Shown: one piece after another, positions 1 to 61,461 of the stretch | Layout of the letters: every line of letters begins with the position of its first letter | Position numbering within the stretch: the stretch's first letter is position 1 | Virus record (IMG/VR): IMGVR_UViG_3300026120_000001 | Coordinates: 1 to 61,461 of that record | Length of the DNA: 61,461 nucleotides | From: a virus | Taxonomy: Duplodnaviria; Caudoviricetes | Strand: one strand, 5' to 3' | Made by a program: the position numbers and the translations under genes | Notes under the pieces: model-generated | Told to the model about the DNA's origin: nothing | What the model saw: only the letters and a program-made list of their open reading frames with translations | Database searches by the model: none

Positions 1-153
1 TGGTTTGTTAATTTCTGTTATTACTTCTTTAATTGATTTTATCTTATCTTTATTAATGGCTATAAGATAATTATATTTGACATTCTTTTCATTTTTTTTC
101 AAAATATAATCAAATACATTATAAGCTTTTAAAATAGCAATCTTCTTCATCAT
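1..153 (-). CDS. hypothetical protein, N-terminal part (runs off left edge)
   Basis: ATG at 153 with GGAGGA RBS just upstream; frame open to position 1 (MMKKIAILKAYNVFDY...). Confidence 0.7.
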   Translation of the reverse strand, partial: MMKKIAILKAYNVFDYILKKNEKNVKYNYLIAINKDKIKSIKEVITEINKP

Positions 154-160
154 TTCCTCC

Positions 161-766
161 TTAAACGTGTTTAACTTTACAATCACAATCTATCCATATA
201 CTAAAACCAAACTTCTTTATGTTCATAGAGAATCCTAAATCCTCAGAAGTTTCCAAACAATAATCTTGATATTCTATTAATTGGTGTGTAAAATATGGAT
301 AATTCATATTTTTTAAAACCCACTTATCAATCAATAGAAATCCGCCCCCACACCAATCAACTCCTTTTACCAAACCCGAATCATTCCAATCAACATATTT
401 TCCTATAACCCCCGAAGTAACTCCCCAATAACCACAAACCGACTTATTCCTATCTTCTTTTAATTGATAAATACCAGAAACTATAAACTTATTATGAGAG
501 AGCAAACTTAAAACATCATTTTGAATGAACTCAATATCATAATCAATAAAAAGTATATAATCAAAATTGAAACTGGTTTGTCGTTTAAGATGATTACCTT
601 CTGAAATCCCAAAGTTTCTATTCTTACCTACACTTGCCCCAATAACAGGATAATACTCAAATTGATATTCCAGAGTATCCTTTAAATTATTTATACACTG
701 AAAAGCAATGGTGTTTTCTTCTTTTATACCGTTGGGCAACGTGAGTACAATTCTAACTTTTTTCAA
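161..766 (-). CDS. glycosyltransferase family 2-like protein
   Basis: YILFIDYD (DxD), VSGIY, VDWCGGGFLLI and SEDLGF motifs typical of phage GT-A enzymes. Confidence 0.75.
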   Translation of the reverse strand: MKKVRIVLTLPNGIKEENTIAFQCINNLKDTLEYQFEYYPVIGASVGKNRNFGISEGNHLKRQTSFNFDYILFIDYDIEFIQNDVLSLLSHNKFIVSGIYQLKEDRNKSVCGYWGVTSGVIGKYVDWNDSGLVKGVDWCGGGFLLIDKWVLKNMNYPYFTHQLIEYQDYCLETSEDLGFSMNIKKFGFSIWIDCDCKVKHV

Positions 767-828
767 AATGTATCCTTAATGGGTGCCGGTAGTTTTGCTG
801 ATAGGTCAAGCATGGATTCTTCTTTGGT

Positions 829-3441
829 TTATGATACTCTTATGGCGATTAAATTATACGCTTTATTTCTAAACTTCCCCTCTGAGTTATAGGCTCGTAT
901 CTCTACAAACCCCCCACCGCTATTGTATTGGTCCAGTTGCAAATAATTTGTACTTGAAGCGTAATAGCTGCTATACGTCAACCAGCCGAGGCCATCATCT
1001 ACCTGCAACATTAAATAGTACCGTCCTTCTGCTGGAAGCGTTATATACACTGAAACCTCAAAGGTGTCAGCAAAGGTACCGCTATACTCAGTGACTGATT
1101 TTATAGGGACGTTACCGCTGCCGCCTATTGTCAGCGCAGATCCCACATCAACATTATCCGCCTCAACCGTTGTCGCGTCCACCAGCGCAGCGGTGATTGA
1201 GTTGGTAACATCCAGAGAGCCAATAACGTCGGTGTTTTTATATAGATAGTTTTTCGACTGCGTAAACTCCGCCATTTTTGTACCGGCATGGTCTATTGTA
1301 AAATCACTGCAATCTACGTTGAGGCTTATCCTGTGCGAACCGGTGTAATCATAGGCCAATATCTCAGAATCGGACTCCCCTAAAACCCTAAGATAGATGC
1401 TATCCCCAGTAAACCCGCTCGAAGAAGCATTTCCAGTGGCACGCAAAGACTTGCCCTCAACACGCTCGGTAACTGCGAGAGACTCGCTCATGCCCACATC
1501 TTCGTAAAATTCCCATCTTTTTCTATCGCCAATGTATGCGCCAACAAGCCGATTGTCTGAAGCGTCCCGCTTTTCACTGTACCACTTAAAATTTCCGTAG
1601 TTGTTGGAGTCGGAAGCCTTGAAATTCATTACGTCGGAGGTAGTATCATAAGAATGGTAAATTGACAAGTCGGTATCATCAAGGTATAGGCTCCCTTTTA
1701 TAGTGACATTGCCGGAAACATCAAGCGTTCCTGATATATCCGCGTTGCCGTTGACATCCAACAACGCATTGACCGTCACAGTATCACCAAACAACGACGT
1801 GCCATCCACCCGAAAACTGGATTGATATATACGCACAGCACCGCTATCTGATTGCAGTCGGAGGTAATTCCCTCCCCGCAGAAGCAGCGACCCATAGTTG
1901 CTGCCTACCGTATTAGATATTATCGATAGTTCCGCGCCAACCTGATTGACAATATATGAGTTACCGGGGATGTCTTTGTAAATCCTCAAATTGGAGTTGT
2001 AAATATCATCATCAACAGTCAGGTTGTTCCGAACCGTAGCACTGCCGTCCACCACCAACGGGCCCGATAAACCAATACCACCATCGAAAAGGGCCATGGG
2101 GCTATCGGCCCACACGCTACCGTCCCAGTACGGTATATAACCGGTAGACATCGCGGCAGTGCTTGAGTGGATGGTGTTGTCAGCGATGTGGCTGTCAATC
2201 TGTGTGTGAGTATGTGTCCCGATATTCTGGATGGCGGTATGGTCTATTGACGCCTCAGTAAAATGTATGGAACCGTCTAAAGTGTGATTATGGGCGGTAT
2301 CCCAATCAGAAATATTAAGGTTACTACCAGTCACTATACCAGTTACTGCAAAATCCCCGCCAATTACCCCACTGCCAACATAGTTAAAGTCGCCACCCTC
2401 GCGATGTATGTAAAAAAGACGCTCAGTATCAACATTATCCCATACCTCGAGGTAATTGTCTGCGCTATTATAAAGTAGAGACATTCCGTTGCCCACATTG
2501 GACTCTTGAAATTCTATCTCACAAGCGTTCGCTAAACCGTTAGACCCTTTTAAAACTATCTTTTCTTGCCCTGTATTATTTCCAATTAACACATTACCGC
2601 CAACGTCAAGCGCACCGCCTACATCAAGTGAGCCATTAATAGACAAATTATAATAGAATCGTGCGTCACCGTCATTCTCAGCTCTCAACCACTCATACGA
2701 CGGCCCGCCGTCTTTCTCAATATAAAAATGCCATGTGCCCGGCGCGGGCTCCCCCGAGTCCTCAATGTAGCGCATGTACAAATCTTTGTCGACGGCATAA
2801 ATCTTAAGGCCTTGATTACTTGTACCGAAGCGGGTTATATAAACCGCATTCGTTCCAGTTGAGCCGCAATCAAAGTAGGCATTTCCGTCGATGATGACAC
2901 TGCCATCAAATGATATTGTGCTCCCAGAAACGGAGGCGGGGCTATCGCCCCACACACTACCGTCCCAATACGGGATATAGCCGGTAGTCAATGCGCTGAT
3001 GCTTGAGTGGATGGTGTTGTCAGCTATGTGAGTATCTATTTGAGAATGTGTGTTTACACCTATATTTTGTATAGCAGTGTGATCAATTGACGCCTCAGTA
3101 AAATGAATACTGCTGTCGCCTAGGTGCGAGTCCAAAGCTCCGCCGTCCCACACAGATGGGCTTATGGTTCTTTTATTAAACACACCAGAATCTTCAACTA
3201 AAACACTATCAGATATTGATGATGACAATGTATTTACTTGAAGTATACCATTTATTATCTGATTTCCCGTCCTTGTTTGACTACCCTCATCTGGACTCCA
3301 ATGCTTTTGTATACCACCAACCCATTGATGTATTAATTTATATGTATCTGTGGAAAAACCATTTTGTCTATCATTCAACAAAGATTCAACCAAAGATTGA
3401 GTGTTTTCATACTCATATATTTTAGCTCTAGTTGTACTCAT
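829..3441 (-). CDS. tail fibre / receptor-binding protein
   Basis: 870 aa, Gly/Ser/Asp-rich beta-strand repeats, duplicated ~60-aa His-rich segment, located downstream of tail genes, visibly GC-richer than flanks. Confidence 0.75.
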   Translation of the reverse strand: MSTTRAKIYEYENTQSLVESLLNDRQNGFSTDTYKLIHQWVGGIQKHWSPDEGSQTRTGNQIINGILQVNTLSSSISDSVLVEDSGVFNKRTISPSVWDGGALDSHLGDSSIHFTEASIDHTAIQNIGVNTHSQIDTHIADNTIHSSISALTTGYIPYWDGSVWGDSPASVSGSTISFDGSVIIDGNAYFDCGSTGTNAVYITRFGTSNQGLKIYAVDKDLYMRYIEDSGEPAPGTWHFYIEKDGGPSYEWLRAENDGDARFYYNLSINGSLDVGGALDVGGNVLIGNNTGQEKIVLKGSNGLANACEIEFQESNVGNGMSLLYNSADNYLEVWDNVDTERLFYIHREGGDFNYVGSGVIGGDFAVTGIVTGSNLNISDWDTAHNHTLDGSIHFTEASIDHTAIQNIGTHTHTQIDSHIADNTIHSSTAAMSTGYIPYWDGSVWADSPMALFDGGIGLSGPLVVDGSATVRNNLTVDDDIYNSNLRIYKDIPGNSYIVNQVGAELSIISNTVGSNYGSLLLRGGNYLRLQSDSGAVRIYQSSFRVDGTSLFGDTVTVNALLDVNGNADISGTLDVSGNVTIKGSLYLDDTDLSIYHSYDTTSDVMNFKASDSNNYGNFKWYSEKRDASDNRLVGAYIGDRKRWEFYEDVGMSESLAVTERVEGKSLRATGNASSSGFTGDSIYLRVLGESDSEILAYDYTGSHRISLNVDCSDFTIDHAGTKMAEFTQSKNYLYKNTDVIGSLDVTNSITAALVDATTVEADNVDVGSALTIGGSGNVPIKSVTEYSGTFADTFEVSVYITLPAEGRYYLMLQVDDGLGWLTYSSYYASSTNYLQLDQYNSGGGFVEIRAYNSEGKFRNKAYNLIAIRVS
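2097..3120. repeat. internal duplication in tail fibre gene: ~180-bp copies at ~2097-2280 and ~2937-3120
   Basis: SIHFTEASIDHTAIQNIG...HIADNTIHSS...GYIPYWDGSVWxDSP occurs twice; DNA offset 840 bp (2101 vs 2941). Confidence 0.9.
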
Positions 3442-3602
3442 ATTACATCCTCAAAAATTATAGTTGAAGTTGGATCTGATATAATAATATTATTACCATC
3501 CACAACTTCGTCTATAATTAAATCATCATCTATTATTGGAGTAAATGTAACTCTAAAATCTGGAAAACCCGATGTCTTATTTGCATAAAAATCAACAGAC
3601 AT
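3438..3602 (-). CDS. small 54-aa protein, PKD-like N-terminus (not in ORF track)
   Basis: MSVDFYANKTSGFPDFRVTFTPIID...; start overlaps stop of upstream gene and stop overlaps tail fibre start (ATGA). Confidence 0.65.
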   Translation of the reverse strand: MSVDFYANKTSGFPDFRVTFTPIIDDDLIIDEVVDGNNIIISDPTSTIIFEDVI

Positions 3603-5989
3603 TATTCATCCAAACCCCAAAAATTATAACCAATTCTTGGATCATAAATAGCTGACGTTGCAACTTGTAATGATCTTAGTGTATCCATAAATCTTTGTGA
3701 TGCTATATTTTCACTAAATTGGTCACCATCAAATATTCTAATGGCTGGTTCATTTGTAATCATAATATGTTTTCCAATATCTAGATTAACCAAACTACCA
3801 TAATCTAAAAGACCTATAGATGAGTCCGCAAGTGTTTGTCCAGATATAACTGGAATTATAAGACCTATATCTCTTAAATCAACCGTATCAAACACGTTTA
3901 GAGGTACCGTATAGGTCGAATTCGCAAGGTACACTACCAACCTATCTGATAATGACTTTATTGCCCTTATAAGACCCTTAAAACGTGCTATTTGGTATCT
4001 TGGATGATAATATCCAATATAGTATTCAAAATTCTCTGGAACAGAAGAATAATAAACATAAGATTCATTTCTTTTTGCAGTAAAAACAAAACCGGCTTCT
4101 ATTTCTCCGATATCAGAAGAAGGAAGTGGTTTATAAAATCTTAATGATAATAGAAAAAAAGGATCTCCATCTCTAGTTCTTAATGTATCGTCTGAAGTTT
4201 TATCTGTATAATTCCTACCGTTTGGGTCTATTACACCAATTACAGAAGAATCAATGTTGTATTCAGAACTATTTTCATAAACACTGACTATACCACCAGA
4301 AACACTTTTGATTACTCTATAATCACCGTTGGATAGATATATTGTTTTATTTACATCAGCACTAGATAAATAACTATAATCAATGGTTATTGTTCCAGAA
4401 CCATTATCTGAAAAATCTATTTCCGTTCCATTGATAGCATCATTATAAGTTTCTGCTATTTTAAAATAATTTAAACTAGAATCAATAACAAAATAATCGG
4501 TGTTTGAAGAGATACCTATTGGCATGGTACCAGAATCGTCGTTAAATGTTATTCTATCTCCAGTTTCAAATGGATGAATGTTATATTCAACGATATTAGA
4601 AGATGAATTAAAAGTTACCACCACCGGAGATGTTGATTTAGTATAATTAATAACACCACTAGACTGAGTTAAGGCAAATGGGAGTTTGGCTCCAATACAG
4701 GCTGGTTGTGATGTTACATCTCCAATAGGTAGAGTTGTTGTAAATTGTGTCTGGCTGGAGATCGAATCTATTGTAGCAGAAGAAAAATTATTTGTGTTTG
4801 TATCATAAAAATGAACAATAGAATCTTTATCACTATAACTAAAAACTGGAACCGATGAAATACAATCAGTTCCTGAAATAGTAAGATCAAAAGGTTTAGC
4901 TATTGATATATCATCAAGCCAAATATAAACTTCTGAATTATTTACTTCTTTTTTTACTGGATCAAATCCATTATTTCCAATATCCAAGGTTGCATATATA
5001 GAATAATGTGTCCAATGTTGATCTGGTACACCATCTAAATTTCTTCCATTTGTTAGACCACTTACTAAATTCTCTGAACCAAAAGAACTTGCTGAATAAT
5101 GATCAGTGTAATCTTTATTGGTTTCATTTGCTTCAACATTACCACTTTCTTGAATCAAAGTTACTCCAGCAGTAAGTCGATTCCTAAGCAGCCCAGTTCC
5201 AGACAATCTGGAAAAAGTATAAGTAAATCTTCTAAGATACACACTTTCTGGATTTACAGAAGTTAGCAACTCAGATGGAACATCTGAATTTACTTTATAA
5301 ACATAATAAGGATCATCATAAGTATTTAATCTATAAATACCATTAGCATTAAATATTAAAAGATATTTATTCAATTCACCAAAAGTACACACACTATTAC
5401 TTAATCCGTTGTTTGCAATTAAAGCACATTCTCTCCAAGCAGTAATGGTATAATCATTTGAGATATATATTTTCTTTTTTATAACTAATATTACTTTTCT
5501 TGAATATGAATGAAAAAAGAGCCCATTTATTTTACCTCTTATTTTTCCATTAACTGAAGATTTTTCCTCATCTGATTCTGTGTATGTTGTTATTTCAGTA
5601 GATGAAATTATCTCTGTTATTCTTTCATTCGTTCCATCATCATGTATATAGTAATCTCCAACATCATAATCAGAAAAGGAATCTCCAACAGTAGCAGTTA
5701 TTGTTCTTTCATTACCACTCACCAAACTGGTTGTTGTATAACCAGAAGTTAAAACTGGCAAACTTGCGGATTCAGTAAAAGAAGAATAATCCCCCCATCT
5801 TTTACTACCGGTTCTTCCTTCTAAATAACTTCCATGGTCTCTAAAGTTTTTTAAATCAACAAGACCAGTTTCTGGAACTTCTGTTGCTGGAATATCCCTA
5901 TATATACCAGAAGAGAAATCTTTCTGTTCACGAACAATTTCTCTTTCATCTTGTTGTCTAGTATGTGGAGTAAATGTATTTTCAGACAT
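3602..5989 (-). CDS. tail tubular/nozzle-like virion protein
   Basis: 795 aa, beta-rich, follows adaptor-like gene; N-terminal DFSSGI..D motif and HPFETGDRITF...YFVI...FKIA insert seen in podovirus tail proteins. Confidence 0.6.
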   Translation of the reverse strand: MSENTFTPHTRQQDEREIVREQKDFSSGIYRDIPATEVPETGLVDLKNFRDHGSYLEGRTGSKRWGDYSSFTESASLPVLTSGYTTTSLVSGNERTITATVGDSFSDYDVGDYYIHDDGTNERITEIISSTEITTYTESDEEKSSVNGKIRGKINGLFFHSYSRKVILVIKKKIYISNDYTITAWRECALIANNGLSNSVCTFGELNKYLLIFNANGIYRLNTYDDPYYVYKVNSDVPSELLTSVNPESVYLRRFTYTFSRLSGTGLLRNRLTAGVTLIQESGNVEANETNKDYTDHYSASSFGSENLVSGLTNGRNLDGVPDQHWTHYSIYATLDIGNNGFDPVKKEVNNSEVYIWLDDISIAKPFDLTISGTDCISSVPVFSYSDKDSIVHFYDTNTNNFSSATIDSISSQTQFTTTLPIGDVTSQPACIGAKLPFALTQSSGVINYTKSTSPVVVTFNSSSNIVEYNIHPFETGDRITFNDDSGTMPIGISSNTDYFVIDSSLNYFKIAETYNDAINGTEIDFSDNGSGTITIDYSYLSSADVNKTIYLSNGDYRVIKSVSGGIVSVYENSSEYNIDSSVIGVIDPNGRNYTDKTSDDTLRTRDGDPFFLLSLRFYKPLPSSDIGEIEAGFVFTAKRNESYVYYSSVPENFEYYIGYYHPRYQIARFKGLIRAIKSLSDRLVVYLANSTYTVPLNVFDTVDLRDIGLIIPVISGQTLADSSIGLLDYGSLVNLDIGKHIMITNEPAIRIFDGDQFSENIASQRFMDTLRSLQVATSAIYDPRIGYNFWGLDE

Positions 5990-6594
5990 TAAAAACCACC
6001 TTTAGTTGAATCCACATAGTATCCAACCATTTTACTACCCTCATTCAAATTATATATGAGTTTTGGCACTAGAAATGTCATGAATCTATCCCACCTTTCA
6101 GAGCGGCCATTATCAGACAGTTCTATCAACCCAAGAACACCCTCTTTAACTACATCAATATGATATTGAGGTGGTACGTTTAACTGAATAGAAGCAGATG
6201 TTATTTCTCTTGGTTTTTTAAAATATTCAAAATAATATTCTGACAAACCGGGGTTTTCTTTAAATAAAATTTTACAAGGTTCATCCTGTGTAGCGTCTGT
6301 ATTAATAAAATCAATAGAAGAACCCTTTGGATCATCTTTACTAGTATAAATATTTGTTACTCTCCAAGCATTCTCTGGAAACCCATTCGTTGTAGTTATT
6401 TCATATTGAAACTGATTGTTTGTAGTCGTAAACAAATAATCATTACCAGTCGAAGTATCAAATACACGCATTTGCCCCACAGGTTTAGTTGTGAGACAAA
6501 TGCGATGAACTTCGTTTAATAATTCTCTTATACTTTCAGTCGTCCAATTAGTAGCAGATTTTTTTATAAGAGTTATTAATGAAGAAGTAAGCAT
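5989..6594 (-). CDS. head-tail adaptor (tail tubular protein A-like)
   Basis: 201 aa after capsid gene; LLNEVHR and VPPQYH segments typical of podovirus adaptors; synteny. Confidence 0.55.
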   Translation of the reverse strand: MLTSSLITLIKKSATNWTTESIRELLNEVHRICLTTKPVGQMRVFDTSTGNDYLFTTTNNQFQYEITTTNGFPENAWRVTNIYTSKDDPKGSSIDFINTDATQDEPCKILFKENPGLSEYYFEYFKKPREITSASIQLNVPPQYHIDVVKEGVLGLIELSDNGRSERWDRFMTFLVPKLIYNLNEGSKMVGYYVDSTKGGF

Positions 6595-7229
6595 TATTCA
6601 GATTCTCTCATGTTTTTAATATTTTCAAGAGCTTTTTTTCGATCTTTAATTTTGACGTTTTTGAGACGCTTTTCATTCTCGTTTTTGAGTCGATCTGAAG
6701 CATCCTCTTTATCTCTCTGAAGTCTTTCTAGTCTCTCCTGAAGTTCTGTGATTTTATTATTTAGGTTACTATTGTGTTTCTCAAGCTCAACTTCACGTTT
6801 GTTTCGTTTGATCTTAAGAACACCACCAACAGGATCTGTGGGAAGTCCTTCTTCAGCAGCCTGTTTCTTGAGTTCACTCTCAATCTTTTTGTCTACAATC
6901 CAAAACCAATTTCTTGCAAAATTTCGTTTAATTTTTTCAAGATTTTTTTCAGTTGCTGCAACATAACCCCAACAACGACCATTCTTGTCCGGGTGATAAA
7001 ATAGACTTCCGGTTTCAAAACCAACGGTCACATTAAGTTCTGAACTTCTAGTTGTTGTTCCTTTAAAATGGGTAATGGGAACCTCAAAACCATTAATTTT
7101 TGGGGGAGATGCAGTAATTTCAGAATAACAAATCTCAATTATATCAACTCCAGCCTGTTGACAACTAGAAATAAAATTTTCTACTTCTTTTTTAGCGGTC
7201 GATTTAACATAGTCTCTAGTAATATACAT
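6594..7229 (-). CDS. hypothetical protein with C-terminal coiled coil
   Basis: 211-aa ORF with AGGAG RBS, translationally coupled to next gene. Confidence 0.7.
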   Translation of the reverse strand: MYITRDYVKSTAKKEVENFISSCQQAGVDIIEICYSEITASPPKINGFEVPITHFKGTTTRSSELNVTVGFETGSLFYHPDKNGRCWGYVAATEKNLEKIKRNFARNWFWIVDKKIESELKKQAAEEGLPTDPVGGVLKIKRNKREVELEKHNSNLNNKITELQERLERLQRDKEDASDRLKNENEKRLKNVKIKDRKKALENIKNMRESE

Positions 7230-7267
7230 TTAACTCTCCTTTATAATGGATTTATCAATGTTATTAA

Positions 7268-7290
7268 AGGAGGGGGTTTTATCCCCCTCC
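7268..7290 (-). terminator. intrinsic terminator after major capsid gene
   Basis: minus strand GGAGGGGG-ATAAAA-CCCCCTCC hairpin followed by short T run. Confidence 0.6.
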
Positions 7291-7296
7291 AATCAA

Positions 7297-8649
7297 TTAG
7301 GCCACAGTTACATTACTTGCAGCTGTGAAGCCGAGAGCAATAGAACCAAAGTTCTTAATGTTCCCATTACTTGCTGTATCAGTATCGAAAGTATTACCAA
7401 GTTGGATACCCTCTTCTGTGAAAGCAGCTTTACCATAGATCTTACCGTACTCAGTTTCCTCAGTCTCAAAGTGTAGAGGAGTAACAGTCCAATCGATGAT
7501 TGCACCCTTACCTAGAAGGAAACCAATTTCCCAAGTTGCATTGGTGGCAGAATCGTAAACGCCACTAGGACGGTTATCGATATTACCCGGCTCAACATAG
7601 GTAACTGTATGAGACCCTGCGTAATCTGAGGTAATCGTTGGGAAACGAGTGTCCTTAACGATAACCAAATTCATTACACGACCAACAACACCAGGAAAAT
7701 TCTGCTCTTGCTCAGACAGATCGGCAACCTTTGTCCAAATAGCACCAAGCTGACCATCTGTATCCTGAAGCAATTTCATATATTGACTAGAAGGCAGACA
7801 CACAACAAAAGATTCCTGTCCACCAATATTCACGGTCTCAATTCTCTTCTGCTTTGCAGCATACTCAGACAAGTAAATAAGGTAATCAAGGCTGATGTTT
7901 GCATTAACACCATTAGTTCCAGTGTCCGCTGCCTGAAAAGCAGTATCGAGATTGCTAATGAACGTGGATGAAGTGGGATCATACAAAGCATCATTGTCTG
8001 AAAAATCAGTGTTGGCAAGAAACCAGTTGGGATTGTAGCTCTGGGTCAAACCGGTTGTGTCATTGACAACACCATCTTTAGTCAGAGGCCACGCATAACG
8101 CTCAAGGAGAGCCTCACGATACTGCTTACCACGGTCCTCTTTGAACCATTTGGACAGTCTGGGCTGCTCATTTGTATAGTAATTGATTACTTGCATGTCG
8201 TTGTGATGGACACCCCACTTCTCACCAGCAACACCTTGAAAGAACTCATTGTAATAAATCTTCATGTACTGAACAGTAGCGAATCTTTCATTACCCTGCA
8301 TTCTTTCAGACACACCTCCAAGACCGGGGCCGGCAAGGGGATTCTCAATGGGCATCACTTGAGTTCGTGGACCCTTCTCAGAACTAACATTCATTACAAC
8401 AGAATCGGGAATTGAAACCTTTCCACCGTTGTAAGAAACCTCAGCACCAAGATCAACAAAAACATCATCAAGAGTAGACTCAATTTGGAGCTTACGATTG
8501 ATGATATCAAGCAAAAGACCTTGATCTGTGTCTTGAGTATGAAAAGAATAAGGACGACTAGCAGTAGCGTCAATACTGGCATTGGTAATACCGCCAGAAA
8601 GTACGGGGGTACTAAGAGTACCAGTTCCCGGTTTAGTAATATTAGCCAT
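7297..8649 (-). CDS. major capsid protein (N4 gp56/DUF4043-like HK97 fold)
   Basis: 450 aa, after portal and scaffold, strong RBS, distinct codon bias, terminator downstream; C-terminal LLGKGAI...E..EYG motif. Confidence 0.8.
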   Translation of the reverse strand: MANITKPGTGTLSTPVLSGGITNASIDATASRPYSFHTQDTDQGLLLDIINRKLQIESTLDDVFVDLGAEVSYNGGKVSIPDSVVMNVSSEKGPRTQVMPIENPLAGPGLGGVSERMQGNERFATVQYMKIYYNEFFQGVAGEKWGVHHNDMQVINYYTNEQPRLSKWFKEDRGKQYREALLERYAWPLTKDGVVNDTTGLTQSYNPNWFLANTDFSDNDALYDPTSSTFISNLDTAFQAADTGTNGVNANISLDYLIYLSEYAAKQKRIETVNIGGQESFVVCLPSSQYMKLLQDTDGQLGAIWTKVADLSEQEQNFPGVVGRVMNLVIVKDTRFPTITSDYAGSHTVTYVEPGNIDNRPSGVYDSATNATWEIGFLLGKGAIIDWTVTPLHFETEETEYGKIYGKAAFTEEGIQLGNTFDTDTASNGNIKNFGSIALGFTAASNVTVA

Positions 8650-8667
8650 AATATTTCTTCCTTTTAA

Positions 8668-9903
8668 TTAGATCCGAGGGGGAGTTTGACCATACATCCT
8701 ATATACAGCCTCTACCTTTTTCCTCAGTTCTGGATTGTTTTTATACTGTTTTGGATTTAGAGCTAAAAGCTCACTAATTTGTTCCTTTGAAATTCCAGTA
8801 GAAAACCCTGCAGTTTCCTCATTATCCAAAGTAACAGCAGATTGACGACGCTGGTTTAGTTTATTCTGAACGTCTTTAAACGAGTTAATTCTAGCCTTAT
8901 TCATTTCATCATAATATTTACTCAGTTTATAAGCCTCATCAATATTACGATAACGAACAGGCTTTCCTTCATCATCCAAAATTACTTCTTCTTTACCAGT
9001 AGTCTTGTTGTATTTAATACCACGTTTCATATCGAGAAGATCATAAATAGCCATCAGCTTATCATAATCATTAACGAACGGGATACCGTGTTTATCAGCA
9101 AGATCTTTGGTTTTACCACCATTAACATAATCATCTATATAATTCTCAAGTTCTGCCTGAGAAGTAGCATTGGTTAGATTTAGAATGTTTTTTCTAAATG
9201 ACATCCAATCCTTAGTCAATTTGTCAATGGAATCAGAAGGTTTAATTTCAGGGTGTCTCGAAGCGAAAGAATTCAGTTCTTCAACCAACTTTTTCTGACG
9301 AAATTCGTTTTCCTGCTTTTGTTTTTCTTCTTCGTATTCTTTAACTCTGTTCTCTTCTATTTTCTTTAAACGAAGAAGTTCCTCTTTAAGCTCTCCCACT
9401 TCGCCGGTCTTAACGGTGTCGATAGCTTTGGTGAGTTCTTTAACCATGTGCCTTGTCTGCTTAGAATATTCAGAGGCATACGGATCATCCTCTTCGTCGT
9501 CTTCGACATTCTGGTTAGCAGGAGAAGGGCTTTCGTTGATACGTTTCTGTAGCTCTTCAAGTTTCTTTTCTAAGTCTTGTCGAGCTTTCTTTTCTTTCTC
9601 TACCATTTCCATATAATTGCGTTCCTGATTAAGGACACGCTCTTTTTCTTTGTTTATTTCCTGTTCTTTCCACTCAATATATCTACGTTGTTTTTCATCT
9701 TCATTGACAATTTCTTCTGGTTCATCAGAAGTTTCAACTGTAGGTTCTTCGTTTTCTACAGAATCATTATATTCTTCGTTTTCCTGTGGGTTCTCTTGTT
9801 CTGACTCTTCTTTTTGAAAAGACCCAGTTAAAATCGAATTCAAAAACTCTGGATCTTTGGCAGCTCTTTCAACCACATCTTGTCTAGATTTCAATTCTTC
9901 CAT
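8668..9903 (-). CDS. capsid scaffolding protein
   Basis: acidic N-terminus, long coiled coil, lies between portal and capsid. Confidence 0.7.
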   Translation of the reverse strand: MEELKSRQDVVERAAKDPEFLNSILTGSFQKEESEQENPQENEEYNDSVENEEPTVETSDEPEEIVNEDEKQRRYIEWKEQEINKEKERVLNQERNYMEMVEKEKKARQDLEKKLEELQKRINESPSPANQNVEDDEEDDPYASEYSKQTRHMVKELTKAIDTVKTGEVGELKEELLRLKKIEENRVKEYEEEKQKQENEFRQKKLVEELNSFASRHPEIKPSDSIDKLTKDWMSFRKNILNLTNATSQAELENYIDDYVNGGKTKDLADKHGIPFVNDYDKLMAIYDLLDMKRGIKYNKTTGKEEVILDDEGKPVRYRNIDEAYKLSKYYDEMNKARINSFKDVQNKLNQRRQSAVTLDNEETAGFSTGISKEQISELLALNPKQYKNNPELRKKVEAVYRMYGQTPPRI

Positions 9904-9913
9904 ACTGTAACTC

Positions 9914-11989
9914 CTAACTTTGTGTTATTTGTTGGTTACTTTGTTCTAAATCAGCTGCTGGATTGCCCGGTGGGTTCTGTCCCGGTTGTTGCCCACCCTG
10001 CTGTTGAACCGCAGCCATCTGGGGAGACATCATTTGTTGCATACCCATCTGGATTTGCAACTGTTGATACTTATTATTTAAAATATCTGTTTTAGCTCTT
10101 TCTTTAGCCATATCCAATTCAAGTGTTGCGTTTTCTTCTCGTCTTGAGCGCTCAGATGATGAACCATCCAAGGTTCTCATCACATTTTTAACAGCTTCAG
10201 CTCTAGTTATTGGATTTTCACCACCAATTACTCTAAGTAATTCTGTGTTAATTGATCTTTCAACCGCTCTCATTGTTGTACTCATTGGGGATTTATCAAC
10301 AACAACTTTAGCCCTATCAAGAAGAGTAATATCATTCAATATTATTTCACCTTCAGGTGTCATGATGGGTTTGTTGATTTCAACTATCTTATTTTCAGAA
10401 GGAATCACAAACTCTCTATAAACATCTCCATAAAGTTGTTTTGCGGCAATCAAATAGGCTTCTCCTTTTTGATTCCAATAAAACTCAAGAGATTTAATAA
10501 TAGAAGCCTGATTAATTTCAGATTGCAGTTGTTTTCTAGCAAAAAGAATACCAGATTCATCAGAACTCTGTGTTCTAGCATCTGAAGCAGCAGAGTGTTT
10601 GCTAATCATATCGGTCATGTCTACCATACGATTTAGCATATTTATAATGCCATAATCCATCTGTGTTCTTGGTAGCTCTTGAATATAATTTCTACCAGAT
10701 GCAAGTCTACCCGGACCAGACCAATCGGTGTATGATGGGTTGTTGAAATTCTCTCTCATTCGTTCCATACGAACTGGATCATTATCAACAATCTCTGGAT
10801 CTATTAATTTTCCACCATTAGCAGAAGATGATATCATGTGATCTACAAGAGACTCTCTTTTATTATATGTCTGTTGTAGACTTCTAAGAAGTTCCGGGAT
10901 ACCAGAATTTTCACCATTAATTCTGCACGAAGACCAATGAAAAAATGGCAATCTACCAAGTTGTAGATATCCACGTTTATCTTGTAATGGTTTTGTTTTT
11001 GAAATCTCTGGACAAATAGTTGTTACATAATAGATGTTTTCATATATTTCTCTTTCTATAACATCTTCATCTAAATTAACACCATTAAATTCAGCCCATT
11101 GTTTCAAAAATTCATCATCACCATCAGGTATGATCGACCCATCATTTACATTAACTCGTATTTTATTCTTTTCTTTTTCCATGTGGTGATATTCAATCAC
11201 TCTGTATAAATCACCATATGAAGTGTCTTGTTCAAATCTAATAAGCCCTTTGTCTGTAGCTCCCTCCTCATATTCAGAGGCAACTTGAGCTTGAAGTCTA
11301 ATCATGGCTTTGATTTGAGAATCATCAATTCCATATTTTTTTGATATTTCAGAAGGGGTTAGATAAGAGGTTTTCCAAAGACGTTTGAGATCTCTAGAAT
11401 CATAGGATTTCCAGTTGGGATCTAAAACATAATGACCGGGGAGGAGTGTTCTAAAACCAATATTACCAAGGGGTGAGTATCGATCACTAACAAACATCTC
11501 TTCTACGCCTTGATAAACAAGGCCGTGTCTTGTTAATTCCATGTAGGACGCTTCCCAATCCATCAATTCTTTGTCACTAAGAAGCATCCGTTTTAGTATT
11601 TTTGCGAGTTCGTCAAATCGTGGATCTATTGATTCATATCCAATATCAAACCAAGATTTTATTATAGAACCTTGAAGTCCATCAACTTTACCTCTAACTA
11701 TATTTGCTTGAAATGGATTTCGTCCCTGTTCTTTTAATATACTTAAAGCCTCAGAATCCCATTGACCATTTCTAAATCCGGTGTATAATCTCCAATCGGC
11801 TTCTTCGTTTAACCTTTCGTCATATCTTTCAGCTAAAACTTTATCAAATTCGGCCTCTAACAAAGAGACCTTTGCTGAAGGTGTTTCAACAAAAGGCATA
11901 CTGTCTTTGTCAAATCTGTCTTTTTTATTGGGTTTACCAATCCTATTAATTAGATTAGATAAATCCCCAAGTCCCCAAGATTCAGCCAT
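9914..11989 (-). CDS. portal protein (P22-like)
   Basis: 691 aa; YTG...GQW.......L..QGR.P...N motif, Gln-rich C-terminus, downstream of terminase. Confidence 0.85.
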   Translation of the reverse strand: MAESWGLGDLSNLINRIGKPNKKDRFDKDSMPFVETPSAKVSLLEAEFDKVLAERYDERLNEEADWRLYTGFRNGQWDSEALSILKEQGRNPFQANIVRGKVDGLQGSIIKSWFDIGYESIDPRFDELAKILKRMLLSDKELMDWEASYMELTRHGLVYQGVEEMFVSDRYSPLGNIGFRTLLPGHYVLDPNWKSYDSRDLKRLWKTSYLTPSEISKKYGIDDSQIKAMIRLQAQVASEYEEGATDKGLIRFEQDTSYGDLYRVIEYHHMEKEKNKIRVNVNDGSIIPDGDDEFLKQWAEFNGVNLDEDVIEREIYENIYYVTTICPEISKTKPLQDKRGYLQLGRLPFFHWSSCRINGENSGIPELLRSLQQTYNKRESLVDHMISSSANGGKLIDPEIVDNDPVRMERMRENFNNPSYTDWSGPGRLASGRNYIQELPRTQMDYGIINMLNRMVDMTDMISKHSAASDARTQSSDESGILFARKQLQSEINQASIIKSLEFYWNQKGEAYLIAAKQLYGDVYREFVIPSENKIVEINKPIMTPEGEIILNDITLLDRAKVVVDKSPMSTTMRAVERSINTELLRVIGGENPITRAEAVKNVMRTLDGSSSERSRREENATLELDMAKERAKTDILNNKYQQLQIQMGMQQMMSPQMAAVQQQGGQQPGQNPPGNPAADLEQSNQQITQS

Positions 11990-12236
11990 TATAAGGTATT
12001 ACTTTCAATGATGATTCAAGTTCTAGTTTTTTTTCTTTTGATATGGGCTCCATTTCTACAGCACCGCCCTTTAAATCTTTAACTTTCCAAATTATTTTAC
12101 ATATAGGACATCTCAAATATAGATATTCATCATCCAAAATAGCCAAAAGATGACCACATGTAGAATGTTCAACCCCAGTATGTTTACTGCTGTGTTTTCT
12201 ATCTTCTGGACATCTTATTGAATATAGAGTGCTCAT
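11982..12236 (-). CDS. small Zn-ribbon protein (Com-like)
   Basis: IRCP...TCGHLLA...LRCPICK cysteine pattern. Confidence 0.55.
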   Translation of the reverse strand: MSTLYSIRCPEDRKHSSKHTGVEHSTCGHLLAILDDEYLYLRCPICKIIWKVKDLKGGAVEMEPISKEKKLELESSLKVIPYNG

Positions 12237-12242
12237 TTAACA

Positions 12243-12271
12243 AATATAATACAAAAATAATGAGAAGTCAA
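12243..12271 (-). promoter_or_regulatory. sigma70-type promoter TTGACT-N17-TATATT
   Basis: reverse complement TTGACTTCTCATTATTTTTGTATTATATT; -10 ends 6 nt before ATG at 12236. Confidence 0.7.
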
Positions 12272-14266
12272 TTATAATGTCATCCAATTAAGATTGGTAG
12301 TTGGTTTTTTAATAACACCATTAGAATAACTAGTATTAAATGGAGATGTTTCTATACTTCTTTTTTTATCTCTAAGAAAAGAAACCGCGTTGGCTAAAGA
12401 ATAGCACAAACCAAAATCAACATGTTGGACATTTTTAGATTTATCCATTTTCCAGTTACCCAATTGTTTTATAGAAACCCCGCATTTTTCATTTATCGAT
12501 ATATTTCTATTTGTAATCTGAAGATTCAATGTTTCTATGGCAGACAATTCGTCATATTTATAGTTTTCAAAAACACTGATTCCAAATTTTCTAAATTTCC
12601 AGTCCAAAGAATCACCGCTTTTGCTGAACATCTTGTTGTTGCCTAGTATCTTATTAAATGGATATCTTTCTCTTATGTGTGCTGCTATATACATCAGAGC
12701 ATCATCTCCACAATATTCATCGTATAGATATGCTTTATAACCATCCCAAGAAACGTATGATATAGAGAAAAACAAATCGGGAGATACGTGGATAGAACAA
12801 TACTTTTCAGATCCAGCGTAAGCCACATGTGATCTTATTATATTTTTATCCAGTGGATCAAAATCTTTAATCACAACTCTTTCTGGTTCTTTGTTGTAAA
12901 AACAAAGCATCAGAGCATCGGCTCTATCTGGAGATCCACCAAAATTCTTTTTAAAATCAGACTTGGGTTGAATCATTATTTTGCCAGTATTTGATGGTTT
13001 CCACGTTCTAGCTGCTAGCTCTTCTTTTAGCTTTTCGTCTTCTGGTAGAGATATAACAGGAAGCATATTTCTAAAGTATCCCCACATCGAGCTTGCTTCA
13101 TTGTGATATGTATCATTACCAGACCCACCAAAATTACAAGGTATTGGTTCTATATTATTCTGTCTGTCTAAAGCCAATATGTCAAAAACACCACCACCAA
13201 CACCAACATCATCAACTTTAATTCTAATCTTTCCTTGATATTCTGTGGTTTCTCTTATCTCTAATACTGTAGATATAACCAAATTAGCAGTATCTGGAAT
13301 GCTACTTTTCGACAATGTTTTTGCTGGATAAACTTTATTACCATGTCTCCAATAAACAACAGTTAAATCGTCTCCAAAACGAGCAACGTCTACACCGATC
13401 TCAATCTCTCCCATTGGTGTAACGTCTCTCAACATAGATTGATTAACGTCGTGTAAAGACAAGAAGGAATCTGCATTTTCCGGTGGAAATTCACCAAGGA
13501 TATTAATCAAATAAAGAGGATGATCAATACCATATTTTCGTTTATAATAATGAACTTGTTCTTTATCAACAAACGGAGAATCAACGCTTGAATATGTATT
13601 TGAATCCCATCTGTTTCTGTCTTTGTTAAATGTATCAAAGAAGAAACCAGTTACTTTTGTTGGGTTTGAAATCAGTCCAATTTTATTGTTTTCCCCACTT
13701 GTCAGTGTTGCATCCAAAGTATCTAAAATTTCATCTTCTATACCAGAAGCCTCATCAGCAATGATCATTAAATTTGGAGCATGTATACCAGACATACTTT
13801 CTTTGTCTTTTGCTGTTCTTGGCTCAGCAAAACAACCATTTCTATTTTCTCTTAACGATATTCTTTCTTGTCCAAGTTCAAACAAATCGGCATATTTTGG
13901 TCCAACTAAACTTCGATCAAACCACATTAAAATTTCATTCCACAACGCGGTTTTAAGTGTTTTGAATGATGGTGCAGTACACTCAAATTTTGTTGAGTCT
14001 GGATATATACACAACCAATATACACAAAGAAAAGCAACAGCCGCCGTTTTACCAATACCACGACCAGATTTCCTTGATACTCTACGATTCTTAGTCATAG
14101 ATATTAGGAAATCTTCCTGTTGATTAGATAGATTTAATTTCCCACCGTTACGAACAGATTCTTTATGGAAAATAACATCATGAACAAATTCCACAATGTT
14201 ATCTCTATAATATCTAATCATGTCTGGTGAGAACATGTCTGCATATTTTGGTTTGTTTCTACTCAT
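12272..14266 (-). CDS. terL: terminase large subunit
   Basis: Walker A SGRGIGKT, Walker B IIADEA, ISNP coupling motif, nuclease GVDVARFGDD and SPDRADA; ~200-aa C-terminal extension. Confidence 0.95.
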   Translation of the reverse strand: MSRNKPKYADMFSPDMIRYYRDNIVEFVHDVIFHKESVRNGGKLNLSNQQEDFLISMTKNRRVSRKSGRGIGKTAAVAFLCVYWLCIYPDSTKFECTAPSFKTLKTALWNEILMWFDRSLVGPKYADLFELGQERISLRENRNGCFAEPRTAKDKESMSGIHAPNLMIIADEASGIEDEILDTLDATLTSGENNKIGLISNPTKVTGFFFDTFNKDRNRWDSNTYSSVDSPFVDKEQVHYYKRKYGIDHPLYLINILGEFPPENADSFLSLHDVNQSMLRDVTPMGEIEIGVDVARFGDDLTVVYWRHGNKVYPAKTLSKSSIPDTANLVISTVLEIRETTEYQGKIRIKVDDVGVGGGVFDILALDRQNNIEPIPCNFGGSGNDTYHNEASSMWGYFRNMLPVISLPEDEKLKEELAARTWKPSNTGKIMIQPKSDFKKNFGGSPDRADALMLCFYNKEPERVVIKDFDPLDKNIIRSHVAYAGSEKYCSIHVSPDLFFSISYVSWDGYKAYLYDEYCGDDALMYIAAHIRERYPFNKILGNNKMFSKSGDSLDWKFRKFGISVFENYKYDELSAIETLNLQITNRNISINEKCGVSIKQLGNWKMDKSKNVQHVDFGLCYSLANAVSFLRDKKRSIETSPFNTSYSNGVIKKPTTNLNWMTL

Positions 14267-14463
14267 TTATTCTTAAAAATCCTATTCCATTTTTCTTCTG
14301 AAATTCTAGTATAATCAACAGTGGGACATTTATGGCCCGGAGTAGAAAACCCACCATTGGTAATTTTTTGTCTACGTGATGGACCATAAGTTCCCTTTGG
14401 GTAAGAACCTCTACCAAATCCTTCCTTGTTACCACCACCATATCCAACCTGAATTTTACTCAT
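14263..14463 (-). CDS. small hypothetical protein (start revised to 14463)
   Basis: MSKIQVGYGGGNK...EEKWNRIFKNK; AGGGG RBS, stop overlaps terL start. Confidence 0.55.
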   Translation of the reverse strand: MSKIQVGYGGGNKEGFGRGSYPKGTYGPSRRQKITNGGFSTPGHKCPTVDYTRISEEKWNRIFKNK

Positions 14464-14731
14464 TTGTTTCCCCTTCTGACTCATCCAAGAACGTAACTGT
14501 TGTTCCAAGAGTCTGGTTTGCTTGAAAAATAGCACCATTCAAAAAATTAATCTCAGAAGCCATTCTTTTTATCTGGTTAAGATAAGGAACAATATTGTTA
14601 GACGTTACGTGGTGATCATAAGTAAAAGTGACTTGTTTCTTTTCGTCGTCCCACTTAAAATTATCAGCGTCAGCATAAGTGTTAGCAATAATTGCTTCAA
14701 TTACTTCTTTGTTTAGTGTAATTTCATTCAT
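14456..14731 (-). CDS. hypothetical protein (start revised to 14731)
   Basis: MNEITLNKEV... preceded by GAGGA. Confidence 0.6.
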   Translation of the reverse strand: MNEITLNKEVIEAIIANTYADADNFKWDDEKKQVTFTYDHHVTSNNIVPYLNQIKRMASEINFLNGAIFQANQTLGTTVTFLDESEGETNE

Positions 14732-14881
14732 TATCTTCGTCCTCGATGATATCAAAAAGAAAACCAAACGAATTATATAAAATTTCATTCACTGTGTTAT
14801 AATCAAACTGTGTATTGCCAATCGACTCATTTGAAAAGTAATCACAAATTTGAATCGACACATCTTTTACTAGTTTTTCTT

Positions 14882-15430
14882 TCATTTTACAATCTCCCAA
14901 TCCAAATCATAAAAAAGGTTAGATTTTTGAAGGTCTCTTGGAGAAACCTTATTCCAAAATTCATCTGGATAATCAGTAAAACTCCAAGTTTTTTCTACAT
15001 AATATTCTGAACAATATGGTTCTTGTTTATCGTTTTTAACATTTCTAAATATAAACCAATCAGTGAACATCAACAAATCTTTAAATGGATATTTCAACTG
15101 TTTTCTATAATCTAGGGCTATATCCATTTGAATTCGTTCCATATCAATAAAATCTTTTAGTCTACGAACACCAACAATCCATCTTTTGTTGTTGTTGAGG
15201 TATCTCTCAAATGGAGACAATGATATTCCACCTTTTTTTCCAAGCATCTCCATTAGAAGAAGCTGACCATGAAATTCAACCACAATGGCTGCATGTGTAG
15301 CACAATTAGGATCATCTTCCCCACCAGAAAATCTTTTTATTGTATTTGGAACTATACCTTTTCCAGTAGTTAAAACCAAATCTATCGGCCTAAGATTCCA
15401 ATATTTAACACCATTAGTCATTAGTCCCAT
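14882..15430 (-). CDS. permuted papain-like (YaeF/YiiX, NlpC/P60) amidase/peptidase
   Basis: His-first THAAIV and later YCSE Cys motif, C-terminal VSPRDL. Confidence 0.75.
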   Translation of the reverse strand: MGLMTNGVKYWNLRPIDLVLTTGKGIVPNTIKRFSGGEDDPNCATHAAIVVEFHGQLLLMEMLGKKGGISLSPFERYLNNNKRWIVGVRRLKDFIDMERIQMDIALDYRKQLKYPFKDLLMFTDWFIFRNVKNDKQEPYCSEYYVEKTWSFTDYPDEFWNKVSPRDLQKSNLFYDLDWEIVK

Positions 15431-15911
15431 CCATTTGGTCTTCGTTGTTGATTATTTTGAATTTCTTTTCAAAACTTTTTTTAAGAATTTCCTGTGGTGT
15501 TTCATTTGAATTTGTTTCTATTCTTTCTATGTACATACCACGGATTTTACCAAGTTCAATAGCAGATTTTAATTGTATGTTTTCACTACCATTTTCACAT
15601 AGATGTTTTAGTTTTTTCACTACATAAAAACGATCAACCAACAAACTATCTTCAAGCTCTTTTCTAACAGCAGACATGTAGTCTAGGATTTTCCTATTCT
15701 TCATGTTATCTGATGCTATTCTTTTTACTGAATCGTTTGTGCAATCAACATACACGTTCCTAGCTGACTCTGTTGGGGTAATATCTAGAAACAATACATT
15801 ATCGGCAAAAGCCTTTTGTTTTTCAGTTAGTCTATCACCAGTAATTTCTGATTCTTTTCTTTTATTTGGCATGTTTCTTATGTTTCTCCCCTTTACGGTG
15901 TCCATTATCAC
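15414..15911 (-). CDS. terS: terminase small subunit
   Basis: LTEKQKAFAD...TESARNVY...AIELGKIRGMY, typical Terminase_2-like pattern; start may be 15872. Confidence 0.75.
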   Translation of the reverse strand: MIMDTVKGRNIRNMPNKRKESEITGDRLTEKQKAFADNVLFLDITPTESARNVYVDCTNDSVKRIASDNMKNRKILDYMSAVRKELEDSLLVDRFYVVKKLKHLCENGSENIQLKSAIELGKIRGMYIERIETNSNETPQEILKKSFEKKFKIINNEDQMDGTND

Positions 15912-16128
15912 TTCTATTTGAATTTATGCTTCTAATGCGGGTGTTTGATGTGGACCTACTACCTCCGCTTCTAAGGGGGTTACGATGGTCAATGTCGCTC
16001 GTGCTACCCTTAGATACTCTACCATCTCTTATAGCCTTCCTACGGGCCTTATTTCGCGCTGCTCGGTCCTTCTTAGCTTTGGTTGAAGAATGATGCTTCT
16101 TATATTCATCTTTATAATTTCTTGGCAT
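15862..16128 (-). CDS. HNH endonuclease-like protein (start revised to 16128)
   Basis: DIDHRNPLRSGGS..SNTRI...NR motif; the longer start overlaps tRNA-Gln. Confidence 0.75.
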   Translation of the reverse strand: MPRNYKDEYKKHHSSTKAKKDRAARNKARRKAIRDGRVSKGSTSDIDHRNPLRSGGSRSTSNTRIRSINSNRSDNGHRKGEKHKKHAK

Positions 16129-16149
16129 GTGATTTCCTTTTTTTTTAAT

Positions 16150-16221
16150 AAGGGGATTTGGGACTCGAACCCAAGTTTGAAGATCCAAAATCTTCCGTCC
16201 TAACCACTGGACTAATCCCCT
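16150..16221 (-). tRNA. tRNA-Gln(TTG)
   Basis: AGGGGAT/ATCCCCT acceptor, GAAGA-TTTTGGA-TCTTC anticodon arm, TTCGAGT T loop; no encoded CCA. Confidence 0.9.
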
Positions 16222-16231
16222 ATTTGTGTAA

Positions 16232-16308
16232 TGGAGGGCAAGGTGGGACTCGAACCCACGACCATCCGGTTAACAGCCGGAAGCTCTAAACCACTGAGCT
16301 ACTCACCC
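16232..16308 (-). tRNA. tRNA-Asn(GTT)
   Basis: TCCGG-CTGTTAA-CCGGA anticodon arm, GTGGG-TTCGAGT-CCCAC T arm, encoded CCA. Confidence 0.9.
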
Positions 16309-16313
16309 TTATA

Positions 16314-16389
16314 TGGAGCCGGTAGAAGGACTCGAACCATCAACAAGATGTTTACAATACATCTGCTCTACCTATTGAGCTATACCGGC
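16314..16389 (-). tRNA. tRNA-Thr(TGT)
   Basis: GCCGGTA/TACCGGC acceptor, GATGT-ATTGTAA-ACATC anticodon arm, encoded CCA. Confidence 0.88.
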
Positions 16390-16391
16390 AT

Positions 16392-16526
16392 TTACTCTTC
16401 ATATTGAAACATAGTCATCATCTTATTGCAGCTTGGACAAAGAACACTTATATTTTTAATCTGAAAATCTCTAACTATAATTTCTTCAACCAATCCGCAG
16501 TATTCACATTCAAGCTCTATTATCAT
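16392..16526 (-). CDS. 44-aa zinc-ribbon protein (not in ORF track)
   Basis: MIIELECEYCG...LCPSCNKMM; two CxxC. Confidence 0.55.
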   Translation of the reverse strand: MIIELECEYCGLVEEIIVRDFQIKNISVLCPSCNKMMTMFQYEE

Positions 16527-16618
16527 TTGATTCATCTTGTTTATTCTGTATCCTTCTTATTTTTTCAAGCTCATTAAAACACAATTCAGACAATTCTCTA
16601 TCACAATCTCTCAATTTA

Positions 16619-16888
16619 TTAATTACTTTGAATAGCTTCTTTTGAGAAATCTGGATTATATCGTCTTTCTTTTTTTGACTCAATTAAAACATCCTTCGCT
16701 TTGTCTATAAGAAACTCAGCCACGTTGTCATAATATTCAACTGGTACTTTAGACATGAGTGAATCAATCAAATCATAAGATACTTCGTCTTCAACACCAG
16801 TCTCATTATCCTTGAATCTTACAACCATCTTACCGGTTTCATTATTTACAACTAATTTGATTTCCCATATTTCATCGACTAATTGCAT
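16619..16888 (-). CDS. hypothetical protein
   Basis: 89-aa ORF within the leftward operon. Confidence 0.6.
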   Translation of the reverse strand: MQLVDEIWEIKLVVNNETGKMVVRFKDNETGVEDEVSYDLIDSLMSKVPVEYYDNVAEFLIDKAKDVLIESKKERRYNPDFSKEAIQSN

Positions 16889-17048
16889 CTTTTGGCCTTT
16901 TCATATTTTTGGTACTCTGAAAAAAATCCCACGCTTCTTGAGACATTGGATAAGATTTTCTACATGTGCTACAATAATATTCTGAATTTCTCTGACCCGT
17001 ATCTGATACTAATGGAGAAAGATTGTGTCCACATCGTTCACATTTCAT
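16872..17048 (-). CDS. 58-aa zinc-finger protein (not in ORF track)
   Basis: MKCERCGHNL...YYCSTCRKSY; ATGA overlap with upstream gene. Confidence 0.55.
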   Translation of the reverse strand: MKCERCGHNLSPLVSDTGQRNSEYYCSTCRKSYPMSQEAWDFFQSTKNMKRPKDAISR

Positions 17049-17752
17049 AGTTTAAATTCCCAGTTAAATTCTACAGCAGCATCGAAGTTACCATCTAACA
17101 TATATTCATACATTTGATTGCAGTAATCAAACATTTTAACACAATTTGATGGTATCTCAAGATCCACATCTGTTTTATCACCAATAGTAGCTAACGCATA
17201 TTCAAATTGTTTTCTTGTTGCGTTGGATTCTGATATAAATTTTAGTGTTTCAACTGCGTTTTCTGGATCTTTGAAATAATCTTCAGTATCAAAAACAACC
17301 ATGTGATTTAGAATCCACATGTTATCTTTTAACCAAGTGAAAAAATATCTATATTCAGAATACAGATAATTAAATGGATAATTCTTAAAATCATCATTTT
17401 TATTGTTTTTTAGAAATATGTTATTGATTGAATTTAATATTCCCAATGGTTTTCTAAGACATACAAGTAATGTGCTATTCTCAATTATATTTCTAGACAG
17501 TCCTGTGTATGAATTAAAAATATTTGGATATAATCCAGAGAAAACAACCTTTACAATTTTATTTTCAAACAACCGGACGTCTTTTTCTCCATTAACTGAA
17601 ACCATGTTGTATTCATAGAGACCGTCTCGGTTAAAATCAGTGAAATCATTTAATTCCTTGTCGTATGCTACTGGAGCACCCAAGAGATCAAATAATTTCA
17701 TTGTTAGGGAGGTGTAACTTCGGATACACCCTGATACGATTATTGTTTTCAT
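17045..17752 (-). CDS. sulfotransferase-family-like protein
   Basis: N-terminal IIVSGCIRSYTSLTM resembles the PAPS-binding G.PRSGTS loop; N..G.YE and CLRKP...S follow. Confidence 0.55.
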   Translation of the reverse strand: MKTIIVSGCIRSYTSLTMKLFDLLGAPVAYDKELNDFTDFNRDGLYEYNMVSVNGEKDVRLFENKIVKVVFSGLYPNIFNSYTGLSRNIIENSTLLVCLRKPLGILNSINNIFLKNNKNDDFKNYPFNYLYSEYRYFFTWLKDNMWILNHMVVFDTEDYFKDPENAVETLKFISESNATRKQFEYALATIGDKTDVDLEIPSNCVKMFDYCNQMYEYMLDGNFDAAVEFNWEFKL

Positions 17753-17758
17753 ATATTT

Positions 17759-17787
17759 AATATGGTCTATTTTTTCAGAGAAGTCAA
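17759..17787 (-). promoter_or_regulatory. promoter TTGACT-N17-CATATT
   Basis: same TTGACTTCTC motif; -10 ends 6 nt before ATG at 17752. Confidence 0.65.
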
Positions 17788-18170
17788 TTGTTTTTATTGA
17801 AATATTTATTTATTACAGGAAATACTTGGTTAAAAAGATAGATGTAATAATAAGCTAGAGGTTCGCTATTTTGTTTTTCACTGACTATACCAACATTCAA
17901 TGTGACATCCATTGAGGCGTGAATTAACTCGTGTAATACAGTACATAGTAAGTATTGTTTCAACTCTGTCTCGCCGTCATCTCTTACCCAGAGATAACAA
18001 TCTTCCTCCTCTGTATCATAATTAATCAGTGTTATGAAGGCACCGGCTGCATTGTTATTCCAATCAACTTGGTATTTTTTTTCTAAAAATGAGATTATCT
18101 CATCTCTGGTTGAAATAATTAATGTGAACCCATGGTTGTAGATGTCGTCATTAATTTTTTTCTTTATCAT
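17784..18170 (-). CDS. small HExxH (zincin-like) protein
   Basis: TVLHELIHA and downstream EPLAY. Confidence 0.6.
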   Translation of the reverse strand: MIKKKINDDIYNHGFTLIISTRDEIISFLEKKYQVDWNNNAAGAFITLINYDTEEEDCYLWVRDDGETELKQYLLCTVLHELIHASMDVTLNVGIVSEKQNSEPLAYYYIYLFNQVFPVINKYFNKNN

Positions 18171-18198
18171 TTAAAGTCCTTTGAGAAGGTGTATTTAT

Positions 18199-18227
18199 AT
18201 TATGCTATTTTTTTTAAGAGAAGTAAA
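18199..18227 (-). promoter_or_regulatory. promoter TTTACT-N17-CATAAT heading the leftward arm
   Basis: TTTACTTCTCTTAAAAAAAATAGCATAAT on minus strand. Confidence 0.6.
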
Positions 18228-18241
18228 TCCCTATATATGTT

Positions 18242-18263
18242 TATATATATATATATATATATA
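18242..18263. repeat. (TA)11 microsatellite in the divergent intergenic region
   Basis: read directly from sequence. Confidence 0.95.
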
Positions 18264-18596
18264 TTAGGTTATCCTACTGTTTGATTAAATATAAATATAC
18301 AGAGGGTTTAAGGAAGGGGTGTGGGGAAACCATTAAGGGGGTATGATGAATTGTTTGAGAAGTGTTGTGTTTTGTATTTGGGTGTTGAACTAGGTAGTCT
18401 TTCTCCTCTCTCCACCACAGGCCACCCCCGACGGGGGATACCCCCGGCCCCCCAATATGGATATCTGACTTCCATATCGCTGGCTGAAAACTTTGGTCGT
18501 TTCCCTTGGTGTAGCGTTGATTCACTGTTCTTTAAAATCTGGTCATGACATGTTTTGGTAATTTCCTTTGTTGTGACACACTGTTTAAATTAGTTT

Positions 18597-18821
18597 TTGT
18601 TTCTTTCCCTAAGTGAGGACAACATGATCGGGAAAAAGATGGACAAAGCAATGAGCACTATCGAAATGTCTATTGCTTTAAATATCAGAAGTGAAAAGAA
18701 AGTTTCTATTAAACGGGTATCCTTGAAGGATTCACCGTTAAAAGATTCTTTCTTGAAAAAGAACAAAGGATATAAGGCAAGAAAAGATAATTACTGTAAA
18801 CGCCCTAATTGGGTATTCTAA
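18597..18821 (+). CDS. small basic early protein (start probably 18624)
   Basis: GAGGA before ATG at 18624; first ORF of rightward arm. Confidence 0.45.
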   Translation: MFLSLSEDNMIGKKMDKAMSTIEMSIALNIRSEKKVSIKRVSLKDSPLKDSFLKKNKGYKARKDNYCKRPNWVF

Positions 18822-18907
18822 GGAGAGCACTGTGATTGAAGCTATTGTCGGTTCGTTCCTGTTGTTTTTGGTTGTTTCCATGTGTAACCGTTAAACCCCC
18901 TTAACTG

Positions 18908-18970
18908 GGGCAGTAATGCAGCCTATTAAAATAGACGGTCCAAAGCCCGTGGAAATGCAGATGGATGCTC
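18908..18970 (+). ncRNA. twister ribozyme, type P1
   Basis: GGGCA-G-UAA-UGCA-GC-[CUAU/AUAG]-ACGG-UCCAAAGC-CCGU-GGAAA-UGCA-GAUGGA-UGCUC; P1, P2, P3, P4 and both pseudoknots (UCCA/UGGA, GC/GC) can form. Confidence 0.9.
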
Positions 18971-19383
18971 TTTTTAACAAAGCTGAGTGCAGAGATGTGT
19001 TTAAAATGCTCTCAGACTCATTTTAAGGGGTCATATAGGCCAAAAGAGGGGTAAACCCATGCGATGGTATGGGTAATCTATCTTCTGGGCTTATTGGTAC
19101 CTTAAAATCGTTCTTTGACAATTTGTAATGGACTCATGTTGTAAAAATGGGTCAAGGGCTGGGTAGAGATTGGTTTTAGCAGCTTAAACCACACATCATT
19201 TTATCGTGTTGGTTCTAACACTAAATCCATCTTGAATACCTCAGAGTAGTTCTCATGGGGCAATGCCGGTGTACTATATTTATCAATAACTTAGATAGAG
19301 TGGTGAATCTATCATTTTATTACAAATAAATATACTACATAGTAACACAAATTAATTGATTTACACGTTTTCACATATTGTTT

Positions 19384-19421
19384 GGGGGGTGAAGTGAATC
19401 TAACTTCACCCCTCTTTTTTT
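19384..19421 (+). terminator. intrinsic terminator
   Basis: GGGGGTGAAGT...ACTTCACCCCT stem followed by T7. Confidence 0.7.
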
Positions 19422-19435
19422 CTAAGGGGGTAATT

Positions 19436-19870
19436 ATGAGGGGGAAATATGTTAAAATAACTGAGCTAACAGACAAAAAACGTATCCAACTGCTTAATAA
19501 GTATTCAAAAAGACCCAACGTAAATGTTTCAATTGGTGGTAAAAAACACACCACTATGTCTACCCATTTCATAAACACAACAAAAAAATCTTCTTATGGT
19601 AAATCTGGTTATGTATCAAAATGTGATACCTATGATGTTTGTCTAACATTTACCAGAAAAAAACCTTACTCTGATAACACCAAATTACCCACAACAATAG
19701 CACAAAAACCAATAAGAAACTTGGGTAAAATATCCAAACGTAAAAGAAAAGCACTGGAAAAGAAAACAATATTAGTTGATATAGATAAAGAAACAGAGTT
19801 TCAAAAACGGGTATTGAAAGAAAAAGGGTTTAATTCCCTCATGGAATACCAAAAAGAAAGAACAAAATAA
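19436..19870 (+). CDS. basic hypothetical early protein (start revised to 19436)
   Basis: AAGGGGG RBS before MRGKYVK; the longer start overlaps the terminator. Confidence 0.6.
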   Translation: MRGKYVKITELTDKKRIQLLNKYSKRPNVNVSIGGKKHTTMSTHFINTTKKSSYGKSGYVSKCDTYDVCLTFTRKKPYSDNTKLPTTIAQKPIRNLGKISKRKRKALEKKTILVDIDKETEFQKRVLKEKGFNSLMEYQKERTK

Positions 19871-19991
19871 ATACCAAAAAATCACGCAAACGAATAGGGA
19901 GTATTGTGATTATGTTACCCTATCTTATCACTATAGTTATACTTTGTTTGATATGTTTAATCTCTAATTAAACTCAAAAAAGGGGTATGTT

Positions 19992-20453
19992 ATGTCTGCA
20001 ATTACCGTATCTGGAACTACCTTTGATGGATTCCCAATTGTTACTATGCCAGATGGATCATCTTTCTATCACAAAGATGGCAAGATGTACAAGTATGATC
20101 AGGAAGCAGAAAAGAAACGACTGGAAGCAGAGCAAAAGAAAAAGAAAATTGAAGCAGTCAAAGAGATATATCTTGGCGACTTATCCAGTATTGATATTAC
20201 GTTCAAGAATGATAAGGGACAACCAGTACAAACAATGGTGAAAAAGGCCGTTTGTCTTATCTCAAACGATAGGGCTTTGGGTGTATTTGAATATCATAAA
20301 GGTAAGTCAGAAGAAGTGTTCAAAGCAATACACACCTTCTACATCTCAGAACATGGTTGGCGAAGAAACTCAAAAGGGGCCGGCTTAAGTAATCTTGATA
20401 CCAAAGACGTTGAAGCATTGATTGCATTGCAGATGAAAATAGGTTGGGTATAA
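19992..20453 (+). CDS. hypothetical early protein
   Basis: 153-aa ORF with AGGGG RBS. Confidence 0.7.
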   Translation: MSAITVSGTTFDGFPIVTMPDGSSFYHKDGKMYKYDQEAEKKRLEAEQKKKKIEAVKEIYLGDLSSIDITFKNDKGQPVQTMVKKAVCLISNDRALGVFEYHKGKSEEVFKAIHTFYISEHGWRRNSKGAGLSNLDTKDVEALIALQMKIGWV

Positions 20454-20560
20454 TAAATGTTAAAAGACTTCATAACATGAAATGTAATTTGGAGATTGAA
20501 AGATGAAAAAGATGTTGCATTGATTTTTTAATATTATAGTTTGGCTCACTGGAGGTTATT

Positions 20561-20692
20561 ATGGTAACATTGGCTTTGTTGATTTGGTTGGCGGTTGAGC
20601 ATAGTATCGTCGCTCCGTGGTGGTTGTGGACTTTATGGACTATACTGTGGGTTCTAAACACGTGTGTGGAGCTGTACAAACTAACGTGCTGA
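20561..20692 (+). CDS. 43-aa Trp-rich membrane peptide (not in ORF track)
   Basis: GGAGG RBS; MVTLALLIWLAVEHSIVAPWWLWTLWTILWVLNTCVELYKLTC. Confidence 0.55.
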   Translation: MVTLALLIWLAVEHSIVAPWWLWTLWTILWVLNTCVELYKLTC

Positions 20693-20782
20693 AAAGGTGT
20701 CAACATAACAGACTTATTGGTTGCTATCAATAGTGATAAAACCAAACAATTGGGGTAACAATCTACCAACAAGGAGAGAATA

Positions 20783-21013
20783 ATGCCTTACACAATCTCA
20801 ATCAATGACAATAGTGCAATACTCTATCGTCAAGAACAACGAATGAAAAAAGGTGGGTGGGATATTATACATACTCCGGTTGAATCTGCGGCTGGAAACA
20901 GTTCTCATATTCAAGAGTTCATCAATAAAAAGAAAAAAGAAAAAGATGTAATTAAAGTATATGGCGGTTATCGTATGAAAGCACTTAGGAAGCGTGAACA
21001 TTACCCAAAATAA
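20783..21013 (+). CDS. hypothetical protein
   Basis: AAGGAG RBS, 76 aa. Confidence 0.65.
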   Translation: MPYTISINDNSAILYRQEQRMKKGGWDIIHTPVESAAGNSSHIQEFINKKKKEKDVIKVYGGYRMKALRKREHYPK

Positions 21014-21037
21014 ACCTTGATTTATTTGGAGATTGAA

Positions 21038-21601
21038 ATGAAAAAACTGTTGAAACGTGCTGAAAATGAAGTGTATCACTATGTAAATGGTAAAAAAGTG
21101 ATGGGTGTTCATGCGGCACTTACTGGATATGCTTCTGGAATCTGTGGCAATGTGTCTAACATATATGGCAATGTGTCTGGTGTATGTGGTAATATGTCCA
21201 GTATCTATGGGAATGTGTCTGACATCTGTGGGGACGTGACGGGTGTTGTTGGTAATGTAACCAATCTCACTGGCAATATGTCTGGTATCTATGGGATTGT
21301 TACTGACATCTGTGGAAGTGTGACTGACATCTGTGGGAGTGTGTCTAACATATATGGCAATGTGTCTAGTGTACGTGGCGATGTGACTGGTGTTGTTGGT
21401 AATGTTACTGACATACGTGGGAATGTATCTGGTGTCATTGGGATTCTGAATAGCATACGTGGCGATGTGAGTGGTGTTGTTGGTAATGTGACGGGTGTGT
21501 GTGGGGATATGTCCGATATCATTGGTAACATTAATGATTGTGAGTTAACAGAAGATGACATAAAGAAGGGTGTCAACATAACAGACTTGTTGGTTGATTG
21601 A
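21038..21601 (+). CDS. heptapeptide-repeat (G-N/D-V-S/T-x-I/V-x) protein, probable beta-solenoid
   Basis: about 19 tandem 21-nt units; GGAG RBS before ATG at 21038. Confidence 0.75.
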   Translation: MKKLLKRAENEVYHYVNGKKVMGVHAALTGYASGICGNVSNIYGNVSGVCGNMSSIYGNVSDICGDVTGVVGNVTNLTGNMSGIYGIVTDICGSVTDICGSVSNIYGNVSSVRGDVTGVVGNVTDIRGNVSGVIGILNSIRGDVSGVVGNVTGVCGDMSDIIGNINDCELTEDDIKKGVNITDLLVD

Positions 21602-21642
21602 TTTGAATGTTTAAATAATACCCAAAACAGAAGGGGTTAGTA

Positions 21643-21807
21643 ATGATAAGGCTTGAAGATCATCCGGGAAACTTCAGGGACGAGAGTGGGCGTGGTTATC
21701 TTGTTCATTGTCCGATGTGTGAACGAGAGAACTACGCTATGTGTGTATCAAAAGGTGTGTGTGCGTGGTGTGGTTGGAAGGACTTTAAACAAGAGGATGA
21801 AGAATGA
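21643..21807 (+). CDS. 54-aa zinc-finger protein (not in ORF track)
   Basis: LVHCPMCERENYAMCVSKGVCAWCGW; AGGGG RBS. Confidence 0.6.
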   Translation: MIRLEDHPGNFRDESGRGYLVHCPMCERENYAMCVSKGVCAWCGWKDFKQEDEE

Positions 21808-22079
21808 TATTGTTGATTGCTTTGGCGATGCTTTTTTGTATTTTTATTATTGGTGCTCTGTTTAGTAATAACTGACAGACATCGCGTTGAAGGTGCTGGA
21901 ATAGTGATAAAGATTCATTCTAAACCTTAATTCTGGAAAAATAAAATGATGAAAATGGAAGTTATTTACTATCTATTTGCATTTATAATTGGTTTTGGTT
22001 TGGTTGCTTATATAAATTTAACTTTTAGTGGATAATGTTTATTAACACTATGGTGGTGTGGATTTATATAGGATATAAG

Positions 22080-22138
22080 AAGGTGCTCTTGTAAACAAAA
22101 CAGATGATATGGAACGCATAGTAATAGATTGCACAAAA
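22080..22138 (+). repeat. 59-bp exact direct repeat, copy 1 (copy 2 at 34349-34407)
   Basis: AAGGTGCTCTTGTAAACAAAACAGATGATATGGAACGCATAGTAATAGATTGCACAAAA is identical in both places. Confidence 0.95.
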
Positions 22139-22151
22139 GGAGTGGTGCTAA

Positions 22152-22325
22152 ATGAAGATATACAGCGAGACTGTTTGTGATTGTGGGGATTGTCCTAACA
22201 TAAATGATATGGGCGATTATTGTGGGAGGGCCGAACGTGTTTTGCCTATCAGCAATAAGTTTACACGGTATACCATTCCTGATTGGTGTCCATTGCCAGA
22301 TGCACCACATGAGAATAAGGAATAA
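22152..22325 (+). CDS. 57-aa Cys-rich protein (not in ORF track)
   Basis: CDCGDCP...YC...IPDWCPLPD; GGAG RBS. Confidence 0.6.
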   Translation: MKIYSETVCDCGDCPNINDMGDYCGRAERVLPISNKFTRYTIPDWCPLPDAPHENKE

Positions 22326-22342
22326 GTTTGTTTTAATTATTT

Positions 22343-22419
22343 GCCCCCGTAGCTCAGTAGGATAGAGCAATGGATTTCTAATCCATGTGTCACAGGTTCG
22401 ACTCCTGTCGGGGGTACCA
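22343..22419 (+). tRNA. tRNA-Arg(TCT)
   Basis: GCCCCCG/CGGGGGT acceptor, ATGGA-TTTCTAA-TCCAT anticodon arm, ACAGG-TTCGACT-CCTGT T arm, encoded CCA. Confidence 0.95.
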
Positions 22420-22447
22420 CTAATTATTTTTTTTAAGGAGAAAATGT

Positions 22448-22621
22448 ATGAAAACTAAGTATCGAAAAGTATTCAAAAACGAAACACTCAGCAATAAGAC
22501 AGATGAATTTTCTTTTGATGAAAAAAAGTGGACTGTGGTAAAACAATTGTCTGGTTATTCAGCAAACGAAAAGATTTTTAATAATGTTAAGTTTCGTCGT
22601 AAAGTTATTATTTCAAAATAA
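22448..22621 (+). CDS. 57-aa hypothetical protein (not in ORF track)
   Basis: AAGGAG RBS; MKTKYRKVFK... Confidence 0.55.
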   Translation: MKTKYRKVFKNETLSNKTDEFSFDEKKWTVVKQLSGYSANEKIFNNVKFRRKVIISK

Positions 22622-22632
22622 GGATAAAAAAA

Positions 22633-23934
22633 ATGAGTTATTTTAAAATTCGTATGGGAACAGATTTTGAATTCTTTGCAAAAAGCAAAAATGGAGTTGT
22701 CCCCGGAGAAAAGGTTATAACTGAAAATAAATCCGGGATTGTCATCGATGGACTTGCTGTTGAAGTTCAACCAGATGCATCAGATTGTCGTGATTCAATT
22801 AAAACTTCAATCAGAAACAAAATGAAGGAATTGAAAGAATCCAAAATTTTTATTCATGAAAGTTATTCAGCAGATTTTAAAAAAGACTGGGATAATATTC
22901 AAGATGAAAATAAAATTCTTGGGTGCGATCCAGATTATGATGCTTACTCAGGTAAAATGAATGTGTTGAAGATTAAAGATAATGAAACAAAAAGATATGC
23001 TGGTGGTCACATTCATCTTGGGGGAAACCAAACTCGATATGGATCTAGTGCAGTTAGAGCTATGAATGATCATAAGAATTTGATACCCCTACTAGATTTG
23101 GTTGTTGGTATTCCTTCTGTTCTTATGGATAGACAAGATAATAAGTCTAGACGTCTACAATATGGAAAAGCTGGATCTTTTCGCAAGAAACCATATGGTG
23201 TTGAGTATCGAGTATTGTCTAATTTTTGGGTAAGTGACATTCGACTTTTCTATTTGTTTTTTGGTCTTGCTCGCACAGCAGTAAACATACTGTATAATCA
23301 TTATACAAACACCGGAACCCATTTAGACATACTGGGGGAACTGTGGAAAAATATTAATAAGAATGATGTAATCGAAGCGATAAATGAAAATGACTTCAAT
23401 CTGGCTAAAAAGATTTTTGATGAGATTGCACCAATTCTAAATTGTTGGTCATCTATTATTGGAGGAATACACACCTTTCCTCTTGCTGACCACGGGCTGG
23501 CTGGTTTTAAATATGTTTGTATGAATCCTATTGATACAAGCAATATTATTGAAAATTGGATTAATCCAAAACAAAACCATGGTTGGTCTTTACATCTTAA
23601 CGGACTTTCATTGGATGAAGATAAAATTGAAAAAGATTGGAAAAATCTCAAAGTTGGTAAAAATATAATTTCAAATAGTCATATTAAAAATATGTATAAA
23701 CCATCTGGTACTTATTATAGTGTGTTAAACAAAAAACCAGAAACACCACTAATTAATGGTAAATCGGTGTATGGAAATATTAAAACCAGACGGGTTGTGG
23801 TTGATGGTAAAAAAGCACTTGCTCCAGTTACTTTCTTCGATGGACAAAATGCAATTGAAGGATGTTTTGCATTCTGTCATGACATTAAAAAGGAAAAATC
23901 TAATAAAAACAACCATATTTTTATTGTGGAGTGA
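22633..23934 (+). CDS. phiEco32-like COOH-NH2 ligase type 2 (glutamine synthetase fold)
   Basis: GTDFEFF, DGLAVE, GCDPD, AGGHIHLG, RRLQYGKAG.FR.KPYGVEYRVLSNFW. Confidence 0.9.
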   Translation: MSYFKIRMGTDFEFFAKSKNGVVPGEKVITENKSGIVIDGLAVEVQPDASDCRDSIKTSIRNKMKELKESKIFIHESYSADFKKDWDNIQDENKILGCDPDYDAYSGKMNVLKIKDNETKRYAGGHIHLGGNQTRYGSSAVRAMNDHKNLIPLLDLVVGIPSVLMDRQDNKSRRLQYGKAGSFRKKPYGVEYRVLSNFWVSDIRLFYLFFGLARTAVNILYNHYTNTGTHLDILGELWKNINKNDVIEAINENDFNLAKKIFDEIAPILNCWSSIIGGIHTFPLADHGLAGFKYVCMNPIDTSNIIENWINPKQNHGWSLHLNGLSLDEDKIEKDWKNLKVGKNIISNSHIKNMYKPSGTYYSVLNKKPETPLINGKSVYGNIKTRRVVVDGKKALAPVTFFDGQNAIEGCFAFCHDIKKEKSNKNNHIFIVE

Positions 23935-24884
23935 TGATGAATTATATTATATTGGGTAAACATGGGCGACTTTCAATGATGGGTGTATCTCAGTCAATGA
24001 GGACACCCCATATATTATTGAAACGAAAAAAATTTAGGACTGGTAATTTCCGTTGGTTTCGTTTCAATAAACAAAACGGACGTTGGTTGAAACATCTACG
24101 TTTAAATGTTAACCCCACATTTGATAGGCAAGATACTATCATCAGGTGGGGATACTCTGGTGCCATTAATGGCAATCCAAAAATATATCAGGATGCAAGA
24201 GCTATTAATATCTTCTCTAATAAGGCCCGCACAAGGCTTCTATTGGCAGAAAATAGTATACCAGTACCAGAGACACGTCTCAATTCCCCAATGGATTCTT
24301 ACCCCTTTATTGTGCGTCCTATAAGGCATAGTAGAGGACGGAATTTTCATGTGGTTAATAATATATCTGAATACACAAACATATTTGGTTCTCTATTAAT
24401 GAATTCAGACACATATTCATCATCAATTTATCCTAAACAAGAAGAGATTCGTGTTTTTGTGGGACATGGGAAAGTCCTTATGATTAAGGATAAAAATTAT
24501 AATCCAGAACATGGAATAGCTGGAAATAGATCTATAACCAATAATGAATGGAGAGTAATACCAGTAAGAGAATATCGAAGATACAAGACAGCTTGTAATA
24601 TTTCATGTGATGCTGTTCGTGTAGCTGGTGGTGATATGGGGGCAGTGGATGTAATGATTAATAGAGAATCTCCAACCATGAAATTTTGTGTGTGTGAAAT
24701 AAACACCGCTCCAGATATAGCAACCAGTGAATATAGTATTGAAAAACACACACGATATTTTGATTGGTTGTTTTCATCTGAAAGAAATTGGTGGAATTAT
24801 ATTCATCCAGAAACCGGAGAAAATAGACAACACCCCACCCGTGGTTCATCATATTTTTTCAGTAATGAACAATTGGAGGTATGA
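23931..24884 (+). CDS. ATP-grasp peptide ligase (RimK/YheCD-like)
   Basis: IIRWG, NKARTR.LL....IPVP, EIRVFV, GAVDV...CEINTAP. Confidence 0.85.
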   Translation: MMMNYIILGKHGRLSMMGVSQSMRTPHILLKRKKFRTGNFRWFRFNKQNGRWLKHLRLNVNPTFDRQDTIIRWGYSGAINGNPKIYQDARAINIFSNKARTRLLLAENSIPVPETRLNSPMDSYPFIVRPIRHSRGRNFHVVNNISEYTNIFGSLLMNSDTYSSSIYPKQEEIRVFVGHGKVLMIKDKNYNPEHGIAGNRSITNNEWRVIPVREYRRYKTACNISCDAVRVAGGDMGAVDVMINRESPTMKFCVCEINTAPDIATSEYSIEKHTRYFDWLFSSERNWWNYIHPETGENRQHPTRGSSYFFSNEQLEV

Positions 24885-25171
24885 TGTTTTGTTTAAATAA
24901 TTACGTTAATCAGGGGTTGATTGATGATAGACCAAGAACTGAAGAGGCAATTAAAGAAATAAATGACCCATCTTTTAAGACTGGTGATATTGTTGAAGTG
25001 ATAATGACATCACCAACTAAAAATGTGTTACCCTATTCAAAACCAAAAATTGGTAAAATTTTAGAGGTGACGGGTATTGATCATAATGATTTTGCATATT
25101 GCTTGAAAGATGAGGAGAATCATGTCTTATATGTCCCAGCCCACTGTTTAAAAAAGGTGATTAAACAATGA
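24881..25171 (+). CDS. hypothetical protein (SH3-like)
   Basis: FKTGDIVEV...IGKILEV...VPAHCLKKV. Confidence 0.55.
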   Translation: MMFCLNNYVNQGLIDDRPRTEEAIKEINDPSFKTGDIVEVIMTSPTKNVLPYSKPKIGKILEVTGIDHNDFAYCLKDEENHVLYVPAHCLKKVIKQ

Positions 25172-25331
25172 ATAAAGATAAAAGAAGAATAAAACTAGAG
25201 AATTATTTAAGTACATTTGATAACAAAATAAAAAAAGAACAACGTAATTTAGATAAAAAAATATCTAAAGATGATGTTCTTAATATAAAAATTTGTTTGA
25301 ACACTATTAATTCAGTGGATGAATTTTTGGG

Positions 25332-25616
25332 GTGTATATGTTGATATCAATTCCAAACTGTGAATCATCGATTAAACTTACAGAACTTCCAGATAATTAT
25401 ATACTAAAAAAGGGTGGTTCAACAAAGTATGGTGATATATTGTTAAATCGTTTTGGTGTATACGAATTTGTCAACTATTATGTTAATAGGACTGTGAATG
25501 AAGATGGACGCTCTCATGAGTATTTCGTATATACACCAAGTGATGAACTTATAATAATTTCTTTAAATGAAGGAAAAAATCCAGAAATTGAAGTTGAGCC
25601 GACAGAATCTATGTAG
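25332..25616 (+). CDS. hypothetical protein
   Basis: 94-aa ORF in operon. Confidence 0.55.
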   Translation: MYMLISIPNCESSIKLTELPDNYILKKGGSTKYGDILLNRFGVYEFVNYYVNRTVNEDGRSHEYFVYTPSDELIIISLNEGKNPEIEVEPTESM

Positions 25617-25645
25617 TTATAACAATATAAAAAGGTATTAAAAAA

Positions 25646-26014
25646 ATGTATATAGCGGTTTATGGAACACTTAAAAAAGACAATCACAATCACCCACTGA
25701 TTGAAAAGTCTGAGTTTATTGGACACAGTAAAGTGTATGGGTATCAAATGTATTGTATCGGTAATATGACATATGGACATGGATATCCATATATAGTACC
25801 AGAAATAAGTGACAAAGAAATTCCAATTGAAGTATACAAAGTGGATTCAAATACAGCCCAAATGGTTGATTATCTAGAGATTGGTTATTCAAAAGAAACA
25901 GTGATTGTTGATGTTGATGGAAAAAAATACCCAGTATCAATTTATATCGTAAATGAAAAAAATAGTAGATTTAAGATGGACAAGCCAATTGAATCAAACA
26001 CATGGGAAATTTAA
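25646..26014 (+). CDS. gamma-glutamylcyclotransferase (AIG2/GGCT-like)
   Basis: IAVYGTLKK..HNH, GYPY, EVYKV...DYLE. Confidence 0.9.
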   Translation: MYIAVYGTLKKDNHNHPLIEKSEFIGHSKVYGYQMYCIGNMTYGHGYPYIVPEISDKEIPIEVYKVDSNTAQMVDYLEIGYSKETVIVDVDGKKYPVSIYIVNEKNSRFKMDKPIESNTWEI

Positions 26015-26026
26015 GGAGGTTTTATA

Positions 26027-26869
26027 GTGTGTATTATTGCAGCTCTACCTGAAATAAATAATATTAAAGAAGACGTAGACTATAAACATTTGGAATATGC
26101 ATGGGATTCAAACCCACATGGCTCTGGATATAGCTATGTTGAAAATATTGGCAGTGATAATGCAAAGGTTGTTGTACGAAAAGGGTGGTTCCAGTTTAAA
26201 CAATTCATCAAAGCATTTCACAACGATAGATATGATAATCCAGACAGCAAGTTTTTAATACATTTCAGATATGCTACCCGTGGAGGTATTAATAAAAAGA
26301 ATTGTCATCCTTTCTTTGTGATTGAAAACAAGATTTCTATGGTTCACAACGGAACTATAACTGGTATTGGTGACTCAACACAATCTGATTCTTTGGTTTT
26401 TTCAAAGATAATGAAGTCTTTATATGAGGATAATATTCCACTTAATTCAACAGCAGTATCATTTTTAATATCAAAGTACATAGACAAATCCAAGGTTGTT
26501 TTACTTACAGACAAAAATGAATTTATTTTTTATAATAAGAACAAAGGAATCCAAGAAAAAGAAATTTGGTTTTCTAATGATTATTATAAAAAGAAGAGAT
26601 ACAACATAAATGTTTACACTGGAACTTATTGTAATCATTGGGATCATAATGTGGATAATATTTATGACTACTGTTTAACAGATGGTTGTATGAATTATTT
26701 ATATGATAACATAGAACAACAAACTGGATACTGTATTAAATGTATTAATATGAATAAAAGTGCATCCATTTATTGTTTATGTGGAAAAAGACTCAGGAAA
26801 GAAAAAGAGTTTAAAGAAAACATGTGTTTTCAATGCATGTCTGAAAAAACAAGTAGGAGACAACGATGA
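26027..26869 (+). CDS. class II (Ntn) glutamine amidotransferase with Cys-rich C-terminus
   Basis: N-terminal MC, NPHGSG, HFRYATRG, NCHPF, HNG, SDS. Confidence 0.9.
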   Translation: MCIIAALPEINNIKEDVDYKHLEYAWDSNPHGSGYSYVENIGSDNAKVVVRKGWFQFKQFIKAFHNDRYDNPDSKFLIHFRYATRGGINKKNCHPFFVIENKISMVHNGTITGIGDSTQSDSLVFSKIMKSLYEDNIPLNSTAVSFLISKYIDKSKVVLLTDKNEFIFYNKNKGIQEKEIWFSNDYYKKKRYNINVYTGTYCNHWDHNVDNIYDYCLTDGCMNYLYDNIEQQTGYCIKCINMNKSASIYCLCGKRLRKEKEFKENMCFQCMSEKTSRRQR

Positions 26870-28347
26870 TAAAAATAGGTTTGATTAAGTTTTCAAAAAA
26901 TAAATACAAGATCATTCGTTTAGATATACAAGATGGTAAATATTATATTGAGGATGGATACAGACAAGAGACACCACCAGATATTTATTGTAAAACATTT
27001 GTTGTTGGCAATAAATATCTACTTCAAGGAATTGAATGTAGTTATATAGCAAGAAAGATTAATAATGAATATATAGATTATTTAACTGGTATTAAAATAA
27101 ACCAAAGTAAGATAATTAATATAATTCCAAGTAATATCATCAAAGATAGCAATGTTTCATATCTTGGAACTTATGTTTACTATAATTGTTCTAAATGTAA
27201 ATCAATGATGTTGGAGAAAGGTGATTTTTGCCCCTCCTGTTTTGAAAAAAATTCAGAGGTGTGTACTAATTGCGGTGCTCGTTTTATTCCAGAAGGCGAC
27301 CACGATATGGTTGTCAATAATAAAGAACATCATCTATGTGTGGATTGTGTTAAGAAAACAGATGTGTGTGATCACTGTTGTACTAAATTGTGGTCTAAAA
27401 GTTTGGTTCATGTTGATGGAGATTGGGTGTGTGGGAATTGTTTATCTGAAATTGTAGATTTAGATTCGTGTGATTTGTGTGGTAATTTACACCCATCAAA
27501 TAAACTCAGGGGTATCGGTGGTTTAAATATGTGTCCTGTGTGTGAGCATGGATACACAAAGAAACCAACAATAAAAACGATGAATTATTCATTTAAACCA
27601 GAATTTAATACTTTCAAAACAAATGAAAATGACGAATCTATTACTATGGGAATTGAGTTGGAGGTATTAAATAAAAAAACACGGAAACAACATATAATAA
27701 ATTATTTCAATGACATTATTAATAAAAAAGAAAATGTTTTTTATTTTAAGAATGATGCTTCAATTGAAAACAAAGGTAGTGGAATATATGGTGAATCATT
27801 TGAATTGGTTAGTCACCCAGTTACATATAATTGGATTGTTAAAAACAAAAATGTAATTAAATCTATTATGGATTTAAGAAAGCATGGATGTTTGTCTTAT
27901 AGGGCACATACTTGTGGTATGCATGTTCATCTTGGTTCCAACTTTTTCACATCAACTCATCTATATTCTTTTTTGAAATTCATTTATGAAAATGAAGATT
28001 TTACATATATGATTTCAGATAGAGTTGATAGAAAATGGTTTGAAAAATTTTCAACATTAAAACCACCATTTGATTTAAAGCGTGTTGCTGAATCAAAGGT
28101 GAACCCAAGAAATGAAAGAAATAGACACGTCGCTGTTAATATGTCTTCTGGATATACTGTTGAGGTTCGTATTTTCAGAGGCACTCTTAATTATGTTCGA
28201 TTCATGAAGAACATCGAATACTGTATGTCTGTTTATGAATATACTAAGGATGAATGGATTCCAACCGTTGGTGGATATTTGGAATTTATTTCTTCTCGTG
28301 ATTATCCAAACCTTAAAAAGATTTTATCAGAAAAGGGAGTTATTTAA
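26866..28347 (+). CDS. putative amidoligase (COOH-NH2 ligase, Amidoligase_2-like) with N-terminal CxxC array
   Basis: GIELEV, KNDASI, FELVSHP, CGMHVH, RHVAVN, TVEVRIFRGTL; multiple CxxC pairs upstream. Confidence 0.88.
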   Translation: MIKIGLIKFSKNKYKIIRLDIQDGKYYIEDGYRQETPPDIYCKTFVVGNKYLLQGIECSYIARKINNEYIDYLTGIKINQSKIINIIPSNIIKDSNVSYLGTYVYYNCSKCKSMMLEKGDFCPSCFEKNSEVCTNCGARFIPEGDHDMVVNNKEHHLCVDCVKKTDVCDHCCTKLWSKSLVHVDGDWVCGNCLSEIVDLDSCDLCGNLHPSNKLRGIGGLNMCPVCEHGYTKKPTIKTMNYSFKPEFNTFKTNENDESITMGIELEVLNKKTRKQHIINYFNDIINKKENVFYFKNDASIENKGSGIYGESFELVSHPVTYNWIVKNKNVIKSIMDLRKHGCLSYRAHTCGMHVHLGSNFFTSTHLYSFLKFIYENEDFTYMISDRVDRKWFEKFSTLKPPFDLKRVAESKVNPRNERNRHVAVNMSSGYTVEVRIFRGTLNYVRFMKNIEYCMSVYEYTKDEWIPTVGGYLEFISSRDYPNLKKILSEKGVI

Positions 28348-29111
28348 TGGCAACTGGTATTATTATAGCTTGTGAAAAAAATAAAAAAATGGATATTGAA
28401 ATTGTTAAACAATATTCAAATACTTATAGTGGTGGATATGGATATTCATATTCATATGAGGGAGAAATATATACAGCCAAATTCAAAAAACGTGATTCGT
28501 TTATACAGAGTATAGAAAAAAAATACAGAGACGGTCTTCTACAGAAAAGTGGAATTATTATTTTTGTTGGAACTAATACATATGACACCGTTGATATTCA
28601 ACCATATGAATCAATTGGGGGTGTGCATATGATACAGGATGGTTATATCGGTGGTGTCGATAAACTAACTGATTGTAATAGAAGCAATAGTTATAAATTT
28701 GCATCTACCATTCTTTCTGATATAAAACCAGAGTGGTTGGAAAACAAACATTTTTCTTCTATGTTGAGAAATAGTTTTGGTGCCGCTAAAACAGTTTTTC
28801 TATATCCAAATGGGGACTTAACTTTTGTTAATAAAAGTAAGGGTTCTAAATTTGGGGATATGTGGACTTCTTCTATGTTCACAACAAAACATATTTCTTC
28901 ACAACAAAGAGAAAGAAATTTACCAAGTGTTACATCTTTTATGGTTTCATGTAAAAAATGCAGGAGTCGCGTGTCTAATGAAAACGCAATGCAGTTGTCT
29001 TTTTTTGATGCCGGTGTGAAAAAACAATTCTTTATATGTCCTAAGTGTTTTCATAAATATGCTAATGGTATTCATCCCAAAAAAGTTGGTTTTAATAATG
29101 TCAAACTTTAA
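28347..29111 (+). CDS. degenerate class II amidotransferase paralog with C-terminal Zn finger
   Basis: collinear with 26027 protein (GYGYSY, QPY, QDG, SNS, K.VFL...G...F.NK.KG...W.S) but lacks N-terminal Cys, HFR and HNG. Confidence 0.6.
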   Translation: MATGIIIACEKNKKMDIEIVKQYSNTYSGGYGYSYSYEGEIYTAKFKKRDSFIQSIEKKYRDGLLQKSGIIIFVGTNTYDTVDIQPYESIGGVHMIQDGYIGGVDKLTDCNRSNSYKFASTILSDIKPEWLENKHFSSMLRNSFGAAKTVFLYPNGDLTFVNKSKGSKFGDMWTSSMFTTKHISSQQRERNLPSVTSFMVSCKKCRSRVSNENAMQLSFFDAGVKKQFFICPKCFHKYANGIHPKKVGFNNVKL

Positions 29112-29224
29112 ATACAATAGATTTGAAAAAGACAAATGGCTTGAAGAAAACAGAATGACGGATGATGAATTTGAATCCCTGTTGATTGAATCAGCTATAC
29201 CTGATGAATATGAAGAATTGAATT

Positions 29225-29575
29225 TTGATCATAATAATGAAAGGATGTATTAAAATGAAAAACATTATTTTTTTTGTATTGTTCAGTTTACTTATGGGGT
29301 GTTCTACTATTGATTGGGCTATTGAAGATCGTAGGCTGGAAACAAACGCCGAGTACATGATGCATAGATATGGTAGGTCTGGACCGAATGGAACCTTCCT
29401 TCTATTTTCACCACACAAAAAAGTAAATGTTATTTTAACTAGGGGTGAATGGTTTGGTACCCCAGTAGAATGCAATTATATTGTGGAAAGAAACGACTCA
29501 ACAATAATTTCATCAAGAGATGGAATTATAACAATTTTGTCTGGGGGTAATTATGTTCCGATTGTACAGAATTGA
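29225..29575 (+). CDS. putative lipoprotein (start probably 29255)
   Basis: MKNIIFFVLFSLLMGC lipobox-like signal. Confidence 0.55.
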   Translation: MIIIMKGCIKMKNIIFFVLFSLLMGCSTIDWAIEDRRLETNAEYMMHRYGRSGPNGTFLLFSPHKKVNVILTRGEWFGTPVECNYIVERNDSTIISSRDGIITILSGGNYVPIVQN

Positions 29576-29810
29576 AAAAGGAGATGTTATTTTTCATAAA
29601 CAGAAAAAAAAGCTGGGAATTGTTCTATCAATAAAACCAGATGTGATTGAAGTACAATTTTTCGATAAGAGGGCTGGCCACACATTAAACGGGAAATTAC
29701 CAGAAGGTGGTGGATGGTTTGTTGATCCAGAATATAGAGATGGTTTTATTAAAATATCCAAAAAAATATTACTCAATAAAATAAATGATGGAAAACTAGA
29801 TGTTTTTTAA
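29553..29810 (+). CDS. small SH3/CAP-Gly-like protein, paralog 1
   Basis: KGD...LGIV...VQFFD...GH.LNG....GWFV. Confidence 0.55.
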   Translation: MFRLYRIEKGDVIFHKQKKKLGIVLSIKPDVIEVQFFDKRAGHTLNGKLPEGGGWFVDPEYRDGFIKISKKILLNKINDGKLDVF

Positions 29811-30087
29811 AGGAATGAGAGTTACAACAACACAATCTGGTATAGATCGAAACGAATCAATAATGATGGGGATGCTTGGGACTATTGTTTGCTTTAAAGA
29901 TTTTGTTAACCCGTATGAATCAAGATTCCCCGCTATAGGTGTTTTGTTTGATGATGAAATATGTGGTCATAACATAAGTGGTTTAATAGAATCCTTTAAT
30001 GGGTGGTATTGTTATTCCCATTCAATAAAACCACTTAATGGTGAATTTGAAAAATATATAGTAAAACTAAATGAGGGTTTAATATGA
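29800..30087 (+). CDS. small SH3/CAP-Gly-like protein, paralog 2
   Basis: GMLGTI...GVLFDDEICGHNISG....GWY. Confidence 0.55.
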   Translation: MFFKGMRVTTTQSGIDRNESIMMGMLGTIVCFKDFVNPYESRFPAIGVLFDDEICGHNISGLIESFNGWYCYSHSIKPLNGEFEKYIVKLNEGLI

Positions 30088-30332
30088 ATGATGAATATGC
30101 TGTTGTTATAAAGGATAATCCAGATAATAATTCATCTATTAAAACTGGAATGCTTGGTAAGATAATGAGAAATGTTGACAACGGGGAGTGGGTTGGCATG
30201 TTGTTTATTGATAAAATCAATGGTCATAGTCAGTATGATGAATCATTACAATCTTGGAATTTACCAAAATCGTTTATTAAAAAAGTAACATATGAACAAA
30301 TAATTAATCATTTAAATGGAGAATCGGTATGA
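30084..30332 (+). CDS. small SH3/CAP-Gly-like protein, paralog 3
   Basis: GMLGKI...GMLFIDKINGH......SWN. Confidence 0.55.
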   Translation: MNDEYAVVIKDNPDNNSSIKTGMLGKIMRNVDNGEWVGMLFIDKINGHSQYDESLQSWNLPKSFIKKVTYEQIINHLNGESV

Positions 30333-30646
30333 ACATACTTGGACCAAAAAGACTCGATGGAGAATCGTCCTCCGATTATAGACAGAGGAGAAGGGATGAA
30401 AATAAACACATTAATCAGTCTATGAAGGGTAGACTCGTTTTTGAATCTATTAGATTTGAACCTTTAAAAGAAGGAGAGACAAAAGAAGACTATCCAGAAG
30501 AATCTATTTTGGATTTAGGTTTTGTTGTGTTTGTTAAATCAACAGCGATATACACAAACCAAAAAAGGATTCATTGTACCAGAAAAGAGAAAAAAGAAAT
30601 CAAAAGGAAGAGAAAAATGTATAAAAAACTTATGGGTAATAATTAA
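30329..30646 (+). CDS. hypothetical protein
   Basis: 105-aa ORF, coupled to neighbours. Confidence 0.65.
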   Translation: MNILGPKRLDGESSSDYRQRRRDENKHINQSMKGRLVFESIRFEPLKEGETKEDYPEESILDLGFVVFVKSTAIYTNQKRIHCTRKEKKEIKRKRKMYKKLMGNN

Positions 30647-31431
30647 TGGCTACTTTCTTTTATAAAAACTCAAAAGGAAAAAGAGTTTGTAGATGCACAT
30701 CTATCATAAACCTACTTGGTTACAATAAAAATTTTCTTATGAGATGGGCGTTAGAAAAAGGGGATAAAGCCAAGACCATTCAAAAGGATGCTTGTGATAT
30801 TGGAACATTTATTCATGAACTCATCGAAGCCTTTATTAAAAATAAAGATTATAATGAGATGTTGAAAAGTGCACCATTCGAGTTTATGGTTGTTGGTCAG
30901 ACGGCACTTGATAATTTTAAAAAATGGTTTGATGTTGTTAAACCTGAGTTTGTGGAGATTGAATATACTATCATCAGTGAGCTTCGCAATTGGGGTGGAA
31001 CCGCTGACTTCATAGCAAGGATACCACAAGAGGTGGAATATAATGGTGTTCTTTATAAACCCGGACTATACTTGGGTGATTTTAAAACATCTAAGAGTGT
31101 ATATAGAGAACATTTAGTACAAATGTCTGGTTATATTCAAGGTGTCCAAGAGATAGTTAATATGGACCACAAAACCAAAGAAGATATAATTAGAAATAAT
31201 TCTGAGAATCCATATTTAAAAAATCTATCACTTAACCCCTATCCAGATTTAAAAAATGAAACAATATTAATACACATCAATAAAGATGTAACAAAAGAAA
31301 GTGAGGAGGTGATTAAACCATATATTATACCAGCAGATATAATGGATATGGCTAGAGAGGATTGGGAAATTGCATTAGCTATGAATGAACGTAAAAACAT
31401 ATTCAACAAATTTTTTAAATCATTAAAATAA
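30646..31431 (+). CDS. PD-(D/E)XK exonuclease (Cas4-like)
   Basis: GTFIH..IE, E.TI, GGTAD, GDFKTSK, Q.SGY. Confidence 0.8.
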   Translation: MATFFYKNSKGKRVCRCTSIINLLGYNKNFLMRWALEKGDKAKTIQKDACDIGTFIHELIEAFIKNKDYNEMLKSAPFEFMVVGQTALDNFKKWFDVVKPEFVEIEYTIISELRNWGGTADFIARIPQEVEYNGVLYKPGLYLGDFKTSKSVYREHLVQMSGYIQGVQEIVNMDHKTKEDIIRNNSENPYLKNLSLNPYPDLKNETILIHINKDVTKESEEVIKPYIIPADIMDMAREDWEIALAMNERKNIFNKFFKSLK

Positions 31432-31460
31432 TTTACTTCTCTAATATTATATATGATATT
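31432..31460 (+). promoter_or_regulatory. promoter TTTACT-N17-GATATT
   Basis: same TTTACTTCTC motif upstream of the Sak4-like gene. Confidence 0.55.
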
Positions 31461-31480
31461 AGAATAAACCCAAACGAGGA

Positions 31481-32287
31481 GTGTGTATGTCGATTACACT
31501 AAAAACGGTCAGTGATGCTAAAATGAAACCAGCTGGAATAGTAATTCATTCAAAAGCAGGTACGGGTAAGTCTACCTTTTTGATTGATGCTATTAATGAT
31601 GCTGAAAATGGTATTCTTTTTCAATGTGGAGAAGATTCAATTGGTGATCTGGGAGTTAAAGTTCCACATTATCCAGATGTAATTGGATCGGGTGATTCCA
31701 TTGAAGATTACATAAGGGGTTGGGAAGATTTTATTGAGATTCTAAGACAGCTTGTTGTGGAGAAACACGGTTATACATCAGTTGGTTTTGATAATCTCGA
31801 TAATATAATCAACAATAATCTTGATGCTTATGTGGTTACTAAGTATTATAATGGAGATCTACAGAAAGCAAATGCATGGGGTGGTGATAAGCTGAAAGAA
31901 ATGTATTCAGAATTTTCACGAGTAATTAAAGCGTTTGAAATTCTCCAGAGTCGGGGAATAAGTGTGTTTGTTTCAACCCATTCACAGACAGTTAAGGCTA
32001 AGGACCCAAGACTTGATGAGTATAAAAGGTGGTCTTTTAACATGCCATCAAGAGAAGATTATAGTCTTCGTAATCTTCTTTTGAATTGGTCTTCTGCCAC
32101 ATTATTTGGAACAATCGATACCGTTGTTAATGAAAAAGGTAAGGCTGAAGGTGATGAGCATGTGTTGTTCACAAAACAAAATGCTGCTTATGAAGCCAAA
32201 TCAAGATATTCTATTCCGGAAAAAATCGATTTTAAGTATTCAACATTCAAAGAAGAAATTAAAAAATCAATGAAGGAGAAAAAGTAA
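31481..32287 (+). CDS. Sak4-like AAA ssDNA-annealing ATPase
   Basis: Walker A SKAGTGKST, FDNLD, STH, AYEAKSRY. Confidence 0.8.
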   Translation: MCMSITLKTVSDAKMKPAGIVIHSKAGTGKSTFLIDAINDAENGILFQCGEDSIGDLGVKVPHYPDVIGSGDSIEDYIRGWEDFIEILRQLVVEKHGYTSVGFDNLDNIINNNLDAYVVTKYYNGDLQKANAWGGDKLKEMYSEFSRVIKAFEILQSRGISVFVSTHSQTVKAKDPRLDEYKRWSFNMPSREDYSLRNLLLNWSSATLFGTIDTVVNEKGKAEGDEHVLFTKQNAAYEAKSRYSIPEKIDFKYSTFKEEIKKSMKEKK

Positions 32288-32502
32288 TGAATGAGTTTAT
32301 TGTTGTAAATACTAAGGCTAAGAACAAAAAATATCTTAGTGAAAACTGTTTTTGTTTTACAGACAAGTTGTCTGAAACAGAGTTTGTAAATAAGAACGAT
32401 GCACAATTACTTCTATCTGATGTTTCTTTTTATCGTAAACAGAAGAAATCAGATTTTAAAGTATGTAAAATTACATCTATTCATTATAAGGAGGTTAAAT
32501 GA
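32287..32502 (+). CDS. hypothetical protein
   Basis: coupled ORF with AAGGAG RBS. Confidence 0.6.
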   Translation: MNEFIVVNTKAKNKKYLSENCFCFTDKLSETEFVNKNDAQLLLSDVSFYRKQKKSDFKVCKITSIHYKEVK

Positions 32503-32747
32503 AAAAAGACAGTAGACCATATATCACTATATGGAATGGAGAAAAGAAAGAACCAATAACAGAAGACACTATTGATATTACGTTTGTTAAGGTGTCAGAA
32601 GAAGATGGTAAAACTAAATATGCTCCAGCACCACCGTTCGTTGTTGGTACTTTCAACAAAGAACTAATTCAAGATCTCAGATATATTTCATCTAAGCATT
32701 CACTTGTACCTATTTTAAGTAATCCTGAAGAAGAAGGAGATTCATAA
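32499..32747 (+). CDS. hypothetical protein
   Basis: AAGGAGG RBS. Confidence 0.65.
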   Translation: MKKDSRPYITIWNGEKKEPITEDTIDITFVKVSEEDGKTKYAPAPPFVVGTFNKELIQDLRYISSKHSLVPILSNPEEEGDS

Positions 32748-33064
32748 TGGCTTTTCAACACAAAAATGGTTGTGGCACATTGTTTAATAATGACAGAAAG
32801 TCTAAGGATAACCACCCCGACATGACTGGAATCATTAACATTAACGGTAATGATTTGGAATTTGCCGCATGGAAGAAGAAGGGTAAGTCTGGTAAAGAAT
32901 TTCTCGGTGTAAGAATTAAGAGTTCTGCAAGACCAGCACCGGCCCAACCACCACAACAACAGGGATGGGGAGCACAGGCTACACAGCAGCCTCAGATGCC
33001 CCCTGTGCCTCAACAACAGGCACCCACAACACCACCACCAATGCAAGATAATCTGCCCTTCTAA
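32747..33064 (+). CDS. single-stranded DNA-binding protein (DUF736-like OB fold)
   Basis: GTLF.ND.K....HPD.TG.I.ING....AAW, Q/P-rich linker, C-terminal DNLPF tail. Confidence 0.75.
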   Translation: MAFQHKNGCGTLFNNDRKSKDNHPDMTGIININGNDLEFAAWKKKGKSGKEFLGVRIKSSARPAPAQPPQQQGWGAQATQQPQMPPVPQQQAPTTPPPMQDNLPF

Positions 33065-33100
33065 GGGCGTTTGCGTTTATTTAAACAAAATCTAACAATT

Positions 33101-33168
33101 TGGATAACACCACAGTTTTGCTTTCCGCAATTCAACAGAAGCTGTGGTGTTATCCAGTTTTTTTTTTT
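33101..33168 (+). terminator. long-stem intrinsic terminator
   Basis: TGGATAACACCACAG...CTGTGGTGTTATCCA stem followed by T11. Confidence 0.75.
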
Positions 33169-33243
33169 CACAATTAACAAAAAGTATATAATAAGTGTCG
33201 TACTATTTAAGTTGGTGTAAATAAATTTTTCGCTGGAGATTAT

Positions 33244-33543
33244 ATGAAAATTGTAAGAACTGAAAAGTATTATTCTGGTCACGACAAAATGCGCAAAGTT
33301 ACTATAAATATGTCTGAAAATGAGTTTGTACAATTTTCTAAACTGGTGAAAGAAAAATTTACATCCACCAACACAGGCAGCCCAAAATTACCAACAATGG
33401 AGGAAGTGTATAGGGCGATTCCTTTCCCAGAGGATGAGCGTGAGTGCGCAATGTTTGTTGCTGGTTTAGCAGAATGTCACGAATATATTGTCGGTCGGCA
33501 AAACATCAGGCGGGTGCCTGAGAACGTTGTACAAAAGTTTTAA
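33244..33543 (+). CDS. hypothetical protein reading through an attC-like site
   Basis: GGAGA RBS; N-terminus similar to ORF 34315-34476. Confidence 0.65.
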   Translation: MKIVRTEKYYSGHDKMRKVTINMSENEFVQFSKLVKEKFTSTNTGSPKLPTMEEVYRAIPFPEDERECAMFVAGLAECHEYIVGRQNIRRVPENVVQKF

Positions 33544-33559
33544 CGCTGGAGAATTATAA

Positions 33560-33859
33560 ATGGAGTCTATGCAATTTGATGACGTTGGCAAGGTGCTTTC
33601 ATCTCACCCGAACATACGCTATGCGAAATACGAAGGGTCTGATTTTAGCAGGACGTTCGCATTCTCGATCAACGACATTTTTTACTCGATAATGTGGTAT
33701 CGCAATACCATGACGCTGTACTTCAACGGTGGGTGCGAACTCAAATTTACATCGTTCAAGCTGTCTGGTACGTGGCCAAATCGGGCACGGTGGAATCTTC
33801 AGTTTGAGAACGATAGAGGTCAAACGGTTTGCGTCATACCCGTCGAAGAAGTGCGGTAG
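33560..33859 (+). CDS. hypothetical protein
   Basis: GGAGA RBS in repeated CGCTGGAGA leader. Confidence 0.7.
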   Translation: MESMQFDDVGKVLSSHPNIRYAKYEGSDFSRTFAFSINDIFYSIMWYRNTMTLYFNGGCELKFTSFKLSGTWPNRARWNLQFENDRGQTVCVIPVEEVR

Positions 33860-33939
33860 AAAAATATGGAAGAATCACAGACACAGACGCATAACAGCGC
33901 CATCGTGCCATGCTGCGTGTGCGGTGAACAGGGGGAATT

Positions 33940-34161
33940 ATGAAAAATTTGAGTGAGACAGAAATTGCAAAGAAGCTTTTGGAGTATGTCGGCAAAGATA
34001 TTAATCCTGCTCAATTGGTTAAGCATGGGAAAGCGTATACTCCGGCACTTCCGATGAGTAGCGAATTGTCGACAACAGAATATGCAATAACTGTGACATT
34101 GATTAAGGCAGAACGCATAGGGGGATTCTTTATGTATGACGAGCTAAATGAGGGGCTTTAG
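33940..34161 (+). CDS. hypothetical protein
   Basis: AGGGGG RBS, 73 aa. Confidence 0.55.
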   Translation: MKNLSETEIAKKLLEYVGKDINPAQLVKHGKAYTPALPMSSELSTTEYAITVTLIKAERIGGFFMYDELNEGL

Positions 34162-34314
34162 ATGTACACCCGCACCCGCAGAAAATTATTGAGGAGACGG
34201 GTAACTTAGCACAATAGCGGTAGCCGCGCCATTAAAACGTCAGGTATACCGCAAAACATTGGTTGCAATGCCCGGCGAAAGCATCATTACAGGCCGGGCT
34301 AAAGGGAGGTAAGC

Positions 34315-34476
34315 ATGAAAATTGTAAAAAGAGATTCGTTTCGTTCGCAAGGTGCTCTTGTAAACAAAACAGATGATATGGAACGCATAGTAATAGATTG
34401 CACAAAAAGAGAATCTATACAATTGATGTCATGGGTCGCCCGGCAGAACACTAAGGAGGCGCAAACACAGCAGTAG
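34315..34476 (+). CDS. 53-aa hypothetical protein (not in ORF track); contains copy 2 of the 59-bp repeat
   Basis: GGGAGGT RBS; MKIVKRDSFRSQGALVNKTDDMERIVIDCTKRESIQLMSW... Confidence 0.65.
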   Translation: MKIVKRDSFRSQGALVNKTDDMERIVIDCTKRESIQLMSWVARQNTKEAQTQQ

Positions 34477-34535
34477 TTGTACGCGCCACAGAAAAATCGG
34501 TTCGAGTCATACTCACCAAGAGAAAGGCAAAAGAA

Positions 34536-35534
34536 ATGAAACTTGAAGATATAGGTTTTTACACCTTGTCAGATTATCGAGCAGAACAAACCAGCGCAAA
34601 ATCTCCACTTTGGAGATGCGAACTTATTCTAACCGATAAGTGTAATTTTTCGTGCCCATACTGTCGAGGTCTTCGTAAAGATGTTGCTGGCACACTGCCT
34701 TTTAATGAGGCTATGCGTACGTTAGAACTGTGGTGCTCACAGGGTTTGAAGAACGTCCGTTTTTCTGGCGGAGAGCCAACTCTATACGACGGCCTCGGCC
34801 AACTGGTTTCTTATTGCAAGACTAACGGCGTTGAGCGTGTAGCGGTATCAACAAACGGCAGTGCAGACTGGACAGAATACGAGAAGCTGCACGCCGCTGG
34901 TGTTAATGATTTTTCAGTCTCTTTGGATTCTTGTTGTGCCTCTATTGGAGATGAGATGGCTGGAGGGATATCGGGGGCATGGCACCACCTTATTGAAAAT
35001 ATTCGTAAGCTATCGAAAATCACCTACACAACCGTCGGTATAGTGATTACTGAAGACAATCTTGATAAATGCGTAGATACCATCCTGTTTGCGGATTCAT
35101 TAGGTGTTTCGGACATTCGAGTCATTCCGTCTGCTCAGTATAACAGGCTACTTACAGCAATGAAGCAAATTCCTGATTCTATTCTTGGTAAATACCCTAT
35201 TCTGCGCTATCGGGTAAACAATGTTCGCGCAGGAAGAAATGTGCGCGGGATTAAACAAACCGATTGTGGTAAATGCTGGCTTGCACTCGATGATATGGCA
35301 GTCGCCAACGGCTATCATTTTCCGTGTATTATTTACATGCGTGAGCAAGGCGACCCCATCGGGCGTGTTGGTATAAACATGCGAAAAGAGCGGGAAGAGT
35401 GGATAAAAGCCCACGACTGTTTTTCAGACGAAATATGCAAAAAGAATTGTTTGGATGTGTGTATAGACTACTGCAACAAAGCAGAAGAAGCGCCATCCAT
35501 GGCGCAAGAGTCCCGGCAGGATAATGCTAAATGA
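34536..35534 (+). CDS. radical SAM enzyme with C-terminal Cys cluster (twitch/SPASM-like)
   Basis: CNFSCPYC, FSGGEPT, STNG, SVSLD; C-terminal C..C...FPC...C....C...C...C. Confidence 0.9.
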   Translation: MKLEDIGFYTLSDYRAEQTSAKSPLWRCELILTDKCNFSCPYCRGLRKDVAGTLPFNEAMRTLELWCSQGLKNVRFSGGEPTLYDGLGQLVSYCKTNGVERVAVSTNGSADWTEYEKLHAAGVNDFSVSLDSCCASIGDEMAGGISGAWHHLIENIRKLSKITYTTVGIVITEDNLDKCVDTILFADSLGVSDIRVIPSAQYNRLLTAMKQIPDSILGKYPILRYRVNNVRAGRNVRGIKQTDCGKCWLALDDMAVANGYHFPCIIYMREQGDPIGRVGINMRKEREEWIKAHDCFSDEICKKNCLDVCIDYCNKAEEAPSMAQESRQDNAK

Positions 35535-35929
35535 ATTATGAAAAAATGTGGAACACTCTTAAAGCTGAGAGTGGTGGGCGGTGGTGTCAACCACACCCAT
35601 GCTCAATGGAGCTACTTACGGTTGGCGAACTAATGCGCAACATGGAGCGTCGCTGCGAGGAAACTGAGGAAGAAAAAACAAAAGAGGAGTCGGCCAGCAG
35701 CCCACAACAGCTAAAGGAAGAAAATTTGAACACCACCAAATCACAGGAAGATGTGAGACGTCTCACAAACACCCAACAATACAGCAATGACGACTCCGCT
35801 GACGCTCCGGCTCAAATTTGTCCAAAATGTAACGGCAGTGGTTTACCGTGGTTGTCAAATGAATCAAGGTGTACTAAGTGTAACGGGTATGGTACCCTTT
35901 ATTTAAAAGAAAGAAAACAAGATGGTTGA
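35531..35929 (+). CDS. hypothetical protein with C-terminal DnaJ-type CxxCxGxG repeats
   Basis: CPKCNGSG...CTKCNGYG. Confidence 0.6.
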   Translation: MNYEKMWNTLKAESGGRWCQPHPCSMELLTVGELMRNMERRCEETEEEKTKEESASSPQQLKEENLNTTKSQEDVRRLTNTQQYSNDDSADAPAQICPKCNGSGLPWLSNESRCTKCNGYGTLYLKERKQDG

Positions 35930-37730
35930 GATAAAAGAACAATACGTTGTTTTGGATATAGAAACAAAAACATTTGATGAAAACGTAGATCCAGAAAAAG
36001 ATGAACTTCGTTATGTTGGACTGAAAGCGTATAATGGAAACAAAGTTATATATCATTTTTCTGAATTGGAAAAAATACAAAAAGCAGTAGATTATTTTCC
36101 TATAATTGTTGGTCATAATATTTTAGAATATGACAAACCAGTTCTTGAAAGATATGGTATTGTTTTCAATAAAAAAATTATCATAGACACGCTTCAAATA
36201 GCAAGAACCAGATACAAACAAATGTTGTATATTGACCTTCCGGCCCGTGGGTATTCTCTCAGAAATCTTTGTGAACGATTTGATCTGGAATCCAAAAAAG
36301 GTGAGTTTGATTACAGCCTCCTACAAAAAGAAATATTAGAAGGTAAAGAATATGATTGGATGGCTGAATATCTATACGGAGATTTGGATTCAACTGATGA
36401 CTTATTCAAATTTAATTATAATTTGTTTTATGGATTAAAACAATTTGTGGATGATTATGGCCAACGATATATGAAGTGGTTGACTGCATCATCTGGTGCA
36501 ACTGCTTATAAAATTATATGTAACATGGCAGGACTTAAAGAAGAATATGAAGACATAGAATCCGAAGGTAAACAATATTCTGGTGGTTTCGTAAGTCTCC
36601 CTTATGTAGATGTAGCAGAAGGAAACATCTATTGTATAGACTTTGCGTCTCTTTATCCCCATATGTTTATGGGTGGTAATTTATATTCTCCAGTTCCAAA
36701 AACAAAAGGGTGGAATGGTTCTGGTATGTACCCATCAGTATATGCAAATGAATTGGACGGTTTGGTTGGTACTTATTCAAGACAAATGGGGATCATTGAA
36801 AAAACAATACAGAAATTGTATGGTATGAGAGTTGAGTCCAAAAAGAAAAAAGACAAACAGCTGACGCTCGCAATAAAAATTGTGATTAACACCATATATG
36901 GAATATCAGGATCTCCAAAATTCAAATCTGTTTATAATAAAACAACAGCCTCTGATTGTACTGCTATGGCAAGAAGAACAATTAAACACGCTAGAACCGT
37001 TCTCCAAGAAAATGGATACGAGTGTTTATACACAGACACGGATTCTGTTTATGTATTAGACCCATTTAAAAATAAAAAGAAGTTAGAAAAAATAACAGAG
37101 TTAATTTCCCAATCACAAATTGCTTCTATGAATATTCCAATCTCAACACATTTTTTTGAAATAGAAACAGATATAAAAAGAATCTATTTTTTCAAAGATG
37201 ATAAAGGTGAGTATATAAAGAAACATTATATTTATGTTACACAAGAAGGTAAAATTAAAGAGAAAGGATTGAAAATAATCAAGGGAGATTCATCCCCTTT
37301 GTCTGTTAAAGTATATAATGAATACATTAAAAAACAGATTGAAGCAAACAAATATGAAATGTATGAAGCAGAAGATCTTTATTCTGTGGTTAAAGAATTT
37401 TCTTCAAAAAACCCAGAGTTGTTAGTTAAAAGATTTCGTTCAAAACCACTGACTGAATATAAAACACCCGACGGAAAAGATGAGCCAACTTGTATGGGTT
37501 ATCAGGTGTCTAAAAAATATGGACCGGGAGAACATTATCTTGTACCAAACAAAAGAATCGGTGTAGGAAAAGGAAAAAAGTATGCGACCATTGACGAACT
37601 AAAATCTAAATATGGTGAAACTTGGACAAAACAGCTCCGCATCGATTCTTGCGTACAAGATTTATCTGAATTTATTCTTCCAAAAGATAGAAATAAAATA
37701 GAAAAATTAGACAGAAAGAGAGAGTCATGA
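35922..37730 (+). CDS. polB: family B DNA polymerase with 3'-5' exonuclease
   Basis: ExoI LDIET, ExoII GHNILEYD, motif A DFASLYP, motif B KIVINTIYG, motif C YTDTDS. Confidence 0.95.
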   Translation: MVEIKEQYVVLDIETKTFDENVDPEKDELRYVGLKAYNGNKVIYHFSELEKIQKAVDYFPIIVGHNILEYDKPVLERYGIVFNKKIIIDTLQIARTRYKQMLYIDLPARGYSLRNLCERFDLESKKGEFDYSLLQKEILEGKEYDWMAEYLYGDLDSTDDLFKFNYNLFYGLKQFVDDYGQRYMKWLTASSGATAYKIICNMAGLKEEYEDIESEGKQYSGGFVSLPYVDVAEGNIYCIDFASLYPHMFMGGNLYSPVPKTKGWNGSGMYPSVYANELDGLVGTYSRQMGIIEKTIQKLYGMRVESKKKKDKQLTLAIKIVINTIYGISGSPKFKSVYNKTTASDCTAMARRTIKHARTVLQENGYECLYTDTDSVYVLDPFKNKKKLEKITELISQSQIASMNIPISTHFFEIETDIKRIYFFKDDKGEYIKKHYIYVTQEGKIKEKGLKIIKGDSSPLSVKVYNEYIKKQIEANKYEMYEAEDLYSVVKEFSSKNPELLVKRFRSKPLTEYKTPDGKDEPTCMGYQVSKKYGPGEHYLVPNKRIGVGKGKKYATIDELKSKYGETWTKQLRIDSCVQDLSEFILPKDRNKIEKLDRKRES

Positions 37731-37945
37731 GGTATATATTTGGTTCTTTTGTTGTATTGATTTTAATACATTTTGTAGACGAATTGAATGAAATAAAATT
37801 AAACGTAAGAAAAAACAACATTATTTTACAATCAACCGTTAAGAAAACCGATTTTCATTATAATTATCAAACAGAACTTGATGATGTTAATACTTTAAAC
37901 CAAACAACAAAGGGGAAAGACAATGCCAAAACCAAAGAAGATTGA
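37727..37945 (+). CDS. small membrane-anchored protein
   Basis: hydrophobic N-terminus; coupled ORF. Confidence 0.5.
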   Translation: MRYIFGSFVVLILIHFVDELNEIKLNVRKNNIILQSTVKKTDFHYNYQTELDDVNTLNQTTKGKDNAKTKED

Positions 37946-38417
37946 TCTCAACCAGTATGAAGTGGTTTCTTCTGAAGATGATTTGATTGGGCATTCAGGG
38001 TTAATTTTAATTCCAAAGAAAAACAAGGATGGATCTCAACCACAAACTTTTTATTTTAGAAAACCGAGTGGGGTTGTTCATATTGAAGATGTTGATAATT
38101 CAGTTTGGACTAAAGATTGTAGGATTTCAACCGCTGGTTCTCAAATGGATTATATCAAAAGAGTAGAATGGTGGTTTGAAAATGCCTTGAAAGATCCAGA
38201 ATATAGAGAGATTCTTATTTCTATGTATAAGAATGCTGTTGATAATTATGGATTCAATATGAAGTATAGAATTGAGCAAACAAAAGGATGGCTTCAATCT
38301 CTTGAGGGTAGTGCTAGAAAAACTTATATTAATAAGGCCCTCATGTCTTCTATGAACCGTGGTGTCACTGCGGCAATTCGTAATTTTGAAAGGACGAACA
38401 AAAAGGAATACAAATAG
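37923..38417 (+). CDS. hypothetical protein
   Basis: 164 aa, AGGGG RBS, between polymerase and primase. Confidence 0.7.
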   Translation: MPKPKKIDLNQYEVVSSEDDLIGHSGLILIPKKNKDGSQPQTFYFRKPSGVVHIEDVDNSVWTKDCRISTAGSQMDYIKRVEWWFENALKDPEYREILISMYKNAVDNYGFNMKYRIEQTKGWLQSLEGSARKTYINKALMSSMNRGVTAAIRNFERTNKKEYK

Positions 38418-38419
38418 TT

Positions 38420-40204
38420 ATGGACTTTGATTACGTAGAGATTGTACAGAATGGTGTTTTCAACAGAGGTAATGTAGTAAAGATTCCATATTCAAATATG
38501 GATTTAGATTACTATGGAAAAAACACTGTTGATTCATATCATTCTGTATTTTTACACACACAAGAATTTAAAGATCACGTTGATAAATATGGTGATGTTG
38601 TTGACTACGAAGGAACGGTTTATTCAGATTTCTTTTATTGGGATTTGGATAACGAAAACTTAGAGGTCGCATTAAAAGACACCATAGATTTGGTTGATCG
38701 TTTGATGCTATACGACTCAACCAGAATAAGAATATATTTTTCAGGCAATAAAGGATTCCATGTTTTATATAGAGCCTTTGAACTTGAAAGATACAAAGGA
38801 ATCCCAGATTTTAACCTTCTTGTTAAATCTTTTTGTTCCCGTGCTGCTAGTGGAATTGTGAGTTTCGATAGACGAATCTATGATAAAACTAGAATTTTTA
38901 GAACAGCCAACGGGATGAATGGTAAAACTGGATTGTATAAAATCCCAATTACTTGGGAACAATTGAATGATGGATTGGATGAAATAAAGACATTAGCATC
39001 AAACCAACAGAGGCTTGAATATCCTCCATATAATGAACAACCAAATAAAGATATAATTGAGATATTAGAAGATTGTGCATCGGGTGATATCGTAGACCAA
39101 AAAAGGAGTCAATATAGAGGAAATGAAATTATTGAAAAAATCCTTGGTGGATTTTCAAAAGGAGAACGAAACAGTGGACTTGCGTCTATATGTGGAATGT
39201 TTCACTCTAGAAATATTGATGAAAACATCATCTTGGCTGTTGCACAAAGTATCAACAACTCTTCGAGCAACCCACTGTCTGATAGTGAGGTCGAAAGAAT
39301 AGTTTCATCTGTGTCTAGATATCCAGTAGCTGAAGAATATAAGCCAATTGAAGAGGACGAGATAGTGTCTATGGCCGATGCTTCAAAAGCGTGGGTTGAT
39401 ATTTTTACTAAATATGGTGAAAATTCTTTCGGTTCTAGATTTCCTCATATTAATAATGAAACAAAGTTATTAATACCCGGAGATGTAATAGCTGTTGTGG
39501 CTGCTTCCGGTGTTGGTAAATCAACTATTGGTATGGAACTTGGAAATGGTGAGGCGTTAGAGCAAGATGGATTAAGTCTATTTGCCAGTTTGGAAATGTC
39601 TAAAGCTGGTGTGTTCTTTAGAGCCGCAACTATTGAATCAGAACCAGATGAGAGCGGATTGGTTCCAAGTTCCGATGTGGCTAAAAAAATAGTGAATGAT
39701 TATAAATTCAGACAAGAGGTCGCCAAAACTTGGGAAAAAGTATTTATAGTAGATAAGGGGGGTATTTCATTAAAAAAGATAGAAAAATATTTTATAAAAG
39801 CTCAAGAAAAACACGGGGGTAGATTTACAAACCTTGTTATTGATTATGCTCAGAACATAGAGAATGCAGAGGATGTGTCTTATTCAATGAAAATGGCTAG
39901 AGAATTTAAAACTTTAGCTAAAAGATTAAATACAAAGATTATTCTTTTATTACAAACAAATAAAACATGTCCAAACGAATATGTGGAAGTTCAACCCCAT
40001 TACATTGAAGGTGTTGGTGCTTATAAACAAGCCTGTGATTATATATTTGGTTTCTGGCGCAGTGAATCAGATAGTACCAGACTTCATGCAAAAGCAATTA
40101 AGACGAGATGGGGTGACTTTGGTAAAAAGTTTGACATGATTAGATACGGTTTGAAGTATTCTACCACAGATTACTTTAATGAGGAAGCCGGAGGTTATTT
40201 ATAA
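38420..40204 (+). CDS. AEP-type primase / PriCT / DnaB-like helicase fusion
   Basis: WDLD, FSGNKGFH, RIFR..NG.N.K; GERNS...NPLSDSEV..IV.S (PriCT-1); AASGVGKS, FASLEMS, VIDY, LLQ. Confidence 0.85.
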   Translation: MDFDYVEIVQNGVFNRGNVVKIPYSNMDLDYYGKNTVDSYHSVFLHTQEFKDHVDKYGDVVDYEGTVYSDFFYWDLDNENLEVALKDTIDLVDRLMLYDSTRIRIYFSGNKGFHVLYRAFELERYKGIPDFNLLVKSFCSRAASGIVSFDRRIYDKTRIFRTANGMNGKTGLYKIPITWEQLNDGLDEIKTLASNQQRLEYPPYNEQPNKDIIEILEDCASGDIVDQKRSQYRGNEIIEKILGGFSKGERNSGLASICGMFHSRNIDENIILAVAQSINNSSSNPLSDSEVERIVSSVSRYPVAEEYKPIEEDEIVSMADASKAWVDIFTKYGENSFGSRFPHINNETKLLIPGDVIAVVAASGVGKSTIGMELGNGEALEQDGLSLFASLEMSKAGVFFRAATIESEPDESGLVPSSDVAKKIVNDYKFRQEVAKTWEKVFIVDKGGISLKKIEKYFIKAQEKHGGRFTNLVIDYAQNIENAEDVSYSMKMAREFKTLAKRLNTKIILLLQTNKTCPNEYVEVQPHYIEGVGAYKQACDYIFGFWRSESDSTRLHAKAIKTRWGDFGKKFDMIRYGLKYSTTDYFNEEAGGYL

Positions 40205-40464
40205 TGGATGAAATCAAAACGAAGAAATGTGAAACTTGTGGTGAAGAATACCAATATTCTTCTGATGAGGAATTGAAAACATTTTTTTATTACAAAAAAA
40301 CACATTCTGGTAATTATTTTAGAAACACATGTATTCCATGTGAAAGAGATCAAAAAAGAAAAAAATACAAAGAAGGAAAATACAATTATAAGAAAAAAAG
40401 AGAATATGATTATTTTTCAGGTATATCTGTAAACACGAGTAATAGGAATGCGTGGTATGATTGA
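40204..40464 (+). CDS. zinc-finger protein
   Basis: KKCETCG...FY......RNTCIPC. Confidence 0.6.
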   Translation: MDEIKTKKCETCGEEYQYSSDEELKTFFYYKKTHSGNYFRNTCIPCERDQKRKKYKEGKYNYKKKREYDYFSGISVNTSNRNAWYD

Positions 40465-40500
40465 TTATAAAGTGGTTGTTTCAGAATAGGAATTACCCAG

Positions 40501-40854
40501 ATGAAGACTTCGAGCGCTAAGTCAAAAGGAAGAAGACTACAACAGTGGGTTGTAGAACGCATTATAAGAGCCTTCCCAGACCTTTCACCAAAGGATGTGG
40601 TATCTGTACCAATGGGCGTAAACGATACAGATATAAGGCTCTCAGAGGCCGCTCAGGAGATGTTTAACTTTGCGGTTGAATGTAAGAACACAGAGAGATT
40701 AGATCTCTGGAAATCCCTCAAACAATGTGAAAATGAAAAACGTGAAGGTGTTCCTCTTTTAGTATTTAAACGGAATAGGAGTGATGTTTATTGTGTGTTG
40801 AAGTTTGATGATCTAATAAATATTTTAAAAGGAGAAGAAAATGAGTCATTATAA
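40501..40854 (+). CDS. Holliday junction resolvase-like PD-(D/E)XK nuclease
   Basis: SAKSKGRRLQ, MG...DI, AVECKN.E, PLLVFKRNR. Confidence 0.8.
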   Translation: MKTSSAKSKGRRLQQWVVERIIRAFPDLSPKDVVSVPMGVNDTDIRLSEAAQEMFNFAVECKNTERLDLWKSLKQCENEKREGVPLLVFKRNRSDVYCVLKFDDLINILKGEENESL

Positions 40855-41524
40855 AACTGGAAACATTCTGGTTATTCCAGATTTACACATTCCAGCAGAT
40901 AGAGATAATTTTTTGGATTTTATTATAGATGTTAAAAAGAAATACAAATGTGATTATTTTTATTCTGTTGGAGATATGTTTGATTTTCATGGTATGTCTT
41001 ATCATGAAAAAGAAACTGAATATCCAAGTATAAGTGAGGAAGTAAAGAAAGCAAGAAAGAAGATAGTTCCTTGGAAAAAAGCATTTAAAAAACTAAATAT
41101 TTGTATTGGTAATCATGATCTTCTTATTTACAGGAAAGCTAAAACACACGGATTTTCCAAAGAATTTATAAAAACTTGGAATGAAATATTTGATCTACCA
41201 GATTCTTGGGTGTGGGAAAGAAATTTCACATACAATAACATCTTGTTTATGCATGGAATTGGATTTTCTGGTAAATACCCATATGCAAATGCAATGGAAA
41301 GACATCGTATGAATGTTGTTATGGGACACACACATTCATCAGCAGGTGTGTATTATTCAGCATCACAAAAAGACCTACTTTGGGGTATGGGTGTTGGTTG
41401 TGGTGTTGATGATGAGAAAGTTGTTTTTGAATATGGTCAAGAGTATCCACGCAAATCTATTATTTCTTGTGGTGTTATTTTAGAAAATGGTAGAGTTCCA
41501 CTTGTAATACCAATGGAGTTGTGA
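40841..41524 (+). CDS. calcineurin-like metallophosphoesterase
   Basis: DLH, GD.FD, GNHD, HG, GHTH. Confidence 0.9.
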   Translation: MSHYKTGNILVIPDLHIPADRDNFLDFIIDVKKKYKCDYFYSVGDMFDFHGMSYHEKETEYPSISEEVKKARKKIVPWKKAFKKLNICIGNHDLLIYRKAKTHGFSKEFIKTWNEIFDLPDSWVWERNFTYNNILFMHGIGFSGKYPYANAMERHRMNVVMGHTHSSAGVYYSASQKDLLWGMGVGCGVDDEKVVFEYGQEYPRKSIISCGVILENGRVPLVIPMEL

Positions 41525-41525
41525 T

Positions 41526-41711
41526 ATGGAAAAGTTGTTCGCCTGTTTGACTATTACTTTTATTTTTATATGTTGTATAATTGCGGTTATAGATATTGCA
41601 GATGGTAATGAATACAAGAAAGGACAGATAGACGCTTTGACTGGAAAAATTAAATACCATCTGGTTGTAAATTCAGATAGTACAAAAACATGGGAATTGA
41701 TAATAAAATGA
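41526..41711 (+). CDS. small membrane protein
   Basis: N-terminal TM, YKKGQIDALTG. Confidence 0.55.
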   Translation: MEKLFACLTITFIFICCIIAVIDIADGNEYKKGQIDALTGKIKYHLVVNSDSTKTWELIIK

Positions 41712-41893
41712 AAATAATGTGTCCAAGCTGCCGTAATGATTATTTAGAACATGATCATAATGAAAATTTATATGGTACTATTTTTTCTGTGTATGATTGT
41801 CCAGATTGTGGTGAACAACTATATATTCTAAAGGATAATGAATATGACACTTATATATTGAGGGATTCGCATGAAAGGAGTGATGATGAATAA
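41708..41893 (+). CDS. small zinc-ribbon protein
   Basis: CPSC...CPDCG. Confidence 0.55.
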   Translation: MKIMCPSCRNDYLEHDHNENLYGTIFSVYDCPDCGEQLYILKDNEYDTYILRDSHERSDDE

Positions 41894-43751
41894 ATCGATC
41901 AACGCGCTGTCTGATTTAACTATCTTTTCTAAATATGCTAGACACCTCCAACAATTAAAAAGAAGAGAATCGTGGGAGGAAATTGTATATAGAAATTTGA
42001 ATATGCACATAAAAAGATTTCCAGAACTTTCAGATGAAATCATGGATGTGTACGGTTGTGTTTTAAATAAAAACGGGTTGCCTTCAATGAGGTCAGCACA
42101 ATTTGCTGGTCCTGCTATTGAACTCAATCATGCTAGAATGTATAATTGTGCGTATCTTCCAATATCAGAGATAGAAGCATTTCAAGAAACTATGTTTCTA
42201 CTACTCGGGGGTACGGGTGTTGGTTACAGTGTACAAAAACACCATGTGTCTCAATTACCACCAATTATTGGACCTTCAAATAAGACAAAGAAATATGTTA
42301 TTGGGGACTCTATTGTTGGGTGGGCGGATGCGGTAAAATTTTTAGTTAGTGCTTATTTTAAAGGAAAACCAATGCCAAGGTTTGACTTTAGTGATATTAG
42401 ACCAAAGGGGTCTTTGTTAATAACGGCTGGTGGCAAAGCTCCTGGTCCAGCCCCACTAAAAACCTGTCTGCATAAAATAAAACAAGTTTTCGATAAATCC
42501 ATTGAAGAACGTGGTTTGGGCACATCATTGAAACCAATTGAGGTGCATGATATCAATTGTCATATTGCAGATGCCGTGTTATCTGGTGGAATTCGTAGAG
42601 CCGCTATGATATCTTTGTTTTCATATGATGATAAGGAAATGCTTGAATGTAAGTTCGGTGATTGGTATTCAACGAATCCACAAAGAGCCCGAGCAAACAA
42701 TAGTGTTGTTATGGTTCGTAATAAAGCCAACAAAAAACATTTTGATTGGGTTTGGGAACGAGTAAGAGTCAGTGGTTCGGGTGAGCCCGGTATTTATTGG
42801 ACAAACGATAAAAATTTGGGTGCTAATCCTTGTTGTGAAATAAGTTTGAAACCATATCAATTTTGTAATCTTACAACGGTTAATGGATCAACTGTAGAAA
42901 CACAAGAGGAATTGAACCGTAGAGTTTACTGTACTTCTTTTATTGGAACCCTTCAGGCATCATATACAGATTTTCATTATTTAAGAGACTGTTGGAAAGA
43001 GACGACAGAAGAAGAGGCTCTTATTGGTGTGAGTATAACAGGAATTGGTTCTGGTAAATTGGAAAAAATGGATTTAAAAGAATCGGCGAGTATCGCTGTT
43101 CATACTAATAATGATGTTGCAAAACGTATTGGTATTAATTCAGCAGCGAGAATAACAACAATCAAACCTGAAGGTAGTGGGTCGTTGGTAGTTGGTAGTT
43201 CCTCTGGAATCCATGCTTGGCACGCACCTTATTATATTAGAAGGATGGGTTTTAATAAGGACGAATCAATATATCAATATTTAAAGAGGGCTATACCCCA
43301 TTTGGTTGAAGATAATTTCTTTAAACCTGAATCTGAGGCGTTTGTTTTCATTCCAATTAAAGCACCAGATGGTGCAATATTTAGAGATGAATCAGCGTTG
43401 TCTTTATTAGAAAGAACAAAAAGATTTCATTTAGAATGGATTAAACCCGGCCATATAAATGGGATTAATACAAACAATGTTTCTGTTACTGTTAATATTA
43501 AAGACCACGAGTGGGATTCTGTTGGTAAGTGGATGTGGGAAAATCGTAATAGTTACAACGGAATTGCAGTTTTACCTTATGATGGCGGTACTTATGTACA
43601 AGCACCCTTTGAGGAAATAACTAAAGAAAGGTACGAAGAACTTTCACAACATGTAAGAAACATCGATTTAACTAAGGTCATTGAAGAAATCGATAATACT
43701 AATTTGAAAGGAGAACTTGCGTGTGCTGGTGGTACGTGTGAGATAATTTAA
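41871..43751 (+). CDS. nrdJ: class II (B12-dependent) ribonucleotide reductase, monomeric RTPR type
   Basis: YNC, GGTGVG, GGIRRAA, NPCCEI, TIKPEG, C-terminal CAGGTCE; no beta subunit gene. Confidence 0.92.
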   Translation: MKGVMMNKSINALSDLTIFSKYARHLQQLKRRESWEEIVYRNLNMHIKRFPELSDEIMDVYGCVLNKNGLPSMRSAQFAGPAIELNHARMYNCAYLPISEIEAFQETMFLLLGGTGVGYSVQKHHVSQLPPIIGPSNKTKKYVIGDSIVGWADAVKFLVSAYFKGKPMPRFDFSDIRPKGSLLITAGGKAPGPAPLKTCLHKIKQVFDKSIEERGLGTSLKPIEVHDINCHIADAVLSGGIRRAAMISLFSYDDKEMLECKFGDWYSTNPQRARANNSVVMVRNKANKKHFDWVWERVRVSGSGEPGIYWTNDKNLGANPCCEISLKPYQFCNLTTVNGSTVETQEELNRRVYCTSFIGTLQASYTDFHYLRDCWKETTEEEALIGVSITGIGSGKLEKMDLKESASIAVHTNNDVAKRIGINSAARITTIKPEGSGSLVVGSSSGIHAWHAPYYIRRMGFNKDESIYQYLKRAIPHLVEDNFFKPESEAFVFIPIKAPDGAIFRDESALSLLERTKRFHLEWIKPGHINGINTNNVSVTVNIKDHEWDSVGKWMWENRNSYNGIAVLPYDGGTYVQAPFEEITKERYEELSQHVRNIDLTKVIEEIDNTNLKGELACAGGTCEII

Positions 43752-43911
43752 AATGAAATATATAATATATGCTATTTTTTTAGCTACACTATTATGGGGA
43801 TTTAAAGGCATTCAAAATAGATTGGATGCCTTAATTTTCCTCAATTTGGAACAGTTGAAAACACACCAAAGAAGTTCTATATAAAAACAATAAACTTATA
43901 TTGGAGAAAAA

Positions 43912-44343
43912 ATGACTCTTAATGTAAAGTTCAAAAAGCTAAACAAAAATGCAGTAACACCAAGTTATTCCAAACCCGGAGATGCCGGTCTTGACCTTAC
44001 TGCTGTAGATGTTCTTCATGATCCAGCAGCAGGAATGATAGAGTATGATACTGGAATTGCTGTGGAAATACCAGAAGGGTATGTTGGCCTGCTGTTCCCA
44101 CGAAGCTCTGTTTCAAATAAACCCCTGTTTTTAAGTAACTCAGTGGGCGTTTTAGACAGCTCGTATCGAGGACCAATCAAATTTAAGTATCGTCTTCTAA
44201 ACACACGACAGACCCACTATGTGGCTGGGGAACGTATTGGACAACTCGTTATACTACCCAACCCAAAAGTGAGCTTAGAAGAGGTCTCAGAGCTGTCTGA
44301 GAGTGAACGTGGGTCTGGTGGCTTTGGGAGTACGGGAGCTTGA
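43912..44343 (+). CDS. dut: trimeric dUTPase
   Basis: AGLDL, PRSS, GVLDSSYRG, RIGQL, RGSGGFGSTG. Confidence 0.97.
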   Translation: MTLNVKFKKLNKNAVTPSYSKPGDAGLDLTAVDVLHDPAAGMIEYDTGIAVEIPEGYVGLLFPRSSVSNKPLFLSNSVGVLDSSYRGPIKFKYRLLNTRQTHYVAGERIGQLVILPNPKVSLEEVSELSESERGSGGFGSTGA

Positions 44344-44828
44344 TGATGGACGATATAACATACAGTAAAAATACACAATGTCCTAATTGTGGGCGCACAA
44401 CACAATTGGGACATTATATTTGTCCCCGTTGTATACAACTAATATATAACTATCACTCAACGTCGGGAGAAACGCCAGTGTCCTCAGAAACCTTTAAACC
44501 AGAAGAAAACGGTGTTAAGTATGACGGAGGTAAACTAAGATGGAATCTCATTTGTTTCAAGTTACTAAAACCAATGCTTGAGGTTCTGATGTTTGGGGCA
44601 AAGAAATATGCTCCCGGGAATTATCAGAAAGTAGATAACCCAGAAGAGCGCTACTACGAAGCGGCGACAAGACACTTATTTGAACTCCAGAATGTTGATG
44701 GGACACTCTCTATTAACCGTGTTGACTCTGAGTCTGGACTGCCCCACCTTGCTCACGCACAGTGTTGTTTGTATTTTCTCGAATATTTTAGACAGAGGGG
44801 GCTAAAAAATGAAAACTCTCTACTGTGA
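44340..44828 (+). CDS. dATP/dGTP diphosphohydrolase-domain (DUF5664-like) protein with N-terminal Zn ribbon
   Basis: GVKYDGGKLRW.L, VL.FGAKKY...NY, AA.RHL, DSESGLPHLAHA. Confidence 0.85.
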   Translation: MMMDDITYSKNTQCPNCGRTTQLGHYICPRCIQLIYNYHSTSGETPVSSETFKPEENGVKYDGGKLRWNLICFKLLKPMLEVLMFGAKKYAPGNYQKVDNPEERYYEAATRHLFELQNVDGTLSINRVDSESGLPHLAHAQCCLYFLEYFRQRGLKNENSLL

Positions 44829-45297
44829 TCTTGATGAAGTATTATGTGACTTTTCCGGTGGGTACAAAAAACTCACCGGAATGCATATAGCAGATGCGGT
44901 ATGGACCTATGGAGAAGATTGGGCATGGAAACAGATAGAAGATTATGGCAAATATGATTTCTGGTTTAATCTAAAACCAACAGATTGGTATTGGTTGTTG
45001 TGGCAAAAAATCAAACAATACAAACCAAAAATCTTAACATCTCCCGGATGGGATAAGCATGGTGAGGTAGCATGTGCTAAAAAGAAATGGGTCCATAAGT
45101 ACCTCGATCCTTCTATACTGGTCATTGTAGACAACAACAAGAGCCAGTATTCAACAATCAGATCTATGTTAATAGATGATCGCTATAAGAACAGGTGTGA
45201 TTGGTATGCTAAAGGAGGCCATACTGTTTGTATACATAACTATGAAACAATGACTAAAGAGCTTCCACAAATTAAGGAGTTTATGGATGGATATTAA
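44809..45297 (+). CDS. HAD-family 5'(3')-nucleotidase
   Basis: DLDEVLCDF, ILTS, K..W, LIDD. Confidence 0.85.
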   Translation: MKTLYCDLDEVLCDFSGGYKKLTGMHIADAVWTYGEDWAWKQIEDYGKYDFWFNLKPTDWYWLLWQKIKQYKPKILTSPGWDKHGEVACAKKKWVHKYLDPSILVIVDNNKSQYSTIRSMLIDDRYKNRCDWYAKGGHTVCIHNYETMTKELPQIKEFMDGY

Positions 45298-45874
45298 AAC
45301 GCTCGAGGTGGCTGGATTTCCATCGTCGTTTAAAGCAATGCGACTGCCTAAGAGGTCTGATGATAAGTCAGACAGTAGGTTTGTTGATTATATAGAGGAA
45401 TGGGGTAATTGTGATGAAGATCCAAATACTGTATGGTCAACCGATGATGGTTATAATGTTTATGTTGTTGGGGTTAACGACCTCAAACTTGCTCAGAAGC
45501 TCATATTAGCAGGTGCAGAGCACGCAAAGTTTATAAGGGGTATCACAGTATGGGTAGAGGTTACAGGGCCTTGGTACTGGTTCAATGAGCTTGATACATA
45601 CTGTGTTGGTCGCACCCCACTATCGTCAACCAGCTCTATGCACGTTGATTGTAGGGGATTAACAGGAGAGGAACTACAAAAAACCAAAGGGAATATACGT
45701 GGTGATTATGAGTATACCAGAATATTCTCAGTTAATTATCAATGTTTGAGAAATATATACTTCCAAAGGAGGAATCACAGATTACCGGAATGGCATCAAT
45801 TTTGTGGGTGGATTGAAACACTCCCGATGTCTGAAACTTTAATTACTATTAAAAAGGAGAAACAAAATGGTTGA
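45287..45874 (+). CDS. divergent ThyX-like (flavin-dependent thymidylate synthase-like) protein
   Basis: HAKF.R, ELDTY..G, S.SSMH, NYQCLRNIY.QR..HRLPEW..FC; canonical RHR motif not evident. Confidence 0.5.
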   Translation: MDIKTLEVAGFPSSFKAMRLPKRSDDKSDSRFVDYIEEWGNCDEDPNTVWSTDDGYNVYVVGVNDLKLAQKLILAGAEHAKFIRGITVWVEVTGPWYWFNELDTYCVGRTPLSSTSSMHVDCRGLTGEELQKTKGNIRGDYEYTRIFSVNYQCLRNIYFQRRNHRLPEWHQFCGWIETLPMSETLITIKKEKQNG

Positions 45875-46074
45875 AGCTAACTATTACTGTGAAAAATGCA
45901 CAACTGAAAAAGGACTTGAGGTTGACCAAGAACTGTATCAATCTGGATATGGTGGATATTGCGATTGTTGTGGTGTTTGCGATGTATTTTATTCAATGGT
46001 GATTATAGAAGATGGTTGAAATACCAATTATAATAATAGGAATTATAATTTTATTCGTATATATAAGTAAACAA

Positions 46075-46102
46075 TAAGGGGGGGCTTTATGCCCCTTTTT
46101 AT
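46075..46102. terminator. terminator at convergence of the two arms
   Basis: AAGGG.GGGGC-TTTAT-GCCCCTTTTT hairpin between convergent genes. Confidence 0.7.
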
Positions 46103-46104
46103 CA

Positions 46105-46791
46105 TCAGTATTCCTCAACTGACCCCAAACTATCCACGATATAGTGAATATCAAATTCCTTACCCAAAACATCCCCAGTTACATCAGTATCATCTCTATA
46201 TATTTTAGCCTCAAAAAAAGAACTAACCCCAGTAATCCCAGTGCTATCTATTGTTCCAAAAGAACTAATCTGCAACATAGAACCACTCACATATGGTATT
46301 TCCACAGAAGATGTCTCAACGGTAGTAAATGAAGGAACAACATCCCCATTGCTATACCACCTATAATCCATCTTCCATGTGGGTGTCGTAGATTCGGTTT
46401 GAATCCAATGTATATGTGGGTGTATGGATGTACCCATCTTCCAATTATGAGCCATCTGGGCTATAATAAACACCTTCTCAGTGGAATCGCCATTAGGAAA
46501 CAATAGTCCAAGGTTGGTTTCATCAAAATCTGGTTTTAAATTAGCCCCCGTTTTTGTCTGTGTAAATGGAAACCTCAAATCATCCCATCTATCACCCTGA
46601 CCGTTTTCCACTCCCCCTAGAGTAATACCATCTCCAATAAACCAAATACCCAAATCTATATCAAATACAGTGGTTTCTTTTGGAAAGACCAGTGTTTCCC
46701 TCTTGTCTGTACTCGTTCTAAACACCCCAGTCCCTATAATTTCATCTTTCTTTAGTAGAGTCTGAAACATCTCAGTTGCTTTTTTAGACAT
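46105..46791 (-). CDS. hypothetical (probable virion) protein
   Basis: 228 aa, HPHIHW motif, last gene of late operon. Confidence 0.6.
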   Translation of the reverse strand: MSKKATEMFQTLLKKDEIIGTGVFRTSTDKRETLVFPKETTVFDIDLGIWFIGDGITLGGVENGQGDRWDDLRFPFTQTKTGANLKPDFDETNLGLLFPNGDSTEKVFIIAQMAHNWKMGTSIHPHIHWIQTESTTPTWKMDYRWYSNGDVVPSFTTVETSSVEIPYVSGSMLQISSFGTIDSTGITGVSSFFEAKIYRDDTDVTGDVLGKEFDIHYIVDSLGSVEEY

Positions 46792-46792
46792 G

Positions 46793-46993
46793 TTATGCCG
46801 CCGTTATGGTTACAATTGAAGTCCCATTATTGTATTTATAAACATCGTTGGTTCTATCCCAAATAAACACACCAACAGGAATGTTTGTATTAATATCAGC
46901 CGCATCCATTTCAACCACTGGCATATTAAACGTATTCTGGTCAGCCTGACTACCAACAAAAGATTTTATTGCACCGCGATTCAAATAAGACAT
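46793..46993 (-). CDS. hypothetical protein
   Basis: 66-aa coupled ORF. Confidence 0.6.
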   Translation of the reverse strand: MSYLNRGAIKSFVGSQADQNTFNMPVVEMDAADINTNIPVGVFIWDRTNDVYKYNNGTSIVTITAA

Positions 46994-47415
46994 TATATTC
47001 TCCCTCTGTAAACGATTTCTTCAAAATCCACTCTATTCATTTTCTTACCCGGACATGCATTTGGCATCCACTGTGGTCTATGATATTCTATTTTTAAATT
47101 CTTACTAAACAATCTACATAATTCATGATATAAAATCAATGATTCATTCATTTGTTCAATAGTTGGTTCATACTTGTGAAAATCCCCAACCAAACAGATT
47201 CCGATACTATCATCATTTTTCCTTTTAGCATGAGCACCAACTAGCTTTATATCACGCCCTTTCTGAAACCTACCATTCTTAGGTATAACAAAATGATAAC
47301 CGACATCATCCCATCCGTTTATATGAATGTGATAACGTCTAAATGACTCAACATCACCACCATCAGTTAAACTGTGGTGCCATATAATACGATTTGTTTC
47401 ATTTCTTGCAATCAC
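46993..47415 (-). CDS. endolysin, N-acetylmuramoyl-L-alanine amidase (Amidase_2, T7-lysozyme-like)
   Basis: IIWHHS, GWDDVGYHFVI, GAHA..KN..SIGIC, H......ACPG. Confidence 0.92.
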   Translation of the reverse strand: MIARNETNRIIWHHSLTDGGDVESFRRYHIHINGWDDVGYHFVIPKNGRFQKGRDIKLVGAHAKRKNDDSIGICLVGDFHKYEPTIEQMNESLILYHELCRLFSKNLKIEYHRPQWMPNACPGKKMNRVDFEEIVYRGRI

Positions 47416-47621
47416 AGGAATATATCCTTAATTATATAAGAAAGAATAGCAACTATAAAACTTCTATTGATCCAAGTATCTGTTTTTCTAGATCTCTCCA
47501 AATCAACAAGTCTGCTTATCATACCCGGTTTTTCGAGAGTCCCCTTTAAAAAATCTTTAATCTCTCGAACATCTTCTTTTATTTCTTTCAATGTATCCTC
47601 ATGCATTTTACACTGATCCAT
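47412..47621 (-). CDS. putative holin-like protein
   Basis: coiled-coil N-terminus, C-terminal hydrophobic helix, immediately upstream of endolysin. Confidence 0.45.
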   Translation of the reverse strand: MDQCKMHEDTLKEIKEDVREIKDFLKGTLEKPGMISRLVDLERSRKTDTWINRSFIVAILSYIIKDIFL

Positions 47622-47623
47622 AA

Positions 47624-50600
47624 TTACTCTCTCATTTCATCCAGTTTCTCTGTTGTGTTTGCAATTATCTCATACATGTGTGATAAACCCGTAGCTGGTT
47701 GTCCTACGGTGGAGAGGGCTCTTACTAATTCTTTTCTTAACTGTTCATCATCTTTATATGTTGCCACCCCCTTTGCATATTTAGTTAATCTATTACTCAG
47801 ACCTAAGAAAGTCTTCAATGATTCAACCACAGGCTGTTCTCCAGACACTGGGTATCCTCGTATAAAACTAGATATTAATCCACCAATCAATGGGTACATT
47901 CCAGCATTGGCACCAATATAACCAAATAACATCTTTTTCCACCACTCTTCATCCTCTCCTTTACCCCTCAAAGTACGGATTCCCTCTCTAAGAGTAGTAA
48001 CCAATAATGGTTGAAGGATAAGAACCACAGAAAGGTCTCTAATACCCTCCATCTGTGACTTGGTGTCTTTATTCTGTATTCCTTTTTTGAGTTTATTAAT
48101 ACCAGTTCTAACCATCATCAAATTCTTAATTGGTTGCGATGTAAACATAGTTAATGGTTTTAACAACTCAATATTTGTTATAATTGGTCTGTGTGCAGAA
48201 CCAAAGGTTGGCTGTGTTCTACGGATAATGGTTTCTAACCTTTTTGTTGCTTTATCCCAAAATTCAGGAGTATCATACTTATACCCTTGTTTCTCTAATT
48301 CTTTTCTAACATCAGTACAAACAGCACTGATTGCCACCGAATCAGATAATGTTATCCAACTCATTATTCCTTCACCAGTAACAAAATCTTCCATAGTTCT
48401 TTCAGAAAACTTTTTTATCCCCTTCTTTGGAAACACCATATTTCTAGCTGATGCTTGAGACATATATTCACCAATATCTCTATCGATAGCTCCATTATAT
48501 CTTTCCCAAAGAAACGGACTGTGTTCTATAAAATCACTCAAGTTTCTTCTATTTTCTTTATGATTGAAAATATTGAAAGATGAAATACCCTGCGTCCAAA
48601 TATTAACATAGGACAATGGTTGCAAAAAGAAAACATTTGGATTATATCCCAACACACCAACCGTTTTTAATTTTCTGAAAAACTTAAATATGTTAACAAC
48701 ACCTCTAAAAGATCTCTCTCTTCCAGTACCATCAATTTGATTCAAAATAGTTTTAATTATTTTTAGTTCTTGTTCTTTACCATTTTCAATCATGAAATCT
48801 CTAAATGTTGTTTTCTTACCATTGGCTTTTACTACAGCTGAATTGTCATCAATCAATCTCTTGATGTCCCTAATAGGTAAAGCCATTCCAATATAATCAG
48901 AAACCATCTCATTGGTTCTAGCCATTGCTTCAATAGAACCTTCAAGAACAATAGGATTTGAACCCTTTTTTCTCATCTTGAGGTTATTAAATTTGGCTTC
49001 TCTAGTAAATTCTTGAAATGAATTTAATGTTGTTTCTTGATCTTTATATTTCTGTGTAAGAGCTTTAGTTCTTAATGGGTGGTAATTTTCTTCATCAGCA
49101 AGTTTATACCCAAGGTCTTTCATAGAAACCTTGTTTATTTCATCTCCTTGAAACTCAAAATATTTACCAACAGCTCTAGCTAATTGTTTTTCAGAAACAG
49201 TCATGTCTTGAAGTATATCTCTAAGTATCTGAGGAGATAATTTAAACACCTTGTTACTGTTTTCTTCTAAAACAATACCACCATTTTCAGACAATAAGTG
49301 TCTTATACCATCTCTACTTTCTGAAATCCTTGCAATAGCAACACGCTGATCCTTAGAGATTGAGAATTTTTGACCATTAATATCTGTATATGTTGTTTTT
49401 TCTACTTCTGTTTTTTCATTTCTTTTAAGGTTTCTAAAAAAATTAGGCAAACCTTTTGTAAAAGCCTCTGAAAACGTAGCAATATCTTTTATTTCAGATA
49501 TTTCTTTTTGAAATAATTCTATGGAATTCTTTTTAAATTCATTCTTTTTGTTTTCACCTTCAATGATTGGTTCTAAAACTATTTTTTTAAACACACCATC
49601 ATCATCAAAATTATCAAGGGAATTTAAAATATATTCCAAATTAACAGTAGATAAATCAAATGTTTTTAAAGCATCCTTAATTTTTTTAAGAATGACATCA
49701 CGGAACTTCATGTCCACAACATCTGGTTTTTCATTAAAATATTCTATGGCTTGATCTATTAATCTCTGTGCTTTCTTTTGTATTTTTTCGCTTTTTTCTT
49801 TTTTTATTCCATTTTTAACATCTGAAAACTGAGATTTTAACTCTTGAAGTTCATATGTTTTGGCTTCAATATAGGTTAAAACATCAACTATTTCATCTTC
49901 TAGTTTTAATTTTTCAAACCCCCGTTTCAGTTGTTTGTATCTTTTCTTACCCTTTGCAGTAAAAGCAACTCTTTTATCATTTGTTTCCGGATTGGTTCTA
50001 ATTTCAACATATCCATTTTCCAACAATTGACCTAAAGTTGGTCCTATCTTAACAGAACCATCAGAATTGAGAGGAGCATCATAAGATGTTCTCTCATACA
50101 TGATGTCTAACCTTCTAAATTCATTGACCTTTTCCAGAATTGGAGTAAGTTGGTTGATTAGAAACTTTATTTGGTCAGGAGACTTCGTTTTAAGCCCCCT
50201 AGAGGCCCGATTAAACTTAGTGACTGCCCTAGATAGGTCTCCTCTATAACTCGCTCTGTCAATAAGGTCTATGGCCTTCTGGAGGTTCTTATCAACAAAC
50301 CTACCATTTTGTCTATCGTTAGTGTTTGCCTTATTGACCAATTTAATCAATCTTTGTTTGTCACCACTAGTATAAACATGATTCAAAGCAAAACGAAGTA
50401 TTCTGTTCTTTGTTCCTTTTAAAGACTTTGCTGTTTCTAAAAGAGTACGAGCTTTTATTTTATTTTTTAATCTAATCTTTTCTCTTTCAGAAAAGGGTTT
50501 AGACAAATCCCGTTGTCTTTTAGCATCCCCAGCTTCAGAAACAATGGCTGGAATGTCTTGTAATTCTTGAACTTTATAAAATATAGCACTAACCAAATCG

Positions 50601-53600
50601 TCAATTTCCTTAGATTCTGGTTTAGTGTTAAGTATTTTACCAAGAATTTCTCTAATTTTATTAAACAGTTTCTTTACAACACCTTCTGTTTCTTGAATTA
50701 CTTCTTGGTTTAAAGAACCATCTTTGTTAAAAAACTTAGTTCCTATTTTTTCAACATTTGTAGCAACCCACTCTTGAAACTGTTCTTCGATATTTTCTCC
50801 ATATTCAAGTCTTATAGCAACACGAAGATCACTACCTTCATCTCTACGAAAAAGATCTCTAGCATAAGATTCAAGTTCTGGAAACTTTTGAAACACCTTG
50901 AATGCGCCAAAGTGACCAATAGCCTCATGAATCAAAGTTCCCATACTATCTGGATGGTTTGTATTTATTGTTATTAAAGCAGTTCCATCATCAGTTATAG
51001 TAAAACCACCATATACTTCAGAATTTTCTTCCATGAAGGTATCAACGGGTTTTCCTTTGTATCTAGCTGGTGATTTAGGATTACCAAAAGCAATTTGAAA
51101 CTTATCCTTTCCAAACAATTTAAATATATCACGAACAGATTTAACCGTCAATGAACGATTATCACCACGTTTCATCTTATTTCTAAGTCTAATTGAACCG
51201 TCTTTTTGAATAGACAATGAATCACTTTTAAGAACAGAGGTGGCATATATTTCAATTTCCTCTAATCTTGAATCATATTCTGTTTTTGAAATAAGACCTT
51301 CTTTTAAATCAGAATCAATCTTGTTTTTTGCTTTTTTTGTTAATCTTTCAACTTTATCAAATTCAGCAGTGTCTTCAGCAACACCTTCAGAAACAACTTC
51401 TGTGGCTGATACACTTCTATCTTCTATTGTTTTATCGTCTTCTGTTGTTTGGTTATCATCATAATTAACTTCTTCAATATAAGAACGAGTATTGAGTTTT
51501 TCAATACTATTTAATATTTCTTTATCTATATCTACATTAATTTTTTTACCTGTGTCTGTTCTAGGATTAATATTGGTGGTAATATATTCTACACCATCTA
51601 TTGTCTCCTTTTTAAACAGATTAATAGAACTACCTTTTTTACTTGTTCTTTTATTCAATAAATTTTTGTGTTTGTCTTGATTATATGGAACAAACCCTTC
51701 AGATAATATCTCTCGCATGGCATTAACATCAGCCATTTGTTTTGGGGTTCTTTCATCTCCAGTTTCTTCAAATCTTTTGTTTGCTTGTTGTTTTCTACCT
51801 TTTTTAGAAGCCTCACCTGTTTTTGTTTTTCTTTCCTGTGCTCTTTCTTTAACAACAGTTTTAGAATCAGGGGTTCCAATTTTTTCGACAATCTCTTCAA
51901 CCAATTTGAAATTTTTTCTAAACCTACCACTTTTACCTTTGGATGGTATATCTAAATTAGTGGCAATATTTCTAATTTGTTCTACAGGCAATTGGTCGAG
52001 TTCTTCAATTGTTGCTTTTTTTTCTGAGATTATCTTATTAAATATCTCAGTGTTGTCTGTAATGGACTTAGGAGCCTCTGTGGTCCCAGAAACTTGTTCT
52101 TGAGTATCTACGGTACCCCCATCAGTTTCTTGAGCTTCTAGTGGTGTTTCTGTGGGTTTAAAGGTTTCAAGTGTTTCTCTATATTTTTGATTAACTTCTT
52201 CTACTGTTGCAGACAATGGGGCGTAGAAAGAAGTTTCTTTTCCCTTATCTCTTATAGTAAACTGCAATGATGGTTCGATTGTTTTTCTTGCGGATTTTAC
52301 ACCTTGTTGTATTCCATCAAAACTAACATTGTCTATTTTCGATGCAATCTCATTACCATGATCAACATCAGCATCTGTCCCCTCTAGGACAGTCAATTCT
52401 GAATCGACTTGTGTGTCAATATCTTTATTTCTTTTATTATTATATATATTAGTAAATAGTTCTTTATACTTAGTAGGTAACTGAGTATCTATAAAATCTT
52501 CTACTTCTTTAGTAGATTCTTCATTAAATATATCTTCATTAAAGGTAACACCATCCTCTGTTTCTCCTTTAATATTGGATGATTCCCAATCAATCACTTT
52601 AACATTACCATCAGTATCAATGATTACATTACCTTCTCTTGATTTCTCATTGTTTTCAAAACCAATATGAAAATCATTATGAAGAACATCATTGTTATGA
52701 ATAGTGGCTAAAGTTTCAGCTAATTTGGTTACTATATTTTCAGCATTTTGATTGTCTTCAGATATTATATTACCAGCATCTTGGCCTTCAACAAAATCAA
52801 CTTCAACTGTGTTTTCATCTATTTGTTTTGTTTCTGGTATGATATTAGTGTCTTTTAATTTGTTATAAACAGATACATCTTTTTCAGCAGCACCTTGTTT
52901 ATACTGTTTTATTATTTTACCCCCCTGTTTTACAACATTGGTTCGTTTTGTGTCTCTAAGTTGAATCGATTCTGTATCGGTTGGTTGCTCATCAACCACA
53001 ATTTCCTCTGTAACGTCCATAGAGGGCTCTGTGGGTTCAGAAACTTCATCAGTAGTAGTCTGAGTAGTTTCATCAGTTTCTTGAGCTTCTAGTGGTGTTT
53101 CTGTGGGTTCTACTATTCCAAGTTCTTGTTGTTCTTCTTGGGTAAGATCCTGTTCTTCTGCAGAAATTTCATCAATGTTTTCAGGAGTAGTAACTTCTTC
53201 TATAGTACCTAAATATTCTCCGGTTTCTGAATCCACTACTTCTAGTGGTTCTAAATTATTTTTTCTTCTATGTGCAACAACTTCAGTTGGTATAGATGAT
53301 ACCACACCAAGACCACCACCAGTTGCTATTGCTGTAGTAGCTCCCTCGATACCTTCACCCAACGCATCCATGAATGTTGCATCTGGGTCGGAACCAAATA
53401 TTTTATTTGAAAAAGTTTGAGCAAAACCAGCTGAAAATTCCTCTATAGCTTCTTCTTTCATAGAATTTTTAACTTTACCAAGGATTCTACCTATAGAATT
53501 ACCCATTATTTTCTTAGCTGTTTTTTCACCAAACTCTTTAGACATAATGGAAAACAATTGTCTAAGTGGTCTTGTTATTTGAACAGAACCTGTACTTTCA

Positions 53601-54940
53601 AACACACCTTCTATAACACCATTAAAAAAAGCATTTAATGTGGCAGCTTCAAAATTTTGTTCTGTTAATCCTTGATCTACTTTATCCCAATATTCATCCA
53701 TTTGTCCAGTTGCTGTTATGGCACCAAGTCCACCAACCATAGTTGCTTGTGGTACTCCAACAACAGAACCAGCTATAATTCCAGCTAATTGGGGTATTTG
53801 ACCTATTGCATTAATGGCCACTCGTTTAGCGGCATCATTGGTTTTGCCTTCAGACAACAGTTTCACAACATTGTCTGGTCCAATATATTTTTGTACTTTT
53901 TCTTGATTTTTCTTTTCTATTTCTTCTAGTTCTTCTGTTGCTGGTGAATCACCAAAATATTTATCTAAAAATCCCCTTTGGTCTCCAGTTGGTAAATTAA
54001 CACCAGGAACCACATTTAAAATTTTGTTTGCTATTGAACCACCCCCCAGAGCAATTTCAGCAACACCCCTAGGAAGTCTATTGATTGATGATGCTAAATT
54101 GGCTAAGTTTCCTTTAAAACTAGCACCAGCAGCCTCACCAAAAGACACCCCTTCGACTTGTTCTTGCTGTGTTTCATCAACAAGTAGTCCAGACATGAAT
54201 TGTTCAAATTCGTTTGGTTCTTCTGTTGTGGTTTCTTGTTCTACAAACTGTTGACCATAAAGATTAGACAGTTCGTCATAGGCGTTCATCACACCTCGTC
54301 TGTGTTGCAAAATCTCGTTGTATTTCTGCTGTTTGATTTCATCAACAGACATATTTTTTATGCGTTCATTATTTGAATATTTTTTTATTTTTTCAGCAAC
54401 ACCACCCAAAGAAAATGTGTTTATTATTTCGTCATTCCAGTCAGTGCCTTTATTGTTAGCAATTTTAATAGCTTCATCCACAACACCAGAACCAGCGTTG
54501 TATGCAGCCAATATTTTATTTACATCACCATCATATTTTTTATCTAATCGATCTACGAATTTAGCAGCAGCCTCAGCAGATTGTTCTGGGTTGTTTGGAT
54601 CTATACCGTATTGTTTTGCTGTGGATGGAATAAACTGAAATAAACCTTTAGCTCCAGTGTGTGATACTGCTGTGGGGTCAAGTCCAGACTCGTGTTTGGC
54701 AATGGCTTGCATGAAAGTCGGATTGAGATTATAATTATCAACCTTTTCTGCAATAACATTCAGAATTGGATTATCATAATTATAAGACTGTGATTGGGGT
54801 TTTTCCACAGTTTGTTTTTCTTGCGTTTCTACACTTTTTGTATCACCAATAAGAGAAAGAAAGTCATCCTCCGTGAAGGATTGACTTTCTTCTTCCTCTG
54901 GTTCTTGTCCTATGAGTGACAGAAATTCTTCTTCATTCAT
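47624..54940 (-). CDS. giant polyvalent internal virion (ejection) protein: SLT lytic transglycosylase + protein-kinase-like + zincin HEAIGH domains
   Basis: AIAKHESG...GAKGLFQF...AAYNAG; LHNDFH...NV...IDW; TLIHEAIGH. Confidence 0.8.
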   Translation of the reverse strand: MNEEEFLSLIGQEPEEEESQSFTEDDFLSLIGDTKSVETQEKQTVEKPQSQSYNYDNPILNVIAEKVDNYNLNPTFMQAIAKHESGLDPTAVSHTGAKGLFQFIPSTAKQYGIDPNNPEQSAEAAAKFVDRLDKKYDGDVNKILAAYNAGSGVVDEAIKIANNKGTDWNDEIINTFSLGGVAEKIKKYSNNERIKNMSVDEIKQQKYNEILQHRRGVMNAYDELSNLYGQQFVEQETTTEEPNEFEQFMSGLLVDETQQEQVEGVSFGEAAGASFKGNLANLASSINRLPRGVAEIALGGGSIANKILNVVPGVNLPTGDQRGFLDKYFGDSPATEELEEIEKKNQEKVQKYIGPDNVVKLLSEGKTNDAAKRVAINAIGQIPQLAGIIAGSVVGVPQATMVGGLGAITATGQMDEYWDKVDQGLTEQNFEAATLNAFFNGVIEGVFESTGSVQITRPLRQLFSIMSKEFGEKTAKKIMGNSIGRILGKVKNSMKEEAIEEFSAGFAQTFSNKIFGSDPDATFMDALGEGIEGATTAIATGGGLGVVSSIPTEVVAHRRKNNLEPLEVVDSETGEYLGTIEEVTTPENIDEISAEEQDLTQEEQQELGIVEPTETPLEAQETDETTQTTTDEVSEPTEPSMDVTEEIVVDEQPTDTESIQLRDTKRTNVVKQGGKIIKQYKQGAAEKDVSVYNKLKDTNIIPETKQIDENTVEVDFVEGQDAGNIISEDNQNAENIVTKLAETLATIHNNDVLHNDFHIGFENNEKSREGNVIIDTDGNVKVIDWESSNIKGETEDGVTFNEDIFNEESTKEVEDFIDTQLPTKYKELFTNIYNNKRNKDIDTQVDSELTVLEGTDADVDHGNEIASKIDNVSFDGIQQGVKSARKTIEPSLQFTIRDKGKETSFYAPLSATVEEVNQKYRETLETFKPTETPLEAQETDGGTVDTQEQVSGTTEAPKSITDNTEIFNKIISEKKATIEELDQLPVEQIRNIATNLDIPSKGKSGRFRKNFKLVEEIVEKIGTPDSKTVVKERAQERKTKTGEASKKGRKQQANKRFEETGDERTPKQMADVNAMREILSEGFVPYNQDKHKNLLNKRTSKKGSSINLFKKETIDGVEYITTNINPRTDTGKKINVDIDKEILNSIEKLNTRSYIEEVNYDDNQTTEDDKTIEDRSVSATEVVSEGVAEDTAEFDKVERLTKKAKNKIDSDLKEGLISKTEYDSRLEEIEIYATSVLKSDSLSIQKDGSIRLRNKMKRGDNRSLTVKSVRDIFKLFGKDKFQIAFGNPKSPARYKGKPVDTFMEENSEVYGGFTITDDGTALITINTNHPDSMGTLIHEAIGHFGAFKVFQKFPELESYARDLFRRDEGSDLRVAIRLEYGENIEEQFQEWVATNVEKIGTKFFNKDGSLNQEVIQETEGVVKKLFNKIREILGKILNTKPESKEIDDLVSAIFYKVQELQDIPAIVSEAGDAKRQRDLSKPFSEREKIRLKNKIKARTLLETAKSLKGTKNRILRFALNHVYTSGDKQRLIKLVNKANTNDRQNGRFVDKNLQKAIDLIDRASYRGDLSRAVTKFNRASRGLKTKSPDQIKFLINQLTPILEKVNEFRRLDIMYERTSYDAPLNSDGSVKIGPTLGQLLENGYVEIRTNPETNDKRVAFTAKGKKRYKQLKRGFEKLKLEDEIVDVLTYIEAKTYELQELKSQFSDVKNGIKKEKSEKIQKKAQRLIDQAIEYFNEKPDVVDMKFRDVILKKIKDALKTFDLSTVNLEYILNSLDNFDDDGVFKKIVLEPIIEGENKKNEFKKNSIELFQKEISEIKDIATFSEAFTKGLPNFFRNLKRNEKTEVEKTTYTDINGQKFSISKDQRVAIARISESRDGIRHLLSENGGIVLEENSNKVFKLSPQILRDILQDMTVSEKQLARAVGKYFEFQGDEINKVSMKDLGYKLADEENYHPLRTKALTQKYKDQETTLNSFQEFTREAKFNNLKMRKKGSNPIVLEGSIEAMARTNEMVSDYIGMALPIRDIKRLIDDNSAVVKANGKKTTFRDFMIENGKEQELKIIKTILNQIDGTGRERSFRGVVNIFKFFRKLKTVGVLGYNPNVFFLQPLSYVNIWTQGISSFNIFNHKENRRNLSDFIEHSPFLWERYNGAIDRDIGEYMSQASARNMVFPKKGIKKFSERTMEDFVTGEGIMSWITLSDSVAISAVCTDVRKELEKQGYKYDTPEFWDKATKRLETIIRRTQPTFGSAHRPIITNIELLKPLTMFTSQPIKNLMMVRTGINKLKKGIQNKDTKSQMEGIRDLSVVLILQPLLVTTLREGIRTLRGKGEDEEWWKKMLFGYIGANAGMYPLIGGLISSFIRGYPVSGEQPVVESLKTFLGLSNRLTKYAKGVATYKDDEQLRKELVRALSTVGQPATGLSHMYEIIANTTEKLDEMRE
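52120..53109. repeat. 39-bp exact direct repeats at 52120-52158 and 53071-53109
   Basis: CATCAGTTTCTTGAGCTTCTAGTGGTGTTTCTGTGGGTT twice (PTETPLEAQETD); offset 951 bp = 317 codons. Confidence 0.95.
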
Positions 54941-56445
54941 TAGTTCATATCCAAAAGGGTGTCTATATATTTAATGGTTTCTGTGAACTTTTTTTGTGAT
55001 TCAGGTGTCCATGTCGCAAACTTTGTTTTGTCTACAGATTTCATTCTGTTTTTAATTTCCATTAGTTGTTCTTTAGACATACCATCAAATTTTTCAAAGT
55101 TGGTTGAGATCGATTGGGCTTTTTCAATCCCACTTTCTGTCATTCTAACTGTTGGGTTTGTGCTAGATCCTTCAGTTGAATACTCTTGTGTTTGTTGGGT
55201 GGACATAGAAGGTCTGGCTATTCCAGTACCAACCAATAAATCATTTACTGTAATTCCTCTTTTTTGTGCAATTGGTTGTAATTCTTTTCTCAATTCATCT
55301 GAAATGTTTCCGGTTTTTCTGAATTGTGATTTAGCTTCTTCCACTAATGTATTATCACCAACCTGATTTCCCCTCGCTGGTTTGTCAAGCATGATATCAG
55401 CAACTGCCTGTCCTTTTTCTATTGCTGAAGCTGTACCGGTTTTTGTTTTATCTCCAGTCGCGGCTGAAAATTTTTGTGCTGCAACAATAGAGGATTGGTT
55501 TTCTTTGGCTAAATCTAATTGTCTATTTAATTCATCCAACTGTTCTTCATAAGCAACCGGGTCAATCGTTTTTTTCTTCTTTTTTTCTTTTAAATCTGTT
55601 ATTTCCTTATTGATTCTGCCAACAATCGTTGCGGCATCCTTTCTCAAATCAAGAAGGGTCGTTGGATCGACTTCCTGTAACTTTTCTTTATTCATTCTTT
55701 TTGATGTGAATTTTTGTCTTTTTCTTTGAATGTTTAATTGTTCGGCTCTTTGTGCTTCAGAAACAGTGGTTGGTCCTATATCTCCAAGACCACGACGTTC
55801 AGAATATTCAGCACCACGTTGGGTTTCATTTTCGGTTCTAAGTTTATCCCCTTCAACGCCGGTTTCCATTTGAATTTTTTGCTGCTGTTGATAATCAGAC
55901 AACTGCTGTCCTCTAGAAAAGGGCTCAGATTCTTGTAGAGCCTTGTTTATGCTGGTATTATCTACATTAGCCATAATACGTGTCATGGTCTTGTAGATAT
56001 CCATGGGGCCTCCTCCGGACTTACTAGTAGCAGCTTGAATCAAAGGTACAGCGAAACCATTAATAACGCGATTAGCGTATTGTTTGCTATCTATTCCTTC
56101 TCCAATTATTCCTTTTTTGGGAGCATATTGTCCAGACTTTTCAAGTCTACCTCTGAGTTTTTCTTTAATTACATTTGGATCTGTTGGTTTGCCACTTTCA
56201 GCAAGACCCATACTCATACCAATATTAGCTAATTCATCATCGTTGAATGAATCAATAACTTGGTTCAAAGAGGTATAAACTATTTCTTTTGCCTTTTTAT
56301 TTTCGTTTAAAAGACGATTGAATTTAATCAACTCGGGCATCTTATTTGATGCAGCAGATATAGCAGAGCCAATATCTCCAATCCAACTGAAATCTTGAAC
56401 ATAATCTCTTGGATTATAGCCGTAATAACCAGCCATTATAACCAC
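54940..56445 (-). CDS. internal virion/ejection protein
   Basis: 501 aa, helical and Gln-rich, coupled to giant protein. Confidence 0.55.
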   Translation of the reverse strand: MVIMAGYYGYNPRDYVQDFSWIGDIGSAISAASNKMPELIKFNRLLNENKKAKEIVYTSLNQVIDSFNDDELANIGMSMGLAESGKPTDPNVIKEKLRGRLEKSGQYAPKKGIIGEGIDSKQYANRVINGFAVPLIQAATSKSGGGPMDIYKTMTRIMANVDNTSINKALQESEPFSRGQQLSDYQQQQKIQMETGVEGDKLRTENETQRGAEYSERRGLGDIGPTTVSEAQRAEQLNIQRKRQKFTSKRMNKEKLQEVDPTTLLDLRKDAATIVGRINKEITDLKEKKKKKTIDPVAYEEQLDELNRQLDLAKENQSSIVAAQKFSAATGDKTKTGTASAIEKGQAVADIMLDKPARGNQVGDNTLVEEAKSQFRKTGNISDELRKELQPIAQKRGITVNDLLVGTGIARPSMSTQQTQEYSTEGSSTNPTVRMTESGIEKAQSISTNFEKFDGMSKEQLMEIKNRMKSVDKTKFATWTPESQKKFTETIKYIDTLLDMN

Positions 56446-56813
56446 CTTTGTCTATCTAAAAACATTCCTTCTACGCGAGTATCTGACATACCGGCGGTTC
56501 TATCAATAGCACCACGTCTAGATTCATCAACCACTTGTTTTTGTAGAGATCTACGTTTTTCAGCCATGTCTTTTTGTTCATCTTCTATTTGCTGGCGTTT
56601 AAATGAGAGTTGTTCTTTATCCAATCTTCGTTGTCTTTCAAAAGATCTTCTATTTATTAACCTTTGTCTCCCAGCATCCAATCGTTGGGTTCTATTCAAT
56701 TTTCTAGACTCTTGTTGGGCTTCCCGCATTCGTTTTGATCGCATTCCAGCACTTATTGCGGCTGTAGTTATACCAACAATAGCAGATATAATTGCTGCTA
56801 CCATATTACACAC
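56436..56813 (-). CDS. small ejection/pilot-like protein
   Basis: N-terminal Ala/Gly hydrophobic helix then Arg/Gln coiled coil. Confidence 0.55.
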   Translation of the reverse strand: MCNMVAAIISAIVGITTAAISAGMRSKRMREAQQESRKLNRTQRLDAGRQRLINRRSFERQRRLDKEQLSFKRQQIEDEQKDMAEKRRSLQKQVVDESRRGAIDRTAGMSDTRVEGMFLDRQRWL

Positions 56814-57330
56814 TCCACATTTTTATTAAAGCATTTCTTTTCTTTTTATCATTATTTGCTTCATCAAAAACTTTACTTATGATTTCATCTTTGTTTTGTC
56901 TTAGTTCTAGATTTTTTTCAAATTCTTTAAGGAACATTTGAAATTTTCTTTTATTATTATAAGTAAGTTTATTTAAAGCCATTTCTTTTTCAGCCATTTC
57001 TGCTTGCTGAGTACGAATACTATTTTGGAGACTCTGAGCAGACAGTTGGTCTTGTCTATTTTGTTCAGCTAAATATCTTGCTTCTTTCTGTGCTGATTCA
57101 AAAGCATTTTGTGTTGATACGCCTTCTATAATACCAGTGGTTATATCAGCAGCAGCACCAATACCAGTACCTACCATATCTTGTTCAGCAGAAGAAAATT
57201 CACCATCGTTTATAACACCAAGAAAAGACTTTGGGTCTGAAGATGGTGTTTTTACTGAAGATGGTTCTGGTATCACAGATTGATTAAAATGAGTAACCGC
57301 ATCTTCTGAAGAATTTTGTAAAAAATTCAT
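56806..57330 (-). CDS. small ejection/pilot-like protein
   Basis: GTGIGAAADITTGII segment followed by coiled coil. Confidence 0.5.
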   Translation of the reverse strand: MNFLQNSSEDAVTHFNQSVIPEPSSVKTPSSDPKSFLGVINDGEFSSAEQDMVGTGIGAAADITTGIIEGVSTQNAFESAQKEARYLAEQNRQDQLSAQSLQNSIRTQQAEMAEKEMALNKLTYNNKRKFQMFLKEFEKNLELRQNKDEIISKVFDEANNDKKKRNALIKMWSV

Positions 57331-57350
57331 TTAATATACCTTTTTTTTAA

Positions 57351-59915
57351 TTAATCATAACCATATACAACATTTAAATCTGCTACATTTTTGTTGTCTA
57401 TAAATATCGGAGTTACTGAATTACCTCCATTATAATAACAAAAACAGTTGTGTCGAGTAGCATATGCTCCTCCCAAATAATATGTGCCTTCATCCAAAGT
57501 AAAACCTATTTCAGCGGTTGCAAATTTTTGTTCATGACCACCGGGAAATGTTTCTAGTGTATAAATAGTGGCATTTTTGCCGTATAATCCTTTTTCTTTT
57601 TTTTCTTTTAGATACCATGTTTGTCCGTCAAAATTAAATAATTCTCCTTCATCTGGCATTGACTTCAATTCTAAAGAATCAGTTTTGTCTGTATTTGTTT
57701 CATATGCTGGGGAAAAAGAATTAACGCTATCATTTTGTTCCAAACTGTTTCTAATCGTTCTTTGCATAGAATTATCAAGTAAAGTAATACTTCCGGCGTA
57801 TACTTGAGGTTCTTCAATTATTGCGTTTATCGTCATATCATAAGCATCGTCGTAATTTTGTTTTTCTTCAAGCATTCTATTTTTTATAGATTCTATTTCA
57901 GAATCAGTTCTTCTAACAAGAACACCACCTTCTTCTTTATAACTCATTTTCAATAAGTTATTATTAGATAATTCAATGATGGCTCTTAAATTTTGATCAA
58001 AGTCTCCGCCAGAAGAAACTGGTTCTAAATCATTCATAGAAAATGTATCGTTATTTCTAACAAAATTTTCAAAATCATCCAATGTACTAGATTTGTTACC
58101 AAAAAAAGAATATTCTGGGTCTTCGCCATCTGGAAAAATTTTATTTAATTGTTCAAACCCTTCTATAGCATCTCGATTAGCTAAATTTGTAAGATCTGTC
58201 GCTGGGTCTATAGATGGAATTTCAATATCACCAAAAGGAGTGTCTTCAACTTTAACGGCAAACGCATCACCATCATCACCAAAAGAAATATTGGTTGAAA
58301 TTCCATTTAAAATAGCACCTCTAAGTTCCTGTGCATCCATATTATCTGAATTTGGTATATTCAGATCGTGTTGAAAAATATAATCTCTTAAATCAGACTC
58401 ACCCATTTGATCAAGTTGTTTTTCTGTTATTGCATCCGGTGTCATGTCAGTCAATGGGGGGAGCGTAGCAGCTGGTTCATATTCTATTGTTTCAACACCA
58501 TCATTTTCAACCGTTGTGGCTTCATATCTAGATATTTCGTTTCCATCAACATCACTAAACACTATGGTTCCAGTTTCTTCATCAACATTCATCTGAACGC
58601 CGGTTGCAGCTATAGTTTGAGCATCATTAAACCATAAGTCCCACTGTTTTTGTTCTTCTTGATCCATCTGATCATATCCAATAGATTCCTTTGCTTCTCT
58701 TATGGATCTTTCTGAATATGCTGGTGTGTTTTCTATGTGGTTTCTCCACGCTTCTTGATCATCTTCGTCTGACCAATCAACCTCATGTCCATATAGAGAC
58801 ATCATTATTTCATATTGTGATCTAGCTATTTGATTGTCGAAAACATCTTTCCCTTGGTTTTGAAGGTCTGTTATTTGAGTATACAGAAGAGATGTGGCTG
58901 TACCTATTGCAATATCGTTAAATTTATCTCTATCTAATTCCAATTTCTCTTTTTCTATTTCATTACGCGCTAAACCAATCTGAGCTTGCATCATCCTATC
59001 TGCATTTGCTATTCTTTCATTAACGGCAGTATTAAACAGCGATATTCTATTTGCAGCATCTCTAACTGTAATTTCACCAGCAGACACGGCGGCGCTTAAT
59101 TCTTGATTAATTTGTTTAAATGCGTTATTTATATCAGCCTGATATTGTTGTTCATCAAGAGTAGCCCTATTTAAACTAGCGTCAACAAGACTATTTAGTG
59201 CATTAAAAGCTCTTTCTTGAGCAGCAATAGTCAAATCACTAGAAAGTTTACTTCTAGCTATACCTTGTTGTCTATTAAGTTCAGACATCTGGGCCTGTTT
59301 TGCACCCTCGGTCATAAATGGATCTGCTGCTGCCCGCTGTGATTGAGCCAAAATATTAGCGGAACCGGATAGATCAGCTTCTTGTAGGGCACGATTGCGC
59401 ATCTGTCTATCAACTTCAAATCCCTCAGTTGCACCCTGTTCAAGAAGATCCAACGCCCTAGTGTTTTGCTGTTCAGCTTCAGATGTAGACCTATCATCTC
59501 TAAATCTAGAGGCTCTTAACAGGGGATCTTGATTACCTATATTTGTTATGTTTTGTATTGAATCTTGTACCGCATTCATACCCTCAGAAACGGAAGATTC
59601 AGCCTCATTTACGTTACTTATATTCGTAGTGAATGGTAAATTTACATCTGGTGCTTTTTCAACCGTCTGTGATTGTGGTCCACCTACATTGATCGAAGAT
59701 GGTGGTGGAACTGAAAACGAATTTTGTTGGGGGAGAGGTGTTGGAAATGAAGAAACACCGGAAACAAACGAAGATGGTGGGTTTACAACAACAGGATCGG
59801 GACTAGCATATCTATTAGCGGCTTCTCCACCAATACGATAAAAAGTATCACCAGCACTGATATTAATTAATTCTTTTTCGCCGGTTAGTGGGTTTCTTTG
59901 TGATGCAATAGACAT
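57351..59915 (-). CDS. internal virion/ejection protein
   Basis: 854 aa, Ala/Gln-rich helical N-half; first gene after promoter at 59943-59971. Confidence 0.55.
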   Translation of the reverse strand: MSIASQRNPLTGEKELINISAGDTFYRIGGEAANRYASPDPVVVNPPSSFVSGVSSFPTPLPQQNSFSVPPPSSINVGGPQSQTVEKAPDVNLPFTTNISNVNEAESSVSEGMNAVQDSIQNITNIGNQDPLLRASRFRDDRSTSEAEQQNTRALDLLEQGATEGFEVDRQMRNRALQEADLSGSANILAQSQRAAADPFMTEGAKQAQMSELNRQQGIARSKLSSDLTIAAQERAFNALNSLVDASLNRATLDEQQYQADINNAFKQINQELSAAVSAGEITVRDAANRISLFNTAVNERIANADRMMQAQIGLARNEIEKEKLELDRDKFNDIAIGTATSLLYTQITDLQNQGKDVFDNQIARSQYEIMMSLYGHEVDWSDEDDQEAWRNHIENTPAYSERSIREAKESIGYDQMDQEEQKQWDLWFNDAQTIAATGVQMNVDEETGTIVFSDVDGNEISRYEATTVENDGVETIEYEPAATLPPLTDMTPDAITEKQLDQMGESDLRDYIFQHDLNIPNSDNMDAQELRGAILNGISTNISFGDDGDAFAVKVEDTPFGDIEIPSIDPATDLTNLANRDAIEGFEQLNKIFPDGEDPEYSFFGNKSSTLDDFENFVRNNDTFSMNDLEPVSSGGDFDQNLRAIIELSNNNLLKMSYKEEGGVLVRRTDSEIESIKNRMLEEKQNYDDAYDMTINAIIEEPQVYAGSITLLDNSMQRTIRNSLEQNDSVNSFSPAYETNTDKTDSLELKSMPDEGELFNFDGQTWYLKEKKEKGLYGKNATIYTLETFPGGHEQKFATAEIGFTLDEGTYYLGGAYATRHNCFCYYNGGNSVTPIFIDNKNVADLNVVYGYD

Positions 59916-59942
59916 AATATACCTTTAAAAACGTGTTATAAT

Positions 59943-59971
59943 AATATAGTCCAAATAAAAAGAGAAGTCAA
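59943..59971 (-). promoter_or_regulatory. promoter TTGACT-N17-TATATT
   Basis: TTGACTTCTCTTTTTATTTGGACTATATT on minus strand. Confidence 0.7.
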
Positions 59972-60426
59972 TTTATTATCAACCAACCCAATTGAGTAGC
60001 CATAAATGTATATGATTCATATTGGATGTTAAAAGAATAAGAAGAAGATCCCTCAACATTATCTGATGAATTAACAATAACATTATTTGAAGATGAATCT
60101 AATTTCTTTATAGAAATATTTTTACCTTCATTATATTGAGTTTTTGGTAATGTTATTGTTATATTTGATGTAGTACAATCAACCAACACAACATCAACCA
60201 CAGAATCTACTTTATAGTCTTCGTTCTTTGATAAATACAATTTCTTTTTATTTTTATCCAACAAATCAGACAATTGTTCTTTAAAATCAAAGAATTCTTT
60301 GACATTAACTAAGTCTTTTTTTATTTTATTGAATTGATTCCACAACTGAGTTATACTATAGGAATTTCCTTTAGCAACAGATTCTGGATCATTTTTTGAT
60401 ACTGTAAAAGGTTTGTTGTTAATCAT
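59968..60426 (-). CDS. tail/fibre-associated structural protein
   Basis: DVVLVD.T..NITITLP......G..I.IKK.D...N.V domain common in tail proteins. Confidence 0.55.
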   Translation of the reverse strand: MINNKPFTVSKNDPESVAKGNSYSITQLWNQFNKIKKDLVNVKEFFDFKEQLSDLLDKNKKKLYLSKNEDYKVDSVVDVVLVDCTTSNITITLPKTQYNEGKNISIKKLDSSSNNVIVNSSDNVEGSSSYSFNIQYESYTFMATQLGWLIIN

Positions 60427-60427
60427 A

Positions 60428-61461
60428 TTAGAACCAAGGTAATGTAGAATCGCCGTTGTTTTGAACCATATCTTTAAACAGATAATTCAGGGCACCAGAT
60501 GATATTGTTGAATTGTATCCCCTTATATCTGCATAAGATTTATTAATACCAGTAGCAGAAACAACAAGGGTTCCACTTTCAGTCAATCCAGTGGCATAAT
60601 ACATATTCCAAGTTTCCGGTGCATCATAATCAGATTCATACTGTGTTAAAGACAGAGTGGTTCCACCAATAGAAACCTCTGGTGTTGATGTACACCATAT
60701 AAGAAAAGTTCCAGAATTCAAGACCACAGTACCCAAAGACTTACTTTCTCCTACTGGTACAATAAAAGAACTATTTTCCTTACTATCTGGCCCAGTCGTG
60801 GCTGTGTAATCAGAGTCTGGACTAACATCTGATATTATAGTAATTGCATCCTCAGATGTTTCACAATCACCATCGTCTGTTATTACTGTTATATTATATG
60901 TTCCAACTGATATATTTTCGTTTAGTATTACCTTTATTTCTGTATCGGACCAAGAGACAACATTGCAACAATATCCACCAATAACAACCCCACTTTCATT
61001 GTGAGTTATTCCAAAATTCAATCCGGTGATTGTTACTATGGTTCCAATTGATGTCGGTGTGCTTACTGTTGATATTGATGGTGGTGTGTTTGAGGAAACA
61101 AGAGTTAATGAATTGGTTCCAACCACGCTCTCCCCGTCACCGCGTGCAACCGTTATGCTGTACTCCCCCGCTGGCGTACCACCCGGCACCTCAATGGTAG
61201 CCGTCAAGCCGGTTGCATCACCTGTCTCACTGGTAGGCGTGAGTGCAATCGCAGCGGCACTATCGTCGTACACGCGCATCGAGTAGCTCGCGTCGCCAGC
61301 ATCGATGCCGGTGGTGGTAACCTTAAAACTCTGCCCAGCTTGGAGCTGGTAGAGCGGGTTGTCGCTGGTGTTGGTGATTGCTGTGATGGTAGGTTTTGAT
61401 TTTGTCAAAACAAACTGATTGCCAAAAAGCTGTATGTTGACAGTTGTTGACTCTCCGGTGT
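60428..61461 (-). CDS. Ig-like (IPT/TIG) domain virion protein, 5'-truncated by window edge
   Basis: P.IS.VS....GTIVTITGLNFG...VVSWSDTEIKV; frame open to 61461. Confidence 0.7.
   Translation of the reverse strand, partial: TGESTTVNIQLFGNQFVLTKSKPTITAITNTSDNPLYQLQAGQSFKVTTTGIDAGDASYSMRVYDDSAAAIALTPTSETGDATGLTATIEVPGGTPAGEYSITVARGDGESVVGTNSLTLVSSNTPPSISTVSTPTSIGTIVTITGLNFGITHNESGVVIGGYCCNVVSWSDTEIKVILNENISVGTYNITVITDDGDCETSEDAITIISDVSPDSDYTATTGPDSKENSSFIVPVGESKSLGTVVLNSGTFLIWCTSTPEVSIGGTTLSLTQYESDYDAPETWNMYYATGLTESGTLVVSATGINKSYADIRGYNSTISSGALNYLFKDMVQNNGDSTLPWF

Follow-up and report, generated by a model that had tools for sequence, protein, structure and literature searches.

The plus strand of the phage genome analysed here was shown to bear, at 18908-18970, all the sequence and fold hallmarks of a type-P1 twister ribozyme. 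The most likely role that we can propose for it, with a probability of roughly 55%, is that it would split an early transcript into a short mRNA and an RNA of about 506 nt with a 5'-hydroxyl end. The window, meaning the whole stretch of DNA that was analysed, has 61,461 bases and is identical to the IMG/VR record IMGVR_UViG_3300026120_000001, which is classed as linear and estimated to be 71% complete; near-identical DNA is present in 9 soil metagenome runs, each of which is recorded as something other than RNA. Transcription of the strand that carries the twister is assumed throughout.

Structure of the ribozyme

The ribozyme and its pairings are as follows, all on the plus strand.

18908-18970: type-P1 twister ribozyme with P1-P4 and pseudoknots T1 and T2; predicted scissile bond U18914/A18915
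18908-18912 / 18966-18970: P1, GGGCA/UGCUC, with one G-U pair; G18907-U18971 could lengthen it
18917-18920 / 18956-18959: P2, UGCA/UGCA
18923-18926 / 18931-18934: P3, CUAU/AUAG, with loop UAAA
18935-18938 / 18947-18950: P4, ACGG/CCGU
18939-18942 / 18962-18965: pseudoknot T1, UCCA/UGGA
18921-18922 / 18945-18946: pseudoknot T2, GC/GC

The scissile bond was predicted from the UAA at 18914-18916. All six pairings listed in the initial annotation (P1-P4 and both pseudoknots) were recovered at the same coordinates when read from the sequence. The nested helices P1, P2 and P4 and the optional P3 occur in type-P1 order in both the covariance model alignment and the minimum free energy fold, and the latter, computed for 18908-18970, consists of exactly P1-P4. 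Its energy was ordinary (z 0.35, equalled by 127 of 200 shuffles), as expected, because pseudoknots are absent from the energy model. T1 and T2, both of which connect loop L4 with the internal loops, were read directly from the sequence; the covariance model is one without pseudoknots.

Like the type-P1 twisters of Rfam family RF03160, the window copy has the helix order P1-P2-P3-P4 with its ends in P1, UAA at the cut, both pseudoknots, a GCC block, an L4 loop of GGUCC-AAGCCCG, an AAA linker and a GA-GG block, with P3 as an optional stem; P3 is present in 78% of twisters according to an excerpt of PMC6154101. Unlike the RF03160 consensus, it has a P3 of only 4 pairs, a G-A mismatch at the innermost P1 position (seen in the covariance model alignment), one A-U pair in place of C-G in T1, and G (A in one strain) at 18952 where the consensus has U. 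Within the core (UAA at the cut, GCC, the GGUCCCAAGCCCG loop, AAA and GAGGG) the departures were limited to three positions, namely C to A at 18942 (C42 of the model), G to U at 18962 (G62 of the model), and U to G at 18952 in the unpaired linker. Because A18942 faces U18962 in T1, the first two of these replace C-G by A-U and turn CCC/GGG into CCA/UGG, so that the change is compensated.

Covariance model searches

RF03160 (twister-P1) aligned model positions 1-68 of 68 to 18910-18968 on the plus strand with a score of 57.0 bits. The E value was 4.5e-12 on 801 bases, 3.5e-10 on the whole window, and 8.2e-14 when the record itself was searched. The gathering score of the family is 67.2 bits, which is a curators' threshold and not a structural feature; the window twister lies about 10 bits under it and is therefore missed by a default Rfam scan. 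At gathering thresholds, Rfam reported four tRNAs in the window and nothing else. All of the structural features examined fit a type-P1 twister, and only the curated score threshold was not reached.

An independent model, R1, was built from 20 twisters of the subgroup described below, with the window copy left out. R1 gave the window copy 55.9 bits (rough E 9e-14), compared with 15.1 bits for the next best match in the window, and with filters off it found no second twister copy there. Rfam gave no match to any other ribozyme family in the window at E ≤ 1, and no clustering of ribozymes within a few kb was found. The covariance model search that the initial annotation had suggested thus returned a significant RF03160 match, though one under the gathering score, and RF03160, R1 and the covariation within the subgroup together support reading it as an intact type-P1 twister. 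A chance resemblance, with no ribozyme present, would agree with the score below the Rfam threshold and with the unremarkable thermodynamic z, but is barely credible in view of the E value on the window, the distance between the R1 score and its next best match, and the compensated change in the pseudoknot.

A twister subgroup with an A-U pair in T1

A search pattern was designed that fixed only UAA, GCC, GGUCCAAAGCCCG and GAUGG and left P1, P2, the P3 region and the outer P4 pair free. It matched 21 contigs of the viral collection (L163-L183) and, in bacteria, 9 copies on 7 genome contigs (L184-L190), mostly Bacillota by their record titles. Most subgroup copies are without P3 and have P2 spelled UGCA/UGCA. 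One bacterial contig (L184) carries three copies within 2.3 kb.

Pairs were counted on 21 aligned copies, with the window included and one duplicate counted once; these come from unrelated contigs and are not orthologues. Standard pairs were formed in 88.3% of cells, versus 24.6-34.2% when the 3' partners were slid by 1-3 columns, and the covariation score was 0.369 versus 0.111 in shuffles, a value reached by none of 500. Both partners had changed in every pair of P2 (four) and of P1 (six), and also in the outer pair of P4. The three T1 pairs were invariant in 21 of 21 rows of the alignment (A3), as fixed by the search pattern; the C before GGUCC was likewise present in every row, though it had been left out of the pattern.

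Rfam was run on 13 of the 21 loci. Twelve sites were matched, with 33.3-52.9 bits, all of them below 67.2, and the pattern site of the remaining locus (L168) had no Rfam match at E ≤ 0.01. The window copy had the highest Rfam score of the subgroup copies tested (57.0 versus 33.3-52.9). The window copy is a member of a recurrent phage-borne twister subgroup with A-U for C-G in T1. Routine annotation misses such twisters in phage genomes, since all 12 matched copies and the window copy score below the gathering threshold.

Open reading frames of at least 50 aa around the subgroup copies were called mechanically. A same-strand ORF ended 19-103 nt upstream of the ribozyme at 17 of 21 loci and at 181 and 630 nt in two others; two had none. 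Downstream, 17 of 21 had a same-strand ORF that started within 83 nt or inside the ribozyme, one had its nearest at 414 nt, and three had none. The subgroup twisters usually occupy short spacers within co-directional blocks of small genes. These positions, some with other ribozymes nearby, fit the published proposal that such elements cut transcripts, as given in excerpts of PMC3088659 and PMC6765202. The window copy shares with the subgroup its position just after a stop codon; it differs in being a single ribozyme followed by a long folded non-coding stretch, with about 470 nt before the next gene versus less than 100 nt in 17 of the 21 other copies. Because of this long gap, the subgroup precedent fits only the upstream half of the model proposed below.

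Other ribozymes were seen at about 0.2-0.8 kb from subgroup twisters. L181 has two twister-sisters at 23-478 on the minus strand (67.5 and 61.0 bits), and L172 has a type-P5 twister at 4567-4622 on the plus strand (56.3 bits). Second type-P1 twisters lie beside the subgroup copies in L173 (4212-4283, minus strand) and L171 (721-771, plus strand).

Genome layout and the region upstream of the ribozyme

The arms of the genome and the elements that precede the ribozyme are listed here.

9914-11989: P22-like portal gene, leftward arm of virion genes
12272-14266: large terminase gene, same arm
16150-16389: three tRNA genes, leftward arm
17784-18170: last supported leftward gene (PHROG 1365), with a homologue in the related contig L002
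Right of 18170: AT-rich divergent stretch, holding a (TA)16 run at 18232-18264
18400-18460: G+C-rich island of C/G runs and small hairpins in AT-rich surroundings (fold z -0.67)
18624-18821, plus strand: ORF65, a small basic ORFan with GAGGA ahead of its ATG; likely upstream cistron of the ribozyme transcript
18832-18894, plus strand: putative 20-codon hydrophobic ORF with AAGGAG 6 nt ahead of its GTG
18896-18910, plus strand: C-run/G-run hairpin (CCCC 18897-18900 / GGGG 18907-18910), directly 5' of the cut
Rightward arm, metabolism and replication: amidoligase, GATase, GGACT, AAA_24 protein, radical-SAM protein, family-B DNA polymerase, primase-helicase, ribonucleotide reductase and dUTPase
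Right side: second leftward block, including a 2,438-residue internal virion protein with a transglycosylase domain

GC skew becomes positive near 18000. Neither an RNA polymerase nor an RNA ligase was seen among the window proteins scanned. An alternative genetic code was rejected; table 11 leaves the long ORFs unbroken, and none of the tRNAs is a suppressor.

Three strain SNPs near 18400-18460 alter the protein in every candidate frame, and the G+C-rich island is therefore probably non-coding. In ORF65, six strain SNPs gave one amino-acid change; one antisense ORF would have two changes, and another antisense ORF would lose its stop codon. The assignment of ORF65 to the plus strand is supported by its ribosome-binding site and by these mostly synonymous SNPs. 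Its coding score was -0.022 bits/codon, which was exceeded by 1.9% of 266 spurious ORFs. It corresponds to predicted protein P0121 in a large collection, in which no distant homologues of it were found. The 20-codon ORF scored -0.279 bits/codon and is too short for scoring.

P1 begins 13 nt past the stop codon of the 20-codon ORF, and the twister is therefore not at the head of the transcript. The initial annotation had placed it at the start of the early arm; this needs correction, since the plus-strand unit begins further left and both ORF65 and the 20-codon ORF precede the ribozyme.

The C-run/G-run hairpin overlaps three bases of the 5' strand of P1. Residues 18885-18914 fold at -7.3 kcal/mol, with this structure accounting for 76% of the ensemble. 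In a 91-nt context (18885-18975, with 23 upstream bases), the nested minimum free energy fold, in which pseudoknots are unmodelled, forms the C-run/G-run hairpin in place of P1 and P2. According to an excerpt of PMC6154101, which bears on this loss of P1, P1 is dispensable for twister cleavage.

The region downstream of the ribozyme

The following features lie between the cut and the next gene, all on the plus strand.

18916-19026: 36-codon ORF (ORF36), with its AUG one base after the predicted cut; probably incidental
18971-19383: gene-poor folded stretch between ribozyme and terminator, with a long hairpin at 19010-19125
19384-19421: intrinsic terminator (hairpin 19384-19414), with a 12-pair stem that has 7 G-C pairs, a 7-nt loop and a T7 run
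19436-19870: first larger gene of the plus-strand arm, 144 aa, no family; coding score 0.118 bits/codon in frame

The RNA from 18915 to 19425 folds at -144.4 kcal/mol (z -4.03), and none of 100 shuffles was as stable; for the hairpin at 19010-19125 the z was -4.80, and none of 200 shuffles reached it. Between 18971 and 19383 there was no ORF with a ribosome-binding site and no Rfam match at E ≤ 1. DNA similar to the downstream stretch was found neither in the annotated phage collection by blastn nor in 182 fetched loci, and comparison of 18171-19435 by blastn and nhmmer with 161 and then 21 fetched loci gave only the ribozyme core and one weak AT-rich match. A possible antiterminator pairing (19042-19055 / 19405-19418, 13 of 14 bases) was rejected; it targets the 3' arm of the terminator, and the local hairpin would out-compete it.

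Cleavage would place the AUG of ORF36 one base past the cut, so that a nearly leaderless mRNA beginning with A and this start codon could be produced. The coding score of ORF36 was 0.058 bits/codon, which only 1.1% of 266 spurious ORFs reached. The part of ORF36 outside the ribozyme scored -0.106 bits/codon, however, and this value was reached or exceeded by 7.9% of the spurious ORFs. Moreover, the AUG arises from the P2 spelling UGCA that is common to most of the subgroup. It is present in 15 of the 21 other copies, where it opens frames of 1, 42, 60, 9, 87, 9, 16, 51, 34, 1, 57, 26, 32, 84 and 9 codons, 6 of which stop within 9; five closely related copies end at different points (26-57 codons), and the conserved core is read in another frame in the window than in the other copies. 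We consider such a nearly leaderless mRNA very unlikely.

The terminator leaves little space before the next gene. The ribosome-binding site of gene 19436, UAAGGGGGU at 19423-19431, lies 2 nt past the T run, which leaves no room for a separate promoter, and a scan of 18400-19700 for sigma-70-type sites found no promoter-like site on either strand. These observations would suit a reading in which the 450 nt are a leader of the replication arm and not a separate RNA, and in which the terminator is an attenuator; cleavage would then set the 5' end of a read-through mRNA and so affect stability or translation from gene 19436 onward. A precedent is the hammerhead that lies 13 nt before the first early gene of the haloviruses HF1 and HF2, where the mapped 5' end of the transcript is within three nt of the cut (excerpts of PMC3088659). 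The terminator looks strong (12 pairs, 7 G-C, T7), however, read-through is itself supposed, and the promoter scan was one for sigma-70-type sites only. On balance, a leader is possible but doubtful.

Strain variants and the search for relatives

Strain variants were taken from DNA contigs of four soil runs that cover the region, three of which miss 19218-19380. Across these four strain-level runs, 18741-19615 contained one SNP (18952) and one T-run indel, and 18300-18740 contained 10 variable positions. Position 18952, in the unpaired linker, was the only ribozyme position that varied, being changed from G to A in one run; one strain contig has one T fewer at 19415. Within ORF65, seven SNP events fell on six positions in the 55 nt from 18686 to 18740, and the next 875 nt held the one SNP and the one indel. 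The cluster at 18686-18740 may mark a recombination patch or a spot of locally high variability, and the scarcity of SNPs downstream may likewise come from recombination and not from constraint.

Relatives of the locus were sought in several ways. Searches of the viral collection found no relatives by single neighbouring proteins and no match to an exact 30-mer of the ribozyme; an alignment of the ligase, including a homologue at 50%, led to no viral locus, and blastn against the annotated phage collection gave no match. The terminase had one relative in the viral collection at 74% identity, and a 38-sequence alignment added two others, with 52% and 47%. These three contigs (L002, L003 and L004) hold no twister and end before the site; their sequence runs out 2.5-4.4 kb upstream of their terminase gene, in the direction in which the divergent region would be expected. 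The divergent region with its (TA)16 run may mark an end of the genome or a point at which assemblies repeatedly break. Two metagenome scans for an orthologous locus yielded nothing close, the best being L083 at 35%, and this distant relative had no twister within 10 kb of its terminase gene. Thus, no orthologous ribozyme locus was recovered from the viral collection or from the metagenome scans.

Only the ribozyme core is common to the window and the 21 other contigs, with no flank and no protein shared. Together with the distant relative in which no twister was found, and with the company of other ribozymes that the subgroup keeps in other phages, this would be expected of a passenger, that is, a mobile or shuffled RNA module, cutting or no longer cutting, that brings the phage no benefit. 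The window copy, however, is intact, has a compensated T1, scores highest with Rfam among the subgroup copies tested, and shows a single change, in the unpaired linker, across four strain-level runs. We therefore regard a passenger as unlikely.

Proposed processing of the transcript

In the reading that we prefer, the ribozyme would be part of a transcript that runs rightward from the AT-rich divergent region (near 18170-18300) to the terminator (19384-19421). Once transcribed, it would cut itself between U18914 and A18915, as the chemistry of the family predicts, leaving a 2',3'-cyclic phosphate upstream and a 5'-hydroxyl downstream; the chemistry of twister cleavage is reviewed in PMC6154101 and PMC6765202. 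The upstream product would be a short mRNA with ORF65 and the 20-codon ORF, and its new 3' end would lie 4 nt past the C-run/G-run hairpin. On the other side of the cut, about 506 nt of highly folded and mostly non-coding RNA (18915 to about 19420) would be released, closed at the 3' end by the terminator hairpin. Stability and fate would then be set separately for each product, and the downstream one is a candidate stable phage RNA. Such a 5'-hydroxyl RNA would fit the terminator, the strong predicted folding, and the lack of an ORF with a ribosome-binding site. Excerpts of PMC6765202 and PMC3088659 contain the proposal that hammerheads and twisters of bacteria process polycistronic and 3'-UTR RNA. 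Formation of a circular RNA was considered and set aside; the window has a single ribozyme, and the protein scan turned up no RNA ligase.

The sequence ACCCCCUUA at 18895-18903, just 5' of the cut, occurs once on the plus strand of the window and is the exact complement of UAAGGGGGU. It can also pair with the G run in the 5' arm of the terminator. A switch can be imagined from these complements, in which ACCCCCUUA would mask UAAGGGGGU, or hinder the terminator in cis, until cleavage detaches it. The ribozyme would then decide both termination in the leader and translation of gene 19436, and the C-run/G-run hairpin could set the rate of cleavage. The predicted duplex of ACCCCCUUA with UAAGGGGGU has -18.9 kcal/mol, and 2% of shuffles were as good. 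The G+C-rich stretch near 18421 pairs better with UAAGGGGGU (-25.1 kcal/mol), and by our estimate perfect complementarity over ten bases is roughly to be expected by chance within 1.3 kb. We judge the switch highly improbable.

Comparison with known systems

Roth et al. in 2014 are said to have described the twister class. The window twister is an ordinary new example of the known type-P1 class, and the role given to it here is a proposal.

Felletti et al. in 2017 reportedly had twisters acting in bacterial 3' untranslated regions, using engineered reporter constructs. The window ribozyme resembles these in its position 13 nt past a stop codon, where the predicted cut would define the 3' end of the upstream message; unlike the engineered reporters, it is known from sequence alone.

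Among phage ribozymes, hammerheads have been reported to flank genes in polycistronic transcripts of prophages, and one precedes the early operon of HF1/HF2 (Perreault et al. 2011, excerpts of PMC3088659). Their proposed role in the same excerpts is to cut long phage transcripts into shorter units. The window twister resembles them as a small self-cleaving RNA in a phage transcription unit, between or ahead of varying small genes. It differs in belonging to another ribozyme class, in being a single copy and not one of a flanking pair or cluster, and in being followed by a long non-coding stretch and not by a gene. Excerpts of PMC6765202 note that twisters occur near phage genes and that what self-cleaving ribozymes do in bacteria is still largely elusive. 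Our literature search turned up no article that addresses the function of twisters in phages.

The window offers a clean layout around a single ribozyme in a lytic-looking soil phage, with two tiny ORFs, the twister, a folded non-coding stretch of about 450 nt, and a terminator. In this layout the effect of cleavage on two separate RNA products is measurable.

Other features of the genome

A cluster of genes of the peptide-ligase type occupies 22633-28347, beside a tRNA-Arg(TCT) gene at 22343-22419. Its members are a COOH-NH2 ligase (PF14395 by precomputed matches), an S6-modification-like ligase, a GGACT cyclotransferase, a class-II GATase-like protein, and an amidoligase with a zinc ribbon.

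The rightward arm also contains repeats. A 63-nt direct repeat is present in two copies that are 98% identical (22080-22142 and 34349-34411), each of which ends in a sequence resembling a ribosome-binding site (AAAGGAG or AAAAGAG); a promoter or leader present twice is one possible reading. Inside the ORF at 21017-21601, positions 21119-21517 form a tandem array with 21-nt periodicity and about 10 overlapping units of 147 nt that are 61-71% identical. The predicted product of the array is a protein of heptad repeats. On both sides of the array lies a 31-nt repeat whose copies are 94% identical (20693-20723 and 21566-21596).

Two homologues of the large terminase, P0007 and P0013, have 1,081 and 1,011 residues and contain the intein/homing-endonuclease Pfam domains PF14528, PF14890 and PF05204. 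These domain matches suggest that inteins occur in the large-terminase lineage.

Follow-up and report, generated by a model that had tools for sequence, protein, structure and literature searches.

Is the GC-richer island between the SSB and polB genes of this uncultivated soil phage an integron-like array of gene cassettes? The window, by which we mean the whole 61,461-nucleotide stretch that was analysed (IMG/VR record IMGVR_UViG_3300026120_000001), had been proposed in an original prediction to carry such an array, with attC-like hairpins (sites A and C), orphan site arms and a tyrosine recombinase acting on them. The island itself, placed between a terminator and polB, was borne out by its GC profile and by change-point analysis. 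GC content was 0.44-0.48 across 33400-35900 and 0.30-0.34 on both sides in a composition scan of the window, and the borders fell at about 33370-35897, with likelihood change points at 33365 (33342-33377) and 35898 (35811-35905). The left GC step lies within ORF1, not at 33211, while on the right polB starts at 35922 and the last 10 codons of ORF7 lie within AT-rich flank sequence. The island is bracketed by imperfect direct repeats (Table 1) whose degree of match was reached in 0 of 150 shuffles. Just upstream are the Sak4-like and SSB genes, and the terminator and promoter-like pair (33094-33192) occurs once in the record. The region is best read as a mosaic accessory-gene island. Mosaicism of the whole island is the ordinary part of the finding, and no difference from usual phage mosaicism was noted.

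Table 1. Features of the island and its borders, in window coordinates.
Feature	Position	Strand	Evidence or remark
28-nt imperfect direct repeat, left copy, bracketing island	33076-33103	+	21/28 positions identical to 35898-35925
Terminator-like hairpin and T run, 3' of SSB gene	33094-33163	+	Arms 25 nt, 84% complementary
Promoter-like site TTTTCA-16-TATAAT	33165-33192	+	10/12 consensus positions; consensus match only
Element E, outer arm in ORF1 5' leader, GTTGGTGTAAATAAATTTTTC	33211-33231	+	18-mer scan, cross-locus pairing
ORF1, 99 aa, two modules	33244-33543	+	
Box B, inverted copy of E, encodes EKFTSTN	33352-33372	+	18/21 complementary to E
L arm CAGGCAGCCC, left stem of site A	33374-33383	+	
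R arm GGGTGCCTG, right stem of site A	33512-33520	+	
Spacer AGAAC, then diverged second E copy with ribosome-binding site and ATG of ORF2	33521-33562	+	
ORF2, 99 aa	33560-33859	+	Sole family match weak, phrog_21861, E 1.3e-4
ORF4, 73 aa	33940-34161	+	No match in family searches
Site C, 6-bp stem in ORF4-ORF5 spacer	34213-34260	+	Folds; z -1.46 and -0.89
ORF5, 53 aa, tail variable among natural variants	34315-34476	+	
1073-nt presence/absence segment (tRNA remnant and radical SAM gene)	34439-35511	+	Flanking repeat CCCGGCAG at 34439-34446 and 35512-35519
tRNA T-arm and 3' end remnant, ends 18 nt before radical SAM ATG	34496-34517	+	
Radical SAM protein, 332 aa	34536-35534	+	PF04055, E 3.6e-19
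ORF7, 132 aa, two CxxCxGxG motifs	35531-35929	+	PF00684 weak, E 8e-4
28-nt direct repeat, right copy, contains polB start	35898-35925	+	

Site A, whose letters read as originally given, was at chance level on the window alone. The record contains 16 instances of its exact geometry, and the probability of at least two occurrences in the island was 0.008 for that fixed geometry and 0.19 when any of 49 spacer geometries was allowed. When both strands were folded, as the original prediction had proposed, the 6-bp stem of site C formed, but neither strand's minimum-energy DNA fold contained the stem of site A (z -0.38 and +0.12). The outer arm of site A fared differently. Its segment at 33357-33372 had been said to be complementary to the island start at 33211 rather than to its own right flank, and this held, with 18 of 21 positions complementary here and the same preference kept at all eight loci described below. 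In shuffled sequence this E:B complementarity was equalled once in 200 trials, and in the whole record only E:B and the terminator reach 18 of 21; the shuffle check that had been suggested supported E:B, but left the likeness of site A to site C at chance.

E and B belong to a unit built around ORF1, in which E is followed by a ribosome-binding site, the ATG, about 35 variable codons, B, L, R and finally NNAAC|GTTG, with about 100-150 variable bases between the L and R arms. Two helices can be drawn. Helix 1 (E with B) closes a loop that holds the variable N-terminal module together with the ribosome-binding site and start codon, and helix 2 (L, directly 3' of B, with R at the stop codon) encloses the variable C-terminal module. 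For the L arm of the window, R was the best partner among 872 windows, and their own pairing was -16.5 kcal/mol. The GTTGTAC at 33526 is the start of the second E copy, which aligned to the first with a score of 17, the top of 33 upstream regions (99.9th percentile of the null, 14); ORF1 is flanked by the two direct copies, 315 nt apart. A protein search with ORF1 gave 48 matches, most of which cover only residues 28/38-86 and two only residues 1-48/52, and among these matches modules are exchanged at box B, mid-gene, not as whole cassettes. From these sequences ORF1 is a real coding gene whose N and C modules are shuffled. The structure model contains two small domains with a disordered linker at residues 39-51, and the conserved letters of B and L are predicted to encode this linker.

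Comparison with other phages reversed the verdict on site A. The unit is also present at seven other loci (six distinct sequences), inside small genes, in six or more other phages that are unrelated. A scan with the E 18-mer gave 26 loci, seven of which (six distinct) have E just upstream of a start codon, and at all seven B lies in inverted orientation 105-264 nt 3' of E, although B was absent from the query. Over the eight loci the E-B distance is 105-123 nt in seven, E starts 33-44 nt before the ATG in every case, E and B are complementary at 14-20 of 21 positions, and B is always in the same reading frame and always encodes EKFTSTN. Of 151 sources (1.27 Mb), 9 matched a model of B, and these coincide exactly with the E-bearing loci; one locus found through the B and L peptide (L150) has E at the expected place, with 20 of 21 positions complementary. 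Codon use in B is uniform (TCC 8/8, ACC 7/7), which indicates constraint at the nucleotide level. B ends in AAC in seven of the eight loci (GAC in L138), and the junction is followed by GTT in six (TGTT in L143, GTC in L127). A search of Rfam at E <= 10 returned nothing relevant.

The two helices differ in what is conserved. E and B keep their sequences in unrelated phages, and L and R keep complementarity alone, so that the arms originally described for site A recur as complementary pairs with differing sequences at the seven other loci. Own L:R pairs averaged -12.8 kcal/mol versus -6.95 kcal/mol for cross-locus pairs, with 5 of 20000 permutations as good. The R window adjacent to the junction was the top partner of L among 590-901 windows in five of eight loci, and ranked within the best 1-7% at the remaining three. 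At least five different L:R stems occur, most loci have a single bulged base at a variable place and on a variable arm, and an unpaired spacer of 3-5 nt lies on one side of the site across loci. The sample is eight loci, about six of them independent, with three strong independent L:R stems. Helix 1 was present in the minimum-energy fold of seven of the eight, and B pairs with E at -8.7 to -23.6 kcal/mol versus -2.1 to -9.7 kcal/mol with its own right flank, in a set of eight that includes two loci not found through E.

These results bear on the reading in which the region is an ordinary horizontally acquired gene island and every hairpin is due to chance. The chance level of sites A and C by single-sequence statistics is what it would lead one to expect, as are breakpoints at microhomologies, but the E/B inverted repeat is significant on its own, and E/B together with covarying L:R is conserved at seven other loci. 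As an account of the whole region it is very improbable: the data contradict it for site A and E/B, but it remains tenable for site C and the orphan arms. For site C the letters were as originally described and the stem folds, but the AAAAC(A/G)TCAGG likeness to site A scored 9, as against 10 elsewhere in the island and a shuffle mean best of 10.1. The E model gave no match at 34258, and site C may be a decayed copy. The orphan left arms could not be upheld, AACA occurring 27 times in the island, and the GTTGTAC pointed out at 34476 is followed, after about 20 nt, by a decayed tRNA remnant.

The conserved two-helix fold most likely acts in the transcript. The protein gene whose transcript includes E, B, L and R is real, and a role at the RNA level would therefore explain the same covariation as a DNA-level one. 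Two observations pull the other way. L:R was more stable on the bottom strand in six of eight loci (sums -135.3 versus -116.3 kcal/mol, a non-significant trend), which is easier to reconcile with a DNA fold of the bottom strand, or with an antisense RNA, than with a transcript fold; in fold z-scores over the eight loci the sense strand was not better than the antisense. Furthermore, a helix that acts by pairing only should drift as L:R does, and the invariance of E and B therefore calls for a protein that reads sequence, although six loci were found through E and its invariance is partly by construction.

In the attC-like interpretation, B-L...R-AAC|GTTG(E) is a recombination site folded from single-stranded DNA, through which the unit moves as a circle; the recombinase, either a host enzyme or an unrecognised one, would recognise E and B by their sequence, cut them at G|TT, and recognise the inner arms by their shape. 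Integron attC core boxes are inverted (R'' RYYYAAC and R' GTTRRRY), and attC sites are about 57-141 bp long. Like attC, the unit has bipartite imperfect inverted repeats, outer boxes that keep their sequence (in most loci AAC closes one and GTT opens the other) around variable, covarying inner boxes, and an extrahelical base in most loci with an asymmetric unpaired spacer, and it lies at a small gene's 3' end, immediately ahead of the next start. If a circle inserted at G|TT, B would be expected to pair with the upstream E over its own flank, as found in 8/8 loci, and this stronger pairing with the upstream copy also sets the unit apart from attC. The trend to better folding of the bottom strand (six of eight loci) agrees with such a site, and so does the finding that the unit-bearing phages have no other gene in common within the flanks fetched. 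Likeness to three contigs of run X2 breaks exactly at 33211, where the preceding sequence differs, and X2 and X3 hold a form in which the halves of site A are abutted (33387-33501 skipped); both are in line with it. Working canonical attC sites in virulent phages, as well as attC sites and integrase-less attC clusters (CALINs) in phages, are described in the relevant part of Qi et al. 2023 (PMC9892861).

Several results make this interpretation rather unlikely as it stands. None of the 9 virus records (two 96-100% complete, seven incomplete) had PF00589, the tyrosine recombinase family, in a search that was positive in 14 of 14 control genomes. To our knowledge CALINs lack an integrase by definition, and in having none nearby the unit resembles them. 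The predicted array did not materialise: one site is significant in the window, and every record has a single significant unit, accompanied by either a diverged second copy of E or a second, weak unit. In each of the other records one E/B pair is strong, and two of these records have a second, weak unit. Modules are swapped at the left box, within the gene, and none of the three joints seen lies at G|TT, where the original prediction had placed breakpoints (33526, 34258 and 34476). With a coding loop of 100-150 nt, B start to junction spans 130-200 nt (21 nt plus 109-179 nt), which exceeds the attC length. The 7-nt attC core consensus is only half matched: the full heptamers, CACCAAC and GTTGGTG, depart from RYYY/RRRY. 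The outer boxes are 21 nt long. B in one frame at all eight loci and the fixed E-ATG distance tie both elements to gene expression.

E and B could also be two copies of a DNA site for a sequence-specific protein, such as a regulator that loops the DNA from a site before the gene to one within it, or the whole could be a replication origin placed in a gene of the replication module; in either case the folds would be by-products. A nearly invariant inverted pair 105-123 nt apart in seven of eight loci and present as one strong pair per genome would suit this, and the unit in the window sits between the SSB and polB genes. The lambda origin lies inside gene O, and B, in encoding a predicted disordered linker, is reminiscent of it. 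We consider this proposal quite unlikely, since it leaves the L/R covariation, which needs base pairing, unexplained; in addition, no homologue of the replication genes of the window occurs in the fetched flanks of the other loci, and no common candidate binding protein was found.

In a comparison suggested at the outset, near-identical phages of other soil metagenomes were seen to vary in island content. Three joints were seen in contigs (33376/35525, 33386/33502 and 34438/35512); two of them rest on one short contig each, and of those only 34438/35512 has independent support. In run X4 one contig joins 34438 to 35512, with eight letters fitting both sides and the radical SAM gene absent, and P0292 confirms the joined form. 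ORF5 varies in its tail among natural variants, ending ..WVARQDNAK in P0292 and diverging after residue 31 in P0293. The tRNA remnant was not called a tRNA by ARAGORN or Rfam, but aligns with whole tRNAs that, in other phages, end 18-21 nt ahead of the homologous gene, which indicates that the radical SAM gene came with a tRNA piece from a phage tRNA array. The radical SAM assignment is clear (PF04055, 70 bits versus a cut-off of 29.5; 3563 matches in the family search), and CNFSCPYC, with its CxxxCxxC cluster motif, is present in the relatives P0122 and P0123 and in the reading frame of the window. The protein falls under every NCBIfam cut-off, including the curated equivalog cut-offs for MoaA (GTP 3',8-cyclase; TIGR02666, 76.4 versus 284) and viperin (TIGR04278, 51.7 versus 450), and its N-terminal core alone aligns with solved structures. 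The rest of the island is best read as assembled, and still varying, by recombination at microhomologies.

Other known systems share parts of this layout. Long-distance 5'-3' pairing gives hok-type toxin mRNAs a fold-back structure; there, as would be so in the unit, pairing over a long range blocks the start of translation in a small gene and draws the 5' and 3' regions of its transcript together. The unit differs in that its proteins (75-101 aa) are hydrophilic rather than membrane toxins, its outer helix is invariant in sequence, and no antisense RNA is known for it. Phage mosaicism stems from illegitimate recombination as well as from relaxed homologous recombination via Rad52/Sak4-type annealing proteins. 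The island resembles this in its junctions at gene or domain borders, in-frame chimeric ORFs, joints with 5-8 nt of microhomology and adjoining Sak4-like gene. PeSL mobile regulatory cassettes of T4-type phages, as treated in the relevant part of Arbiol et al. 2010 (PMC2839356), are likewise brief conserved regulatory stretches placed where genes begin, within a hyperplastic region rich in small uncharacterised genes. The terminator hairpin and promoter-like site just upstream recall them, and direct copies 315 nt apart around ORF1 are the layout that gives rise to PeSL mini-circles. PeSLs combine a strong promoter with a terminator stem-loop and occur in many copies per genome, however, whereas the window has one good and one diverged copy of E and a single terminator-promoter pair, and they lack both an in-gene inverted partner and a covarying second helix; a PeSL cassette was therefore rejected. 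Comeau et al. are said to have done further work on PeSL cassettes in 2014.

Our tentative preference, held at somewhat less than even confidence, is a mosaic island in which ORF1 is one copy of a mobile small-gene unit whose two-helix fold forms in the mRNA and whose boxes double as crossover points. Folded back in the messenger RNA, the two helices would control translation or stability of ORF1 and couple it to the next gene. The radical SAM gene would be gained or lost between copies of the 8-base repeat CCCGGCAG. The invariant boxes of 21-36 nt would double as short-homology crossover points, in a setting where the phage's own Sak4-like annealing protein and SSB are encoded just upstream, and crossovers at these boxes would bring N and C modules together in many combinations.

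As judged from the sequences, two long-range pairings are conserved in a coding unit of unrelated phages, one invariant in sequence and the other covarying, and the two modules of the unit occur in many combinations. The first pairing joins E, a 21-nt box in the 5' leader of ORF1, to B, its inverted copy in the middle of the same gene. In the window, the predicted complementarity between the two was confirmed at 18 of 21 positions, a level that 1 of 200 shuffles equalled and that, across the record, only the E/B pair and a terminator attain. E, B, and an inner repeat fold jointly into a single long hairpin that surrounds the ORF1 start. A scan of IMG/VR with the first 18 bases of E identified 26 loci, in seven of which (L127, L137, L138, L139, L140, L143, and L147, with L140 and L147 identical in sequence) the E word was located 33-44 nt upstream of the start codon of a small ORF. 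The others lay within one other conserved sequence (11 loci) or in unrelated context (8 loci). B, which was absent from the query, is present in all seven, 105-123 nt downstream of E (264 nt in L147), and is complementary to E at 14-18 of 21 positions. L150 was found by a scan for the peptide encoded by B and the adjoining L arm, and contains E where expected (20/21 complementary). In all, eight loci were compared; about six are independent, and six were retrieved with E as the search key. A profile of B matches 9 of 151 sources (1.27 Mb), which are exactly the E-bearing loci. All eight loci translate B in a single frame (E-K-F-T-S-T-N) and with the same codons (TCC in 8/8, ACC in 7/7). The protein sequences flanking it bear no relation to each other from one locus to the next. 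Within the flanks examined, the eight loci have no other gene in common with the window. In L147 (~5180-5240), the unit comes after what resembles the 3' terminus of a tRNA gene (GTTCGAGTC...CCA).

The second pairing is formed by L, an arm of 8-11 nt directly after B, and its complement R, which immediately precedes a spacer whose last letters are AAC (GAC in L150, AGC in L138), followed by GTTG (GTTA, TGTT, or GTC in three loci). In five of the eight loci, the stop codon ends 1-3 nt before this junction. The arms vary among loci, for example CAGGCAGCCC, ACAAAGCACG, ACAAAGTGA, ACGAAAGGGC, AAAAAGTA, and CAACATGC. Tested as anchored duplexes, as the MAFFT alignment leaves the R arms out of register, L and R from the same locus pair with a mean of -12.8 kcal/mol versus -6.95 (sd 4.0) across loci, and 5 of 20000 permutations were as good. 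The R window is the top partner of L among 590-901 windows in five loci; in the remaining three, better partners were found in 9/972, 31/844, and 58/837 windows.

The original prediction was of an integron-like cassette array with attC-like hairpins at two places, sites A and C. The letters of both sites were given correctly; site A corresponds to the L/R pair, its outer left arm to B, and the GTTGGT noted where the island starts to E. The record contains 16 instances of the underlying geometry, AAY-N-stem6...stem6-N5-RTT. Finding two such sites in the island has P = 0.008 in dinucleotide shuffles with fixed geometry, which rises to 0.19 once any of 49 spacer geometries is allowed, and two or more are present in 6% of 174 sliding windows of the record itself. 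The stem of site C forms on folding (z -1.46 and -0.89). The long-range stem of site A is missing from minimum-energy DNA folds (z -0.38 and +0.12), its right arm forming a local 6-bp hairpin in place of it. The AAAAC(A/G)TCAGG common to both sites is at chance level. An array was not found across phages, with one strong E/B pair per record and a weak second unit in two.

ORF1 is, to judge by its homologues, a real gene assembled from modules. Searched against 1.84 billion representative proteins, it gave 48 matches, most of which cover residues 28/38-86 only, with unrelated N-termini and a C-terminal domain conserved from TSTNTGSPKLP onward. Two of the matches (P0262 and P0267) cover residues 1-48/52 only and diverge afterwards. 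In the AlphaFold2 model (mean pLDDT 76.5), residues 2-38 form a beta-hairpin plus helix and residues 52-86 form two helices; the disordered linker between them (39-51) is encoded exactly by what had been called the outer and inner left arms. A Protein Atlas search gave no usable match. A diverged second copy of E with a ribosome-binding site follows the junction (score 17 versus a null 99.9th percentile of 14), so that ORF1 is flanked by direct copies 315 nt apart. Several further candidates were rejected. A third E copy before ORF5 aligns in TTGGT alone, the degenerate boxes that repeat family D1 has in ORF2 and ORF7 fall under the threshold of the B model, and ORF1 and ORF5 do not align as paralogues. 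ORF1-family DNA at L122 and L123, from the viral and genome collections, was spurious, being out of frame inside other genes. An inversion switch between E and B yielding a second N-terminus is contradicted by stops in the reverse frame in seven of eight loci.

The island is contained in a run of replication genes on the + strand of the window, which is an entire IMG/VR virus record, linear, of 61461 bases (71% complete by CheckV). That it is GC-richer was borne out, with change points at 33365 (33342-33377) and 35898 (35811-35905), which places the left step inside ORF1. It is bracketed by an imperfect 28-nt direct repeat (21/28 match; equalled in 0/150 shuffles). The 3' part of the SSB gene (32900-33050) is also GC-rich (0.50-0.58) and encodes a Q/P-rich tail, so the apparent rise starting before the island has a compositional reason. 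The closest relative of the family B DNA polymerase (polB) was 55% identical in a search of 5.8 billion proteins and blastn of the window against 50,697 phage records gave no match, which leaves no close phage relative for a breakpoint map. The island ORFs are absent from two other records (L001 and L002). Other features include a 25-codon ORF with a CCVC motif and no family match between ORF2 and ORF4, a 7-bp GC hairpin (GCCCGGC...GCCGGGC) upstream of ORF5, an ORF of 2438 aa, and four tRNA genes at two places. CCCGGC occurs nine times in the record, four of these in 34271-35517, and two of the four flank the radical SAM segment.

Positions of features in and around the island
Feature	Position	Strand
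tRNA genes (four in all)	16150-16389; 22343-22419	
Sak4-like annealing protein gene	31481-32287	+
SSB gene	32747-33064	+
28-nt direct repeat	33076-33103; 35898-35925	
E	33211-33231	
ORF1	33244-33543	+
Inner repeat	33246-33261; 33323-33338	
B	33352-33372	
L arm	33374-33383	
R arm	33512-33520	
Second E copy	33526-33562	
ORF2	33560-33859	+
25-codon ORF	33866-33943	
ORF4	33940-34161	+
Site C	34213-34260	
7-bp GC hairpin	34270-34300	
ORF5	34315-34476	+
tRNA T-arm and 3' end	34496-34517	
Radical SAM gene	34536-35534	+
ORF7	35531-35929	+
polB gene	35922-37730	+
2438-aa ORF	47624-54940	-

Natural variation of the island was evident in soil metagenomes. Contigs of four runs (X1-X4) were mapped on the window and breakpoints were taken from them; in X2-X4, stretches without contig cover were scored absent only where a contig joins across. 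Part of the stretch was present in six further soil runs besides X1, which is probably the source run. X2-X4 contain the same phage including the island, with zero differences on most pieces, and their contigs span the right island border and all of site A. Three joints were found. In the first, one X4 contig passes from 34438 to 35512, skipping 1073 nt, with eight letters (CCCGGCAG) compatible with either side; X4 contigs cover the radical SAM gene at a depth of 0-1.8. ORF5 of this form has ARQDNAK as its C-terminus, still overlaps ORF7 through ATGA, and encodes exactly the protein P0292 of the protein collection. The second (33376 to 35525, one X3 contig) comes from a relative with four differences in the ORF7 part, and coincides with the GC change point, within the L arm. 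The third (33386 to 33502, X2 and X3) is in a diverged ORF1 homologue that lacks the C-domain and thereby has its L and R regions side by side. None of the three falls at the predicted G|TT crossover positions (33526, 34258, 34476). In addition, three X2 contigs lose their likeness to the window exactly before 33211. A 59-nt contig over 34349-34407 in X1 has a depth of 65, versus 34 for the phage, and loose ends on both sides. A loose end in X1 is matched by P0293, a further ORF5 variant that agrees with ORF5 in residues 1-31 and then differs. Part of ORF5 therefore has a second context in the same sample.

The most likely reading, a tentative one, is that the fold acts in the transcript, since all four elements are necessarily contained in it, with the invariant boxes doubling as short-homology crossover points. 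Crossover at these boxes may be helped by the neighboring Sak4-like and SSB genes. Arrangements for comparison are the fold-back of hok-type mRNAs, recombination by Rad52/Sak4-type proteins, and the lambda origin, which sits inside gene O. Alternatively, the unit may fold as a single-stranded DNA recombination site in the manner of attC, which would account for the split between invariant and covarying parts. It would also account for B pairing better with upstream E (-8.7 to -23.6 kcal/mol) than with its own right flank (-2.1 to -9.7 kcal/mol), and it fits a non-significant bottom-strand advantage of L:R in six of eight loci. However, a tyrosine recombinase was not found in nine records, two of them 96-100% complete, genomes carry one or two units only, exchange was observed at B, and the observed breakpoints are away from G|TT, making this alternative rather doubtful. 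Integrase-free canonical attC clusters are already recorded in virulent phages (PMC9892861), and PeSL cassettes are responsible for small-gene shuffling in phages of the T4 type (PMC2839356). E/B/L/R has features in common with both but falls under the definition of neither. It is unlikely that the unit represents a new class of recombination site folding as single-stranded DNA, with an attC-like build, 21-nt outer boxes, and a protein-coding loop; were it so, small genes or half-genes would hop among unrelated lytic phages without a recombinase of their own, via a host enzyme.

For the radical SAM protein, whose family has at least 3563 members, PADLOC gave just a weak viperin-like core match. 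Its nearest relatives are located in phage tRNA arrays (L008, L009, L010, L011, L039, L043, L044, L049, L054, and L080). Of 109 loci, some of them duplicated between collections, 10 have a tRNA whose end lies 18-21 nt upstream of the ATG; the same holds for 8 of the 16 most similar. In the window, a T-arm and 3' end are retained, ending 18 nt before the radical SAM ATG; a whole tRNA was rejected as ARAGORN and Rfam gave no match. No other island ORF accompanies the radical SAM gene in the 114 loci carrying it, and in 121 loci including these, tblastn (E <= 0.1) found no homologue of any island ORF except radical SAM. The 25-codon peptide was rejected as its substrate, having no homologue in the 121 loci at the same threshold. 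The tRNA-array context suggests that the family has a function directed at tRNAs or nucleotides. Like the radical SAM gene, the E/B/L/R units seem to reside in variable regions rich in tRNAs.

If the fold is regulatory, it would be a cis-acting structure not described before, as Rfam has no match for the unit and its motif words gave unrelated literature matches only. It would be embedded in a protein gene and common to unrelated phages, with its invariant boxes marking half-gene swap points. If it is instead a recombination site, integron-like, structure-specific recombination would extend to lytic phages without integrases, and there would be a concrete mechanism by which small early genes are shuffled. 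On both views, the presence/absence variants from soil metagenomes provide a natural system for following change in a phage island, and they link a very large family of phage radical SAM proteins with tRNA arrays.
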